The notes under the pieces: model-generated | What the model was told of the DNA's origin: nothing | Databases searched by the model: none | The model's input: the letters and a program-made list of their open reading frames with translations, nothing else | Origin: Octopus sinensis | Taxonomy: Eukaryota | Assembly (NCBI RefSeq): GCF_006345805.1 | Contig: NC_043008.1 | Location: forward strand, 4,898,001-4,962,000 | Reading direction: 5' to 3' | Length of the DNA stretch: 64,000 nt | Shown: piece after piece, positions 1-64,000 of the stretch | Numbering within the stretch: position 1 is the first letter of the stretch | Layout: each line of letters begins with the position of its first letter | Program-made: the position numbers and the translations under genes

Positions 1-111
1 GATTGCTGTGCTACTCATAAACCTTCTCTGTAGTTCGATTATTTGGTGAAAAAAGGCCACCAAAGCAATTTAAACCGTCTAAAGGACGTGTGTGTTTGCT
101 AGTATGTATAT

Positions 112-143
<32 letters not shown>

Positions 144-726
144 TACACCCACAACTTGGATTATAACTCCATCTATACACTATGTTTACTTACATTATAT
201 TTGTGTGCACATAGACATGTGTTTGTCTCCTCGTGATATCATTGAATAGTTGTGATGATGACACCTTAAATATTCCAGTGTTTTCCTATCATCTCAGGCA
301 GATTATTTTAATAGACTTGATATTCTGAACGCATTTATCTTTTACCAATTTCAGTGATTGGACTGCAACCATGCCGAGGCACCATCTTGAAGGGTCGAAC
401 AGATCAACCCCAGTACTCTTTCCTCTAACCACCGAGTTACTAGGCTGTAAACAAACCAACACTGGTTGTCAAGCAATGGTGGGGGACAGACACACATGTA
501 CAAGCTGCTTTCAATTTCTGTGTACCAAATCGAGACAAAAATTTGGTTGACCTGGAGTTATACAAGACACGTGTCCAAGATACCATACACTGGGACTGAA
601 CTGAAAACCACATGCCAGGAAAGCAAGCTTCCAAACAACACAGCCATGTCTCTGGGCCAATCAATGTTAAATTTCTTTTTATCAAGTTCACAAACACAAA
701 AATAAAATTATTAAAAAGGAAAATAG

Positions 727-732
727 TTTATT
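727..732 (-). terminator. Probable polyadenylation signal (AATAAA) of SUB1
   Basis: tttatt on + = AATAAA on -, about 95 nt downstream of the SUB1 stop codon. Confidence 0.5.
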
Positions 733-827
733 AAATGATAGAATACATGAAGAACTGTTAAGAGATTCACATAATTTTTTCTTTCATGGACAAGTTCTGA
801 ACCCCAGACTAACAATGACTTGTCCAC

Positions 828-907
828 TTAGAACCTTTCAATTGCCTCATCAATGGAATCAATGTGATTTTTCAAGCATTTCCACTGCTCCAAGTTTAAA
901 CTGATTC
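828..907 (-). CDS. SUB1: PC4/SUB1 transcriptional coactivator, last coding exon
   Basis: tttttgtag|GA ATC AGT... reads (G)ISLNLEQWKCLKNHIDSIDEAIERF*, matching the PC4 C-terminus ([26 protein letters not shown]); phase-1 junction with the previous exon. Confidence 0.95.
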
Positions 908-1610
908 CTACAAAAAGTAAAATCAATAAAAATTATTGTCCCAAGGCCAGAACAACTTAAAGACAGTAAACTAAATAGATGTTTAACTTTGAAAATAATC
1001 AAGTTGGAAGAATTTAGTAAAACACCTCTTTCATATAGTTGTAACATGTAGCAATTACAAATGGGAGGGGAGGGGTCCATTTTAAATATGAACTTTTTAA
1101 CATGGGGTACTTAAGCGAAATTTAGATGAATTACCATTTCACTCTTTTTAGAGTAGTTTGGACATTGGTCATCATGGTCCAAGCAAGTTCTTTTGGAGTT
1201 ATTACTCTATTAAACAGACAGCCATGTCTTGCTTACATATTTCATTTTTTGCTATGACCACTATGGCTGAATGCCAATCCTAACAGAACAAAATGAACCA
1301 ACAAGGGAACTTCTTTGTCACTTGGCCTTCTAGAAATGGCAGCCAAACCTCTTACTCAGACTGTTTCAAAAGAATATGTTGATTAATGTGGCCCCAAGTT
1401 CTCTGCACACAGAAAAAAAAAATGGTCACAGCAGGAACGGCTTTGATCATAGGTCTGCTTCATCAGAGCTGATGTGGGGCCAACAAGATTAACATTTATA
1501 TAGAAAAAAGGTTTCACAATTATTTTAGAAATCCCTTAAAACAGAGCAGTCGAGTTAGAAACGCAGTCACAAACAATAACAAGAAGTTCTAAAAAAATGT
1601 GTTTCTCTAC

Positions 1611-1716
1611 CTTTTTTGCCAGGTCTTAAGTCACCGTCAGCTTCATAATATTCACGAATGCCAACCATCACTTTGCCTCGAAATTCACTGACAGTTGCAT
1701 ATCTCATCTTTGATAA
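1611..1716 (-). CDS. SUB1: PC4/SUB1 coding exon 3 (ssDNA-binding domain)
   Basis: ttttag|[36 protein letters not shown]|gtagag; PC4 motif MRYxxVxxFxGKVxxxIREY; 106 nt, frame-consistent with both neighbours. Confidence 0.95.
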
Positions 1717-1852
1717 CTAAAACGGTGGGAAATGAAGATTTGTATGTACACACAAAATTGAATTTTAGGTAGCAAAAGTAATTTAAATATGAAATTTAAA
1801 AAAAGGAAACCATAAGAATACAAGAGAAAATGGGGACAGACTTTATACACAC

Positions 1853-1948
1853 CTGAAACATGTTTTCATCACCATCACCAGAAGATTTGGCTTTCTTTTC
1901 AGGCTTTTTTTCAGGTTTCTTTTCTGGCTTCTTTTTCTTGCTTACCGG
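1853..1948 (-). CDS. SUB1: PC4/SUB1 coding exon 2 (Lys-rich region)
   Basis: ttccag|PVSKKKKPEKKPEKKPEKKAKSSGDGDENMFQ|gtgtgt; 96 nt, phase 0/0; ENMFQ matches PC4 DNMFQ. Confidence 0.93.
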
Positions 1949-3359
1949 CTGGAACCAATAAACAGACATGAGAGACAACAAAACTGGGGGGGGGAGTAAT
2001 TAACACAGACCTTTCTTGTTAAGAACAAACTTTTCCGAACACCTTGTAAACAATCTCTCATTGTTTAGTCCCAGGTCAGCCCTAATCACATCACCTTTTC
2101 TACAGGCATAGCATAAACAGGGCATCAAGACATGGGCAAGATTTAATATTTAACCCCCACCCAAATGTGGATGTTCTATTAGAACTTTATTATGGCAGTT
2201 ACCATGAGAGAAACACTCACACTGGCTTTTTGGTGCAAAAATACACTCTATTGCTAGGAGGGAGATAAACCCCTGCTACTTCTAGTGCCAACATCACCAG
2301 ATCGTGTGATTTCGACCTTGTTTGGTCTTATCAATGATGGACACTTGATTGTAAGATTCAATTCTGCTACTTAAACAGCTACATAGGGGCATTTCCTTGT
2401 TGGCTTATTACAACATGCACACAAATATAAAAACTTCTGGCCTAAGTGTACTGAACAAATATAAGCCTTCAACAAAACCCTACAGGGTTGCTCTACCTGG
2501 CAGGAATTGTAGTCAACCCCTTCGCACTCCCTTCACCCTTCAGCATTCAGATTATGTTGTCAAATATAAGGCTTATTGATTCATGCATTATTTCATAGCT
2601 CCAAGATTTCAATTGTAGTTATTTCTTTTTTTGAATGACATTGTAGGGTTTTGGTAGGCGTTAGAAGCCAGATCTGTCTGGTTTTTAGAGAAAACAGAAA
2701 GGATATTTTGGCTGCTTCAAATGCTACATTATTAATAAAAGGACAAGTTTTATGTAGCCCCAGACACACAAAAAAAAGTGGCAGAATGCCAAATCTGCCT
2801 CAGTAACTTCCATCCAACCCATGCATGCATGGAATAGTGGACATGACAATGTTCCCAGCCTTCAACCAACCAAATTCTATTCACATGGTATCAGTCAACC
2901 CTAAGCTACAAAACAAGATGCTGCACAGTGAGATGAAACCCAGAACCTGTGTCGCCGAGGAAGAGTTTAATCAGTCATGTTTGTGTCTATAAACACGAAA
3001 TGATTATAGATGTAAATACACAATATGCTTCAGTGAATCTGCTTCAGTGGATGTGTAAGAGTGCAGTCTGCATAAACAGAACACAAGTGTCTCAAGAAAG
3101 AAGAAATGGTTTAAGAGCTATCAATGGTTTTGTCATGCAAGAGTGTGATGGTATGACTGTACGAAACCATGAAAATGGAATAAGCCTGTAGAAGAGGAAG
3201 AATGAAGACCTGGGACCAAACTAGAATCAGTGAAGTTTGATCATAGGATGTTCGACTTCATTATGATGATTAAGAAATAAGTCAAGTGATGAAACAATCT
3301 GCCAACTTCTAACATGGAAAAGAAGACATTAAAATGTTGATACACAAACACACACACAT

Positions 3360-4986
3360 ATCATCATCATCATCATCATCGTTTAGCGTCCGTTTTCCAT
3401 GCTAGCATGGGTTGGACGGTTCTACTGGGGTCTGTGAAGCCAGAAGGCTTCATCAGGCCCAGTCAAATCTGGCAGTGTTTCTACGGCTGGATGCCCTTCC
3501 TAACGCCAACCACTCCGTGAGTGTAGTGGGTGCTTTTTACGTGCCACCTGCACTGGTGCCAGACAGAGCTGGCAAACGGCCACGAACGGATGGTGCTTTT
3601 TATGTGCCACCAGCACGAGGGCCAGGCGAGGCTGGCAACGGACACGAAACGGGGCGGTGCTGGCAACGGTCGCGAAACGGAAAGTTCTCTTACATGCCAC
3701 CGGCACTGGTAACACATCTGCAATTTCCATTGATCGATTTCCATTGATCGATTTCGATTCTGATCGTCACTTGCCTCAACGGGTCTTCACAAGCAGAGTT
3801 TTGACATGCCACCGGCACTGGTAGCACATCCGCAATTTCCATTGATCGATTTCGATTCTGATCCTCACTTGCCTCATCACGTCTTCACAAGTAGAGTTTT
3901 GTGTCCCAAGAAGGGAAGGTATGCATATGTAGGCTGGCTCCATCCCATGTAGAAGGCCACGGGTTATGGACTCACTTGTCCTGCCGGGTCTTCTCGCGCA
4001 CAGCACACTTCCAGAGGTCTCGGTCTCTAGTCATTTCCTCAGTGAGACCTAAAGTTCGAAGGTCGTGCTTCACCACCTCGTCCCAGGTTTTCCTGGGTCT
4101 GCCTCTTCCACAGGTTCCCTCAACCGCTAGGGTGTGGCACTTTTTCACACAACTATCTTCATCCATTCTCGCCACATGACCATACCAGCGCAAACGTCTC
4201 TCTTGCACACCACAACTGATGCTTCTTAGGTCCAGCTTTTCTCTCAAGGTACTTACACTCTGCCGAGTGTGAGTACCGGCATTACACATCCATCGGAGCA
4301 TACTGGCTTTATTTCTAGCGAGCTTACACATATCCTCAGCAGTCACGGCCCATGTTTCACTGCCATGTAGCATGGCTGTTCGTACACACGCATCATACAG
4401 TCTGCCTTTCACTCTGTGCGAGAGGCCTTTTGTCACCAGCAGAGGTAAGAGCTCTCTGAACTTTGCCCAAGCTATTCTTACTCTAGCAGTTACACTTTCA
4501 GCACACCCGCCCCCGCTGCTGACTTGGTCACCTAGGTAACGGAAACTATCAACTATTTCTAGTTTTTCTCCCTGGAAAGTGACGGAAGTTGGTCTCAGAG
4601 CATTCTCAGTGTTTATTGTTCCTGAGCATCTGCCACATACAAAAACCATCTTCCCAGTTAGCCTTCCTTTGACATTGCTGCATCTGTTATGTGTCCATAG
4701 CTTACACTTGGTGCATCTTATAGAGTTTCTACCTACACCTTTTCTACAGATCGAGCAGGGCCATCTACCTGAAGGCGTTTGTGATTTGTCTACCTTCCTA
4801 CTGATTACGACTTTGGTTTTAGCTAGATTGACTCTGAGGCCCTTCGATTCTAATCCTTGTTTCCACACCTGAAACTTCTCCTCCAGTTCTGATAGCGACT
4901 CAGCAATTAGAGCAAGGTCATCAGCATAGAGGAGCTCCCAGGGGCATCCTGTCTTGAATTCCTCCGTTATTGCCTGGAGGACTATG

Positions 4987-4988
<2 letters not shown>
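3360..4988 (-). mobile_element. 5'-truncated RTE-clade LINE (RT C-terminal half, 3'UTR, (GAT)n tail) in a SUB1 intron
   Basis: Open frame 3972-4988 with LLYADD, KTKV, FRYLG, LHGSETW, LRWYGHV, RGRPRKTW; 3'UTR shared with many copies in the window; (cat)n tail at about 3360. Confidence 0.93.
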
Positions 4989-5121
<133 letters not shown>

Positions 5122-5136
5122 ATAAAACTATCTTAC

Positions 5137-5199
5137 ATTCCTGTCATCAGGGCCACTGTCACTGTCACTCGAGTCGGAAAGATTCTTGTGCTTTGGCAT
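5137..5199 (-). CDS. SUB1: PC4/SUB1 first coding exon (Ser/acidic N-terminus)
   Basis: tttgcag|...ATG CCA AAG CAC: MPKHKNLSDSSDSDSGPDDRN|gtaaga; exon spans 5137-5210 including UTR; the joined protein is 114 aa. Confidence 0.92.
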
Positions 5200-6125
5200 A
5201 TTTTCTAAATCTGCAAATGATGAAAGAGAAAGAATTTCAACCAGTTTTACAATTCATTTTCCCTTGAAAATAAAACGAGTTTCCTTTTTTAAAGGAACAG
5301 CAGCGGTTATAAATGGATGACGATGAAACAACCAAAAGGGAGCTGAACAACAAAGCTGTTCCTTGTATAATGGACCAAAGATTCAAAAAACTGATTTTCA
5401 CTGACAATGCTGGTATCAGAAATGTTCTTTTACAGATATCTTCTTCTGCTGCTGCTGGTTTCAGTCATTGGAGCGTGGCCATGTTGGAGCACCAAGTTCA
5501 AGTTCAATGGTGAGGGTTGCTAATATCAATTATCTCTATTTACTGAATGACCTTTAGCTCTTGGCCAGAAGGATACAATATGGGGCAGCTTTTTGCACTG
5601 CTATACACCAGCAGCGTACAAGTAAATGATGCTGCTTCACAGCTTCTGCCCACCAAACTTCATCTGCTGACATCTCACAATACCCTCAACTCTGGTTAAA
5701 ACCAACACATTGGTACAGGGTGATTGAAACCAGCAAGGTCACACATAACATCAACCCACATGAAAGTATCTTTATAGATGCTTTTATTATAAAAATTATC
5801 AAAACACAATTTTAGTGTAAAACGTGTGTATACGGCTAGTAATCCCAAGTAGAAATGTATATATATAGAAAAAAAACAGCAATTATCTGAAAAGCGTCAG
5901 TACACAAATAAAAATAAATGGGTGGAGCTTATGTTTAAGACTGAAGCAAGTTACTGTTTAAGAAACAATCAGTTACAGAAAAAAAGGCAAAAGGATGAAA
6001 GAAGAGAAATATAAATATGGAAATTAAGTAACAAATACCATATTTGCAGGTAAACAAGATGCATCTGTTTTTTAGGGGAAAAAATTTAATATGGTTCATA
6101 AAACATTTATTGAAAATTACTTTAA

Positions 6126-6281
6126 CCCTTCAGCATTCAGATTACTCTTTCAAATGCAATATTTTCTTTCTTTGAATTAATCATGTATTATCTCATAACT
6201 TTGAGATTTTGATTTTTTTTTTTTTTAATAAATTACACAGAGGTGTGAGAGAGCAATCTGGCTGGTTTCAGTGCGAAAGGG
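6126..6281. mobile_element. piggyBac-like MITE (TTAA|CCCTT...AAGGG|TTAA)
   Basis: TTAA at 6122-6125 and 6282-6285 with short imperfect TIRs; related copies near 2530-2730, 51746-51967, 58315-58520 and 60370-60530. Confidence 0.7.
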
Positions 6282-6345
6282 TTAAAGTGGTTTTGTAGAG
6301 GAAAACGTATGATTTTATGCATGTAAATACACTGTTGTGACAGTA

Positions 6346-6777
6346 CTGTAAATCCTCGAGTATAATCAGCATTTTCCCCACAAAATTTAAAGGCCAAGAT
6401 CCCTAGTGCGTACTATATACGAGGTTAAAAATGAAAATTATTTTCTAAGCAATGACCGAGACTATTTGCTGTTCGGCAATGTTTATTCAGACGCGAAAAT
6501 ACCTTAAATTGCAGTTAGCAACATTTATTAAACGTTATTACTGTGATTTCTTTATTTTCTGCAAACAAAATGCACAAAAAAGCTACACATTTGCATCATG
6601 TTATATATACAATAATAATAAAGGATGTTACCGTATACAGTTTTACAAACCAAGGACATTATATAGACCTCCTTGACACAAGTTAGAGAAAGGGTGCATA
6701 TTATACACAAGGTTTAGGTTTTTCAAAAATTCTCTGCATATTATACTCAAGGGCGGACTACACTCGAGGATTTACAG
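6346..6777. mobile_element. Tc1/mariner-superfamily MITE
   Basis: TIR CTGTAAATCCTCGAGT / ACTCGAGGATTTACAG flanked by TA on both sides. Confidence 0.8.
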
Positions 6778-6830
6778 TATACTGGAATTAAGTAAGAAAT
6801 CGTAAATTCTATTATAAATAAACTGTTAGA

Positions 6831-7195
6831 TGCAGGCAAGGGTGTGCGGTAAGAAGCTTGCTTCTCAACTACATGGTTCCAGGTTCAGTCCCACTGCATG
6901 GAACCTTAGGCAAGTGTCTTCTACTTATAGCTTCAGGTCAACCAAAGCCCTGTGTGCAGATTTGGAACGCAGGAACCGACTGAAATGTGTGTGTGTGTGT
7001 ACACATGTTTATGGTGGTCCCCAACCACCACTTGACAACTGGCATTGATTTGTGTCCCCATAATGTAGCAGTTCAGCAAGAGAGACCAATGAGGTAAGCA
7101 GCAAGCTTAAGAAAGAGTCCTGGGGTAGATTTGTTCAACTAAAACCCTAAGGGCAGGGCCCAAGTATGACCATAGTGCAATGGCTGGAACAAGTA
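6831..7195 (+). mobile_element. tRNA-derived SINE (degenerate)
   Basis: Head gtgtgcggtaagaagcttgcttc...ggttcagtcccactgc, central (TG)n and tail like the other SINE copies. Confidence 0.75.
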
Positions 7196-7894
7196 TTTTT
7201 ATTTTCCTTCAAGGTTAGTCAAAGGGACAAATAAAACAACATTAATAAAATAAAGTACAAAAAACAGAGATTTCCAAGGCAAATCAGTGGAATGAAAAGA
7301 AGAAATTGTCTTTGTTTGTACATTAGCATTTTTCAAATTGCGTTTCTCTTCTTTCACTTGTTTCAGCCATAGGACTGTGGCCATGCAGGATTTTAGTTGA
7401 GTGAATCAATCAGGACTTAATTCTTAAAGCTTGGTATTTACTCTATCAGACTCTTTTTGCATGTACATCCCTGTAACTTAGCAATTTGGCAAAAGATACC
7501 ACTGGAATAAATCAAATGGCTGAAATAGGTTGATGATAGATACATAACCACATGATTTCCACAGAATTATGGCCATTTGGCAACCTTCTTCATGCTATAT
7601 TAAGTGTGGAGAAAATTATACATACAGGTCTGAATTAATATGCTCAGCATTATATACCTGTATAATCACAAATTAATGCAAATAAGGAAAGCTAGCTCAT
7701 CACCAGATTGTGGTTACACCAACAATTCAACTCTACATTACACTCCTTTGCAATGACTGCCCCCCCCCTCCCATGCCGGTGACACATAAAAAGCACCCAG
7801 TACACTCTTGGAGTGGTTGGCGTTAGGAAGGGCATCCAGCTGCAGAAACTCTGCCAGATCAGACTGGGGCCTGGTGCAGCCTCCTGGCTTGACA

Positions 7895-8580
7895 ATCCTA
7901 AATTTCTTAAATTTTCACTTTATTTAAAAAAATTTTTTTGGCAAAATACGTAGAAAAAATATGGAGATTAGGATTCTGAGAAAAAAAATTCTGTAAAATT
8001 TCAATTTCTCAAAAAAAAAAATCAATAAATAACCCCGTCCCTTCCGCCGTATGACAAGTGAAATTAAAGTGTTTTCTCTGCTAATGATTCATGGCGAACG
8101 TAAGCCAACATGTTGTGGTTGAGGGTCTTTTGGAATTAAGCGAGGTATATAAAAATTAGTTTTACACACACAACAAAATGACATGAATTTTTTTTTTTCT
8201 CTTTTGGTAATTCGTATTTACAAAGTTGATCCTCGGTTTGGCTGTTGTTTCTAGCTTGTCAGATTTCCGGTTGGGGCGGGTTTAAATTTTGAAATTTTTT
8301 CTTCTTTGGTAACTAGTTTTAATAATTATGAAAACGTGTTTCTAGTATGTCATGTTTTCTGTTTGGATACTTTTTGCGTCTGCTATTTTATAATTCTATG
8401 AATGCGTGAAACAGCAGCAGAGAAAACACTTTAATTTCACTTCTTGTCAGAGGGCGGAGGGTTTTTTTTTTTTTTTTGAAAATTTGAAATTTTACAAATT
8501 TTGTTTTCCCAGAATCATAATCTCCGTATTTCGCTTATAAAATATTTTTTAAAAAGTGAAAACGTAAGAAATGGGGGATT
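7895..8580. mobile_element. Long-TIR MITE (about 190-bp inverted arms) in SUB1 intron 1
   Basis: gaaattaaagtgttttctctgct (about 8058-8082) is the reverse complement of agcagagaaaacactttaatttc (about 8417-8439); similarity extends outward to ggagattaggattctg / cagaatcataatctcc. Confidence 0.7.
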
Positions 8581-10950
8581 TCTTTTTTTCTTGCAGATTC
8601 GATATAGGGTGTTCATGCAAAAATAAAACCCCCAAAAAATCTCAAAAGGGGTAGAGAGAGAAAAAAACAACCTGCCGGTACGCCACATCAAATGGTTTGA
8701 GAAGCACTACGTTAAACGATGGTGATGAGGACACACGGACACACGTAGAAAGAGATTTGAAAAAAATTCGATTGTTGTCATCTCAGGGTTATGTCCCTGG
8801 ACCACAAAGCCACATATTTTAGTCGTCTTTTTACCTCAGTAATTAACTCTTAATTATATCAACCGCAAACAAACTACAATACTTTTTAATAGAACTACGT
8901 ATAGTAGTATACAATAGTATTTATTGCATAACACATTTTAGGGATGGACCTCACAGTTTAATCATTATATCCCTTCTGTTATAGGCACAAGACCTGAAAT
9001 TTTGGGGAAGATGGTCAGTCGATTAAACGGACTCCATCCGAAAGGATGAAAGGCTAAGTCAACCTTGGCTGAATTTGAACTCAGAACATAAAGATTGACG
9101 AAATGCCGCTCGGCATTGAACTCGGAACAAACAGGTTGATGGAACCGATTTTGGCAAAATAATAATTTAATAAAAATCAATAAACGATCCACGTTTCGAA
9201 ACTAAAACTTTGTGGCAAAACTGTCTTCAGCAATTTTAAACTTCCTTAACAAACAATTATTGTATTAAAAGACGCAAAATGGTTTTCTGCTTGGCAACTC
9301 TTGGGGTTTGGATTTACTTCCGCCTCTTCTAGGAAAATATAGAAATGCGAATGTAATGCCAATTAAAACAAAAGAAAAATTAATAGGAACTAATTCTAAG
9401 AAAACATTTTATAATTTTATCCGACTCTGATAATGTTAAGGTGTCCAGTAATGTTAAAGTGAAATTTATTTTTAAATGAAACAAAGAAATTAAGCTTCGA
9501 TAGGAAAATGCGTAAAAGAAACTATTTCGTATTTTCTACGAGTGATTACAGAAAGGGGACAAAATATTTGGAATTTGGAGGGGTTTTCTTTTTTTATTCT
9601 AAATAGGCTTTACTTCGTTTTGGAATCGCGGTCAAGAAAATGGCCAGAGAATCGCCTTTAAACACTGATGTGCTTCTATTTTAAAAGTAAAACGCGAAAT
9701 CGACCGTGCTTTTCGTCCTTTCGGGGTCGATTAAATAAGGGCCGGGTTGAGGACGACGGGTCGATAAGACCCCTCTTCCAAAATTTCAGACTTTGTGCCT
9801 ACTGCAGAAAGGATTTTAAAATATCCCACAGCCTTCAGCCACACCAACGTAGTAATTTAACAATTTTCGAAGTAAAGAATGCATTCTATATCAGGACATA
9901 TATATATCTGTGGAAGAAAATACTCAACAGCCATCGAAGCGGATGATTTCGCTGTTCCAGACTTGAGACAAAATAAAACACATACTCGGCATTGAAGCTG
10001 CACAACCATCTCTCATCCCTTAACAAACAAAAATGAAAGCTCCTCGTCCAAATCATTCATCCCTCGTTCATTTCAAACGTCAGAAATGTTGCGAAGAAAC
10101 CCCAGAAATACTTTCAAGCAGAAATAAAATTAATCAGGACGATTAATTAATGAATGGTGGAGTCCAGAGAATTAGTCATTCGAGCTGTAAAGGGTTGAAA
10201 TATATTTTATTAATTATATAATTCAAATAAACAGGTTTTCATCTAAGAAGACTAGAACTAACCGATCCTATGACAAAATATTTGAGCAGATAATTGTTTT
10301 GAAAGGGTAAAAAGAGTGGAGAATGAATGATGGACAGACTTTCTTTTACCGCCAAAAAACAAGGAAAAAAAGGTGCTTCGTGCCGCCAAATAGAAACTGA
10401 ACGAATCGTTAATGTTCCAACATCGAAAGAGTCAATCCGCCTACATAAATATTAAAAGATTCACGAAATTAACTCCGTTGAAATAATCAGGAGGGAATTA
10501 AATAGTTTTCTTTCATAGATTTTTACAGGAAAGAAAGGAAACCAAGTCCAGCAGTTCGTGGGAGAGATTCGGAAAAGAGAAATGTTTAGGATTTTCAAAA
10601 TGAATTTCCCAGTCTTCTGCTAAATACATATCTTCCACTTAATCGCTTGTGTTTCTTATTCTGCTGATTGTTAATTAGTTAATTAAAAAGCAGCAGAAAC
10701 ACAGAGAATGAGAGAAGAGAAGAGAATTTCCATAATTAAAGTCGATGTTGATTTCATCTTCGATTGAAACAATTAGAGTAATTAAAACCTTCATTAAAAT
10801 CTATCTTTAAAAAAATTTCTCAATTTACATAATTATAAACATTAAATGAGGTACATTAACTTGCAAACAAATTAGTCTTGCTAATATTTTCGCGGTGGTT
10901 TAAGGACAAAATAAATAAAAGTGGAGAGGAAGGAACGGAACATCACTTAC

Positions 10951-11000
10951 CTTACAACTTCAGCAAACGGTGAACTCCCACTGCACATGCGCACATTTAT
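10951..11000 (-). promoter_or_regulatory. SUB1: Probable non-coding first exon and core promoter of SUB1
   Basis: Minus-strand AAG|GTAAGT donor at 10950; NRF1-like tgcacatgcgca at 10982-10993; upstream boundary of the exon uncertain. Confidence 0.6.
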
Positions 11001-11571
11001 TATATTTCGCTTATCTCCCCTTCTCTTCACACAGTCATGGGCTGATTGCGGCCCGCTTCTGTAAAAAGTTGCCCATTCCTCATAGCAAATTTTTCTTACA
11101 TCCAGAACTCTAATTTGTTTTTATAAATTGACAGAATCAGAGATTTGTAATTAAAGACTTTCCATCTATGACAATCCCGCCTTTTAGTCATTGCTGTGAT
11201 AGTTGCTCAGTTTTGATTCTTCAGACATTCCAGTTGTTATAATTCGTCTTTTAGTTATCATTCACCAGATATTCTAACAATTACCCGTCTTTTATGATAA
11301 TAGATTAGACGGAAAAACTATAGATTTATGCCCCACCGACTCAGTTTCTTCAGAACTTTCTAAAAAATCCATATTTCTTCATAAAATTTTCTACAGATAT
11401 GTTTCAGATAGTGCTAAATTGCTAAATTGCTAAATTACGGTTATAACAGAACTTGTGAACTTTTTTCGTTTTTCTTTTTTTCGTAGAGAGAGGGGTTTTA
11501 GATAATTCCCATACCACGACTGTGTTTCCTCATAACTTTCTGAAAAATAGATATTTAGAAATAAAATTTTG

Positions 11572-11750
11572 TATTGGGTTGTCCAGAAAGTTCGTGCCGA
11601 TTTATAGTGGCTTACCTTTCGATTTATTTTAGAACATGGTTGAGTCCATAAAATAGGATTTGACTACACCTCCATTTAGGGCACAGTTTAAGATTTTGAG
11701 AATAACTGTGCATGTCTCCTGATTGCGCTTGAGTTAAAGTAAAGTATTGT
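11572..11750 (+). mobile_element. Mariner left-end fragment
   Basis: TA followed by TTGGGTTGTCCAGAAAGTTCGTGCCG, a mariner-type TIR; right boundary uncertain. Confidence 0.55.
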
Positions 11751-11840
11751 TGTATTTTTGTGCTGCTTTGCAGCGGTTAACCGGCTACAGGTTGCGGTTT
11801 TGTCTGTGTGATTTGTTGCAGAAGTGCTTAGCCAAAAGAA

Positions 11841-12819
11841 ATGGCGAGGAAGAATGTTTACTCGGACCTCAGTGAGTTGGTTTTGTCAACCTCTGAGGAG
11901 AAGTTGGCAAAGGCAGTCATTTGGTAGGACAAGGTGTTGGAAGGAAGAGCAACATACGCAGGAGTGATGGAACCAACCAGAAAAGAGGTAGACCTGTCTA
12001 AGTTACCGGATTGTCAAAAAATGGTGAAAAAAGTAGGCGGAGACGCCGAATTGTCACAGCCTAGGAAAATGATAAAAAGTTTCAAGAGGAAAACAATAAC
12101 TTACAGAGTGTTCACCACAGAAAAAAGAATAGATTTGGTTGGTATTGAAACAGTGGAGGAGTCATTAAGAACGACAGCAGAAGAGATAATATTCCTCACA
12201 AGAGGGAATAAGTACGGCACTGTGGTTGTGCAGTTTGAGTCAGAAGAGATTGCTAGGAGGATGGCTGCAAGGACTATTAAAATGGATAAAGTATTCCTAC
12301 TACCCTCGTATCTGGGAAGGAAAACAACCAGGATCAGGGTGGAAGGAATACTGCCAGATGTAGAAGCGGAGTGGATAGTGGCAGCCATCCTCATTGATAA
12401 TGAGGACAAAGTAGACATCCTTCAAGCTACAATAGCAGACGAAGTGAGATGGAGAGGAGTAACACTAGAGATGAGCGTCCAGGCAGAAATGGAAGTACTG
12501 GAACGCTTAGCAGAAACAATTACAATTGGGAGGCATAAGTTTAACAGTATGGGTGGAGGGCAGAGCTCCTCGGTGTTTCAAATGTGGCCTGAAAGGCCAC
12601 ATAAGAGCTAATTGCCCTCCACTAGTGAAGGAACCAATGAAGAAACCAGCAGAAGAGGTGGAAGAGCAGAAGTGGAAAAGGAAGAAATGGTCGAAGGAGA
12701 GGATCCAGAAGAATGGGAAACCACTGGAAAAAGGAAGAAGAGAAAAAGAAAAAAAGGCAAGCTATACTGAACCCCAACCCACCCCAGCACCACCCACACC
12801 CTTCCTCTGCAGACACTAA
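11841..12819 (+). pseudogene. Degraded ORF1 (gag-like, CCHC knuckle) of a Tx1/L1-type non-LTR retrotransposon
   Basis: ATG at 11841, in-frame TAG at 11925, ORF 11934-12611 (YLGRKTTRIRVEGILPDV), then a frameshift near 12540 into VEGRAPRCFKCGLKGHIRANC (CX2CX4HX4C). Confidence 0.75.
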
Positions 12820-12878
12820 ACCTACCCACTCCCCACCAACAAGAAAACAGACACACAGGATAACTCACAAAATTCCCG

Positions 12879-13960
12879 TCATACAATCTACCTTTCACTC
12901 TGAGCAAGTGGCCCTTTGTCACCAGCAGAGGTAAGAGCTCTCTGAACTTTGCCCATGCTATTCTTATCCAAGCAGCTACATTTTCAGAGCATCCACCCCA
13001 GCTACTGACTTGGTCACCTAGGTAACGGAAGCTATCAATTACTTGTTTTTCCCCCTGGCATGTGATGGAATCTATTTACTACACATTTTCAGTGTTTATT
13101 GCCCCTGAGCATTTGCTACACACAAAAACTATCTTCCTTTGATATTACTGCACCTCTTATGTGTCCATAGCTTATACCAGTTACATCTTTTCTGCAGATC
13201 AAGCAGGGCCATCAATCTGAAGGGATTTGTGGTTTGTCTGCCTTCCTACTAATTAGGACTTTGGTTTTTGCTACATTCTAGACCTTGCTTCCACACCTGA
13301 AACTTCTCTAGTTCTGATAGTGACTCATCTATTAGAGCAAGGTCATCAGCATAGAGGGGCAACCTGTCTTAAATTCTTCTGTTATTGCCTGGAGGACTAT
13401 GATGAATAAGAGGGGGCTGAGGATTGATCCTTGGTGGACCCCTACCCCTACACGGAAGTCTTCACTATACTTGTTGCCAACCCTCACCTGACAGCATCCC
13501 TGTACATGGCTTGTACAGCTCTCACCAACCACACATCTTATCCCTAGTTTCTGCATTGACCACCAGATAAGGGATCAGGGAACCCTGTCAAAGGCTTTCT
13601 CCATGTCAATGAAAGCCAGGTAGAGCAGTTTATCTTTGGCTAGGTATTTCTCCTGCAGCTGTCTCACCAGAAATATAGCATCAGTGGTGCTTTTCCCTGG
13701 CAGAAACCCACACTGCATCTCATCTAAACTGACTCTCTGCCTAATCAGTTGGGCTATGACCCTCTCCGTAACCTTCACTACCTGATCCAACAGCTTGATA
13801 CCTCTGTAATTATTTGCATCTAAAGCGTCACCTTTACCTTTGTAGCCGTTGACTATGGTGCTGCTACACCAGTCATTGGGTATGACTCCTTCATGTATCA
13901 CCTGATACAGGTGACTAGATTTTAGTCGACACTGCCAGATATTTTAAGCATCTCTGTGGT
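12879..13960 (-). mobile_element. Decayed RTE LINE fragment (RT region)
   Basis: NYRGIKLLDQ, FLPGKSTTDAIF, AFIDMEKAFDRVP, GVHQGSILSPLLF; stops and frameshifts. Confidence 0.9.
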
Positions 13961-14216
13961 GATTCTTGATGAGCCAGGGGCTATCCCTGTCTTCATACCC
14001 TTAATTGCTTTCTTACTAATGACTAACACAACATTTTTATGGACAAAAACATTTTCTTAACATACACAAGATTATGTGCATACATAATAACATTTCTAAT
14101 GATGTTGATGTGAGTGATGGTGGATGAGGGACGCTATCTTCTATTTTGTAGTTCATCATCATAGACCATATTTGAGGGATGAAAAACATATTCAAAATTC
14201 TTTGTGCAGATCTTTC

Positions 14217-15830
14217 CCTCTAGGTACCAACCAACCCTTTAGCATTAGTCCTTGCCATCAATTTAAACGGAGTCAGTGGAATTTCTGCATTCATATCTAT
14301 ATACTTGGCTTGCTCCTGTTCTAATAGCATCAGCTTCTTGTTAAATAAACTTTCTCTGTGGGACACTAACAACTCAACCACATCAACGTCTATGACTTTT
14401 TCAAAACCCGACATCATTTGCAAGTGTCATAATATGTGGTAGCGAAGCCAAGAATTGAAACCTTATAACTTTGGTAGCTAGGATCAGACCACATTTAGAT
14501 CGGGTGACATGCTCTAAATATCAACTGATCAGCTTGCAGAAATATCACCCACATCCCCTATGTTATAGATGTTCCAGCGTAATTCATCATCATCGTTTAA
14601 CGTCTACTTTCCATGCTAGCATGGGTTGGATGATTTGAGTGAGGACTGGCGAACCAGATGGCTGTACCAGCTCCAATCTGATCTGGCAGAGTTTCTACAG
14701 ATCAGATTGGAGCCTGGTGCAGCCATCTAGCGTGTTCAAACCAGAGGCAGACAAGGTCGCTATGTTTGCAGACATAGACAACACGTCTTTAAGAACAAAG
14801 TTCCATGGTTGTCGCTCAAGCCTAGGGTAAAGAAATTGTTGACTACGAAGAACAGACTATTTTTCTCAACACTCACATGAAGCTGTTCTTTTCTAACAAC
14901 CAACTACTCCCTACTTCTGGCAGGCATTTGTATAATCACTTTCAGAGTTGGTTTTGGTATGGGATTGCATGCAGCCCAACATGATCATACCAATATATAA
15001 ATAGCCATCAAAATCTACACTGACAATGCAAACTTCCTGCTCAAAGAGAATTCATAAAATCATGGATATCGTCTGACCAAATATTTTTCCAAACACCATT
15101 CAAAGTTGAATGTTTCATCTCATGACTTGGCGATGCTAATCCACAGCATCCATTATGTTGAACTCCCATCAAAAGTTTCTTAACTGTAAATCTAACCTCC
15201 TTGTCAATTGTTTTCATTTGTTGTTTGAAAGTTCTCTCAAATATGCCTTGAAGTTAACTATCACACCTTGGTCCATTATGTTTTGGGGGATTTTTTGCTA
15301 TTTTCACATTGTCACAAAGCTCATTTAAGTCTAAAAGGAGCAACACTTGGTTGGAAATATTATGTCTGGTCTTGTGCTAAAAGTGCTTGCAGACCACTCT
15401 CTGAAAAAGCCCTATGAACCCAAATCAGAGATACATTTTCAGTGATACATAAATAAAGGATTTAAATTTAAATCAGAATGGTATCAACACTGGCAGATTC
15501 ACCTGTGATTTTTTTTATTTTGGATCAATTCAAGAATTTTTTAAACCTTTCAAACTATCCTTTCACTCGCAGAAAATGTTTTTTTTTTCTCTCCAAGTCT
15601 GATCCTCAATTCAAGCACCCAAGAGCTGCCTCTTTTCAAGTATCAGAATAGATCTATGGAAAAAAAAAATCCAAGCAATTAACGGAGTAACTTCTTCAGC
15701 ATCTGACTAATTTTTTTGTCATGCATTGTTCTCATTAACTGTGTTGAGCTTTTGTTTAAGCAATGTGGTAGATTTTTGTCTCTCCTGCATGAAGCTCTTT
15801 TAAAACATCAAGTTTAATATCCGGGTAATC
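14217..15830 (-). mobile_element. Highly decayed pogo/Tigger-like transposase remnants
   Basis: GFEKVIDVDVVELLVSHRESLFNKKLMLLEQEQ (Tigger C-terminal-like); KLDVLK and EKRQLLxxxIEDQ (CENP-B HTH-like) in broken frames; interrupted by an RTE tail at 14580-14730. Confidence 0.45.
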
Positions 15831-17079
15831 TCTTTACAGTTCCTTTTCATACTATCCACTTTAAGTTCTACTTGATGGTTTCCTTTGAGACATCTTCAAT
15901 TGTAGAGAAATCCAACAGTGGCAGTGATCAACAGTCATCCACAACAAATTATGTACTAAAAAAAAAACAGTAGTACCAGGGAAAGTCAAAATTTGCTGTC
16001 TTATTTCAATGAATGTAAGAACGGATATGAGAAGGTGAAAGGGGGGAGGAGGTTCTGTACGATTACAGTTAGTTGAAAGGTTAACAAGGTCATGGCCCAT
16101 TGCACCTCTGATGAACTATAAAAAAGAACTCCACACATACAGATGTAGCTGTACACTAAGCGGGTTACATCGAACGTAGATCACCATCAAGCTGGCTGAA
16201 GAACTAAAACAGAAAAAAAATTCAATTTAATGTTATTCAGCTAAGTTCTGCCAACAGAGTTTGCCCATGACCCTTACATATACACAATAAACAGCAACAT
16301 CGCCTAATTTTATACAACACTTTAACACATTCTGAACGATGATATTGCCATACCCAACCCCAAAGCATTTGACTGATTAAATGCTGGTTTAAACCATATT
16401 TTACCATGCAAAATAAGTTTTTAACCCTTTAGCATTTAAACCAACCATATCCAACCCAAATATTTTAACTGTTTTATGCTCAAAATAGCCAGGTCAGAAC
16501 TCTCATACCTAACTTAAATGTCATTCTAAAAAGCTACCAGATAATACAGGATTAAAATGAAAGTAAAAAATAATTATAAAATAAAAAAAGACAAAAACTA
16601 AGTCACTTGACTTCACTGTTCTTTATTTTTCTTGTTTTAAAATGATATGGTTACGACCATGTTGGAGCAGAACAGCCATCTTTGAGGGCTTTATGTTGTT
16701 CGTTTCACTCAGTATTCCAGTTGAAACCATGCCTCTCCCTCTGATATTGAGAAAGAAGTGTGTCTTTCGATTGCTATCTCAATGAATGAATTAAATAAAT
16801 AAATAGATGCTGATGGGGGGGGGGTATTAATCTTGCTTCTCTTGGTCGGACAATTAATCCACCGTAGCGTTCTCCAGGGGCAACAGGGTTTTCAATACAG
16901 TTTTCAGCAAAACAGTAAGTTAAAAAAATATATAAAAAATTTAACCTGAAAAATAAAAGAAGGAAAATAAGTAAAACAGTACACACAAAAGGCAACCACT
17001 AGGTGGTCATTCAAACTATGAGAAATAACAGCCAATAACCCTCAAATCGCAGAATATCAACTTCAAAAATGGATGTAAA

Positions 17080-17458
17080 TACTCTTTTACTTGTTTGTCA
17101 TTTGACTATGGCCATGCTGAAGCACCGCCTTAAGTCAAGCAAATCAACCCCAGGACTTATTCTTTGTAAGCCTAGTACTTATTCTATCCGTCTCTTTTGC
17201 TGAACTGCTAAGTTACAGGGATGTAAACACACCAGCATCGCTTGTCAAGCAATGTTGGGGAGGGGGGACAAACACAGACACGCAAATATATACATATATA
17301 TACGACGGGCTTCTTTCAGTTTCCGTCTACCAAATCCACTCACAAGGCTTTGGTTGGCCCGAGGCTACAGAAGACACTTGCCCAAGGTGCCACGCAATGG
17401 GACTGAACCCGGAACCATGTGGTTCGTAAGCAAGCTACTTACCACACAACCACTCCTA
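17080..17458 (-). mobile_element. tRNA-derived SINE, near full length
   Basis: Reverse complement of the SINE consensus seen at 56031 (head ggagtgg..gtggtaagtagcttgc, tail gactgaaacaagtaaaagag). Confidence 0.9.
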
Positions 17459-17820
17459 CGATGCAATAGATAGCATCATTTTTCTGAAAGGCCAATGTCT
17501 CTTTTTAATCCTGCCATTGGCCAACTTGTTTATTTTATGCTTCAATATTTTTGCGCTGTTTCTCTCTCTCTGTCTCACACACACACATGGCAGTCCTACA
17601 TGTGTGCACCTCCACTGACTCATAACTTTGAGAAAAATGGATGTTTTTTCATGAAATTTTCTACAAATATGCTTCAGGTAGTGTAGATTCCAATTATATA
17701 GGAATATGTGGTGAAAAAAACAAACTTTTTCCGAGGGTGTGGGGAGGAGTTTTGGAAAATTTCTTTTTTTATTCTTAGTGAACCGTGTGCGGGTGTACTT
17801 GTCCAAGTTTACCTCTTAGA

Positions 17821-18133
17821 TGGAATTAAAGTTGGCAAAATTTGGGTAATTTTAGCCAATCAACAGACAGCGAGGTATTAACATCTTGTTACCATGACAT
17901 CTGCACGTTGTGTTGTGCTGATTCTTCAAACCATCAGATTTACTTCACTCGCATATTTTGTTTTAATAAAAATATGTAGTTATCAATAGAATTTTATTCG
18001 TCAATTATCTTAATATTTTACATATATTTCATTAAGTTTTTCTGTGTTTACATTTGTTGCAATGAATGCCTTTCAGTTTAAACCCAGGTCAGGCCAGAAT
18101 GAGCCACTCTGTATTTTTATTGAAGATGTAAGA
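17821..18133. repeat. Left arm of a ~310-bp inverted repeat
   Basis: Reverse complement of 19350-19664 (tggaattaaagttgg..., ccaggtcaggccagaatgagccactc). Confidence 0.9.
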
Positions 18134-18464
18134 CAACATGTAGGCTGTTATTTCTAGCAAATTGAACAACCACACAGAGACTACCTAATTGGCTCATTCG
18201 ATGATGTCTATAAGTAAGCAAAAACAAAAGGAAATGGATCTTCAAAGCTTTCTACGGCGCTTCTTTGTAACTTCTCCAAGAAAATAACACCTAATTTCTA
18301 AAAAAAAAAAATTATGAAAATGGGAAATATATCCAAAATAAATTACTTCAAAATTTATTTTGGATATATTTCCCATTTTCCTAACTTTTTTTTTACAAGT
18401 AAGCGTCATTTTCTTGGAGAGGTGTGCTTCGAAAGAAGCACCGTTTCTAGGATGATCATTCCAG

Positions 18465-18549
18465 TTGGGCAAGTGTCTTCTACTATAGCCCCGGGCCAAC
18501 CAAAGCCTTGTGAGTGGATTTGGTAGACGGAAACTGAAAGAAGCCTGTC

Positions 18550-18585
<36 letters not shown>

Positions 18586-18785
18586 GTATGTGTTTGTCCA
18601 CCCCCCCAACATCGTTTGACAACCGATGTTGGCGTGTTTACATCCCAGTAACTTAGCGGTCCAGCAAAAGACACCGATAGAATAAGTACTGGGCTTACAA
18701 AGAATAAGTCCAGGGTTCAATTTGCTCGAGTAAAGGTGGTGCTCCAGCATGGCCATAGTCACATGCCTGAAACAAGTAAAAGAAT
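18465..18785 (+). mobile_element. 5'-truncated tRNA-derived SINE
   Basis: ttgggcaagtgtcttctactatagc...(TA)n...gctccagcatggcc...aaacaagtaaaag. Confidence 0.9.
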
Positions 18786-19349
18786 CAAAGAACTGAACTG
18801 GTTACACATTCAACTGCTACTTATTATATCAACCCTGAAAGGATAAAAGGCAAAGTCAACCCAGGTGGAATTTGAACTCAGAGTGGAAAGCATTTTGCCC
18901 AGAATGCTAATGGTTCTGTCAGCTTGTAGTCTTATGGTAACTGGCCGAGGTCCAGGATCTAATTATAGTGTAATTTGGCTGAGTATTCCATAGATATATG
19001 TGACCTTAGTGTAATTCTGGGACAGAATCAGCAGAAGTAAAGATCATGGACTACACCCACTTTAGGATTTCAAAATGTTTTGAAACGCTTTCTTTTTTTT
19101 TGCAGATTCGGAATCTCCGCCATCAATATGTGTTCCCGTAAAAAAAAAAAAATCTCAAACGGGGTGCGGTCCATGATCTTTACCTCCGCCACAGAATCAG
19201 CCTGACACATGATGGACATAGCCAGAATTTCAACTGAATGTTTCTCAACTATTAAGAAAAATACGCCATTCGCTGAATAAATTGTGGAAAATCCTCCCTC
19301 ACAGTATGCTCGAGCATTTTAAAAATGAAGGACACATTAAACAATGCGA

Positions 19350-19664
19350 TCTTACATCTTCAATAAAAATAAAGAGTGGCTCATTCTGGCCTGACCTGGA
19401 TTTAAACTGAAAGGCATTCGTTGCAACGAATGTAAACACAGAAAAACTTGAAATATATGTAAAATATTAAGACACTTAACGAAAAATATCTACAATAAAA
19501 TTCTAATTGATAAATATAAATCTTTAATTAAAACAAAATACGCAGGTGAAGTAAAATCTTGTGGTGTGAAGAATCAACAGAACGTTAGGGTGTCATGGTA
19601 ACAAGCTGTTAATGCTGTCTGTTGATTGGCTAAAATTACCCAAATTTTCCCAACTTTAATTCCA
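19350..19664. repeat. Right arm of a ~310-bp inverted repeat
   Basis: Reverse complement of 17821-18133. Confidence 0.9.
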
Positions 19665-20274
19665 AATACCATCAAATTCTTTAAATTACGAGATAAAGTA
19701 ATTGGGTGATCGTAATCAAAATCAAAGGGGCCTGATTTTGTGAATCAATTTAACTAGATCCGACAAATCTCCCTCAAATAAGACCCTGCAGTCTTAAATG
19801 AAGAAAACGAATCGTTGGACAGTCCATGATATATAAAAGGCGAAAGTGTCACGGATGGTACGCTAACCTTATAGCCAAACCGAGTACAACAGCAGAGTTA
19901 CAAATTGGCCAATATCAGACATGTCTTCTAATTGTTATTTAGCACAGCTCAAATATGATTAGTCATCTAAAAAGCTTTCCAGCCATAGCCATCCAGTCTT
20001 TTGTACAGACATTGTATATGCGTATTTAAATAACCACGTTATCCAGTGTATTTTCGGAAACCAGCTGAAGACGGCAGGGTGGAATTAAAGGGAGATTTGG
20101 CTGCTATTTCTAGCTAGTCGAGCAACCGTGTATGGGCGCCTTTGTTGGCTCGTTTTCTGATTTATTTCATGATTAAAGAAGCCATATGCAACAAACTTGT
20201 TATCAACGCTTCCATAAAGAAACTGTAAGACTTCACATTCCACTGAAACATGTGTGTTTGGAGAGAGAGAGAGA

Positions 20275-20305
20275 GGGGGGCGGGTGGATTGACTTGCGCA
20301 TGTAG
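20275..20305 (+). promoter_or_regulatory. Candidate promoter motifs of the divergent UBIAD1 copy
   Basis: GC-box GGGGCGGG and NRF1-like TGCGCATG about 500 bp upstream of the ATG at 20802, similar to the SUB1 promoter motif. Confidence 0.4.
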
Positions 20306-20801
20306 ATTTGATATATTCACAAACCTGAATGTCTGAAAGAGTTATATTAAGTCACAAGTGATTTTTTTCTTTAAATAAGGCCAATCAAATTAACAGACAC
20401 AAACTGGATTTTATTTAGCAGAGAAAAAAAAGGACTAAACTTCAAGGTTGAACAGTTTTCTTAAGAATTTACGTTTTCCTGATCTACTATTTATAAACCC
20501 TGCATTTCTTCCTGCCAAAGCTTCTTTTATAATTGCTTAATACCACCATTTCGCCTATCTAAAAACCGGCAGCATCTATCTGACATGCAGTGTTTGCTTT
20601 TTAAAAAAGATAAACTAAACTAGAAAAGACTACACTTTGGTACATTATTGTCGCTGCGAAAACGAAAACAACTTTTTTATAAGTAGACATTTCAAAAAAG
20701 GCCTTGACAGAGAATTATATACGAATACTTTATTAACAAAACCACACACGTTACTGTAATTCAAGCGCGAGAACTACTAAAGCATTTCCATTCTGAGAAT
20801 T

Positions 20802-21677
20802 ATGGCGATTTTGAAAGAGCTGTTGCTGTCAGCCCGACCTTGGTCTTTTTCGGCATCTATCGTCCCTAGTATTGTTGGGATAATCCTAACTAACCCCGAC
20901 CACAATCCGAGCATGTGCCTTATTTGTAACACATTATTCACTGTACTTTTAATTCACGCTGCTGGTAACCTGAACAACACCTTCTGCGATTTCATAAATG
21001 GTGTCGATCAGAAAGATTCTACACACGACCCGACCCTGACCGATGCCAAACTGACCAAAGACCAGCTGTTATCATTGCTAGCCGTTTGCTACATCGGCTC
21101 TCTCTTTTCACTCACTTTCACCGTTGTCCATTCCCCGGCTTCACATCTGTCCTTGATTGTTCTGTACAGTCTGGGAGTTGTTAGCAGTTTGATCTACACC
21201 AGTTGGATAGCCCTCAAATACAGGGCACTGGGCGATTTCCTGATCTTCTTAACTTTTGGGCCTTTAGTAACAGAGTTTTCTTACCTCAGCTGCAGCGGTT
21301 TCTTGTCCGGAAGGGCAGCAGTCCTCGTGCTGCCCCTGGCCACCAATGCGGTCGCCATACTCCACGCTAACAACATGAGAGACGAAGCAGCTGACAGGAA
21401 AGCAGCAATTCGCACTCTACCCATGCTACTTGGAAAGCACATTTCTCGCCAGCTGATGATAGGGCTGCTCTTTTCATCTTACATATTTTTTCTACTCATA
21501 ATCGCTTTCACATGTAACCTGCTCTTTGTTTTGCCGGCATTAACTGCATTTACTCTGGTTCCGCTTTACAAACGCATACAGGAATTTGACATGATCGGAC
21601 TTCCTGAGACACTAGCCAAACTTAATTTAGTACAAGGTTTGCTCTACTGTTTCACGCTTCTTTTCTCAAATATTTAA
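20802..21677 (+). CDS. Divergent UBIAD1-family (UbiA/MenA-type) prenyltransferase, copy A, 291 aa, intronless CDS
   Basis: RPWSFSAS, HAAGNLxNTxxDFxxGxD, KYRALGD..LTFGP, LHANNMRDxxxD..A.IRTL, AKLNL; multiple hydrophobic helices; intact ORF. Confidence 0.93.
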   Translation: MAILKELLLSARPWSFSASIVPSIVGIILTNPDHNPSMCLICNTLFTVLLIHAAGNLNNTFCDFINGVDQKDSTHDPTLTDAKLTKDQLLSLLAVCYIGSLFSLTFTVVHSPASHLSLIVLYSLGVVSSLIYTSWIALKYRALGDFLIFLTFGPLVTEFSYLSCSGFLSGRAAVLVLPLATNAVAILHANNMRDEAADRKAAIRTLPMLLGKHISRQLMIGLLFSSYIFFLLIIAFTCNLLFVLPALTAFTLVPLYKRIQEFDMIGLPETLAKLNLVQGLLYCFTLLFSNI

Positions 21678-23130
21678 ACAATTCAACTTAGGGAACCGAA
21701 ATCATATCAGAGAATGTTTCTTTATTTACCTATAAAAAGGTTTACATAGAGGGGACGTTACAAGGAACATGCAGGATACAAACACGCTTCTTATATACAA
21801 TGAAAGGACAGGTGGAATCATATCAGAGAAGCCTACCTTTATGTTGACTAAATGCAAAACAAAAATGAACAGTAGTTAAGAGAAAAAGAAAAAAAACACA
21901 ACTACTTCGTCCGATAATCGTTAAGTGTCCAGAAAAAAAGGTCACTATTTTAGCAAGGAAAACTGAAAACACCTCGCATTGTGTTGTGGCATGACAAGCA
22001 TATTCAATATTTTTAATGTCGATGACTAAAACAAATATTCCAGCCTATATCACGAAGAAGTCAGTTTTTCCAGATTCATAGCTAACAACTTATCAAACAA
22101 ATCACAGACATTAACCATATAAAACACACCTTAAAATATTGTCCGCTTTAAACACAAAAAGAGCTAAAACCGTCACAAAAAAGTGAGCTTAGGTTTAATA
22201 TTTTGTAATGCTTCATTGCACATTGACACAAAAAAGAAAAAGAAAATCCAAAATTCCCCCGAAAAGATGCTAAAAGTGCTTAGGACTTTCTAAAACACAT
22301 ACAAACCTTCAAGGCAAGTGTTTCTTAACTTTATTTCCTGCATTTTCTCCCATCCCGGCTACACACACAAGAAAAGGCAGTTTTGGATACAATTTATTGC
22401 ATGTTATTAGCAGCTTTATTATAATTCAACATTAAAAAAATCAGCGTCAATGAAACTAAATGTTGTAAAAGAAAAATACTATCAAAGAGAGAATAAGATA
22501 TGAAAGAAAGTGTTGCATGCAGCGCTCAGGTGCGCTACAACTAAGAAATATATATATATGTATGTATGTATGTATATGTATGTATATACACACACAAAAT
22601 AAAATTAAAAAGGAAAATAAAAGATTTTCCAACCTAAAATCAATTCTCCATTGGACTCTTTTATCTTTTACTTGTTTCAGTCATTGAACCTCGGCCATGC
22701 TGGGGCAATTTTGAAAGGTTTAGTCGAATAAATCGACCCCAGTACTTTTTCGTTTTTTCTTCTTCTTGAAGCCTGGTTCTTATTCTAACGATCTTTATCC
22801 GAATAAGGTACGGGGGAGTAAACAAACCAACTCCAGTCGCCAAGCGGCCACAAACACGACCAACTCCATTCACAAACATTGGTTGGTCCGAGGTTAAAGT
22901 AGAAGACATTTGCCCCAGGTGCCGCGCAATGAGACCGAACCCAAAACTACAGATGTGGCAAACAAGCTTTCAATATTAATATATGTACAGCTTCTTCTGT
23001 TGTAGACCGAGAATGTTCGTTATAAAACCTGAAGATCATACCAAACCACGCTTTATGCAGACAAATTAAGTTTACGTATTTAAAATGGGTTTTTTTTACA
23101 GACTAAATTTATAATTATAATATAATTGCA

Positions 23131-23495
23131 TTTTACCCTGTTTCAGTCATTAGACTACGGCCATGCTGGAGCACCGCTATGAAGAATTTTAGTCGAACGA
23201 ATCGACCCCAATACTTTGTTTTATTTAAAGGCTGGAACTTATTCTTTCAGTCTCTTTTGCCGAACCGCTAGGTTACGAGGACGCAAACATACCAGCACTG
23301 GTTGTCAAGAAAGGGAGAGGGGCAACACAGACACACACACACATATACGATGGGCTTCTTTCAGTTTCCGTCTACTAAACCCACTCAGAAGGCTTTAGTC
23401 AGCCCGAAGCTTCAACAGAAACCACTTGCCCAAGGTGCCACCGAACCCAGAATCCTGTTTGGGAAGCAAGCTTCTTGTCACACACCCACGCCTGT
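23131..23495 (-). mobile_element. tRNA-derived SINE
   Basis: Matches the SINE consensus in reverse; a further decayed copy lies at about 22660-22970. Confidence 0.8.
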
Positions 23496-23984
23496 TCTTT
23501 TTGTTTTTAAATAATTACTTTTAAGCACCCGAATGATTAAAAATATTATCATGAATAGATTAAAAATTACTGAGAAAGTAATTTATCAGAAACATGAATA
23601 TTTACATAGCACTTTAATGAAGCTTCGATCATTTTAAGATTTCTTTTAAACCCAAAGCAACGGGTTAGGGCTTTGTTACTACAGCAATATGCATATCTAA
23701 TTTAGCTAACTCCATTCAACCCTCAATGAATCTCTAATTTTAGGGGTTCCCAACTTTGTTTTTCTTTGGTTCATTTTACTCCATAGGCAATTTTTTGAAA
23801 TTCAATTTCCCGTTTCTCTGTTTCGTTCAGTAATTTGAATCTAAACGTCTACCATAATGAAACAACAAAGAGAACATTTAAAATACTCTTTTAAAACATC
23901 ACTTACAGTTCAGATAATAAAAAAAACCCAACTAAGATCCTAACAATTTATGAATTAATGATAAATCAATCTTAGGTAAGTGTG

Positions 23985-24345
23985 CCTCCACTACACGACT
24001 TTGTTTCCTCATAACTCAATGGATTTTTTTTTTTACTGAAAGTTTCTACAAATATCTTTCGGATGGTACAGATTGCGATTATATCGCAATTTACTGGTAA
24101 TGTGGAAAAGAAAAGAAAATTAGTGGACGCACACACATAGATACTGATTTTAAGTTTCGTTTTGTAAAATATATGTCGCGGTATGTGTGCGAGCTCTCAA
24201 TTTAAAAAATTTTTTTAAACATGAAATTTCGATATAAGCATAAACTACATCATCTGAGAGGTGTCTGTAGAAAATGTCATTGAAAAGATACTCATTTTTC
24301 GAAAAGTAATGAGGAAACAAAGTCGATGGAGTTACACTTGTGTAG
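23985..24345. mobile_element. MITE-like element
   Basis: cgactttgtttcctcat / atgaggaaacaaagtcg inverted ends; internal module (aaatatctttcggatgg..gattatatcg) recurs near 11380-11570, 17630-17780 and 35940-36600. Confidence 0.6.
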
Positions 24346-24715
24346 GCATGCCTCATAAACTACCCAATGATACACAATACATATTAAATCCAAAGGAGTA
24401 GACAGAAAATTAGGTTAGTATATATTCACAAAATTGTTCCATTTCAAAAAATCTTAAATTCAGAATCAGCGAAAGTCCCCGCTCCAAATAAATTCACGAA
24501 TCTCATTTCGGGAGTCAATGAATGTTATTGTTTTCATCTTTTACTTGTTTTAGTCATGTGACTGTGGCCATGCTGGAGCACCGCCTTTAGTCGAGCAAAT
24601 CGCCCCCCAGGACTTATTCTATCGGTCTCTTTTGCTGAACCGCTAAGTTACGGGTACGTAAACACAGACTCACAAACATACATATATGACGGGCTTCTTT
24701 CAGTTTCCGCCTACC

Positions 24716-25700
24716 TGTCTTGGCTTTCTTGAGAAAATTGTAATTTGTAAGTTTAACGTAGTTTAATTTTTCGAATTTTATCCAATGAATCGCCTCTATT
24801 GAGCTAAAATCAATGTGCTCCGTCTAAAACTGAGACGACATCCTGTCACTTATGTTTACGTAAACAGCTATTTATACAGAATATACGGAAAGCGTGTTTG
24901 TAAAATTATAGAATTATTTTAATTGTTACGCGTGTGTCTAAAATTATTCGTTTTGTTTTTGTTTTGAGTTTTTGCTTTCGTTTGTTTTCTTAATTGTTAA
25001 ATTAAAATTATTTTCCATTGCTTTCGTCATTTTTTTTCTTAATTGTTATTTACTCTTTTACTTGTTTCAGTCATTTGACTGCGGCCATGCTGGAGCATCG
25101 CCTTTAGTCGGGACTTATTGTTTGTAAGCCCAGTACTTATTCTATCGGTCTCTTTTGCCGAACCGCTAAGTGACGGGGACATAAACACACCAGCATCAGT
25201 TGTCAAGCAATGCCAGGGGGACAAACACAGACACACACACTTATATATATATATATATATATACGACAAGCTTCTTTCGGGAATTAGTCGGCCCGGGGCT
25301 ATAGCAGAAGACACTTGCCCAAGATGCCACGCAGTGGGACTGAACCCGGAACCATGTGGTTGGTTAGCAAGCTACTTTCCACACAGACACTCCTGCGCCT
25401 ATGTTATCCTTAAATTAATTTAACAAAAAAAAAAACGAAAGCAAAAACTCAAAACAAAAACAAAACGAATAATTTTAGACACACGCGTAACAATTAAATT
25501 AATTTAACAATTAAGAAAAAAAAAACCGAAAGGCTAAAATTTAGAGTTAGGGTTAGGGTGAGGGTTAGTGACAGGATGTAGTCTCAGTTTTAGACGCAGC
25601 AAATGATTTTAGCTCAAATGAGGCAATCGATTGGTTAAAATTCGAAAAATTAAGCTACGTTAAACTTACAAATTACAATTTTCTCAAGAAAGCCAAGACA
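24716..25700. repeat. Palindromic structure: two inverted copies of a repeat with a SINE in the loop
   Basis: tgtcttggctttcttgagaaaattgtaatttgtaagtttaacgtag at 24716 versus ctacgttaaacttacaaattacaattttctcaagaaagccaagaca ending at 25700; a second matched block at about 24921-25010 / 25410-25500. Confidence 0.85.
25051..25400 (-). mobile_element. tRNA-derived SINE
   Basis: Head and tail both present in reverse, with an internal deletion. Confidence 0.88.
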
Positions 25701-25774
25701 AAAAATGTTTTATTTTGACACAATCTTCCAGTATACGAAGTTTAAAAGAGTTTAGTTAACTAGAAATTGTTTTG

Positions 25775-26113
25775 AAAACTACCGTTTAAAAGGAAAAGAT
25801 CCACATCTTTTTCTCATGGCTTTATTGAGAAAATTATATAGTATGTAAGATATTTGTTGTTGTTTTTCTGCAATTTCAACCAATCAATGACGTCTATTGA
25901 GGTGAAAACATTCTGTGCCGTATGAATATGTCCCTCGTTTGAGAAACAGATTGGGTTTATTTACACTTGTGAAGAAAAAACATACCCTTCTCCCACCTCT
26001 AACCCTAAACCAGATTGAAATGCAATAGATCGATACTAGGGTCATAATTATGGGTGACAATTTCATATGACTCCGCTAGAAAAAAACTGCCGTTTAAACC
26101 GAAAAGATCCACA
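25775..26113. mobile_element. Non-autonomous repeat bounded by ~30-bp direct repeats (possibly Helentron/HINE-like)
   Basis: aaaactaccgtttaaaaggaaaagatccaca / aaaactgccgtttaaaccgaaaagatccaca; internal ggctttattgagaaaatt and ctaaccctaa shared with the 24716-25700 arms; class assignment uncertain. Confidence 0.5.
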
Positions 26114-28019
26114 AACATAAATCTATTTTATTAAAAGCAAAGTGTTTTAGGAAGAGAAAGTGTGTGCACGCACGGATAAATGACAAATGTAAATGTTTAG
26201 AAAAATAACATACATCGGCAGATAGCGGATCAACCACGAAATAAAAGAAACACTTATGGCATTTGCACTTCTTAGTCGAATTATTTTGTATCTAAACATT
26301 TTGGGGATACTTTCTCCTAAAAGGTGAAATAAAAAATGTCAGTTATCTCCCTTCCATCTGCCAGTCAGTTCCAGAATTATTCCCGTCGCTCGTATTGTGT
26401 GGCTTCAGACATGCTTTGAAATGGCTCATATTACGACACAAGCCAATGGAACATCATTGCTGCAAATAGCAGCCAAATCTCCCTCGAACCGCACCTTATC
26501 ACAACCAGAGCAAACACTAAAAAATATACGTCTACATAAAACTTAGAAACACGAGTCATAGTTGAGATGCTGTAGACCAAAGGTCAGATCTGGGACTTCT
26601 TAGATCTGGATTCTAAGCAGCAACTGTTCAGGAAGGTCGAGATATAACAAAGATGCGCTAGGTGCATTTGAGGGAACTTGGTTGTTATTTCTAACGGATG
26701 GGACGAACGCGCAGAACTCACACTGAAAATAGTAATAATTTGATTTTTTTTTTAAATCTGTGATATTTAACAAAATGTGCAAGGCAGTGAACTGGGAGAA
26801 TCGTTAGGGAATCGGGGGGAAATGGCTTGTGGCATTTGTTCCGGGTCTTCACGATCTGAGTTCACATCCCTCCGAAGCCAACTTTGACTTTCATCCCTTC
26901 GGAGTCGACAAAACGTAATACCAATAATTTAAAGGAGTCGATTGCATCGACTAAATCGCTCTTCTCTGAATTGTTGGATTTATGCCGAAATCAGAAATCA
27001 ATATATACCATATGTAATAATATCACAAATAAGATATATGGTGTTAAATAATTAAATTGATATAGCTTTTATGGTGGAAAACGCTACGTCTGTCTCATTC
27101 GAGTATTATACTGATTTGAAAAACTTTGAACCCAAGGGATTTAGTTAACAAAACCTCAAGAGTTAAAAATTGGGTTTAAAAATGCAAGGGAAATAACTCT
27201 AAATTTCGGTTTTGACTGCCAAATTTACTTCCAACGATGTCGTTTTGGGTTCACTCCCACAGCTCTATCCCCAGGCCAACCAAAAGCTTGTGAATGGATT
27301 TGGTAGACGGAAATTAATATATATATGTGTGTTTGTTCGCCACCACACCTGACAACCAGTATTGGTTTGTTTACATCCCCATAGCTTAGCATTTCGGCAT
27401 AAGAGACTCATAAGTACCAGACTTTAATTTTTTAAAAAAAGTACTGGGATCGATTTATTTGATTAAATCCTTCAAGTTCAGTGACAGAAACAAGTAAATG
27501 ATACAAAATTCCTTTTGTTAATCAGTAAAGAATGGAGACCAAAACTGACAAAGATAGCAATATTTGGCTGAAATGGTTGAATATGCAAAGAATTTTAAGA
27601 ATCCTATTTAAAATACTGTGAAGTTGGATTAGTGTGGGTGTAGAGGCCACACTGAAGTGGAATATGGGATTACCTTAGGATAATCTTGGATTAGTGTTGA
27701 TAAATTATGAATGGAAATGAAAAACCAGATCAGGAAAACAATTGAATCTGAGAGACATGCCTGGGCTGCTCAGGAATTTCCAGAAGCACAAACTTTCATA
27801 AATAATCCTCTCCATAAAGCTTGAGATTTTTTAGGGGAGTGGGGAAGTCAGTTACATCAACCCCAGCACTCAACTGGTACTTATTTTATCAACCTTGAGA
27901 GGATGAAAGGCACTCAGAACGTAAAGAAAGACAAAATGCCACTAAGCATTGTGTCTGCTATGCTAACAATTCTGCCAGCTTGCTGCCTTAAGTTTCATAA
28001 ATAATAAAGAGTGAATATT

Positions 28020-30306
28020 TCTGGTGTCAAGGCCAAAAGACTGGCACCAAGAAAATAGTCAGCCAGCAGGTCTAAAGGAAAATATATTCCTAAGTGCAGA
28101 CTGAAGAATAAAGATTTTTGTTTGCAAGTGATGTTACAGGAGAGAAATGTGTTCGAATGGATGATGGTGCACTTGCTTTTAGTGATTCTGAAAAAGAAAG
28201 AGGTTTGGAGAAGCCATTATGAAAGACTGCTGAATGTGGAGAATGAATGGGAGGAGGAGAGCCCTCCAAATGTTGACCCAGTAGAGGGACCAGCTATCCC
28301 AGTAGACAGCTCCCTAGTAGTAAAAGCAATTAAGGGTATGAAGCCAGGAAAAGCCCCTGGCCCATCAGGAATCACTGATGAGATGCTTAAAGCATCTGGT
28401 GGTGTGGGCTATGGCCTAGTCACCCACATTATAAACCAGGTAGTACATAACGGAGTCATACCCAATGACTGGCATAGCAGCACCATAGTCAACTGCTACA
28501 AGGGTAAAAGTGATGCTCTAGATAGGAATAACTACAGGGGTATTAAACTGCTGGATCAGGTGATGAAGGTCACAGAGAGGGTCATAGTCCATCTCATTAG
28601 GGAGAGAGTCTGCTTAGATGAGATGCAGTTTGGTTTTGTTCCTGGTAGAAGCACCACTGATGCCATTTTCCTGGTTCAACAACTGCAGGAGAAGTACCTA
28701 GCTAAAGATAAACCCCTCTACATAGCTTTTGTGGACTTGGAGAAAGCCTTTGACAGGGTCCCCTCATCCCTTATCTGGTGGGCAATGCGGAAACTGGAGA
28801 TTGACGAACGGCTTAATAAGGGCTGTTCAGGCCCTATACAGAGAGGCCGTTAGTAAGGTTAAGATTGGCAACGAGCGTAGTGAAGAATTCCGGGTAGAAC
28901 TAGGGGTCCACCAAGGTTCAGCCCTTAGTCCTCTTCTATTTATTATAGTCCTCCAGGCAATAACAGAGAAATTCAAAATGGGTTGCCCCTGGGAGCTCCT
29001 CTATGCTGACAACCTCATAGCAGAATCACTACTGGAACTAGAAAAGAAATTTCGGGTGTGGAAGCTAGGTTTAGAATCAAAAGGCCTTAGAGTAAATGTA
29101 GCAAAGACCAAAGTTATAGTAAGCAGAAAGGCGAACTCATCACACACCGCCTCGGGCAGGTGGCCCTGCTCGATCTGTAGAAAAGGTGTAGGTAGAAACT
29201 CCATAAGATATACCCAGTGTAAGAGGTGCAGCAACATCAAAGGAAAATTAACTGAGAAGATAGTTTTCATGTGCGGCAGATGCACAGAGGCAATAGACAC
29301 CACAGATACTCAGAAAACATTCCATTACACTCCAGGGGGAGAAACTAGAAGTAGTTGATAGTTTCCACTACCTAGGTGACCAAGTTAGTAGTGGAGGTGG
29401 ATGCTCAGAGAGTGTCACCACTAGAATACGAATAGCCTGGGCAAAGTTTAGAAAGCTCCTACCCCTGCTGTTGACAAAAGGTCTCTCGCTCAGAGTGAAA
29501 GGTAGATTGTATGATGCATGTGTGCGACCCGCCATGCTTCACAGTAGTGAAACATGGGCTGTGACTGCAGAGGACATGCGTAGGCTTGAAAGAAATGAAG
29601 CTAACATGATCCACTGTCTGTGTAATGTCAGTGTGCACACACGACAGAGTGTAAGCACCCTGAAAGAAATGCTGGACATAAGAAGCATAAGATGTGGTGT
29701 GCAAGAGAGATGTTTGCGCTGGTATGGTCATGTACTGCGGATGGATGAGTAGAGCTGTGTGAAGAAGTGTCACTCCCAAACAGTTGAAGGTATCCGGGGG
29801 AGAGGTAGACCCAGGAAGACATGGGATGAGGTAGTCAAGCATGACCTTCGAACCTTGGGCCTCACAGAGGCAATGACGAAAGACCGAGATCTCTGGAGAT
29901 ATGCTGTGACTGCGAAGACCCGACAAGTAATGTAAGTTCAGGGCTACTTCATGCACCAGTTTTGCATAGCCACAGCCCATCCAATGTACCTTGGATCGCA
30001 AAACGACCTGCTGTGCTTACCTTGGAGCGTAGGGTGACCTGTCGTGCTTGAGGAGACCTATTGAGTCAAGTACATCAACATCAAAATAAATATCAAATGG
30101 AAATTGTAGTTATGATACCTGTGCCACTGGCACGTAAAAAGCACCCACTACACTCATGGAGTGGTTGGCATTAGGAAGGGCAACAAGATGTAGAATCACT
30201 GCCAGATCAGACTGGAGCCTGGTGCAGCTTCCTGGCTTCCCAGACCCTGGTCGAACTGTCCAACCCGTGCTAGCACAGAAAACGGATGTTAAACGATGAT
30301 GATGAT
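28020..30306 (+). mobile_element. 5'-truncated RTE LINE with most of the RT, 3'UTR and (GAT)n tail; decayed
   Basis: ORF pieces 28122-28853, 28729-29358 and 29471-29752 with KAPGPSG, NYRGIKLL, DLEKAFDRVP, QGSALSP, LLYAD, LHSSETW, LRWYGHV; frameshifts and stops. Confidence 0.93.
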
Positions 30307-30339
30307 ATATATATATATACATACACACACACATACATA

Positions 30340-30705
30340 TACAGGGGTTGCACAAAATAATGGAAACACCTAGCATCATAATTTTGAAATATCTATAAAA
30401 CCATCAAAAATATGTTTATTTTTATATTTTTTGATTTATTATTAGTGTTGCTTGATATGTTTTGCTAAAATTGCTGTTTCTTTTAAGATATCATCGGAAA
30501 AAGCTAATTAAAATTCATTAAAATGACAGATCTATCGGACTTTCAAAGAGGTAAAATTGTTGGTGCTCATATGGCAGGTGCTAGCACAACAAAAGCAGTG
30601 AAATGTTTGGTGTATCAAGAAGTACTGTCTCGAAAGTAATGACAGCCTTTGAGAAAGCGGGAAAAACCTCCTTGTGTAAACAAAACCAAAACTTTCAGAT
30701 AGAAG
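30340..30705 (+). mobile_element. Tc1-like transposon left end with transposase N-terminus
   Basis: TA|CAGGGGTTGCACAAAATAATGGAAACACC TIR; ATG at 30523: MTDLSDFQRGKIVGAHMAGAS..., then frameshift into FGVSRSTVSKVMTAFEK (HTH). Confidence 0.8.
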
Positions 30706-32025
30706 AGTTGTAGGAGATTCCAAAGTCGTCTGGAGTTGAAGCCAATGGTGATTTTATTGAATACATTTACTCTTTTGTATTTCAATATATTTTTATGTAA
30801 TTTTGGTAAATATGACTATTAAAATGAGATGTCAATGTTATTTCCTTTTTGCATAATTTAGACAATATATTCACTGCACTCTGTATACAGGTGTATCTGT
30901 GTATGTGTCTTTCTGTATCTGTAGGTGCCTCAGAGTGCATGCATGCACATATATTTTCACTAATGCATCTAATTATATTTTGGACTTACACTTTTCTTAT
31001 GTACATCTATATTGACTTTTCCCATTGTTGAGTTGTTCAGGGACAAATGTAACTCTTTCCCAAATAAATTGTACTTCATATCCGAGGCCCCTATAAAGCC
31101 ATGAGGTGTTACTCAGGCACTCAACTATGAGTCCACTGCATCTTATAGCAGTAACAGCCGTAAGCTAATGGAGTTCATAAGGTAATCATTTATTCTTTTG
31201 TCATCCCTCTTTCTTATCACTGCTCTATACTCAGCCAACACTTCATTTTGAAACATGTGTATACCGAGTTCTACATTTGGTTATTGGTCTCACCATGCCT
31301 AAGTGAAATATAAACATCATCATCATCTTCATCACTTAATGTTCGCCTTCCATGCTGGCATGGGTGGAACAATTTGACAGGAGCCAGCCAGGCAGAAGCC
31401 TGCACCAGACTTCTGTGACTGTCTTGGCAAGATTTTTACAGCTGGATGCCCTTCCCAACACCATCCGCTCAGCAGAGTGGACTTTGTGCTTTCTATGTGG
31501 CATGAGCACAGGTGAGGTCATTTTTGGCAAGGTTTATACAGCTGGATGCCTTTCCAAACACCAACCACGTTACAGTGTGGACAGGATGCTTTTCAAGAGG
31601 CACCTGCACTGACAGGGTCACCAAGTAACTTGCAAACAAAAATCTTTTGAGAGGGGAGGGGGCATTGGAGGAGGTGACCTCCTTGTCAGATGATGAAAGG
31701 TTATTGTGACTTAGAGAGGCAGAAACAGGTGTGCAGCTGCAAAGGAGGTACATGGTTACCTAACCTGAGGGAAGAGCATGAGAACAAGAGAGAGTGGGAG
31801 ACAGCAGGATAGAGATGGTGGCAAAGTGCTGGGCATGATAATAGGGGTTGGGGATCAGAATAGAAATGGGATGGTCAAGTAAAGGCAGAGAGAAATATAA
31901 ATGGTGGCAAATGCCAGGGCATACCCTTCAGGTTCGAAGGACATTGCCAAAGAAGTATGATTAGAGAGTGCGGAAAGGAAGTGAGTAGTGAAAACCTGGG
32001 GGTGGGGGGCTACTACCAGTTAGCA

Positions 32026-33000
32026 ATCATCATCGTTTAACGCCTGTTTTCCATGCTGGCATGGGTTGGACGGTTCAACTGGGGTCTAGGAAGCCAGGAG
32101 GCTACACCAGGTCCTGATCTGACCAGGCAGTGTTTCTACAGCTGGAGGCCCTCCCTAACGCCAACCACTCCATAAGTGTAGTGGGTACTTTTTATATGTC
32201 ACTGGCACAGAGGCCAGAGGAGCTGGCATCGACCATGATCAGATGGTGCTTTTTACATGCCACCAACACGGAAGCCAGTCAAAGCAGCACTGGCATTGGC
32301 CACATTTGGATTGTGCTTTTTATGTGCTACCAGCATGGGGCTCACAACTACAATTTCCATTTGATTCGATTTTTATATTGCTGATGTTGATGTACTTGAC
32401 TCAATAGGTCTCCTCAAGCATAGCATGTCGCCCTACAATCCAAGGTACTTTTGAGTGGGCTGGTTATGTGACACTAGTGTAGGTTACAGCTGTGGACTCA
32501 CTTTATTTGTTTATTTGCAGGGTTTTCTCAGTCACAGCATACCTCCAGAGGCGTCAGTCTTTTGTCATTGCCTCTGTGTGGCCCAGCGTTTGAAGGTCAT
32601 GCTTCACCACCTCATCCCATGTCTTCCTGGGTCTCCCTCTACCCCGGATTCCTTCAACTGTTTGGGAGTGGCACTTCTTCACACAGCTCTACTCATCCAT
32701 CCACAGTACATGACCATACCAACAAAAACGTCTCTCTTGCATGCCACATCTGATACTTCTTATGTCTAACATTTCTCTCAGGGTGCTTACACTCTGTCGT
32801 CTGTGCACACTAACATTATACATCCATCGGATCATGCTAGCTTCATTTCTTTCAAGCCTACGCATATCCTCCGCAGTCAGGGTCCATGTTTCACTGCCGT
32901 GAAGTATGGCGGTTCGCACACATGCATCATACAATCTACCTTTCACTCTGAGCAAGAGGCCCATTGTCACCAGTAGGGGTAGAAGCTTTCTGAACCATGC
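32026..33000 (-). mobile_element. RTE LINE 3' fragment
   Basis: ORF 32689-32970 (RLYDACVRTAILHGSETW) plus 3'UTR and (GAT)n tail. Confidence 0.9.
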
Positions 33001-33479
33001 CCAGCCGCGAAGACAGGATTGGGGAGTGAGAGCTAGGCATTGAGTATGAAGGAGGAAATGTGAGGAAGAGGTCTAGAGACATCATCATCATTGTTTAACG
33101 TCCGCTTTCCATGCTAGCATGGGTTGGACTGAGGGCTGGCGAACCAGATGGCTGCACCAGGCTCAAATCTTGATTTGGCAGAGTTTCTACACTTGGATGC
33201 CCTTCCTAACGGCAACCACTGAGACGTAGATTGATTTGTTGGGGTAGGATGTAAGAAAAGTTTTCTTATGTGTGGGTGGAACACACAGATCAGGAACTAG
33301 CGGACAGCAATGATACAGTGAGACAGGATTTGTGAGTGGGAGGTAAGCATAGTGCATCAAGTGAAAATGTGAGGAAGAGAAGAGATGTAGTTTGGTTTGT
33401 TGTGGTAGAGTGTGTGAGAAGTTTTCTTGTTATGCTAGAATCAGTTTCACTGACATGGGTGGGTCTTCTCAAGAACCTC

Positions 33480-34790
33480 ATACCTCCAATGTCATTTCCT
33501 GCACGAGGCCCAACATCCTGAGATCGATCCTTACCACGCCATCCCATGTCTTCCTGAGTCTCTCTCCTCCACAGGTACCATCCACTTCTTTATGCAGCTG
33601 TCCTCATTCATACACATCACATGTCCAAACCAACATAGTCTTCTCTCTTGCATGCTACATTTGATTTTGCCTTATGCCCAACTTTCCTCTCAATACATTT
33701 GCACTTTTGTCATACATGCACACTGATGTTGCACATCCAACAGAGCATACTGCCTTCATTTCTCTCCAGTCTATGCAGGTCTTCTGCATTTAGAGCCCAT
33801 GTCCCACTACCATGGAGTATAGCCATTCACACACATACATCATACAGCCTACCTTTCACTCTGAGAGAGAGAGAGAGAGTCCTTTTGCTGCCAACAGAGG
33901 TAATAGCTCTCTGAACTTCCTTCACTCTATTCTTATCCTAGAAACAATACTTTAAGAGCATCCTCCACCATTGCTAATTTGGTCACCTAGATAAAAGAAA
34001 CCATCCACAACCTCAAGAGAGCCTCCTGGGCATTTGAGAGAGTCTAAGTCCTGTGTGCTCTTAGTACTTGTTGTTCCTGCACATCTGCCACATACAAAGA
34101 TGACTTTATCTGTTAATCTACCTGTGCTTCCACTGCACCTCTTATGTGTCCATAGCTTACACTGGGGGCAGCGAATGGAATTTCTTCCAACTCTTTTCCT
34201 ACATATTGAGCAGGGCCATTTACTTGATGGAATGATAGTTTTATCTTCTTTCTTGCTAACAACTTTCGTCTTTGCTAGGTTAACTTTGAGGCCCTTTGAT
34301 TCCAGGTTTTCTTTCAATACCTGGCATTTCTTCTCCAATTCTACTAAAGATTCTGCAATAAGAGCAAGGTCATCAGCATATAGCAGTTCCTATGGGCATC
34401 CAGTTTTGATTTCTTCTGTTCTGGCCTGGAGGACTATAATGATTGAGTGGGCTGAGAACTGAGCCCTGGTGAACCCCTACTTGTATGCTAAATTCATCAC
34501 TGTATTCATGGCCGACTTTCACCCTACTCACACCACCACTGTACATGGATTGTACAGCTCTAACAAGCCACTCCTCTACTCCTAACTTTCTTAGAGATGA
34601 CCATATAACAGAGCAGGGAACTCTGTTGAAAGCTTTCTCTGTTAAAAGTTGATGAAGGCTAAGTACAATGGCTTACTTTTGGCCAAGTACTTTTCCTGCG
34701 GCTGTCTCACTAGGAAGATGGCATCTGTGGTACTCTTCCCAAGTATAAAACCAAATTACATCTCATCTAGTTTAATTCTTTTCCTAATCA
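33480..34790 (-). mobile_element. Older, decayed RTE LINE fragment
   Basis: ORF 33952-34338 (KGLKVNLAKTKV, WPCSICRK, FFYLGDQI); an upstream YADD-like region. Confidence 0.85.
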
Positions 34791-34849
34791 ATATATACAT
34801 ATTTATTTCACTTATTTTCTAGGAAGTTACTTGTTATGTGTGGTCCGTC

Positions 34850-35115
34850 GCTTTACTGGCATCTGTGCTGGTGGCATGTGTAAAAAGATTCGAGCAAGGT
34901 CATTGCCAGTACCACCTGACTGGCCCCCATGCCGATGGCACGTAAAAAGCACCCACTACACTCTCGGAGTGGTTGGCGTTAGGAAGGGCATCCAGCTGTA
35001 GAAACTCTGCCAGATCAAGATTGGGGCCTGGTGCAGCCATCTGGTTCGCCAGCCCTCAGTCAAAATCGTCCAACCCATGCTAGCATAGAAGGCGGACGTT
35101 AAACGATGATGATGA
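34850..35115 (+). mobile_element. RTE LINE 3'UTR/tail fragment
   Basis: gcacccactacactctcggagtggttggcgttaggaagggcatccagc...ttaaacgatgatgatg; similar fragments near 7760, 14580, 31320, 33080, 52600, 53750 and 60720. Confidence 0.85.
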
Positions 35116-38100
35116 AAGTGCTGAGCAGTATAGATGACCCAGTATAGCCCTAACCTGGCAGAGTTTCTTTGTCTATTTGACTGAAATATTCATCATAATC
35201 ATCAACATTAAAAATACTGAATATACATGTAAACCCACAATACTATTGTAAGATGTTTTCAATTTGTATGTCATATTATTGTCAATAAATTGTTTTATTC
35301 ATTGTCTTAATTTGCTTAGGAAATTGAATAACAGTTTGTTTTTTTTTTTGCACGTGTGTAATACAATCAAATGTAAATTTTGTACAAGTCATGTCAGTTA
35401 AAATATTTTCAGTTTTTTTTTATTTTTGTTTTATTATCTTGATAAGGTAAGGCAAATTTCATCGAGTTAACGTTTAAGCAAATTGAGACATGGATATACA
35501 TAATACAGAAATGATGTTTCTTTTTAAGAGTAATTTTTTTTTTATTTTTATAACTTTCTCATCATTATTATTATTGTAAGGAAATCAATTTTCCACCATG
35601 TATAATATTAAAAACAAAAAAGTTTAAGAGAGAGTACAAAAGGAAATCTTTCCCTTTTCCGGACTTTGCATCCAACTTCTAAAAATCTGAACGGTGTTTT
35701 ATGAAATATTAACATCGCCCAAAACAGAATTGGTTGGCAGAGGGACTGCAACATTTTTCGACACGTGTTGCTATCGTTTAATCCTAAGTTTAGTATGACT
35801 TCGTAAACCTGATCGAGAGCGAATGATTAAGCCGTCTTCTTGTACATCTGATGATGGTGCAATCTCCATTGGTTTCGACGATGTCATTTAGATGTTCGAT
35901 CAACTTCAACACCCACCACTCAAGTGTATCATCCCCCACCGAATTTCTTTCTTCATAACTTCCAGAAAAATGAATATTTTTTAGTGAAATTTCCTACAAA
36001 TACCTTTCAGATGACGTAGATTCTGATTATATCGGAAATGTTTGTAAAAAAAATGTTTGTGAGTGGGGTAAAGAGTTTTGGAAAACTAACACGAGTTGGC
36101 TTTGTTTCTCCAAAACTTTTATAACATTGGGTATTTTTTAATGTAATTTTCCACAAATACCTTTCAGATGGTGTAAATTATGATTATATTGGAATTTCAC
36201 GTGTAAAAGAAAAAAATTGGTCGGCTCGCACACACACACTGACACGTTTTACTTATGAACAAATCGAAACTCGAAAGATATTCTAAAGAGAGTTAGTATG
36301 AATGGGTGCTTGCAATTCTTTTTCTTAAATTTCGATGTAATCGTAATGTTGTACATCTGAAAGTTATTTGTAGACAATTTCATTACAAAAATATTAATTT
36401 TCCATAAAGTAACGAGGAAACAAATCCAACATTGTGGAATTACCCGAAACTCCTTCCCACCTCCGAAAACACTTTTTCACAACAAATTTCAATAGAATCA
36501 TAATCTACACCATATGAAAGATAGTTGGAGAAAATTTTATTAAAAAGTACTTTTCTGGAACTTTTGACGAAACAAAGTCGATGGAGCACACTTCATAACT
36601 ATTCGACCGTGCTTAAGTGTGCGTATACCATATTAAAAGAGACTAAATTAGACCAGGAGTGTGTATGCATACATACATTATTATACACTGTGACCATTCT
36701 CTTTTAATACGGCAGGTTGTGGTTTTAGGGAAAATTCTAACTATTTCTAAAAGATCACGCACCCGCTTAGGGCAGGTGAACCGGGATAAATTACCCGAAG
36801 TGGGGTAAGAATAAAATTCTTAGGGGTAATGAGGACTCATTAGACGGAAGTAAAATTACATAGAAAACGAGTTCTTTCAATAAACCTTTTGAATTCAAAG
36901 AATCTGCGATTTTCTTCTTTTCAAATTAAGGGGGATAAAGTCGGAGTAAATAAATATATTTTGGTGTAATTGGTTACCAAAAAAGTTCCCCGACCCCTGA
37001 CTTGGAGACTCGTGTAATCAGCGTAAGAATCATTGATGATGCTGTACTTGCCGTATTATTTGTTATTTTTCTTCAGCCACAGGTTATGGAGCAAACGTGA
37101 TGAAAAACATTTCAGGCGACACAGTGAAGTACAACTTAGGAAAGAGTTGCTAGGGATCTTCGTAAGTAGGGCCGGAATAGGTCTGATGGGACATCGAGGC
37201 CATTTTCCGGGGGGGGGGGGGCTACGGTTTTGCTAACTTAGAACATAAAATAGCAGAGAGGGCCCGACTAAATGTAGATGCCCTAAAACTTAAAAGGGCC
37301 TCAGTAGATTCAGAGGGACTCAGATTTTAGAAAGACTTCCTCCCGTCCCCGATAGTTGAGGCAAAAATCTGCTACAGAGGCATTTTTGTAAACACACTAG
37401 AATAATTAAGAAAACAGCACATGTCATTTACAAAACAAAATTAGCAACTGTGAAAAACAAAAAAAAAATAGGGGTATTAAAACTTGACATATGTATCTCT
37501 CAGGTGTATGTCTATCGTCATAAACTAACTCGTGGTAAATATATAATTAACTAATTAGTAATGCCCCGTGTTATTCGTGGTTATATAAAATATCAGCTGG
37601 GTGGAGAAATCATATAACCAATTACCTTCTTAAGAAGATATGCCCTTGTGCAATAACTACAGCCTAGAACTTGAAACATTAGTTTGTATCAAGATTATGG
37701 ATGTGGTAAAGATTGTTTGAACACGAAACAAAAGATCGCGAACTAAAGAAGATGAGAGGAAGAAAGAAGAAAACGTAAAGCACCAAGATTAGTTATCTCA
37801 ACTGAGAATATTGTCTTGAAAATAAATGAATTTTTTGAGGGGTGAGCGAGGTCGATTAGGATCTTCACATCGACCCCGGTGCTCAAATGCTGCTTATCTT
37901 ATCGACCTCGAAAGGATGAAACGCGAAGTCGGCTCCGACAGTATTTGATCTCAGGACATAAAGAGCCGGAGGAAATAGCGCTAAATAATTTGTGCAGCAC
38001 CTGAAGAAAACTGATTTCTGATTTTGGCCAACAATCTTGAAAGAAGATGGTTAGTCGAATAAACCGATCCTTACTACTGGATTGATACTTTATTTTATCG

Positions 38101-39193
38101 ATCTTGGAATGAAAGATAAACTTGACCTTAGAGAGATTTGAACTCAGAAATAAGGAGCTGGAATAAATACTGCAAAGTATTTCTTCCACACTTCAACAAT
38201 TCTGCCAATAATATTGATAATTCATGCTAATCATGACGAACGGTCGAAGTCATTATTGTTGTTTAGCACCGAGTCAGTTTTAATTGAAGGAGAACGAATC
38301 GTTGGTCAAAAAGTCCTACAAGTCAGATCGATAAAATAAAGTACCAGTCAAATACTGAGATCAATATAATCGATTCTGTACTCTACAATCAACATATAAA
38401 GTCTTGGATGTGAATTATTGTGTCGAGTAGGTAAAACGTTAATCATAAAAGTTGTGACCATCCTGTCTATTACTCAGACATGGTTCCTCAGCCTTCGTAG
38501 GGTGTGATATGACTACCATTTCTAGCAGGTGGAACAGTCGCGTAATTTGATTTGAAATTTTGAAGCATTTTAATTATTCTGAAGACATCATAAACAAGGA
38601 TACGACTACACTATCATAATTGATAGAAGGCCACAAATTACAGTAGAAAGGTTTATTCGATGAAACCGGTACTAGTAATGTGACAAGTCCTTATTTCAAT
38701 ATGATTTTAACTCAGAACATAAGGGAACCTGTTAACCTAGCATTCCGTTTCAACCACTCTAAAGTCTCACTAATAACTATTATTTCAACTATTGGTGAGA
38801 GTATAATCGATGTACCTGATTATATCGTAACTAGTAATTACAGGTGTTTATTTTATTGATACAAAAACGGAAACCCTGTCAGTATTTGTCCTCGACATAA
38901 AGGAACATGAAATACCGCAAGAATTTTGTCGGCCGCTTTACTGATTTCGCCTTCTCAACACAATTCACCCACAGGACCTCACATGGCAGAGTGGCACAGT
39001 ACAAAATCGACCCCAGTATTTGACTGGTACTTTATTTTATCGATCGCGAAAGGCTGAAAAACACGCTATGAATACTGCAAGGCTTTACCAAATCTGTTTC
39101 TCCATCAATAACAAAAAACAATAATAAAAACAAGTATAAAAATAACAATAATAAATACTTTGCCTTTCGATGGATCTTGCTGCGAATGTTTGG

Positions 39194-40138
39194 TCAGTGT
39201 TTTAGTGCCAATATACAAGCTATAACATAAAGAAGTCCAAAAATAAAATTCAACCGTGCCACTTTCCGAGGCAATTGTTCCAAGTGACGGTAACGAAAAT
39301 ATCTCTCCAATTTAAAGGATTCAAACACGGTTAAGAGAGGTAGAAAATACCATTTGGAATAATGCAGTCCCAAGTAGACAAAGGCAATGTAGGGCAGAAA
39401 TAAAAGCATCACGAACAATATGTAGGAGCCAGTATGGCCCAGCAGAATGGCTAAGGTAACAATCCCAGCATCCGTGTCACTTTCCATATGTCGAGTGTTA
39501 TTGCAATGAAGGACTGCTTCAGCACTGATAGCTAAAGGGATGGCATAAAAAATGGGTTCGTTCGATAGTTCACCGGTTTGTGAAAGAAAGGCGAACACGA
39601 CTGTAAGGGGACCAAAAGTGAGGAAGACTACCACGTCTCCGAGAGCAACGTACTTCAGTCCAAGACCACCAGTGTAAAGGAAACTTCCGGATAAACCTCC
39701 AAAGTAAATAAGGGCCAAGTGCTCCATGCGGGCAGGAGAAATATAGGCAAGCAACAAAAATCCACAGCATCCCAACACGTAGGACAACCCTCCCAGCCAA
39801 GCAATGTCACCCGGCATCAACACAGAATCGACCAATGTTTTGTGATTAGCATCTTTCTTTTTCTTGGTGTCGATTCCTCGAACATAATCGACGTAGGTGT
39901 TGACAAGGTTTCCAGCAGCATGGACAGAGAGGGCAGTGAGACAGGTGACCAAAGATATGAGAAGGCTAAATTCGGCATGCTCCATATAGGCAAGGGCGCT
40001 GCCTAAAGCAACTGGGGTGAAAGAGGATGTGAAAGACCATGGTCGAAGGGCTGCTAAGTATTTAGACAATTCCTGTGAAAGAGAAGTTTTCTTGACACGA
40101 CACTTGTTTCCTTCTTTAGCATGGCTATTGTTTTGCAT
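39194..40138 (-). CDS. UBIAD1: UBIAD1 prenyltransferase, conserved copy B, 314 aa, intronless CDS
   Basis: LRPWSF..FTPVALGSALAY, HAAGNLVNTY, EHLALIYFGGLSGSFLYTGGLGLKYVALGD, YAIPLA..EA.LH.NNTR, AGIVTLAILLG, ARLN; the true ATG is 40138 (the ORF track starts on a GTG at 40141). Confidence 0.96.
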   Translation of the reverse strand: MQNNSHAKEGNKCRVKKTSLSQELSKYLAALRPWSFTSSFTPVALGSALAYMEHAEFSLLISLVTCLTALSVHAAGNLVNTYVDYVRGIDTKKKKDANHKTLVDSVLMPGDIAWLGGLSYVLGCCGFLLLAYISPARMEHLALIYFGGLSGSFLYTGGLGLKYVALGDVVVFLTFGPLTVVFAFLSQTGELSNEPIFYAIPLAISAEAVLHCNNTRHMESDTDAGIVTLAILLGHTGSYILFVMLLFLPYIAFVYLGLHYSKWYFLPLLTVFESFKLERYFRYRHLEQLPRKVARLNFIFGLLYVIACILALKH

Positions 40139-40249
40139 CACTTCAGTATAATTTTCCAGTTGGTGTAAGGTCTTTCGACACGGTCTTCTTGAGGAGAGTC
40201 AGCACAAGCAACAGCGATGATGCTTCGCGAGAAACATACTAAATGACGG

Positions 40250-40438
40250 AGAGGACTACGAGTGATGGGTATATACAAAAATATGGAATGGGGAATAAAC
40301 GAAAAGCGAAAAGAAAAAATATATAATGTCAATTTAAATACTAAACGAGGCGAGGGAGAGAACTACAAGTGATGTGAATATATAAAAATATGGAATGGGG
40401 AATAAGTGAAACGAAAAATATAATGTCAATTTAAATAA
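40250..40438 (-). repeat. Imperfect tandem duplication of the 3' splice site upstream of UBIAD1-B
   Basis: Two ~85-bp units, each with a polypyrimidine tract and ATCACTYGTAG on the minus strand (AG at 40257/40256 and 40364/40363). Confidence 0.7.
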
Positions 40439-43400
40439 AATTGATAAATTAATAACGACAGCAATTGATCGCTAATTAAACAGATAAAAGATGTAATATT
40501 TATTATTATTAGAGTCAAATATAATTTTAAATATATTAATCACGAATTTGAGTAATTTTTAATGGAAGAGTCAACGCAGCGTGTTTGTATAATATATATA
40601 TGTGTGTGTATACGTATGTGTATCAATGTGTGTTTGTATGTCTGTGAAATGGGTGTGTATGTGAGAAACTCGCCGGATTGGTAAGATAAATTATATAAAT
40701 ATTTATAAGTATTTCTGATAATACGTTTATGTTTTATTTTTGTGTGCATGAGCGAATCTGTTCATTTATGTACATGGGCGTACGTGTGTGTGTGTGTGTG
40801 TGTGGTGTGTGTGCGCGCGATCCCATTCGCACATGAACAGTTTCTTACATACAAACACACCCACACATACATACACACACACACATATATATATATATAT
40901 ATCTAAATATATCTATATAGATATAGATATATTTATGTAGTAGTGTGTGTGTGTTTGCGCGCACACATATTTCTTTCAATATATTTAATATAATATGTGT
41001 AGCCTAATCTCGCGTAGCCGAGATCTTGAAGGCAGGAGTGTGTGTGACTTGCAGGCGAGATCTGCCATTCCTCTCCGCTGCAGGTAAACAAGGCAGCTGT
41101 GTGCGATGTGCCACATCCATCGAAGCCTTCCAACACAACCGCCTTCCCACTACAAACTTTAGTTAGCATTTCCTGGGGAATATTCAACTCAGATATGTTA
41201 ATTTGGACGACATGGCAGATCTTTAAGGTAAGCTGTTCTCTCATAACCGTTCCATCTTTCTCTTTTCTCCCATCTCTCGCCCTGTTCCCATTTCGAGATA
41301 ACAAGAACAAGAAGAAGAACATTATCAAAATATATTCAGACTCTTTTTCATGGCAAACGTTTAATCATTTCTTTTTACCATTTAGAAAGCAAGCCAGCAT
41401 TCATGGTGGTATTTCTCTTTATTCGTGCTGCATTCATTATTTTCGCTGATGTCTCAAGAAAAGAAAAGCTGAGGCATTTCGGAGAGAAAAACACTTTTTA
41501 TTAATGTTATCATCATCAGCATTATTATTATTTCATCTTTTCGGGGCACTGGTGTCGATGATATCCTCCTCCCCCAAAATTTTAGGCTTTCTGCCCAAAC
41601 TAGGAAGAATAATAAAAGAAACTATTATTATCAGGAATTGTTGCAAGTCTTTCCAATGTCTTTTTGGGTTACAAAAATTTAGGAACCACAAAAAAATCGA
41701 TCTCGTTGCTATTCCCTCGTCGTTTGCAGAGTCAAGATTCCTCCTTAAATTTTTCGCTGCTTGCTGCGGCTTTCACAGATGACTGACACTATATACATCC
41801 ACACACGCACACACACACACTATTATGCACTCGAAGAAGCCTGCTAGAAATAGCAGACAAATTCCCTTCAATCACACCCTACTGCATTCTTAAAAATACA
41901 GCCACATCAATGTAGTCCTGGATACGCTCTGACCAGTAAAAAAAAGAAAAAAGAATGCCTTTCATTATAGCCGTTTTCTAGTAGGGTTAATCTGAGAATA
42001 AACTACACACACACATATATATACATATACAGGAGTTCCTTGATGTGCTAGAAATAGCAGCCAAATTTCCCTCAAATTACTAATTTAAAAGAAAAATTAT
42101 ATCGGGACATTGTATTCCGAGTAATGCATCCCTGTATAGGGTCGTATTAGAGAAAAACCAGACTAAATTGTTACAGCTGAAATGCTTTTAATTATAGATG
42201 TGCCTTATCAATTTCTAACCTGGGGATTAAACAACACTCACACACACGTGTGTGTATGCGTGTCTATGTTCAGTGCTTCATTAAACCTGACATTCAAAGC
42301 ACCATCGGGGTCGGCTTTGCTTTTAATATGCAAGTGAACTAGAAGCAGCGGACTCCAGTAGCCTCATCTTTAACATAGTGTGTGGTATATCTATCCATCT
42401 ATCCCTCCCTCCCTCCACTTTTAACAGTGGTTTTGCTTCATCTTTCGGTAACAAAAACCGTACAAAAATCAAAACTCAGAATGCGAAAAATAAAAAACAT
42501 GTTGCAAATTAAATAATTATCATTATTTTGTCTATTTTTGAAAGTCTTCTTGAAAGACATAAATATCACTTTTTTCCCCCCTTTTTCTATAAATATGAGA
42601 CCTTTAACCCACACAAGAAATGATTTCTATAAACACACACACATCTCGTACAAGAATTTTCTGTTTGTGTTTTCGATTTCAAACTTTGAAATTTGAGTTT
42701 TATGTTACTTATTATGTCGGGGTTTAAGTGTTCCGTTTCATATCATTTCTTTTCACTAACGCCAGGCAGAACGGCGTAAACATCATCAACAATTCGCATA
42801 TCTCTCGCCCGTTTCTGAGATATTATGTTCATGTGAGAAATATTCCATTATGTTATGGCTTACAGATAGAACTGGTTGTCTGTGTACCTATCCACATACA
42901 TCATACATTTATATACATACTTGTATACAACATGCGATATATGTACTCCTACATAACACATTCACGCACTAATATAAATTATATGTGTGTTTTTGTGTAG
43001 ATATCGGTATGTATATATATATATGTCTATACAATTTAGATGTAAAATAATTTTATTGAATATATTTTCTCTTGTGGCTTAATTGTCTCCTCCTCATTCT
43101 CAGCGTAGTGAAAGTTTAAGCCTACATTGTAGAGACGAATAGTTCAAGAGAGGGTGTTAAGTCATGTACAAAAGATCTGTAAGGTCAGAATTGGCAGTAG
43201 ATTCAGTATAGGTAGGTATTCATCAAGGTTTTTATCTGATTCTTATTGCAGAATCTGTTGAAGAGCTGCAAGAAAGATTCTACATCTCGTAGAAAGATTT
43301 GGAATTGTTTAATAGGTAATATTGCAAAGTTCAAAACTAATTAATAACAGAACAACACAAAATATCGGTGGCAGGCAGAAAATGTCCTTGTTTTGTTTAA

Positions 43401-43699
43401 AGTGTTGATAAGGATTACATACAGGCACAAGATGAAATTTCCAGGCCCGTTTGGTTCCAAAGACTTTCTGAAGTAGTGAGGGTGGTCAACTTGATCAACA
43501 TACCCTAAATTAGATTAAATATTAAATTTATTTGAATAATTTAATGAAAACAGGTGTCCGTACATTACTGTAAATTAGTAAAGATTATAAGAGGTTCCGG
43601 ACCATCAGTGTCTAGAAAGTTAGTGGTGTACCTGTACTCTCTACTCACTACAAGATACAAGTAATCAAGATTTGAGATGACATATTGACAAAGAATCAA

Positions 43700-44112
43700 A
43701 GATTTTAATAAATGGAAATTGTAGTTAAGATACCCGTGCCGGTGACACGTTAAAAGCACCGTCCAAACATGGCAGTTGCCAGGGCCGCCTGACTGGCGTC
43801 TGTGTCAGTGACATGTAAAAGCACCAACCGATCGTGGCTGTTTGCCAGCCTCATCTGGCCCCAGTGCTGGTGGCACGTAAAAAGCACCAACTGATCGTGG
43901 CCGCTGCCAGCCTCGCCTGGCACCTGTGCAGGTGGCATGTAAAAAGCACCCACTACACTCATGGAGTGGTTGGCGTTAGGAAGGGCATCCAACTGTAGAA
44001 ACACTGCCAGATCAAACTGGAGCCTGGTGCAGCCTCCTGGCTTCCCAGACCCCGGTCGAACCGTCCAACCCATGCTAGCATGGAGAATGGATGTTAAACG
44101 ATGATGATGATG
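43700..44112 (+). mobile_element. RTE LINE 3'UTR/tail
   Basis: Repeated gcacgtaaaaagcacc modules, ggagtggttggcgttaggaagggcatcc, ttaaacgatgatgatgatg. Confidence 0.9.
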
Positions 44113-44713
44113 TATGGGAATAATTAGCTGCAAGCTAACCTATGATCTTAATAGCTAGTTGACAGTCAACTGTTATATTGGTGATGTACTTAAGTGGTGG
44201 AGGTAGAAGCAGTAAGAATCTAGGATTTATAGAGCTAGGAAGGGTTTTTTAGGGTAGGAGGCAATACCCATGACCCTTTCATGGGTTTGCTTGACTAGTT
44301 GGAAGGAGCAAACTGTTAAAGTAGTGACCTGGTGATTGAATGATTACAAAAAAATGGATTCAGCTAAGAGCACCCAAGGTACTAGTTGTTAGTGTCAAAC
44401 TGGGCCACAAATTAGTCCCACTGACCAAATTAGTTATGGCAGGATTTGAACTTAAGATGCAAAAAGCTGGACCAAATAGAGTAAAGCATCTTGTCCAACA
44501 TTCTTACAGTTCTGCAGTTCACTGTCCTGGATTGATACTTTGTAAGCCATAAAGTTTCTCTTCACAAATGCAAGTTGTATGATAGTTAGACATGGGCTGT
44601 GGGGTTTCAGTGTGTAAAGTGTACATAAATTTTAACCTCCAAAAGCCCTAATGGACCCCAGTTGAGAACTCCCTCATTGGTTTGATTTTTATTAATTTTT
44701 TTTTATCTGGTAT

Positions 44714-44895
44714 ACAGTGATGAGGCCAACACCTGAAAGTGTGACAGTGATGAGGCCGACACCTGAAAGTGTGACAGTGATGAGGCCGACACCTGAAAGT
44801 GTGACAGTGATGAGGCCGACACCTGAAAGTGTGACAGTGATGAGGCCGACACCTGAAAGTGTGACAGTGATGAGGCCGACACCTGAAAGTGTGAC
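44714..44895. repeat. 30-bp minisatellite x6
   Basis: acagtgatgaggccgacacctgaaagtgtg: five identical units and one with a single mismatch. Confidence 0.97.
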
Positions 44896-46233
44896 TGTTT
44901 AGGGACAGAGTCCATGTTGATTTAATTCTTAGTTTATTGTGAATTACTGATAGTAATGAAATATTAGGATTGCTGCTAGAATCCTTCAAGCCTCCCCAAC
45001 TCCTGTCCCACCTTCAAACCTTTTCAATCTTTACAGATATTGCCTTCCTCTTATCTCTTTCCACATATATCCTTGCAAACTCCCATCCACTATTGAGTTG
45101 CAACAGTGAATGACAACGACAGCTACAGTGTTTGTGCTATCTGGTGCACTTGCTCTCTTAGTGGGGCAGTTGTCCAATTGTCAAACTGGACTACCTTGAC
45201 TGCCACCAACCGTCTGATGTGGTCAGTAGTCATGAAGGATGTGGTGAACTTGTTGGTCAGAGCCAGCTCAACCCACAACAGGGGAATGATCCCACAAGAA
45301 CAAGTAATTGAGGTGCCACCTGTGCACCTCATCATCACTATCCCTTTGGAGGTACCACCAATTAACTCATTCACTCTCTCCTAAATATGAGTAGCCAGGT
45401 AGCTCCTCTACAGCAAGAATCTGCTGTACCCCAACCTCTTCTCTCATTCCTTAACAAGTTGATCAATGCTTTGTGAGTGCAATTTGGTTGACAAACTCTG
45501 CAGCAGTCTCTCATCATCATTTCACATCCATTTTTCTCTGCTGATCAGTTTTCAGCCACTTCTCTCTTTACAATTTTTTTTTTTTTTTTCGTTTTTTCTT
45601 TATACTCCAGTCCTTACCCATCTTGCTGAAATACAGAGAAAATATACAAATGTCATTGTCTTGGTTGAATGGTGTTGATGAAGACATTCACATCGAGAGC
45701 ATTCGCAGATTAATATAGAAATGTTATTAGGCTAGACTTTGGAAGAGCATCAAGCTATTGAAACCATGCTGAACCTGATATTGGAGCTCAATGTAATCCT
45801 ACAGCTTACAGGACTCTGCCAGACTGTCCAGTTCAACCCAGCATGTGAAACAAACATGAAAAGTGGATGATGTGGGGACATAATGGATTTTATTTTTTAT
45901 TCTGCACCAATTGGGTGAGAAGGTCCTTCAGAAACAAAACATAATAAATTTCTTGATCATCAAAGGTCTGTTTAGGGAATTCATGTATAAATGGCCTTAG
46001 AGGTACTCTATACTGATGACTTAAAGACAGAAACCACTAAAAAGCTGGTTTAGAAATTATTTCAGTGGAATGCTAATTCTTTGAGTAAAGACCTTAGAAG
46101 TCAATATTTTCAAGATCACGATCTTGAGTATTTAGTATAATATTGAGCTGCCAACTTGTAACATATCCATTATTGATGCAACTATTTCCATTAAGGTTCA
46201 TCTCAGATTTTCTCTCCATTCATTCTCTAAATT

Positions 46234-46561
46234 ACTTGTACTTGTGACGGCGTTCACTCAGGGCAGGTTGAGCCGGCTTCTTCTCTGTTCCTAACGGCAT
46301 CACAAACCATGGCGGCCCGTGCTTGACGGTCCTGTGTGAGATCACTGGAGATAGCAAGCCATTCGCAGTTCCATCTGTGCAGACCTGAGAGTTCCAAGAG
46401 GCGTTTGATCGGCAACCGGCGGCTTCGAGGTCGTTCTGTCCCTTCATCTGAGGAGATTCTGCAGCAAACATGGTGTCCCGTCACTCGGGATATGCATGCA
46501 GGATGTCGGGGACCGCTTGTAAATTCAATATTCCCATGAAACTTCTTCTGTGAATCTGTCA
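46234..46561 (-). mobile_element. 5'-truncated RTE/RTE-X-like LINE 3' end with 12-bp target-site duplication
   Basis: attctctaaatt at 46222-46233 and 46562-46573; decayed GHHVC..RPRSR..DRQA.RAMV; ACAAGTACAAGT tail. Confidence 0.75.
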
Positions 46562-47015
46562 ATTCTCTAAATTCAATTTGGATATTTCACCTGTTGATTA
46601 TTTCTAATTATTGTGAAAAGCAGGAAAAAAGCATTTTGATGTTTATGTGTTACCTTTGTGGGAATGACTACGTGGTTGCTATGCATTTCTCGATTGTGCT
46701 TCATCTTGTTGTTGTCTGTTATTGTGCTGTAAGTGTAGTGAGTTGACAGAATGGCTGGAGTGTCCCATAAAATGCCTTGTGCCATTTAGATATGGTCTCT
46801 TCTGAGTTTAAATCCTTGCAGTCAACTTTGCTTTTCATCCGGACAAGTTCTAAGGGTCTACACAATGGAATATGCATTCCCTTCAGAATCAAGGACTTCC
46901 ACCTATGTAAGAAGTCAATTTCACAGTATGTGGAATTTAAATGGTATTAAAATATAACTTGAATATGTTGTCTAAAATTTGATGTATGTTTAATCAACTG
47001 CGAGTTGGGTTTATG

Positions 47016-47240
47016 TATTGGGGTGGTGCATAATTATTGCAGCTTTTTTGCAGCAAATTTTATTCAACAAAAACAATAACAACATGTAACAAAAACATCT
47101 TTAAATGATTATTCCGGAGCATATTCACCATTTACTTCAATTACTGCTTCCCATTTGCTTGGCAGACGGTCAGACCATCATTCAAAGATGTTTTGTATTT
47201 GTTGAAAAAAAAGCCGCAATAATTATGCACCAACCCAGTC
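47016..47240 (-). mobile_element. Internally deleted mariner element
   Basis: TIRs ttggggtggtgcataattattgc / gcaataattatgcaccaaccc; encodes the transposase end RLPSKWEAVIEVNGEYAPE*. Confidence 0.85.
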
Positions 47241-49932
47241 GATGTATTGGTAGCCTTGCTTTCCTGTAGGTCTGCTCCTGCCAATTTGGTTTATTTCTTT
47301 AAAGTCAACAGATTTAGCATAAGCACCAAGTTAAAATTGGGACGAGAGTGGGGAAACGTTGCACCCTAAACGAGAGTTATACTTTGAATACTGGCATCCC
47401 ATGCATTGCAAGATATGGTTTCTGCTTTATATGGCGGTAACATGAAATTATTGTATCAAAGTAAATCAGACATATTGTCTAAAGCTTGATACATGTTCAA
47501 TCAATTGCTGGGAAGAGACATAACTGTTGGATTTTGGGAAAAGCTAGCGGGATTTGAAGCCAGTCTGTAAAAAGGCCAGAACAAAATATTGAAAATTACT
47601 AGAACTTTTCAAGAAAACCAAGATATTTTTGTTTCTTTAAAAGACAAAAAAAAAAAAGCAGGGGAATACATTGTAGATAAGTGTGTGACTTTCACTCTTT
47701 TTTTATTTTCATTTTTGATGTTTTTGAATAAAAACAATAATGTGTCTATATAGCGGATTGGAAGAGGCTGTGGATTTTAAACTAAAAAGCAGTGTATTTA
47801 AGTCAAGATTGTAGCCTTATAGTTTTATCATCCAACAGCTAAAATAATGATAAAAATAATTTCTTTACATGTAAATCAGGGGAAATGGGTTTTGTGTTAA
47901 GGAATTTCATGCGACTAATGTTTTCAGGAAGGCAATGCTTCTGTAAAATACAGTTACTTGTATTTATAAAGTTGATTCCTTTTATTGTGGTAAAATTGTT
48001 AAGATTAATTGATGTGTACCACAGTAAGTGGTACATATCAATTAGGCATTATGGTGTTCCACTCACAATTGTGAGATTATGATTTCAATTCCTGGACTGA
48101 GTGGTGCATTTATGTTCTTGAGCAAAACAGTTCATCCCCTGTTGCATTGGGATCACTTCTGATGTGACACATCATGCACCTGTAGAGGCAATGTCAATGT
48201 GATGGAAGGAGCGAGCTCATGTACTGCAAAGACATTCAGTCACTAGAAACCAATCTTCCGTTCCGGTTCTGCATCAATTTGCATAACCCTCATCTGTCAT
48301 CTACAACAGGAAAGTCTGCAACTGGTTTATATCATTAAATAAATATATTTCTTGTTGTCAATGAAATAATTGGTAAAAGCTTTGTCTGTGCAGTTATGAA
48401 TTTTGCTTTGTAACCACTTGATCATGGTTTCAACCCCACTGTATGGCATATCTTGAGCCAGTGTCTTTTATTGTAGCCCTGGGCTAATCAACACCTTGTA
48501 AGCGGATTTGATTGTTAGAAACACTATTTGTGTGTGTGCGTGTTGAAATTCCACAGAGTTGCTTGTCACTCGAGTGAAATGGTGATCTGCTGTTTACATT
48601 CCTTATTGACATTATGACCAGTCATTCTGCACTTTTTTAAGACCATTATCATCATTTTAAGGCCCACTTTTCCATTCTTGTATGGGTCAGATGGAATTTA
48701 TTGAGGTGGATTTTCTATGGCTGGATGCCTTCCTATGCCCTCACCTGTTTCCAAGTAAGGTAATATCCCCCCCCCCACTTGCATGACAATGATACTCGTT
48801 TATTAATCTCATTGTGATGTCAAAACAGAGACAGTAACACATGTTTTTAGTTTCCATCTCCCAAATCCACTTGTAAAGTTTTGGTTGGCCTAGAGTTATA
48901 GAAGACACTTGCCCTAAGTACTATGCAGTGAGATTGAACCCAGAACCATGTGATAAGAAAGCAAACTTCTTACCACACAGCCACATCTGTGGAATAAAAC
49001 AAAATTCCTTACTTCAAAAGCAGGTATTTGCTGTCAACATGAAATATATATAACCATAAAGTGCTACTCCAAATAATCACCACCCTGCTCCTGTAGCAGA
49101 GGAATATTTTCATTGAACTAAGTATGGGTCATATTTTGAGATTAGGCAGGTTTACTCTGTTCTTAATCCTTATTAGAAATAAATAAATAACTTGATTAAT
49201 ACCACTGGCTAGTTCTTAGGTCCTTTGAGTAGAATTTGATTTCTGCTGCAATCATTCGAACCAAATCTAGTTCCTTTCCTTTCATTTCCTACTTACTTTT
49301 TCACCCAAGCATTAACCTGTAGGTGATCAGGTTGGGTACCAGTCACATCAGTCTCACCAATTTGGAAGAGCCTACAAAGGTTTTGTGTTCCACCCTTCTT
49401 TCCTGGATAAATTTTATTATTTTAAAGGAAGGTGAAAATATTTAGAACTCTATAAGAAATTATTTACTTTAGTGACGACATTTCAATAGTTTTGTTATCA
49501 CAATGCAAATGATAGAGATTTGCCTTCAATTTACTGTAGCTGTTGCTCAGAATTAATTTCATCATTGTAAAATATCAATCTAGAAGATAATTATTAGCTT
49601 CTATCTCAGTTATCACCAAATTCCCCCCACCACCAAGTTTACCAGTTTTTAATCATTTTTTTGTTTTCTGTAGGTTTAGTATTTCACCCTACACAACACT
49701 GTTCAAGGGACTTAGATACACAGCTTTTTGATGATGGCATTCAAAGCCTTTTTCCTTCAGCAATTGTTACTGTTCCATGGAAATAGATCCTGTATTTCCT
49801 GGCATACTAGTAGAATTTTTCAGCCCCAATTTTACAATGCCAAAAGCTCAGTCAACTTTGAAGGACCAAAAATTCTATGTAAAATGCATCAGCAACTGGG
49901 AAGATAGTAACAATGATTAAATGTTTAATTAA

Positions 49933-50142
49933 CCCTTTTGATACCAACCCATCTGAAACCACCTCTGGCCCTGTAGTACAAATGTCTTGTTTTCAAAGGT
50001 TCTGAATTAAAATCTTCCACACAATTTATGTTCCTGACACTAGCTTAATCATAAGTAAGTTATTTTACTAAATTCTTTGTTATATTTAAAATTAATTGAA
50101 AGAAATACAGAGCATCTCAACAGAAATATGGTAGCAAAAGGG
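49933..50142. mobile_element. piggyBac-like MITE
   Basis: TTAA|CCCTTTTGATACCA...TGGTAGCAAAAGGG|TTAA (13/14 TIR match). Confidence 0.85.
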
Positions 50143-51068
50143 TTAAGGAAAGGGCAGGGTTACCATTTATAGTTTGAAAACCACTGCTATTGTTAACTAT
50201 AATCATATTCCAAAATGTTTATTGCCTTTGTGTCAATGTAATAAGTCCTTATTTTAATAGGAAGAGTTTAAAAAATTTGTAGTGTAATATCCGGATTCAT
50301 AGAATTGTGTGGCTATCAAAATCTTTTAGTGGACTTGGCTAACAGACCACATAGTAATCCACGTAAAGAAAAGTGTAATGATGCAAAGTGTCCATGCAGC
50401 TGAAATCCAGAAGATACAATTGTTGAAATTATTTCATGAGGAGTATATAAACCATAAAAAGTCAGGAAGTATGACAGGTGGATGTAGTTATTTAACCACT
50501 CAACATCCTTAAGGTTACAGCCATTTCGCAGCCGTCTTCATGTAATAATAATTTCAGTGTGGAATAAATAATGTCTGCACTGATGTGCACGCTGTGCATT
50601 ATACAATACAGTTATGTATTCATGAATTACTGCAGATAAAGAAAGCTAACTGCTCAGTGCACCAGAACATCATGGTGTAACCAATGATTCAACTCTCATA
50701 GTATGTGTGTGTGTGCACGATGAACTTTCACACTGTTTTTCTGTCAACCAAATTCACTTCAGGCATTGATCAGTTCATGCCTATAGCAGAAAACACTTGT
50801 CCAAGGCGCATGGGGTTGCAAGGTGAGCTTATTAACCACACAGCCATTCCTACACCTATCACACACAATGGATGTATAGTTGTGATATCATTAGGTGTTT
50901 CAATCATACTAAAATCACGCTGTTTTACTACCATGAAATTAGTGTTTTCCTGTTTAAAAATGTTTCTTATGCTGTTTAAGAATTTTTTTGTTTTTTTCTT
51001 ACAGATTAAACTGGATTGAAAAAAGAAGTTTGGGCAGTGCCTCTGTGTGGAGAGACAATTTTACCAAA

Positions 51069-51291
51069 ATGACATCCAAACATATAACTCCTTTTATCAC
51101 TGGCTTACGTAGCCGCAATGACGAAAGTCGACTGGCAACAGCCTACGAACTTTATCGTTATGTTAACACTGATGTTCCTGAGATGCCTTTAGATGACCAG
51201 AATGCATTCATTGATGAGATTAACCACAATGTCTTTGAGATGGTATCCAGTAGTGAAGTGCATGAAAAGAAAGGAGGAATTTTGGCCATTG
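51069..51291 (+). CDS. MTOR: mTOR first coding exon
   Basis: Acceptor ttacag at 51004, ccaaaATG; MTSKHITPFITGLRSRNDESR...INHNVFEMVSSSEVHEKKGGILAI G|gtgagc matches the mTOR N-terminal HEAT region (LKSRNEETR...HIFELVSSSDANERKGGILAI). Confidence 0.96.
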
Positions 51292-54200
51292 GTGAGCACA
51301 GTTGTCTCTTTAGTGTTTTAGTCATTCTTTTCCAAAATATTCATCTTAGATAACTTTCAAAAGAATTTTAGATATTTGTATGAATAATTTTGGCAGTGCT
51401 GCAGCATGGTCAGTAGTATTAGAGTAGTTCAAACTAATTTCTTTGGCATCCATATTCTTTACGAGACGATCGGTCTGGGATGTGACAGTGGGGCATCGTC
51501 TCCAGGGTGTAGACCTAGGTAAGATTGTTTGCAAGTACTTATGCAGCAGGTTTCCTCTCCTCAACAACTTCAGGTAGGGTATGGGGGGCAAGGGCTGATG
51601 AAGCTTAGCACCAGTTCCATTCTGGCTGGAGTTGCAGAATGGACTGCCTCAGGGGCTCCAGCTTCTCATTTATAATTGATTAAACTGACCGCAGTACTTG
51701 ATTGATTCTGGAAGCACGAAGGGTAAAGCTGATCTCAAAAGAATTTCACCCTTTAGCATCAGGATCACTCTGTCGTATGTAATACTTATTTATTTATGTT
51801 GTTTTGAATTAATCATGCATTATCTCATAGCTTCAAGACTTGGATGATTGTTTGTTTTCCGAATGACATTGTAGGGTCGGTGTGAGAGGCTGGATCTTGT
51901 CAGTTTGACCACAAAACATGTAGAATATTTGGGCTGAATATGGCTGGTTTAAATGCTAAAAGGTTAAACATAGAGCATCAATGTATTAGTACACTAAGGC
52001 TAAAATGCATCACATGATTAGTTGAAGGGAAAGATGAGGAGGAAAAGCAAGGAGTGAGAGAGTAGGGTGAAAGCAAAAGGAGAGAGAGAGAGGTGTCCTT
52101 GACGTGATGTAGGGAGAATGTAATATTTAACCTTTACTGTTTCAATTGGTGCAGTTTCTGATTCGTTTTCAAGTGCCCTGACCTGCTCCTCTTCATAAAA
52201 TCCATGTGTGTGACCCCCATCCCTTCTCCACAGCCCATTTATGCTTACCACCATTGTATCCCTCTCCCCTCCACTCTCCCTCACATACCTACCTGCACAC
52301 AATGTCCCTGTTCAATCCCTTCCCCACAACATAATCCAAATACCTTGTTCCTCTACCACTGCCCACTCATTACATCCTCCCTTTTAGCTCCCACTCTCCA
52401 GTCAATCTTGTGAACTCCCTCACCCTCTCCAATCACTGTAACTTGGGTGTTGGGGGGGGCTGCCCCTCTTTGTCACGTCTTCATTTTTCTCTCCTATCTC
52501 ACTCTCTGAGTTATCTATGTTTTTATTCTAATGCAAAACATCTTTTCTGTCCCTCAGTACTACTCCTCCCCCACTCCAGTTGAGGGGGTCTTGTCCTGCA
52601 AGTTATATGATGATCTCATGGCTGCTGGTGCCACATAAAAGGCACCCAGTTAAGTGGTTTGTGTCAGGAAGGACATCCAGCCATAGAAACCATGCAAAAG
52701 CAGGCAGCAGAGCTTGGTGCAGTTTTCTGACTTAACAGTTCCTGTCAAACCTTCCTCAATATGCCAACATAGGAAATAGATGCTAAATAAAAATGGTGAT
52801 TTACATATGTATACTAGCAGCTAAGCCCAGTTTCACACAGTCTGTTTTGGGTAATGTGGCTGTGATTGTTTTCAGTTAGGCATAATCTATAACAGTGTTT
52901 CTCAACCTTATCATTTCGGGGCCCCTGTTTCGATTAGAGCCTCCAGCTGTATGAAAATTTCCTGACTCCTCCCACCCACCCCGGTCAGAAAACAGTTTCA
53001 GGAGTTGTGAAGAACAAATTTGTACATAGTCTGTTTGTGAGAGCTATACTATTGGACCTCTGTCTAATCATTAAAATATTGATTTAATTATGAACATAGA
53101 AAAAAATTATACATTAATCCCTATTTTTGTAAGCAGTTGTATCCATAAAACTTTTATTTGCAGAGAGCAGAAATTGAAAGAAGATACATGAAATGGACGT
53201 GTGTGTGTGCGTGTTCATCATATAAAATTTTTACGATAACTGATTTATGAAAAAGATTGTTAAATTTTTGAAATGCAAATATTTGAATGAAAATTAAGTT
53301 CAGACCTCTACATGGTAGAAATAGCAGCCAAATCTCCCCCACTGTCTCCATCCGACAATTCTACCTATTATATAGTTTGAATGAGAAGCTGTAACTAAAG
53401 ATTAAGATTATTAACCCCACAAAGAGGTGAAAGAAGAGAGACAGCATAGCGAAAGTTTTGACTGATTGTCATCCTGTACTCCCCTTGTTGCTAGCGAAAT
53501 GGTATATGCCGGCTGTGTGAGCAACTGGTTGTTTTAATGGTAGAACAAATAAGAGAATTCCATAAGAAAAAGTTTTAATCGATTTTCTCGGTAACTATGG
53601 GGGCTAGGAAAAAAATACAAACCGCATTCCAATCTATGCACCTGTCCCCACATGTGTGCTATTTTTCACGCGAATCCACCCAGCCATTTGACTGTGAACC
53701 TCAAGACAAGAAAGAATACAATGCTAGCCCATGTCCAATATAATCATCTTCATCATGATCCTTTAACATCCATTTTCCATGCTGGCATGGGTTGCATGGT
53801 TTGACAGCAGCTGGCCAGACTCCCATTGTTCATTGTACCATGGTTTCTACAGCTGGATGCTCTTCCTAACACCAACCACTTTACAAAGTGTGCTGGGTTT
53901 CTTTATGTGCCTCTGGCATAGGTTTCTTCTACATAACACTGGCACAAGTGCATTTTCTGTGGCACCAGCACTTGTAAAGGACAAGTCTATATGTGTGAAA
54001 GACAATGATTTGACTTGGCTTCTCAAGTACAGCAAATCACTGCAACTCTCGGTCCCCTGTCATTTCTTCAGTCTGAATAACCACACATGCGCACGTACAC
54101 ACATGAATGCAACACCATAGCCTAGTGGTTATGGTGTTGTATCTGTGACTACAAGACATGGTTTCAATTCCCAAACTGGCAACCTTATTCAAAAGCTTCA

Positions 54201-54338
54201 ACGTTGCAAGGAAGTGCATTGTTACCAGCAGTATATAGTATCTCATCTGGTTCATAGATACACACACACGCACTGACACATGTACACACAGGCAGGCAAT
54301 ACACATACACAGACAGCCAGACAGAGAGACACAGACAT

Positions 54339-54378
<40 letters not shown>

Positions 54379-56030
54379 TCAGACAGACAGACTCACTGAC
54401 TCTCTCTCTCTTGCACACACACACACACATATATGCATGCACCCCTTATTCTAGATTTATTCTCCACATCTTTAATTCTGTTGCAGGATTTCAATATCTC
54501 TACACTATTAGTTCTCTTGCCAATTCTGAATTATGTTGAACAGAAAAACACAAGAGAAAAGTAGTCTGTAAAATAAATTTAAATGTTCTCCCCCTTTCTT
54601 CCCCCCCCCTCTCATTTCAACTTTCCTTTAACAATTGGAACTAAAGTACATCCATACAGACATATACAACTCATAGCTTCCTGATGACAATTATGATTTC
54701 TCCTAGACATACTTAAGAGATCTGCCATGTGCTACTACTGTTTCACTTTGACTCACATTTTCTGTTAAACACAAAAAAGGAAAAAAATATTTCCCCAAAA
54801 TAGATTGACATGGCATTTTGTGTGAGCAAACTTTTTCTTTTTTTTTTTCAGTCTATTGGACTGAGAGAGAGCATCTGAACACTATTGTGTAATGTTTGAA
54901 TTATTAATTTTTATAATTTATAGATTTGACCTTTTAAATGTAGGACTTAGATTCACTTCAAATGAGTTAAACTCTTTCAACCACTGACTTTTTATCTAAA
55001 GATATTGGTTTTGTTGATAGGAAAAGCAAAAGGTCTGTGGAGGACATCATTGTCTCGCTGTATGCAGGCTTCCAAGTTAATATTACTTAACATTTTAATG
55101 TCCACTTTTCTATTCCTGCATGGATCAGGCAGAATTTGTTCAAATTTTCTACAGTCGGCAGCTCTTTTTCTTGCCAACCCTCACCTGTTGAGAAGCCAGT
55201 TAATATTTTTTCATAGCCAGGCATGTTTTGATGGAAGATTGGAAATGAAGGTTACTGTTTGTAGGAGGATGACACTCCATATGACTATCATATGATGTTA
55301 AGAGAAGGGGACACACACACACATCTACCTACCAGCCAACTCACTCCTATCGCAAAGCTTTGGTTGATCTAAGGCCATAATAGAAGTCATTTGCCTGCCA
55401 TGTGGTTGGGAAACCAACTTCTGAACCCCTGTGCCAAGTCACTGCCTAACCAAAATCACAATGTGTGATTTTATTTATGCAGGCACAAGATAAGGCTTAA
55501 GCAGTGCATTTTACAATCTTGGGATCAATCCCACTAGCAGGTATCTTCTGCTATAGCCTTAGTAGCTCTGTTTGTAGAATTGGACAGTGTGTCTGAGAGT
55601 TGTGTTAATGATACGTGTATCTGTAGTGTACCTTTAGCATTCATATTAGTCTATCAAATGTAATATTTATTTAATGATCTTTTTTTTTTCTTTCTCCTGG
55701 CTGTAAATTTTGGTCTGAAAAATTTGGCCATTTTTACATATGCAGCCACACAAGGATAAGATGATCTAGTATTTAAAAAAATTTTTTGATGCTTAAAGCT
55801 GTTGTAAAGAAATTGTCCTAGTGTATGGAAGTCCTGAAAATAGTTGTTTGAAATCACATTGATGCTAAATTGCAATCAGTGCTGGTTTGAATCACATCAG
55901 CAGGAGTCACCAATTTTAATTCTGTGGTTTATAGTGTAAGAATATAGTTGCACATATCATGACAATTATATTGCATAACTCTTAAATCAATAATTGCACT
56001 TGATAATTAAAAAAAAAATTTATTTACTAG

Positions 56031-56191
56031 TGCAGGAGTGGCTGTGTGGAAAGAAGCTTGCTTCCCAACCACATGGTTCCAGGTTCAGTCCCACTGCATG
56101 GCATCTTGGGCAAGTGTCTTCTACAATAGCCCCAGGCTGACCAAAGCCTTGTGAGTGGATTTGATAGACAGAAACTGAAAGAAGCCCATTG

Positions 56192-56226
<35 letters not shown>

Positions 56227-56390
56227 CTGTGTGTGTGTTTGTTCCCCCCACCATCGCTTGACAATCGATGTTGCATGTTTACATCCCCATAACTTAACGC
56301 TTACAAAGAATAAGTCCTGTTATCGATTTATTTGACTAAAGGCAGTGCTCCAGCATGGCAACAGTTAAATGACTGAAACAAGTAAAAAAA
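56031..56390 (+). mobile_element. tRNA-derived SINE, near full length, in the mTOR intron
   Basis: gcaggagtggctgtgtgg..gcttgcttcccaaccacatggttcc..ggttcagtcccactgc ... gactgaaacaagtaaaa. Confidence 0.9.
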
Positions 56391-59300
56391 AAATAGCAAA
56401 GTTAAGATGGAAAGTTGGCAGAAACATTAACACATCAGACATTTCTTGAGGCTCTTTACATTCTAGGTTCAAATCCTGTCACGGTCAACTTTCCCTTTCA
56501 CCCTTTCATTCAATAAAATAAAGTACCTGTCAAGTACTTGGTCAATGTCATCAACTAGCCCCCACCTCTTTGCTTGGTCTTATCTTTTGTTTCACTCATT
56601 GGTTTTCAGTCATGCTGGGGCACCATCTTGAAATGTTTAGTTGAAGGAATCAGCCCCAGTTTTTTACTTTTTTAAGTTTGGTATTTATTCTGTCGATCCC
56701 TTTTATCAACTGGTTGTTAAGTGGTGGTGGTGGGGATAAACATATTCACATGTACATACATATATAAATATATATGATGGGCTTCTTTCAGTTTCCATCT
56801 ACCAAATCCACTCACAAGGCTTTGATCAACCTAGGGCTGTCCAAAGTACCATGCAGTGGAACTGAACCCAAAACCATGTTATTGGGAAGCAACCGAAATT
56901 TGATACAATTAACAGAGGTGTGTGTGTTGTGTGGTGATCAGCAACATTAATGGTTTACTGTAATGTTGATCAGACTTGTTGGAATCACATAAATGAAAGT
57001 GATGTGAAATGTGGTGATAAACTGTGTCCAAAGTCCTCACCATTGTGTGTAAACTGTGTCTGTGATGTTTAAATCGTCATAAAACAGTGGTCATAATGTT
57101 GAACATTCAGAAAGTATGTTTTCAAGTTGATTAACACAAGTGACAGTCCAGTCTGTTTTTGTTATCGACTCACAGTATCAGCTCCACAAACTGTGTAGGG
57201 CATTGACTGTATAGTGTGATGAATGGATCAGTCGTTCAATGATGAGGATTTGGTTGAGCAAATCCTCGTGTCGAAGTGACTGACCAATCCACACACATCT
57301 TTTATTATCTTTTACTTGTTTCCATCATTGGACTGTGGCCATGCTGAAGGGTTTAGTCAAACAAATTGACTCCAGTGCTTATTTTAAGCCTGGTACTAAT
57401 TCTAATGTTCTCTTTTGCTGAACTGCTATGTTACAAGGATGTAATCAAACCAACACCAGTTGTCAAGTGATGTGTGTGGTGAGGGCAAACATACATAATT
57501 GTGTGTGTGTAAGAGAGGCTTCTAGACAGTTTCCATCTACCCAATTCACTCATGAGACATTGGTCAGCCTGGGTCTATAGCAGAAGGTGCTTGCCCAAGG
57601 GGACTGAACCTGAAACCATGTGGTTGCAAAGCTTTTTAACCCCACAGCCAGCCATGTGTACTCTTACAATCAGCATGGCATAGTGTGGGACAATGCCAGG
57701 TGCTGTCACTCAGTAGGCTTCTTTACAGTTTCTTTCAACCCAGTTTCCTATAGCCAAAGCTATAGGAAATGACATTTTCCCAAAATACAACACAATGGGA
57801 GCAAACTTGAGTTCATGTGCTGGTAACTGCACCTACAATGTGTAATGTTTCTGGCTACTGATTAATCTATAGAGAAGTATTACAGCTTCATAAATGTGAA
57901 ATTGTTGGTTCATTGTATGTCACGGAAAGATAACCTCATAGTGCTATAGACTACTTCAGAGACAGTTTGTAAAGAAACTGTAAGAGACTGTATACAGTTT
58001 CTTTTATAATATCGTAAGTAGCTTAGGTACTGGATGAACTAAAGAATGATCTTTCGTTAAGTTAGTTCATATATATAGTGAACAGTCACAAGTTCCACTT
58101 CAGTGGAAGCAAGAAATTTACTGGTTCAATGCAGAACATGGCACTAGCAACAAACAATTTTCAAAGAAATGTTTGGTATGAAGTTTCTGTTTGTTGGTTA
58201 GAGTTGATGTAGGACTTTTGGTATACTGTAGAAAGATTGACTAAAGTGTTGAGTGTGGAATGGAAGAAGGCAAATTATAGCCATCAAGACTTTCTGGTTA
58301 TCTGCATTGGTCTAATCCTTTAGCATCCAATTTAATTTGTCAAACATAATACTTATTTTGAATTAATCATGCATTATCTCATAGCTTTGAGGTTTTGATG
58401 TGATTGTTTATTTTTAGCAATGACATTGTAGGGTAAGTATGAGAGGCTGGATGGGGCCAGTTTGAATGTAAATCAAGGAGAATATTTGGGCTAGATGTGC
58501 TTGGTTTAAATGCTAAAGGTTCAAGCAAGCATGGACAGCATTTTTTGAGAAGCAGGCCACATGAGATATGGCTCATCATCAGGTGGGCTGTACTACTAAA
58601 AAAAAAATTCAGGGTAATGTTTTGTTAGGCTTTCCATTCAGAAAGTTGCATAGGATGCGCTTTGCCTGTGGCTGGTCTAAATAATGCACTGCCTTATACT
58701 GTAGTTGCGATTGATGGAAATAGTTTTTATTGAAGCATTGCTTTCACAACTGAACAGCCATCCTATTGCTATCTACTCAACTATGAAGTAGGAATGGAGA
58801 CTGTCTTTTTGTTTAGTTATTCAAGCTCATGGGCCCAACACAATGCTGGTAGGGCCATGCATTCAGTAGTGCATCACCATAACCTCACAGCCATTTATTG
58901 CTGCTGGGCAATATTTTCATATATTATTGAATGTGAGGAGAATGTTATTGAGATGATGTCAAAGTGTATCCTTTTCCTGTACCCTTTATGGGAATGGGGT
59001 TCATGCTTTCGAATATGATCAGATATCTTCAATGTTTCTGTTTAATAAACATTGTGTGAAATGATTGTAAATATATCCTATTTCAATTTTTAAAAAAATT
59101 AAAATTTGAATAACAGTAGTTTCTAATTATAAATATTGAATTGTTGCATTTGAGAGGGTTTAGTAATTTCAAAACGGATTCTTTTATTTTCTGGCATGTA
59201 AGTCAGTGCAGTGTATAGTGCAAACATGTAGTGTAGACAGTCAAACTTTGTCACTATCTTTCCGAATCCTGCTGCAGTTCACATGAAGTTTTTGGTTCTT

Positions 59301-59971
59301 CAAAGTCATTTTGGTACATAGGTCAACCTACCTTGTTTGGCTGTAAATTTTGGTTTGAAAAATTCAACTTGTATGCAAGAAAATAGAGTAATTTTTTTTC
59401 TTAATTTAGCTTAAGTGTTAGATTGATTAAATGTTAAGATTTGTTCAATGCAGTTTCTTTAACCAAGTTTTCTCTCAATTTCTCTTTTCATGTGCCATGT
59501 CCTCAGGTATCAGTAATCATAGACTTCCATGCCAAAGTCTGAAGATGCATGATTTTTTCTTGGAAAAGATACATGAATGTTTTTTATAGCCTTCTTCCAG
59601 TCTATTTATAATTTACTCCGCTAGTCTCTTGTTCCCCTAAGCTAACCCTTGACGTTCAGGACCTAAACTTTAGAAAAGGGAACAGGTTCATGTGACTTCA
59701 GGACAATACTCTCACTAGCGGGCCTGTGTGACACATGTCTGAAAGTTAGTCCTACGCTAAGTGCTGTATGGTTTAGCCATAGGATCTTTATGCGATTTGA
59801 CTCCTAGCTGGTGTCCTTGGCAGGTTGCAGCACCTCTTGTCAAAATGCCCTTGGGAGTAGTGGTGACAAAGGGGCTAGTCTAGCCTCCCTGAAACTCGTA
59901 AGCTGGAGCCTCATCACCAAATGCTGTTTAATGTCCCTTAACCCCTCAGCTTAAAGAAGTTAAAAACTAGT

Positions 59972-59987
59972 GGGGTGGGTGGGTGGG
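59972..59987 (+). other. Canonical G-quadruplex-forming motif
   Basis: GGGGTGGGTGGGTGGG: four G-tracts with 1-nt loops. Confidence 0.6.
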
Positions 59988-61375
59988 TAAGACAGATTGA
60001 TGGAATTCAGCTGCAGAGATTTCTAAGTAGAACAGTAAAAAAACTGTATGTCTAAAGATTGTTGGAATGTTATACTAGACATTAATGTTTACAATATTTT
60101 CATTGGCCTCTCTCTCTCTTTCTCTGTCTCTCTCATCTTTAATTGCCACCCAGTGTCTAAGATTATTGTGTGCAGACAGTACATGTGTATCTGATTAAAT
60201 TGTATTTTTAATAAAATTCCATTACTTACTGAATATAGACATGGAATGTTGTATATTTCTCCCCGAAATAGCCAGCTACTACAAAGCACATAACTATTTT
60301 CATGTGACATCATTACACATGGCATATTTTATGAAAGTTACTGAAATGCAATTGTGTTTATTGGTTGAACCATTCAGATTACTCTGTCGAACATAATGCT
60401 TATTTATTCATGTTGTTTTCAATTAACCAAGTATAATCTCTTAGTTTCAAGGCTTTGATGGTGTAATTGTTTTTAGAATGACATTGTAGGGTAGGTGTGA
60501 GAGGCCAGATCTGACTTGTTTCAACATAGAATATTTATTTCTTTACTACCCACAAGGGGCTAAACATAGAGGGGACAAACAAGGACAGACAAAGGTATTA
60601 AGTCAATTACATTGACCCCAGTGCACAACTGGTACTTAATTTATCGACCCCCGAAAGGATGAAAGGCAAAGTCGACCTTGGCGGAATTTGAACTCAGAGC
60701 ATTTGTGCTGGTGCCACATAAAAGCATTCATGCCAATGCCATGTAGAGAGCATCCAGTACACTCTGTAAAGTGGTTGGTGTTAGGAAGGGGCTCCAACCA
60801 TAGAAACCATCCCAAAACAGACAAATAGTTTGGGCAGCTCTCCAGTTGGCCACCTCTTGTCAAACTATCCAAATCATGCCAGTGCGGAGAACAGATGCCA
60901 GTTGATGAAATGTGCAGATGTTTATTTTTATACTTGTGAGAAGAGAGGCTGTACCCATTACCATTGTGGCTCCTCCCCAGCCACACCCCAGACTGATAAC
61001 ATTGGTATGGCTGATACTCAACCTGAACATCTGTAGAAAATGCTTCCAACAGTGAACTCCACAAAAGCCACACAAAGCTATCTGAGTGGTTTGTAAACTG
61101 GGCAACAGATTTGGTCAATGACCCAGAGTAGATAACTTGAAGAAAAAGAATAGTTTTACCTGTGAACAAATCATGAAAATGAGAATATGGAACTTCATTT
61201 TAAAGGTGCAGGTGTGTTTGTGTGGTAAGAAATTTGCTTCCCAACCACATGCTTCTAGAGTCAGTCCCATTGCGTGACACCTTGCGCATGTTTTCTCCTA
61301 GTTTGTGTCTGTGTGTGTCTAAATGAAAAGTATATATAATATATATGTGTGTGTGTGTGTATGCATATATATATC

Positions 61376-61920
61376 AACATCATCGTTTAACATCCGTTTT
61401 CCATGCTGGCATGGGTTGGACGGTTTGTCTGGGGTCTGGGAAGTCAGGAGGCTGCACCAGGCCCCCATCTGATCTGGCAGTGTTTCTACAGCTGGATGCC
61501 CTTCCTAACGCCAACTACTCTGATAGTATAGTGGGTGCTTTCTACGTGCCACCAGCACAAGGGGCCAGAAAAGCTGGCTTCAACCACGTTTGGATGGTGC
61601 TTTTTATGTGCCACCGGAACAGAAGCCAGTCAAGGCGGCACTGGCATCGGTCACATTCAGATGATGCTTTTTACATGCTACCAGCATGGGGCTCACAACT
61701 ACAATTTCCATCTGATTTGATTTTGATATTGCTGATGTCTCCTCAAGCATGGCATGTTGATCCAAGGTACTTTTCAGTGGGCTGGTTATGCGACACTGGT
61801 GTAGGTTACAGCTGTGGACTCACTTTATTTGCCTGGTCCTCTCAGTCACAGCATAACTCCAGAGGTCTTGGTCTTTGGTCATTGCCTCCATGAGGCCCAA
61901 CGTTTGAAGGTCATGCATCA
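61376..61920 (-). mobile_element. RTE LINE 3'UTR/tail
   Basis: catcatcgtttaacatccgttttccatgctggcatggg... continuing to the C-terminal MHDLQTLGLMEAMTKDQDLW. Confidence 0.9.
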
Positions 61921-62198
61921 CCATATATATATATATATATATACACACACAACTATTTGACAAATGGTCTTTGGTTTGTTTATGTCTCTTGTAACTTACT
62001 GGTTTAGCAAAAAAGATCAAGAGAATAAATACCAGGCTTCAGAAACCAAAGTACTGGGGTTGGTTCATTCGATTAGAATTTCTTCAAGACAGAGCCCTAG
62101 CATAGCTACATTCTAACGGGTGAAGCAAGAAAAAGACGAAACTGATTTCACTGATTTGTTGTAAATTAATAATGGTGTAAAATGTCTTTCTTTTACAG

Positions 62199-62434
62199 CT
62201 ACCCTCGTTGGTGTTGATATTGGAAATGCAGCTACAAAAATTAGCCGTTTCGCTAATTACTTGAGAAACCTTGTTCCATCCAGTGATGTTGGCTTGATGG
62301 AAATGACAGCTAAAGGGATGGGCATATTAGCTCTGTCTGCTGGTAACCACGCTGCTGAGTATGTGGACTTTGAGACGAAGAGATCTCTGGAACTTTTAGC
62401 TGGTGAAAGACATGAAGGCCAACGTTATTCAGCC
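62199..62434 (+). CDS. MTOR: mTOR second coding exon
   Basis: ttttacag|CT: (A)TLVGVDIGNAATKISRFANYLRNLVPSSDVGLMEMTAK...AEYVDFETKRSLELLAGERHEGQRYSA|gtaagt; phase-1 join with exon 51069-51291; the gene continues beyond the window. Confidence 0.96.
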
Positions 62435-62699
62435 GTAAGTAAACACGCATGCATCACACACACACACACACATACAATGACATATACCCTTGATAATAAA
62501 TGGTGTCTGCCTGCGTGAAGAATGGTGTGTATTTGCAACTGGGAAGCAGCAGCATTATATATTGCAGGTTTTTGTGAGCAACAGTTATAAAGTTGGTGCA
62601 AAAGAAACATCACAGGGAACCTCAGTTGGGGGACAGGGCTAAGTTTTCTGTTTTGTCACTAATATTCATTGCCAAAAGATACACATGTACATATGTATA

Positions 62700-62890
62700 T
62701 ATATATATAGGGAGAGTTTACGAAATAAACAAAAGACGAAGACGGGTGGTGTACAAAACAAAACAAATGTATTAGTATAACGCTCAGGAATAGAAAAAGT
62801 CTTTTACGTTTCGAGCCTATGCTCTTCTACAGAAAGGGACACAGAAAAAACAAGGAGAGAAAAAATGTGTGTTGTAGCTAACAATCTATC
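62700..62890. mobile_element. Penelope-like terminal repeat fragment
   Basis: acgtttcgagcctatgctcttctacagaaag resembles Penelope terminal motifs; starts at a (TA)n tract. Confidence 0.45.
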
Positions 62891-63786
62891 ATATATATAT
62901 ATATATGAATAAAATAAAGTAGTGAGATCCAATGTGGTTGTTGGGCAGACAATTGGTCAGCCTCAAGCATTGACAGAGTTTGTATAGAAAACACAAAGTA
63001 GATGATGATTGATCAATAAAGTTTATTAATCAATGGATCCAATACATTTTGTCCCATATTGAATTGGATAGAAAGTCCAGTGATTGCTCTTATACAAAGG
63101 GCATCTCTAATAGAACAGAAGTTGCTAATCACGTAATAAAAAGGGAATGGAATCGATAATTTCATACTAGGCATGTTTCAAAAGACTCCCCCATTGAATG
63201 TGTGAGCAACAGGTAGAAAGGCATCTGAAAAGAAGGAACAGTGAACACCTGTGTCGCACCTTAAAGTTATGCAATATGCATTTGATGAGTCTTTTTCAAA
63301 CGTGTGGTACTTAACGAGATTTTCTATTGCCTTTCTCCTACAGATGTATATGAATCATTATTTGCACTGTGTACTGTGAGATCTTAATGATTTAGTGTTC
63401 TTAATGCATTGCAGCAGATTTGAATGCCAATATGCATGTCACAACAATTTCTCCCTTTTACAATGTCAGTGTGTTCATAACACACTTTGTTCACTGGTAC
63501 AAGAATTCTAGGACACTCATGTTTCAACCTGTTGTTTCGTTAGCCAGAAGCACCTGAACCTAAGAATAAATATGCAACATACAGTGGTACCTTGGTTTTT
63601 GAACAACTTTGATTGTGAATAAATCATGCTTTATATTTATATATAGATAGATATATAAAGCCTGATTTATTTGTGATCAGAGGCGTTTGTAAACAGAGGT
63701 GCTACTGTATTAAATGAATGTGAGAAACACAGGAGATAAAGTACGATTTTATTCATAATCAGAGTTGTTTAAAAACTGAAGTTCTA

Positions 63787-63823
<37 letters not shown>

Positions 63824-64000
63824 GTGTGTGATGGGCTTTGGCACAGTTTCTGTCTACCAAATTCCTTTGACATGGCATTAGTCAACCCAAACCAATGTGG
63901 AATATATTTGCCATGTAACTGTTTTGAAACTGGAATGATGTACTACAAAATTTAACCACTGAGACAAGATTTATCTTAGTAATGTTTGTTTTTACATTAA

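What the first reader, a model, noticed from the sequence alone, without database searches (positions are those of the whole stretch)
20802..40138. Convergent pair of intact UBIAD1 paralogs with complementary active-site erosion: candidate enzyme/pseudoenzyme system
Seen: two intact UbiA-family ORFs in tail-to-tail orientation 17.5 kb apart. Known: UBIAD1 is usually a single gene in well-studied animals (human UBIAD1, fly heix). It makes MK-4 and, through GGPP sensing, controls HMG-CoA reductase degradation. Seen: copy B is very close to vertebrate UBIAD1 overall but lacks D117, D118 and D236. Copy A is strongly diverged but keeps N102, D106, D112, D118, D236 and D240. Inference: the catalytic and sensor/HMGCR-binding roles have been split between paralogs, or A acquired a new substrate and the two may act together. 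This may be an undescribed cephalopod quinone/isoprenoid module.
Basis: partly seen in the sequence, partly recalled or inferred. Interest (0 to 1): 0.82.

Follow-up and report, generated by a model that had tools for sequence, protein, structure and literature searches.

The report
Old UBIAD1 gene pair in cephalopods
Octopus, argonaut and cuttlefish all keep two tail-to-tail copies of the vitamin-K2/prenyl-transfer gene UBIAD1: one is almost unchanged except for four odd active-site changes, and the other evolves fast but keeps every catalytic residue. The pair is real, ancient and unstudied, but there is no evidence yet that either copy is a dead enzyme.

Summary
Window 20802-21677 (+, copy A, 291 aa) and 39194-40138 (-, copy B, 314 aa) are intact single-exon UbiA/UBIAD1 genes, tail to tail and 17.5 kb apart. 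The spacer holds broken reverse-transcriptase fragments.

The pair is not special to this genome. Argonauta has the same arrangement, 3.6 kb apart. A-type and B-type genes also occur in decapodiforms, and A is transcribed in Sepia esculenta larvae. The pair therefore predates the octopus/cuttlefish split.

B is the orthodox UBIAD1:
- dN/dS is 0.04-0.11.
- Only 4 of 90 near-invariant positions are changed: S116K, D117K, R119K and D236H. All four lie in the cap loop or the second Asp motif.
- His236 is found only in coleoid B among 516 homologues.

A is strongly diverged:
- dN/dS is 0.19-0.35.
- 26-31 of the 90 positions are changed, including part of the HMGCR-contact helix.
- It keeps every Mg/diphosphate ligand and Y174/K181/Y182, and it folds confidently as UBIAD1.

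"Complementary erosion" is only partly right. D118 is retained in the window's B, both copies lack D117 and R119, and human D236A is reported as active. The enzyme/pseudoenzyme split is therefore untested and not favoured. Whether A arose by a cephalopod-specific duplication is unresolved. Moderate interest: a new variant of a known kind.

The parts
20802..21677 (+). Copy A: single-exon UBIAD1-like gene, 291 aa plus stop (fast-evolving paralogue)
   Evidence: ORF. PF01040 E 4e-27. Annotated at NCBI, with an ortholog in O. bimaculoides, XP_052828030. AF2 pLDDT 91 and pTM 0.89. Best PDB match is 8djk_B, TM 0.80-0.83. dN/dS 0.19-0.35.
20976..21008 (+). A first Asp-rich motif, NTFCDFINGVD (N59/D63/D69 = human N102/D106/D112)
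21009..21044 (+). A cap loop (L2-3), QKDSTHDPTLTD. D118 equivalent is kept; S116, D117 and R119 are lost; V122T.
   Evidence: This is the only low-confidence stretch of the model (residues 72-78).
21195..21221 (+). A hinge, YTSWIALKY. Y174, T175, K181 and Y182 are kept; G176S, G177W and G179A (G176S/G177W are octopod-specific).
21369..21395 (+). A second Asp-rich motif, NNMRDEAAD (D194/D198 = D236/D240), intact
39194..40138 (-). Copy B: single-exon orthodox UBIAD1 ortholog, 314 aa plus stop
   Evidence: ORF. PF01040 E 8e-30. 8djk_B E 3e-95. Falls inside Mollusca in trees. dN/dS 0.04-0.11.
39869..39901 (-). B first Asp-rich motif, NTYVDYVRGID, intact
39827..39868 (-). B remodelled cap loop, TKKKKDANHKTLVD. 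The canonical KKSDDRTLVD is replaced: S116K, D117K, R119K, plus a 3-aa insert.
39476..39502 (-). B second motif, NNTRHMESD. H217 (CAT, 39488-39490) replaces D236; D240 is kept.
   Evidence: The codon is CAC in Argonauta and CAT in the other B genes examined.
28059..29752 (+). Frame-shifted reverse-transcriptase (non-LTR retroelement) fragments in the spacer
   Evidence: RVT_1
33952..34338 (-). Second retroelement fragment (PHD-like zinc finger, same family as 3972-5132)
41084..41234 (.). Short non-coding block upstream of B, conserved with Argonauta (73% over 157 nt). Possible 5'UTR or promoter element.

Best explanation
Shown: this is an ancient, selectively maintained pair of UBIAD1-family prenyltransferase genes shared by coleoid cephalopods.

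Copy B is the orthodox UBIAD1 ortholog. It is almost frozen in sequence. In the coleoid stem it acquired a remodelled substrate-cap loop (SDDR replaced by K-K-D-insert-K) and a His in place of the first Asp of the second Mg2+/diphosphate motif.

Copy A is a fast-evolving but constrained and transcribed paralogue.
- It keeps every metal/diphosphate ligand and the catalytic Tyr/Lys.
- It lacks the N-terminal extension.
- It has replaced many otherwise invariant residues. Five replacements are fixed in all A genes: V65S, V122T, G142S, Q206C and I250M.
- In octopods it has also changed the TM4 face that contacts HMGCR in mammals.

Inferred: both proteins still bind prenyl diphosphate and both are probably catalytically competent. 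B probably has altered Mg2+/GGPP handling. A probably has shifted substrate or partner specificity (neofunctionalisation, or partition of roles). This is not an enzyme paired with a dead pseudoenzyme.

Inferred and unresolved: the adjacency and the shared single-exon structure suggest a local inverted duplication. Its date (cephalopod stem or older) is not resolved.
For: Gene reality and family.

Conservation of the pair:
- Argonauta has A and B convergent and 3.6 kb apart.
- O. bimaculoides has both on one chromosome.
- Decapod A-types are P0255, P0418, P0419 and P0420.
- A-type P0420 and B-type P0249 occur in the same run, SRR27666064.
- Octopod and decapod A are reciprocally monophyletic in one of the three trees; in the tree decapod A is not monophyletic.

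Transcription: P0418 contigs with shared 5' and 3' ends come from S. esculenta larval RNA-seq runs.

Selection:
- dN/dS is 0.19-0.35 for A and 0.04-0.11 for B.
- Between Octopus and Argonauta, nucleotide similarity is essentially confined to the two ORFs, apart from dispersed repeats and one short block upstream of B.
- His236 is kept with a synonymous CAT/CAC difference.

Residue audit: of 90 positions that are >=95% conserved in 131 canonical animal UBIAD1, B changes 4 and A changes 26-31. All Mg/diphosphate and catalytic positions are invariant in the 8 A sequences.

His at position 236 occurs only in coleoid B among 516 homologues.

Fold: the A model has pLDDT 91, and its best match is UBIAD1 8djk_B.

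Literature: human D236A retains or increases MK-n synthesis (PMC4398444).
Against: - No enzymatic, localisation or interaction data exist for either protein.
- In E. coli MenA, mutating the D236/D240 equivalents abolished function. In AfUbiA, D198A weakened GPP binding 45-fold (PMC4106721).
- R119G lowers human UBIAD1 activity. B could therefore be badly impaired.
- Octopod A carries G177W at an SCD position.
- Transcription of A was shown only for Sepia, not for Octopus.
- Phylogeny does not place A next to B. A+B monophyly is rejected with one taxon set (p-AU 0.006) and not with another (p-AU 0.10).
- A and B share about one rare residue state (T225A), no more than a control group does.
- Within Sepia, the A pair gives dN/dS 0.65-1.0, based on few substitutions.
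Confidence: 0.6

Rival explanations
1. Enzyme plus pseudoenzyme/sensor split. B has lost catalysis through D236H and cap-loop remodelling, and survives as an HMGCR-binding, GGPP-insensitive regulator resembling a Schnyder-dystrophy variant. A carries the MK-4 synthase activity.
For: - All four changes in B fall in the cap loop or the second Asp motif. Two of them (R119, D236) are positions mutated in SCD.
- The chance that all four fall among the 14 of 90 conserved positions in those two elements is 4e-4. The region was defined after the fact.
- SCD variants stay bound to HMGCR and resist GGpp (PMC9314443).
- B keeps interface residues V101 and E158 (K156 is R). Octopod A has N/T at 101, S at 156 and L/S at 158.
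- A keeps all Asp ligands.
- The octopus genome encodes INSIG and a multi-exon HMGCR.
- MenA equivalents of D236/D240 are essential.
Against: - Human D236A is as active as wild type or more so.
- B keeps every other cavity and catalytic residue under dN/dS 0.04-0.11. A GGPP sensor would also need most of these, so this point is weak either way.
- A also lacks D117 and R119, and octopod A has G177W. A is therefore not a pristine enzyme.
- Decapod A still has R156 and E158 (three of the four sequences), so the loss of the interface is octopod-specific, while D236H is coleoid-wide.
- D236N occurs in another animal clade.
Confidence: 0.18
2. A is not a cephalopod-specific duplicate. It belongs to an older, patchily retained UBIAD1-like lineage that happens to lie next to UBIAD1.
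For: - ML trees put the A clade outside canonical bilaterian UBIAD1, together with an unidentified sequence, P0256 (98/97; 93/65).
- The AU test rejects A+B monophyly in the first data set (p 0.006).
- No excess of shared rare residues between A and B was found.
Against: - The A stem is extremely long (1.1-5.8 substitutions per site), and the program flags long-branch joins.
- With eight A sequences and no bacterial outgroup, A+B monophyly is not rejected (p 0.10).
- A and B are immediate neighbours in both Octopus and Argonauta.
- Both are single-exon, as is Patella UBIAD1.
- Both have lost the otherwise about 98% conserved S-D-D-R loop signature.
- No A-like protein scoring between 282 bits (decapod A) and about 200 bits (ordinary UBIAD1) turned up in 1.8 billion representatives.
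Confidence: 0.3
3. A is a redundant copy drifting towards loss, with no distinct function.
For: - A evolves about three times faster than B at non-synonymous sites.
- Within Sepia, dN/dS is 0.65-1.0.
- No exact-match transcript contig of the window species' A is in the collection.
Against: - The ORF is intact in all eight species sampled across octopods and decapodiforms.
- dN/dS is 0.19-0.35 on longer branches.
- All catalytic and ligand residues are invariant, and five A-specific replacements are fixed.
- A is transcribed in Sepia esculenta.
- The fold prediction is confident.
Confidence: 0.04

Closest known systems
Vertebrate UBIAD1 (human/hamster; PDB 8djk/8djm), MK-4 synthase and GGPP-regulated HMGCR partner
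   Same: B aligns over residues 19-311 at E 3e-95. It keeps 86 of 90 near-invariant animal positions, including the first motif, the hinge YTGGxGxKY, NNxR, D240, the RPWS signal and TM4 E158/H159. The A model superposes on 8djk_B with TM 0.80-0.83.
   Different: B has D236H, S116K, D117K, R119K and a 3-7 residue insert in the cap loop. A is only 34-40% identical, lacks the N-terminal extension, and changes 26-31 invariant positions. Whether either protein has activity or binds HMGCR is untested.
Schnyder corneal dystrophy variants of human UBIAD1 (e.g. R119G, D236E)
   Same: The substitutions fixed in B hit two of the same positions (119, 236) and the same two structural elements (the L2-3 loop and the second motif) in which SCD mutations cluster.
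   Different: The B substitutions are fixed wild-type states, maintained for the whole coleoid radiation with a second paralogue present. The residues differ (K and H, not G and E). No phenotype or ER-retention data exist.
Bacterial MenA (1,4-dihydroxy-2-naphthoate polyprenyltransferase)
   Same: Both copies hit MenA NCBIfam models (A best 1e-26, B best 1e-40) and share the NxxxDxxxxxD ... NNxRDxxxD architecture.
   Different: All scores are far below the equivalog cut-offs. These are animal UBIAD1-type proteins, not MenA.
Other lineage-specific UBIAD1 duplicates (e.g. the two copies on one Liolophura sinensis contig)
   Same: Two copies on one chromosome-scale contig within a mollusc genome; their spacing was not examined.
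   Different: The chiton copies are near-identical recent duplicates that sit as sisters in the tree. The cephalopod pair is ancient and highly asymmetric.

Membership tests
UbiA prenyltransferase superfamily (PF01040) | Significant match to the family HMM above the gathering score | tested here: met
   A scores 95.5 bits and B 104.3 bits, against a cut-off of 34.2.
UbiA prenyltransferase superfamily (PF01040) | All-helical multi-TM UbiA fold | tested here: met
   The A model has pLDDT 91; its top PDB hits are UBIAD1, archaeal DGGGP synthase and AfUbiA/ApUbiA. B matches solved UBIAD1 8djk_B at E 3e-95 over residues 19-311.
UBIAD1/MenA subfamily | First motif N102-x3-D106-x5-D112 | tested here: met
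   Present in A (N59/D63/D69) and in B (N80/D84/D90).
UBIAD1/MenA subfamily | Second motif N232-N233-x-R235-D236-x3-D240 | tested here: not met
   Met in A (NNMRDEAAD). Not met in B (NNTRHMESD): His replaces D236 in all 12 coleoid B sequences and in no other of 516 homologues.
Animal UBIAD1 (canonical orthogroup) | Cap-loop signature S116-D117-D118-R119-T-L-V-D (>=98% conserved in 131 animals) | tested here: not met
   B has K-K-D-(ANH)-K-T-L-V-D. A has T-H-D-P-T-L-T-D.
Animal UBIAD1 (canonical orthogroup) | Phylogenetic placement inside the bilaterian UBIAD1 clade | tested here: inconclusive
   B lies inside Mollusca. A has a long branch near the root; AU tests give p 0.006 and p 0.10 depending on taxon set.
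MK-4 synthase (functional UBIAD1) | Menadione plus GGPP to MK-4 activity | not testable with these tools
   Needs expression and LC-MS assay. The literature gives conflicting expectations for D236 loss.
HMGCR-binding UBIAD1 | TM2/TM4 interface residues V101, K156, E158 (PMC9314443) | tested here: inconclusive
   B has V, R and E (conserved or conservative). Octopod A has N/T, S and L/S. Decapod A has V, R and E in three of four sequences. Binding itself was not tested.
Pseudoenzyme | Loss of residues indispensable for catalysis, with retained fold | tested here: inconclusive
   B loses one of four Mg ligands plus R119. Human D236A is active, but the MenA equivalents are essential. All other catalytic residues are retained.

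The most novel reading that the evidence does not exclude
Coleoid cephalopods have naturally separated the two jobs of UBIAD1. B would be a fixed 'Schnyder-like' form (D236H, R119K, cap-loop insert) that binds HMGCR and has lost or blunted GGPP-triggered release and catalysis. A would be the working prenyltransferase, possibly with a new acceptor or prenyl-chain preference, freed from the HMGCR interface. The D236H change would have become tolerable only because A already existed.
Probability: 0.15. Interest if true: 0.75.

Novelty: new variant of a known kind. Interest (0 to 1): 0.45.

Why it matters
UBIAD1 joins vitamin K2 (and possibly CoQ) synthesis to control of HMG-CoA reductase. In humans, single substitutions at positions 119 and 236 cause Schnyder corneal dystrophy. 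Here a whole animal clade has fixed substitutions at exactly those positions in its highly conserved copy, and it keeps a second, divergent copy with an intact motif set. This is a ready-made natural experiment on two questions: which residues serve catalysis and which serve GGPP sensing or HMGCR binding, and how a membrane prenyltransferase diverges after duplication. It also corrects the database picture, in which both genes are simply labelled 'UBIAD1 homolog'.

Tried and rejected
1. Retrogene origin of the intronless copies. Rejected: Patella vulgata UBIAD1 is also a single coding exon.
2. A-to-I RNA editing restoring Asp at B position 236. Rejected on codon grounds: CAT/CAC can only be edited to CGT/CGC (Arg), not GAY. 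The Sepia A contig that starts at the shared transcript 5' end is identical to the longer, presumably genomic, contigs over 1399 nt.
3. Placing A by phylogeny. Three ML trees and two AU tests gave a long-branch artefact pattern and conflicting p-values. A count of rare residues shared by A and B was no higher than for a vertebrate control.
4. Identifying the species behind the SRA-derived contigs by searching papers for run accessions. This worked only for Sepia esculenta. The 'octopus X' runs (SRR118693xx), P0006 (SRR26188895), P0256 (SRR25569770) and the SRR276660xx decapod stayed unidentified.
5. Evidence for transcription of A in Octopus. The five 2.2-kb contigs are collinear with the genome and end in simple repeats, so they say nothing either way.
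6. Synteny of the pair in a decapod. The only long contig (28.8 kb) ends 1.7 kb past A and shows no B within 10 kb upstream.
7. Nautilus copy number. No identifiable Nautilus sequence was found. P0006 has B-like features with SDDR and D236 intact, but it groups weakly with gastropods.


Full report
WHAT IS IN THE WINDOW

- The standard-code ORF scan finds two long intact ORFs at the stated ends. Copy A is 20802..21677 (+), 291 aa. Copy B is 39194..40138 (-), 314 aa. A GTG one codon upstream of B is not the annotated start.
- Both match Pfam UbiA well above threshold: A scores 95.5 bits and B 104.3 bits, against a cut-off of 34.2. Their best NCBIfam hits are MenA-type models, far below the equivalog cut-offs.
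- The two proteins are 37% identical over 283 residues. B matches the solved UBIAD1 chain 8djk_B at E 3e-95.
- The genes are tail to tail, with 17,516 bp between the stop codons.
- The spacer carries frame-shifted reverse-transcriptase and PHD-finger fragments of a retroelement that also occurs elsewhere in the window.
- The genome is 2.72 Gb in 13,516 contigs. The window is C12:4898001-4962000 on a 79.8-Mb contig. Database records show it is an Octopus closely related to O. vulgaris and O. bimaculoides; the assembly size suggests O. sinensis, which rests on my own knowledge.

THE PAIR IS OLD AND CONSERVED

- In Argonauta hians, the A and B orthologs lie in the same convergent arrangement, only 3.6 kb apart. 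Apart from dispersed repeats and one short block upstream of B, nucleotide similarity between the two species is confined to the two ORFs. The larger Octopus spacer is therefore plausibly due to retroelement insertion.
- A profile of three octopod A proteins was searched against 1.84 billion representatives. It returned one intermediate hit, P0255 (282 bits), ahead of ordinary UBIAD1 at about 200 bits.
- P0255 has close relatives: P0418 (92% identical), P0419 (71%) and P0420 (62%). They share A-specific features such as NNMRD and TLTD.
- Three runs that carry P0418 are Sepia esculenta larval RNA-seq runs, named in PMC10141105, PMC10571815 and PMC11917092. The 2.1-2.5 kb contigs from independent runs mostly start and end within a few bases of one another. 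The A-type gene is therefore transcribed in a cuttlefish, apparently as an unspliced mRNA.
- A-type P0420 and B-type P0249 both occur in run SRR27666064, so one decapodiform has both.
- In one of the three trees octopod and decapod A are reciprocally monophyletic; in the tree decapod A is not. The pair therefore predates the octopod/decapodiform split.
- In the window's own genome there are only these two full copies. There is also a 99.5%-identical partial copy of the 3' end of B on another chromosome.

SELECTION

- B: dN/dS 0.04 for Octopus-Argonauta, and 0.06-0.11 among decapods.
- A: dN/dS 0.19-0.35 on all longer comparisons. dN is about three times that of B.
- The one close Sepia pair gives 0.65-1.0, based on few substitutions.
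- The A ORF is intact in all eight species sampled.
- Neither gene is a pseudogene. A is relaxed or adaptively diverging.

RESIDUE AUDIT

I aligned 131 canonical animal UBIAD1 sequences with 5 coleoid B and 8 coleoid A sequences. I listed the 90 positions that are >=95% conserved in the canonical set.

B differs at four positions:
- S116K, D117K and R119K, accompanied by a 3-7 residue insertion in the L2-3 cap loop.
- D236H, the first Asp of the second Mg2+/diphosphate motif.
- All four lie in the two elements that close over the diphosphate. This happens by chance in about 4e-4 of draws, with the caveat that I defined the region after seeing the data.
- His at 236 occurs in all 12 coleoid B sequences and in none of the other homologues among the 516 examined. 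Another animal clade has Asn there.
- The His codon is CAC in Argonauta and CAT in the other B genes examined.

A differs at 26 positions (decapods) to 31 positions (octopods):
- It also lacks D117 and R119; S116 is kept in three of the four octopod sequences, including the window's copy, and is lost in Argonauta and the decapods.
- It has five replacements fixed in every A sequence: V65S, V122T, G142S, Q206C and I250M.
- It has many changes in TM4. In octopods only, it also has G176S/G177W in the hinge and loss of E158/H159.
- Every A sequence keeps N102, D106, D112, D118, Y174, K181, Y182, N232, N233, R235, D236 and D240.
- An AlphaFold model of the window's A is confident (pLDDT 91, pTM 0.89). 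Only the cap loop is disordered. The best structural match is UBIAD1 8djk_B (TM 0.80-0.83).

WHAT THE LITERATURE SAYS ABOUT THESE POSITIONS

- In AfUbiA, the equivalents of N102, D106, D236 and D240 coordinate two Mg2+ ions. D198A (= D236) weakens GPP binding 45-fold. In E. coli MenA, mutating these positions abolishes function. Positions 112-122 lie on the mobile L2-3 loop (PMC4106721).
- In human UBIAD1 expressed in Sf9 microsomes, D236A had equal or higher MK-2, MK-3 and MK-4 synthesis than wild type. R119G, N102S and D112G were markedly reduced (PMC4398444).
- SCD variants cluster in L2-3, in Hx6-7 and in the cavity. [quoted passage not shown] The HMGCR interface uses UBIAD1 TM2/TM4 (V101, K156, E158) (PMC9314443).
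- No paper in the searchable library connects UBIAD1 with cephalopods.

INTERPRETATION

The facts fit an asymmetric, ancient paralogue pair.

- B keeps 86 of 90 invariant positions, including all remaining cavity residues and the HMGCR-contact face. It has carried a specific, conserved alteration of the diphosphate/Mg site since before the coleoid radiation.
- A keeps the complete ligand set but has remodelled much of the rest, including (in octopods) the HMGCR-contact helix.
It gains some support from the SCD-like location of B's changes, from the interface pattern, and from the presence of INSIG and a multi-exon HMGCR in the genome.
- It is not the best-supported reading, for four reasons:
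  - D236A is active in the human enzyme.
  - Both copies have lost R119.
  - The window's A has a bulky G177W at an SCD position.
  - The conservation of B's other catalytic residues is what a working enzyme (or at least a working GGPP binder) would show.
- I therefore favour two prenyl-diphosphate-binding, probably active proteins with diverged properties (confidence about 0.6). I put the pseudoenzyme split at about 0.18.

ORIGIN OF A

- The A clade has a very long stem and is drawn to the base of the tree, next to other long branches.
- A+B monophyly is rejected in a data set with bacterial outgroups (p-AU 0.006). It is not rejected in a metazoan-only set with eight A sequences (p-AU 0.10).
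- A and B share no more rare states than a control group does.
- Four observations favour a cephalopod-lineage inverted tandem duplication (about 0.7):
  - Immediate adjacency in two octopod families.
  - Shared single-exon structure, which Patella UBIAD1 also has.
  - Shared loss of the SDDR signature.
  - Absence of A-like proteins outside cephalopods in the exhaustive search.
- An older origin cannot be excluded (about 0.3).

VERDICT

The pair is real, functional by evolutionary criteria, coleoid-wide and uncharacterised. It is a new variant within a well-known family, not a new kind of system. It offers a testable natural separation-of-function experiment for UBIAD1. Interest 0.45.

Noticed in passing
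G000:C10:74862921-74864695 (L008) versus window 37696-39471: A 99.55%-identical copy, at least 1.78 kb long, of the last 92 codons of B plus its downstream sequence sits on another chromosome. It starts abruptly inside the B coding region. It is either a very recent segmental duplicate or an assembly artefact.
   Followed up: partly
G000:C12597:34984-36114, 95667-96798, 116469-117600: Three tandem, nearly intron-free HMG-CoA-reductase catalytic-domain copies lie on a small contig, in addition to the multi-exon HMGCR on C16:32379220-32390799. They may be retrocopies, a lineage-specific expansion, or contamination.
   Followed up: no
window 3972-5132 (-), 12608-13075 (-), 28059-29752 (+), 33952-34338 (-): Several degraded copies of one non-LTR-type retroelement (RVT_1 plus a PHD-like zinc finger) are present. 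Two lie between A and B and plausibly account for much of the 17.5-kb spacer, against 3.6 kb in Argonauta.
   Followed up: partly
window 41084-41234; L001 16304-16457: This is the only non-coding, non-repeat block that aligns between Octopus and Argonauta in this locus (73% over 157 nt). It lies just upstream of B and may be a 5'UTR or promoter element.
   Followed up: no
proteins P0029/P0034 clusters and P0260 (not in window): Another animal UBIAD1 clade, sister to the leech Helobdella in the tree, has Asn instead of D236. Replacement of this Mg ligand is therefore not unique to cephalopods. Whether those species also have a second copy was not checked.
   Followed up: no
L014 versus L032 (Sepia A orthologs): The two closest A sequences (92% aa identity) give dN/dS 0.65-1.0, much higher than on longer branches (0.2-0.3). 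The number of substitutions is small. It could be noise, recent relaxation, or positive selection in Sepia.
   Followed up: no
G000:C9550:44126-44798: A further UbiA-family hit spans two overlapping, differently framed segments across most of the domain, on a small unplaced contig. It is distinct from the multi-exon hits on C3 and C7 (presumably COQ2 and COX10). Its identity was not determined.
   Followed up: no
window 11928-12611 (+): A 227-aa open frame with no Pfam match abuts a retroelement fragment. It is possibly a retroelement gag-like ORF.
   Followed up: partly

Follow-up and report, generated by a model that had tools for sequence, protein, structure and literature searches.

The Octopus sinensis gene for UBIAD1, the enzyme that makes vitamin K2, encodes a histidine in place of the first aspartate of the second Asp-rich motif (position 236 in human UBIAD1, which is also a human disease position), and this substitution is accompanied by a lengthened, basic cap loop. 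On the sequence evidence, the protein is a known enzyme in a non-canonical form that selection maintains throughout the coleoid cephalopods. The two Asp-rich motifs are regarded as defining and essential for membrane prenyltransferases of the UbiA family. We consider there to be an even chance that the protein, referred to here as copy 1, is a functional UBIAD1 with a remodelled substrate-gating cap, retuned rather than dead. The features concerned are located within the window, i.e. the whole stretch of 64,000 nucleotides that was analysed:

20802..21677, plus strand: copy 2, a divergent UBIAD1 paralogue of 291 amino acids, intact and single-exon, lying 17.5 kb from copy 1 in convergent orientation
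39194..40138, minus strand: copy 1, the UBIAD1 orthologue of Octopus sinensis, a complete single-exon coding sequence of 314 codons plus TGA
39476..39490, minus strand: second Asp-rich motif of copy 1, non-canonical, H217-M-E-S-D221 (human D236-M-E-S-D240), from direct reading and alignments
39839..39868, minus strand: remodelled L2-3 cap loop of copy 1, TKKKKDANHK, with S116K, D117K, a 3-aa insertion and R119K
39869..39901, minus strand: first Asp-rich motif of copy 1, N80-TYV-D84-YVRGI-D90 (human N102, D106 and D112), intact as NTYVDYVRGID
51051..62443, plus strand: mTOR exons (context), oriented head-to-head with copy 1; tblastn matches cover 51051-51320 and 62198-62443

Sequence, structural model and mTOR neighbourhood together indicate that copy 1 is a genuine UBIAD1 orthologue of coleoids. 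Read directly, its ORF is intact and encodes 314 amino acids, and it is 100% identical to the O. sinensis gene in CM016870.1. The Pfam UbiA profile (PF01040) matches residues 41-278 with 104.3 bits (cut-off 34.2, E=8.4e-30). Orthology and integrity are supported by the full-length HMMER match to hamster UBIAD1 (PDB 8djk_B; E=2.9e-95 over residues 19-311), by the predicted structure, by the position of copy 1 among mollusc UBIAD1 in a neighbour-joining (NJ) tree, where the coleoid copy-1 clade has a bootstrap of 100%, and by the neighbouring mTOR gene. The AF2 prediction (pLDDT 89.7, pTM 0.88) has the nine-TM all-helical UbiA fold with its cytosolic cap (L2-3, L4-5 and Hx6-7), and its best Foldseek match is again 8djk_B (TM 0.88, rmsd 2.6 A), followed by DGGGPS, AfUbiA and ApUbiA, in keeping with an earlier note on this DNA that had described the protein as structurally conserved. 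The mTOR exons were located by tblastn with pieces of the mTOR-side ORFs of Argonauta; in O. bimaculoides and Argonauta the neighbour of UBIAD1 carries mTOR_dom, FAT, FRB, PI3_PI4_kinase and FATC domains, so that mTOR adjoins copy 1 in all three octopod genomes examined. Human UBIAD1 presumably adjoins mTOR as well.

The second Asp-rich motif of copy 1 reads HMESD where canonical UBIAD1 has DxxxD (D236xxxD240); D240 is kept, and the first aspartate is replaced by His217, which is encoded by CAT at 39490-39488 and aligns to hamster D236 in NNTRD236MESD240. The substitution was thus correctly described by the earlier note. Because HMESD replaces DxxxD, copy 1 is classified as a UbiA homologue with a non-canonical active-site motif and not as a canonical-motif member. 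In a MAFFT alignment, His occupies position 236 in 12/12 coleoid sequences, which were drawn from three Octopus genomes, Argonauta and two deep non-octopod lineages (P0003 and P0004), whereas Asp is found in 230/232 non-coleoid relatives and Asn in the remaining two. Counted by cluster, 114 of the 116 non-coleoid UBIAD1 clusters have D and 2 have N, which excludes the free variation among invertebrate orthologues that had been considered; all 116 alignable distant protist and bacterial relatives have D. The contrast with coleoids goes well beyond chance. The carriers of H236 are O. sinensis, O. vulgaris, O. bimaculoides, Argonauta and P0003/P0004, the latter being seen in >160 independent Logan read assemblies, and some H236 read assemblies end in adapter or poly(A), as is typical for cDNA. 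Judging from the depth of their divergence, P0003 and P0004 are presumably decapod. The codon is CAT in Octopus, P0003 and P0004, and CAC in Argonauta. As far as sequences can tell, D236H is a selected trait of the whole coleoid clade and not an error, and the extent of divergence implies that the histidine has been held for hundreds of millions of years. The two Asn clusters (P0029 and P0034; Asn in 19/19 sequences) form a separate lineage, placed by the NJ tree close to the leech Helobdella, and retain the canonical L2-3 loop (KKSDDRTLVD); this independent D236N lineage shows that Asp at 236 is replaceable in nature.

The first Asp-rich motif (NDxxDxxxD in the UbiA family, N102xxxD106xxxxxD112 in UBIAD1) is unaltered in copy 1, and N102, D106 and D112 are invariant across all groups compared. 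Direct reading of the cap region gives GIDTKKKKDANHKTLVD at 39877-39827, in which the L2-3 loop is three residues longer than that of hamster UBIAD1 and KKKKDANHKTLVD stands in place of the invariant UBIAD1 signature K-K-S-D-D-R-T-L-V-D. The three-residue insertion and R119K had been recognized previously, together with D117N and D118H; the latter two hinge on gap placement, and with the gap as set by HMMER and MAFFT the loop instead has S116K and D117K, an inserted A-N-H, and D118, which is probably retained. Outside coleoids S116, D117 and R119 are conserved at 98-99%, whereas copy 1 has K/K/K. The His of the loop is missing in one coleoid lineage (P0004/P0127: KKKKGDGGSSNK) and displaced in another (P0003: KKKKDAASHNNK). 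The proposal of two independent Asp-to-His changes that could form a new metal site therefore fails, D236H being the only clade-wide one. Over the D112..D123 segment, 8/8 coleoid sequences carry a net charge of +2, versus a mean of -1.3 (range -3..0) in 116 others. The insertion of copy 1 is predicted to be disordered (AF2 pLDDT <50, residues 95-99).

Among coleoid copy-1 sequences dN/dS is 0.04-0.10, 13/14 polar active-site residues are unchanged and 72/78 family-invariant columns are kept; only 8 coleoid-specific changes fall at columns that are >=90% conserved elsewhere, and 4 of these are in the cap (116, 117, 119 and 236). A pseudoenzyme would have lost several catalytic residues and have a relaxed active site, and copy 1, with these values and a single altered active-site residue, does not have this profile. 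Published mutants point in the same direction. Human D236A synthesizes MK-2/3/4 at levels similar to or above wild type (PMC4398444), which suggests that the Mg2+-dependent prenylation of menadione with GGPP tolerates loss of this Asp. AfUbiA D198, the homologue of D236, is a ligand of the second, more distant Mg2+, which lies 3.5-4.0 A from the diphosphate, yet D198A raises the Kd for GPP only 45-fold whereas first-motif mutants abolish binding (PMC4106721). The suggestion that copy 1 is catalytically dead is thus weakly supported, while the identification of D236 as the first Asp of the second motif agrees with this literature. So does the association of residues 118, 119 and 236 with Schnyder corneal dystrophy (SCD; PMC4106721), along with the claims that activity suffers in mutants at such positions, R119G having lowered activity (PMC4398444), and that they keep HMGCR stabilised, as do 21/21 tested SCD mutants in CHO cells (PMC6668851). 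Since D236 otherwise stays constant from bacteria to mammals and even the conservative D236E is pathogenic in humans (PMC4106721), the residue has a role that the in-vitro D236A assay misses.

Copy 2 has a canonical second motif (NNMRD194EAAD198, with GAC for Asp194 at 21381-21383), is matched by Pfam UbiA (4e-27) and 8djk_B (1.3e-41), and is 37% identical to copy 1. O. bimaculoides and Argonauta have the same tandem layout. None of the 14 polar active-site residues is changed in copy 2, which nonetheless keeps only 45-48 of the 78 family-invariant columns; its dN/dS is 0.18-0.29. An exhaustive HMM search recovered copy 2 orthologues from a non-octopod lineage (P0249 and P0393, 45% identity), and the non-octopod copy 1 and copy 2 are both present in sample ERR3431203, which rules out a recent octopod-only duplicate. 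T225A is common to both copies in 14/14 sequences versus 3/116 elsewhere; this shared change and the tandem position suggest that the duplication took place in the cephalopod lineage, before D236H. The NJ tree groups copy 2 with short, long-branch UBIAD1-like proteins (P0250, P0253, P0256 and P0135); this grouping is distrusted and long-branch attraction is likely, because a copy-2 profile scores those proteins no better than canonical UBIAD1.

L2-3 and Hx6-7 make up the cap domain, which closes on the substrate (PMC9314443). According to the retuned-enzyme reading, a single remodelling of this cap would have preceded the divergence of octopods from the other coleoid lineage, presumably that of decapods, and purifying selection would have maintained it since. 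At the start of Hx6-7, D236, which coordinates the loosely held second Mg2+, would have given way to His, and in L2-3 S116, D117 and R119 to Lys with the insertion of 3-8 residues, both changes turning an acidic segment into a basic one by about +3 to +4 charge units. Most likely, prenyl diphosphate would still be bound and the prenyl group transferred by means of the first motif (N102/D106/D112) with K181, Y174, N232, N233, R235 and D240, the diphosphate being held partly through direct His/Lys contacts instead of the second Mg2+. This would alter how far the enzyme depends on Mg2+, how tightly it binds GGPP and how its cap closes. D236H would have arisen with the DxxxD-retaining copy 2 already present, which may have made the change permissible. 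Against this reading stand the near-universal D236 and the pathogenic D236E described above. In addition, Mg2+ is bound poorly by His, conservation of the other residues is no proof of catalysis because a pure GGPP sensor would need the same ones, and a role for copy 2 as the main enzyme fits its keeping every catalytic residue despite heavy divergence.

A division of labour is possible, though more doubtful: catalysis would fall to copy 2, and copy 1, catalytically impaired, would sense prenyl diphosphates or act as a regulator, for instance by binding HMG-CoA reductase more tightly or irrespective of GGPP. In essence, this is the idea of the earlier note. It draws on the occurrence of D236 to His only in a clade that also owns a D236-bearing paralogue, both copies being present in octopods and in ERR3431203, on the complete polar active site of a copy 2 that has lost ~40% of the family-invariant columns, and on the shared T225A and tandem position, which would place the duplication ahead of D236H. 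In the mammalian model, TM2-4 of UBIAD1 bind TM5/TM7 of HMGCR, and GGPP brings about release. Copy 1 also retains the HMGCR contacts of the hamster complex (V101, E158 and F172, with K156R), and mammalian UBIAD1 becomes trapped on HMGCR when the cap or active site is mutated, D236E being one such mutation (PMC9314443, PMC6668851). As every animal UBIAD1 has these contact residues, however, they are not diagnostic, and V101 and E158 are kept in the non-octopod copy 2 too. Regulation of HMGCR by UBIAD1 has been demonstrated in mammals only, so that a constitutive HMGCR binder is an extrapolation from that group, albeit one to which the DxxxD paralogue may lend some indirect plausibility. The full activity of human D236A, the retention in copy 1 of the acceptor-side and catalytic residues Y174, T175, K181 and Y182 with very low dN/dS, and the D236N lineage, in which D236 is replaced while the loop is canonical, likewise speak against an impaired copy 1. 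In a bolder form, which we regard as rather unlikely, UBIAD1 roles would be split between the tandem paralogues, the fast-evolving copy carrying out Mg2+/DxxxD chemistry and the slow orthologue acting as a metal-independent or alternative-metal prenyltransferase or as an isoprenoid-diphosphate sensor.

It is improbable that His236, with D240 and N232/N233, binds a softer ion (Mn2+, Co2+ or Zn2+) or serves as a pH-titratable gate in an enzyme that is active with another cofactor need. The histidine is strictly conserved despite a synonymous codon change, D240, N232 and N233 are retained beside it, and Cd2+ can occupy the equivalent archaeal site (PDB 4tq6); yet the second His proposed for the loop is not conserved, no other His or Cys was gained among the 8 coleoid-specific changes, and the accompanying lysines suit direct anion binding better than metal. 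The probability of an artefact or a non-functional sequence is negligible, whether through faulty sequencing or assembly, a pseudogene, a retrocopy, or a codon that editing restores to Asp. Coleoid cephalopods edit their mRNA heavily, but A-to-I editing turns CAU into CGU (Arg) and never into GAU. A GAT codon hidden by assembly error, as the earlier note had allowed for, is excluded by the identity with CM016870.1 and by the presence of His in all the coleoid sequences, i.e. in four annotated genomes and in hundreds of independent read assemblies, some with cDNA-type ends. The intronless CDS of copy 1 might be taken for that of a retrocopy, but the UBIAD1 of the limpet Patella is single-exon too, the mTOR neighbour in three octopod genomes argues against dispersal, and the ORF is intact with low dN/dS; a pseudogene or retrocopy is thereby ruled out.

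Coleoid D236H alone overturns nothing, as the published D236A mutant had already hinted that the Asp is dispensable in vitro. What it offers is a natural experiment on the second metal site, which may bear on catalysis, substrate affinity, or GGPP sensing and cap closure; strong purifying selection acts on the substitution across an entire clade of animals, and a basic cap loop accompanies it as a putative compensating change. The pair of copies raises the prospect that catalytic and regulatory UBIAD1 roles might be separable, and if the split of roles were true, copy 1 would be unprecedented as a natural member of the UbiA family shown to dispense with the second Asp-rich motif. A literature search for cephalopod UBIAD1, part of which was poorly designed, found nothing, and a search for evidence that sterol synthesis is missing in cephalopods gave nothing usable. 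Plant 'non-canonical' UbiA prenyltransferases were discarded as a precedent for an altered motif, as the term there means reverse prenylation.

Among the closest known systems is mammalian UBIAD1 (human; hamster 8DJK/8DJM), which synthesizes menaquinone-4 and partners HMG-CoA reductase under the control of GGPP. Copy 1 shares with it ~52% identity over the whole fold in the Foldseek alignment (TM 0.88) and is identical at N102/D106/D112, K181, Y174, T175, Y182, D187, N232, N233, R235 and D240; it differs in D236 to His, the loss of K74, the presence of a divergent second tandem copy, and an L2-3 loop that is basic (KKKK...K) and three residues longer where the mammalian protein has KKSDDR. The archaeal enzymes AfUbiA (4TQ3) and ApUbiA (4OD5) have the nine-helix fold (TM 0.6-0.7) and the two-motif architecture in common with copy 1, but are only 14-17% identical to it and possess a canonical DxxxD, the loss of the Asp being mimicked only by the engineered D198A of AfUbiA. 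The human Schnyder alleles D236E, D118G and R119G and the laboratory mutant D236A alter cap positions as in coleoids; the Schnyder alleles are, however, single, heterozygous and pathogenic changes in a canonical background, whereas the coleoid state is fixed and coordinated, combining D236H with S116K, D117K, R119K and the insertion. The D236N lineage resembles copy 1 as a natural, conserved replacement of D236 in an otherwise canonical UBIAD1, and differs from it in having Asn rather than His and a canonical loop.

Copy 1, the UBIAD1 gene with histidine at human position 236 (H217 in octopus), lies in tandem with a divergent paralogue, copy 2, and next to mTOR exons, arranged as follows.

39194-40138, minus strand: copy 1, uninterrupted open reading frame of 314 codons
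39877-39827, minus strand: loop string GIDTKKKKDANHKTLVD of copy 1, exact
39490-39476, minus strand: HMESD, second motif of copy 1, exact
39490-39488, minus strand: CAT (His) codon of copy 1
20802-21677, plus strand: copy 2, intact single-exon UbiA gene (291 aa), 17.5 kb downstream of copy 1 and convergent with it
51051-51320 and 62198-62443, plus strand: mTOR exons, upstream of copy 1, head-to-head

The window is 100% identical to locus L010 of O. sinensis chromosome CM016870.1 across 20,945 nt and ~99% identical to O. vulgaris. Copy 1 matches Pfam UbiA (E=8.4e-30) and, over its whole length (residues 19-311, E=2.9e-95), the cryo-EM chain of hamster UBIAD1, 8djk_B. Its AlphaFold2 model, which rests on 64 homologues, is confident (pLDDT 89.7, pTM 0.88), drops below pLDDT 50 only at the N-terminus and residues 95-99, and superposes on 8djk_B with a TM of 0.88 and an rmsd of 2.6 Å. 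Homology, fold and phylogenetic position place copy 1 in the UBIAD1 orthologous group; because it lacks two invariant family signatures, DxxxD and KKSDDR, it is filed as a non-canonical variant and not as a canonical-site member. The O. vulgaris annotation P0122 (CAI9730830.1) describes a 282-aa product that departs from the reading frame after ...GLHYSK (compare window 39194-39370) and finishes on 24 unrelated residues, so that the last two helices are missing; this reflects either alternative splicing or an annotation artefact. Directly upstream of the copy 1 start is a ~100-bp direct duplication (window 40230-40400, minus strand, and 40540-40940; ccattccatattttt..tcacttgtagt..), after which comes (CA)n/(TA)n microsatellite-rich sequence.

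Residue numbers were set from Schnyder corneal dystrophy (SCD) positions on 8djk_B (DDRTLVD = 117-123, RDMESD = 235-240), which are mutually consistent, and the copy 1 histidine aligns to D236 of this chain. The strings quoted in an earlier note, including the CAT codon, occur exactly in the sequence, and its D236H and R119K both hold. HMMER and MAFFT alignments, which agree on R119K, replace its D117N and D118H with S116K, D117K, an unchanged D118 and an A-N-H insertion. The loop histidine is absent from proteins P0004/P0127 (KKKKGDGGSSNKTLVLVD) and shifted in P0003 (KKKKDAASHNNKTLVLVD). Position 236, surveyed in 128 close homologues and then in 248 homologues including protist and bacterial MenA-like proteins, is H in 12/12 coleoid sequences, D in 114 of the 116 non-coleoid animal-type clusters (N in 2/116) and D in 116/116 alignable distant relatives. 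Outside coleoids S116, D117 and R119 are 98-99% invariant, and every coleoid sequence has Lys at all three; this pattern together with D236H is far beyond chance. Given such near-invariance, free variation of these residues among relatives, which the note had allowed for, does not apply. Asparagine at 236 is accompanied by a canonical KKSDDRTLVD loop in 19/19 sequences (P0029, P0034 and cluster members P0395-P0411; motif NN[ST]RNM[AE]SD) from an animal lineage placed near the leech Helobdella in the NJ tree, and is a second, independent natural replacement of D236.

Histidine at 236 is found in O. sinensis and O. vulgaris (P0001, P0122), O. bimaculoides (P0121), another Octopus-like species (P0123) and Argonauta hians (P0002, 89% identity), and in two deeper lineages, P0003 (78% identity) and P0004 (76% identity), that come from Logan read assemblies only (P0003 in 161 sample blocks). 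Judged by divergence depth (dN to Octopus 0.15 for P0003/P0004 versus 0.07 for Octopus-Argonauta), these two are probably decapodiforms. Several read-assembly contigs share a common 5′ end with adapter remnants at the start, and copy 2 contigs finish in A-runs; both kinds look like cDNA. Octopus, P0003 and P0004 encode the histidine with CAT, Argonauta with CAC. Copy 1 dN/dS (Nei-Gojobori) is 0.10 between O. sinensis and O. bimaculoides, 0.04 to Argonauta, 0.08 to P0003 and 0.06 between P0003 and P0004, with dS saturated at the greater depths. A-to-I editing of CAU gives Arg, GAU being impossible; with H236 recurrent across coleoids and dN/dS low, a sequence error, a pseudogene and RNA-editing reversal to Asp are excluded.

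Eight columns that are at least 90% conserved in 116 non-coleoid sequences never show the conserved residue in coleoid copy 1, namely K74, S116K, D117K, R119K, I190V, L223I/V, T225A and D236H. Copy 1 keeps 72/78 of the columns that are at least 97% conserved elsewhere, and it keeps the diphosphate, Mg2+ and catalytic polar residues N99, N102, D106, D112, Y174, T175, K181, Y182 and D187. It also keeps N232, N233, R235 and D240, D236 being the sole polar active-site change, and the radical changes thus concentrate in loop L2-3 and the beginning of helix Hx6-7. According to the cryo-EM study both elements belong to the cap domain, which shuts over the active site when substrate binds (PMC9314443). 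The net charge of the D112..D123 segment is +2 in 8/8 coleoid copy 1 sequences versus a mean of -1.3 (range -3 to 0) in 116 other animals, and D236H takes away one further negative charge.

The neighbour of copy 1 in O. bimaculoides (L014:1-4867) and Argonauta (L012:1-3968) carries the full mTOR domain set, and all three octopod genomes examined (these two and O. sinensis) share the mTOR-UBIAD1 adjacency; human UBIAD1 presumably likewise adjoins MTOR. The pair of copies is also present at L014 and L012. Copy 2 (Pfam 4e-27; 8djk_B 1.3e-41) is 37% identical to copy 1, and its protein is in NCBI for O. sinensis (P0412, exact) and O. bimaculoides (XP_052828030.1). It evolves faster than copy 1 (dN/dS 0.18-0.29; Octopus-Argonauta identity 68-69% versus 89%) and keeps just 45-48/78 invariant columns, with losses that include G177W and G179A and, in octopods, V101N, E158L and F172L. 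All 14 polar active-site residues are nevertheless kept, including D236 and D240 (NNMRDEAAD, GAC at 21381-21383). One further copy 2 cluster, P0249/P0393 (282 bits, where ordinary UBIAD1 scores ~200 bits), came out of an exhaustive profile search of 1.84 billion representatives; its identity to octopod copy 2 is 45%, and it joins that group at 100% NJ bootstrap. Since P0393 is present in sample ERR3431203, which also contains copy 1 P0003, both copies were present before the two coleoid lineages diverged. T225A occurs in 14/14 coleoid copy 1 and copy 2 sequences versus 3/116 others, which with the tandem position suggests that copy 2 arose by duplication in the cephalopod lineage before D236H; an NJ tree placing copy 2 with other long branches is regarded as unreliable. 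In non-octopod copy 2 (P0393/P0249; loci L036-L044, L020-L025) L2-3 is lengthened by 12 inserted residues, acidic and Ser-rich (DKQVKANDEEKSESSSGDITLTD); both paralogues therefore have a remodelled cap loop, with charge shifts of opposite sign. Four short UBIAD1-like proteins (P0250, P0253, P0256, P0135; ~290-300 aa, without the N-terminal extension) show, like coleoid copy 2, 'PQE[TC]A' instead of 'PQ[RK]xA' close to the C-terminus; this points either to an older family of 'short-form' paralogues or to convergence together with long-branch attraction. Dispersed repeats of 84-90% identity (window 29437-29921, 32511-33004, 61372-61738 and 3365-3647; secondary blastn matches of L010), probably an interspersed element, lie both within the UBIAD1 intergenic region and at other places in the window.

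The best-supported reading is that copy 1 is a functional prenyltransferase with a retuned cap and second-metal site that would have retained its activity, because the first motif and catalytic residues are intact, dN/dS is very low and D236A is tolerated in human UBIAD1; on the same grounds the dead enzyme proposed in the earlier note is unsupported. Metal-mediated diphosphate binding would be taken over in part by putative diphosphate contacts of His236 and of three to five lysines, a change that may shift GGPP affinity, Mg2+ dependence or cap dynamics. The strongest rival, close to the proposal of that note, is a division of labour in which copy 2 is the enzyme and copy 1 a sensor or regulator. 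In all data collected His at 236 occurs only where a D236-bearing paralogue exists, copy 2 selectively preserves catalytic residues, and in mammals UBIAD1 becomes trapped on HMGCR when the cap is mutated, the conservative D236E being one such change; all 21 SCD mutants stabilise HMGCR (PMC6668851). However, D236A is active, copy 1 retains its acceptor-side residues, and UBIAD1-HMGCR regulation is known from mammals only; the HMGCR-contact residues are conserved across all animals and are therefore not diagnostic. A metal switch, with a Mn, Co or Zn site or pH gating in copy 1, is possible, but the second (loop) histidine that the note had counted towards a new site drops out. The evidence at present points to altered GGPP or metal handling, possibly with roles partitioned between the two paralogues.

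A literature search for cephalopod UBIAD1 found no paper. In archaeal AfUbiA two Mg2+ are bound by N68/D72 of the first motif and D198/D202 of the second, the second Mg2+ lying 3.5-4.0 Å from the diphosphate; the Kd for GPP rises 45-fold in D198A (equivalent to D236) and 21-fold in D202A, and the four other mutants tested abolish GPP binding (PMC4106721). Microsomes with human UBIAD1 D236A synthesise MK-2, MK-3 and MK-4 at levels similar to or above wild type, with activity lost in D112A, K181A and Y182A and reduced in the SCD mutants N102S, D112G, R119G, T175I and N232S (PMC4398444). With human D236A active and AfUbiA D198A still binding, loss of the D236 carboxylate does not on its own abolish enzyme function. 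For a specialist it is surprising that a whole clade has replaced a motif residue that is nearly universal and is a human disease position, and the surprise at D236H is tempered by these D236A data.
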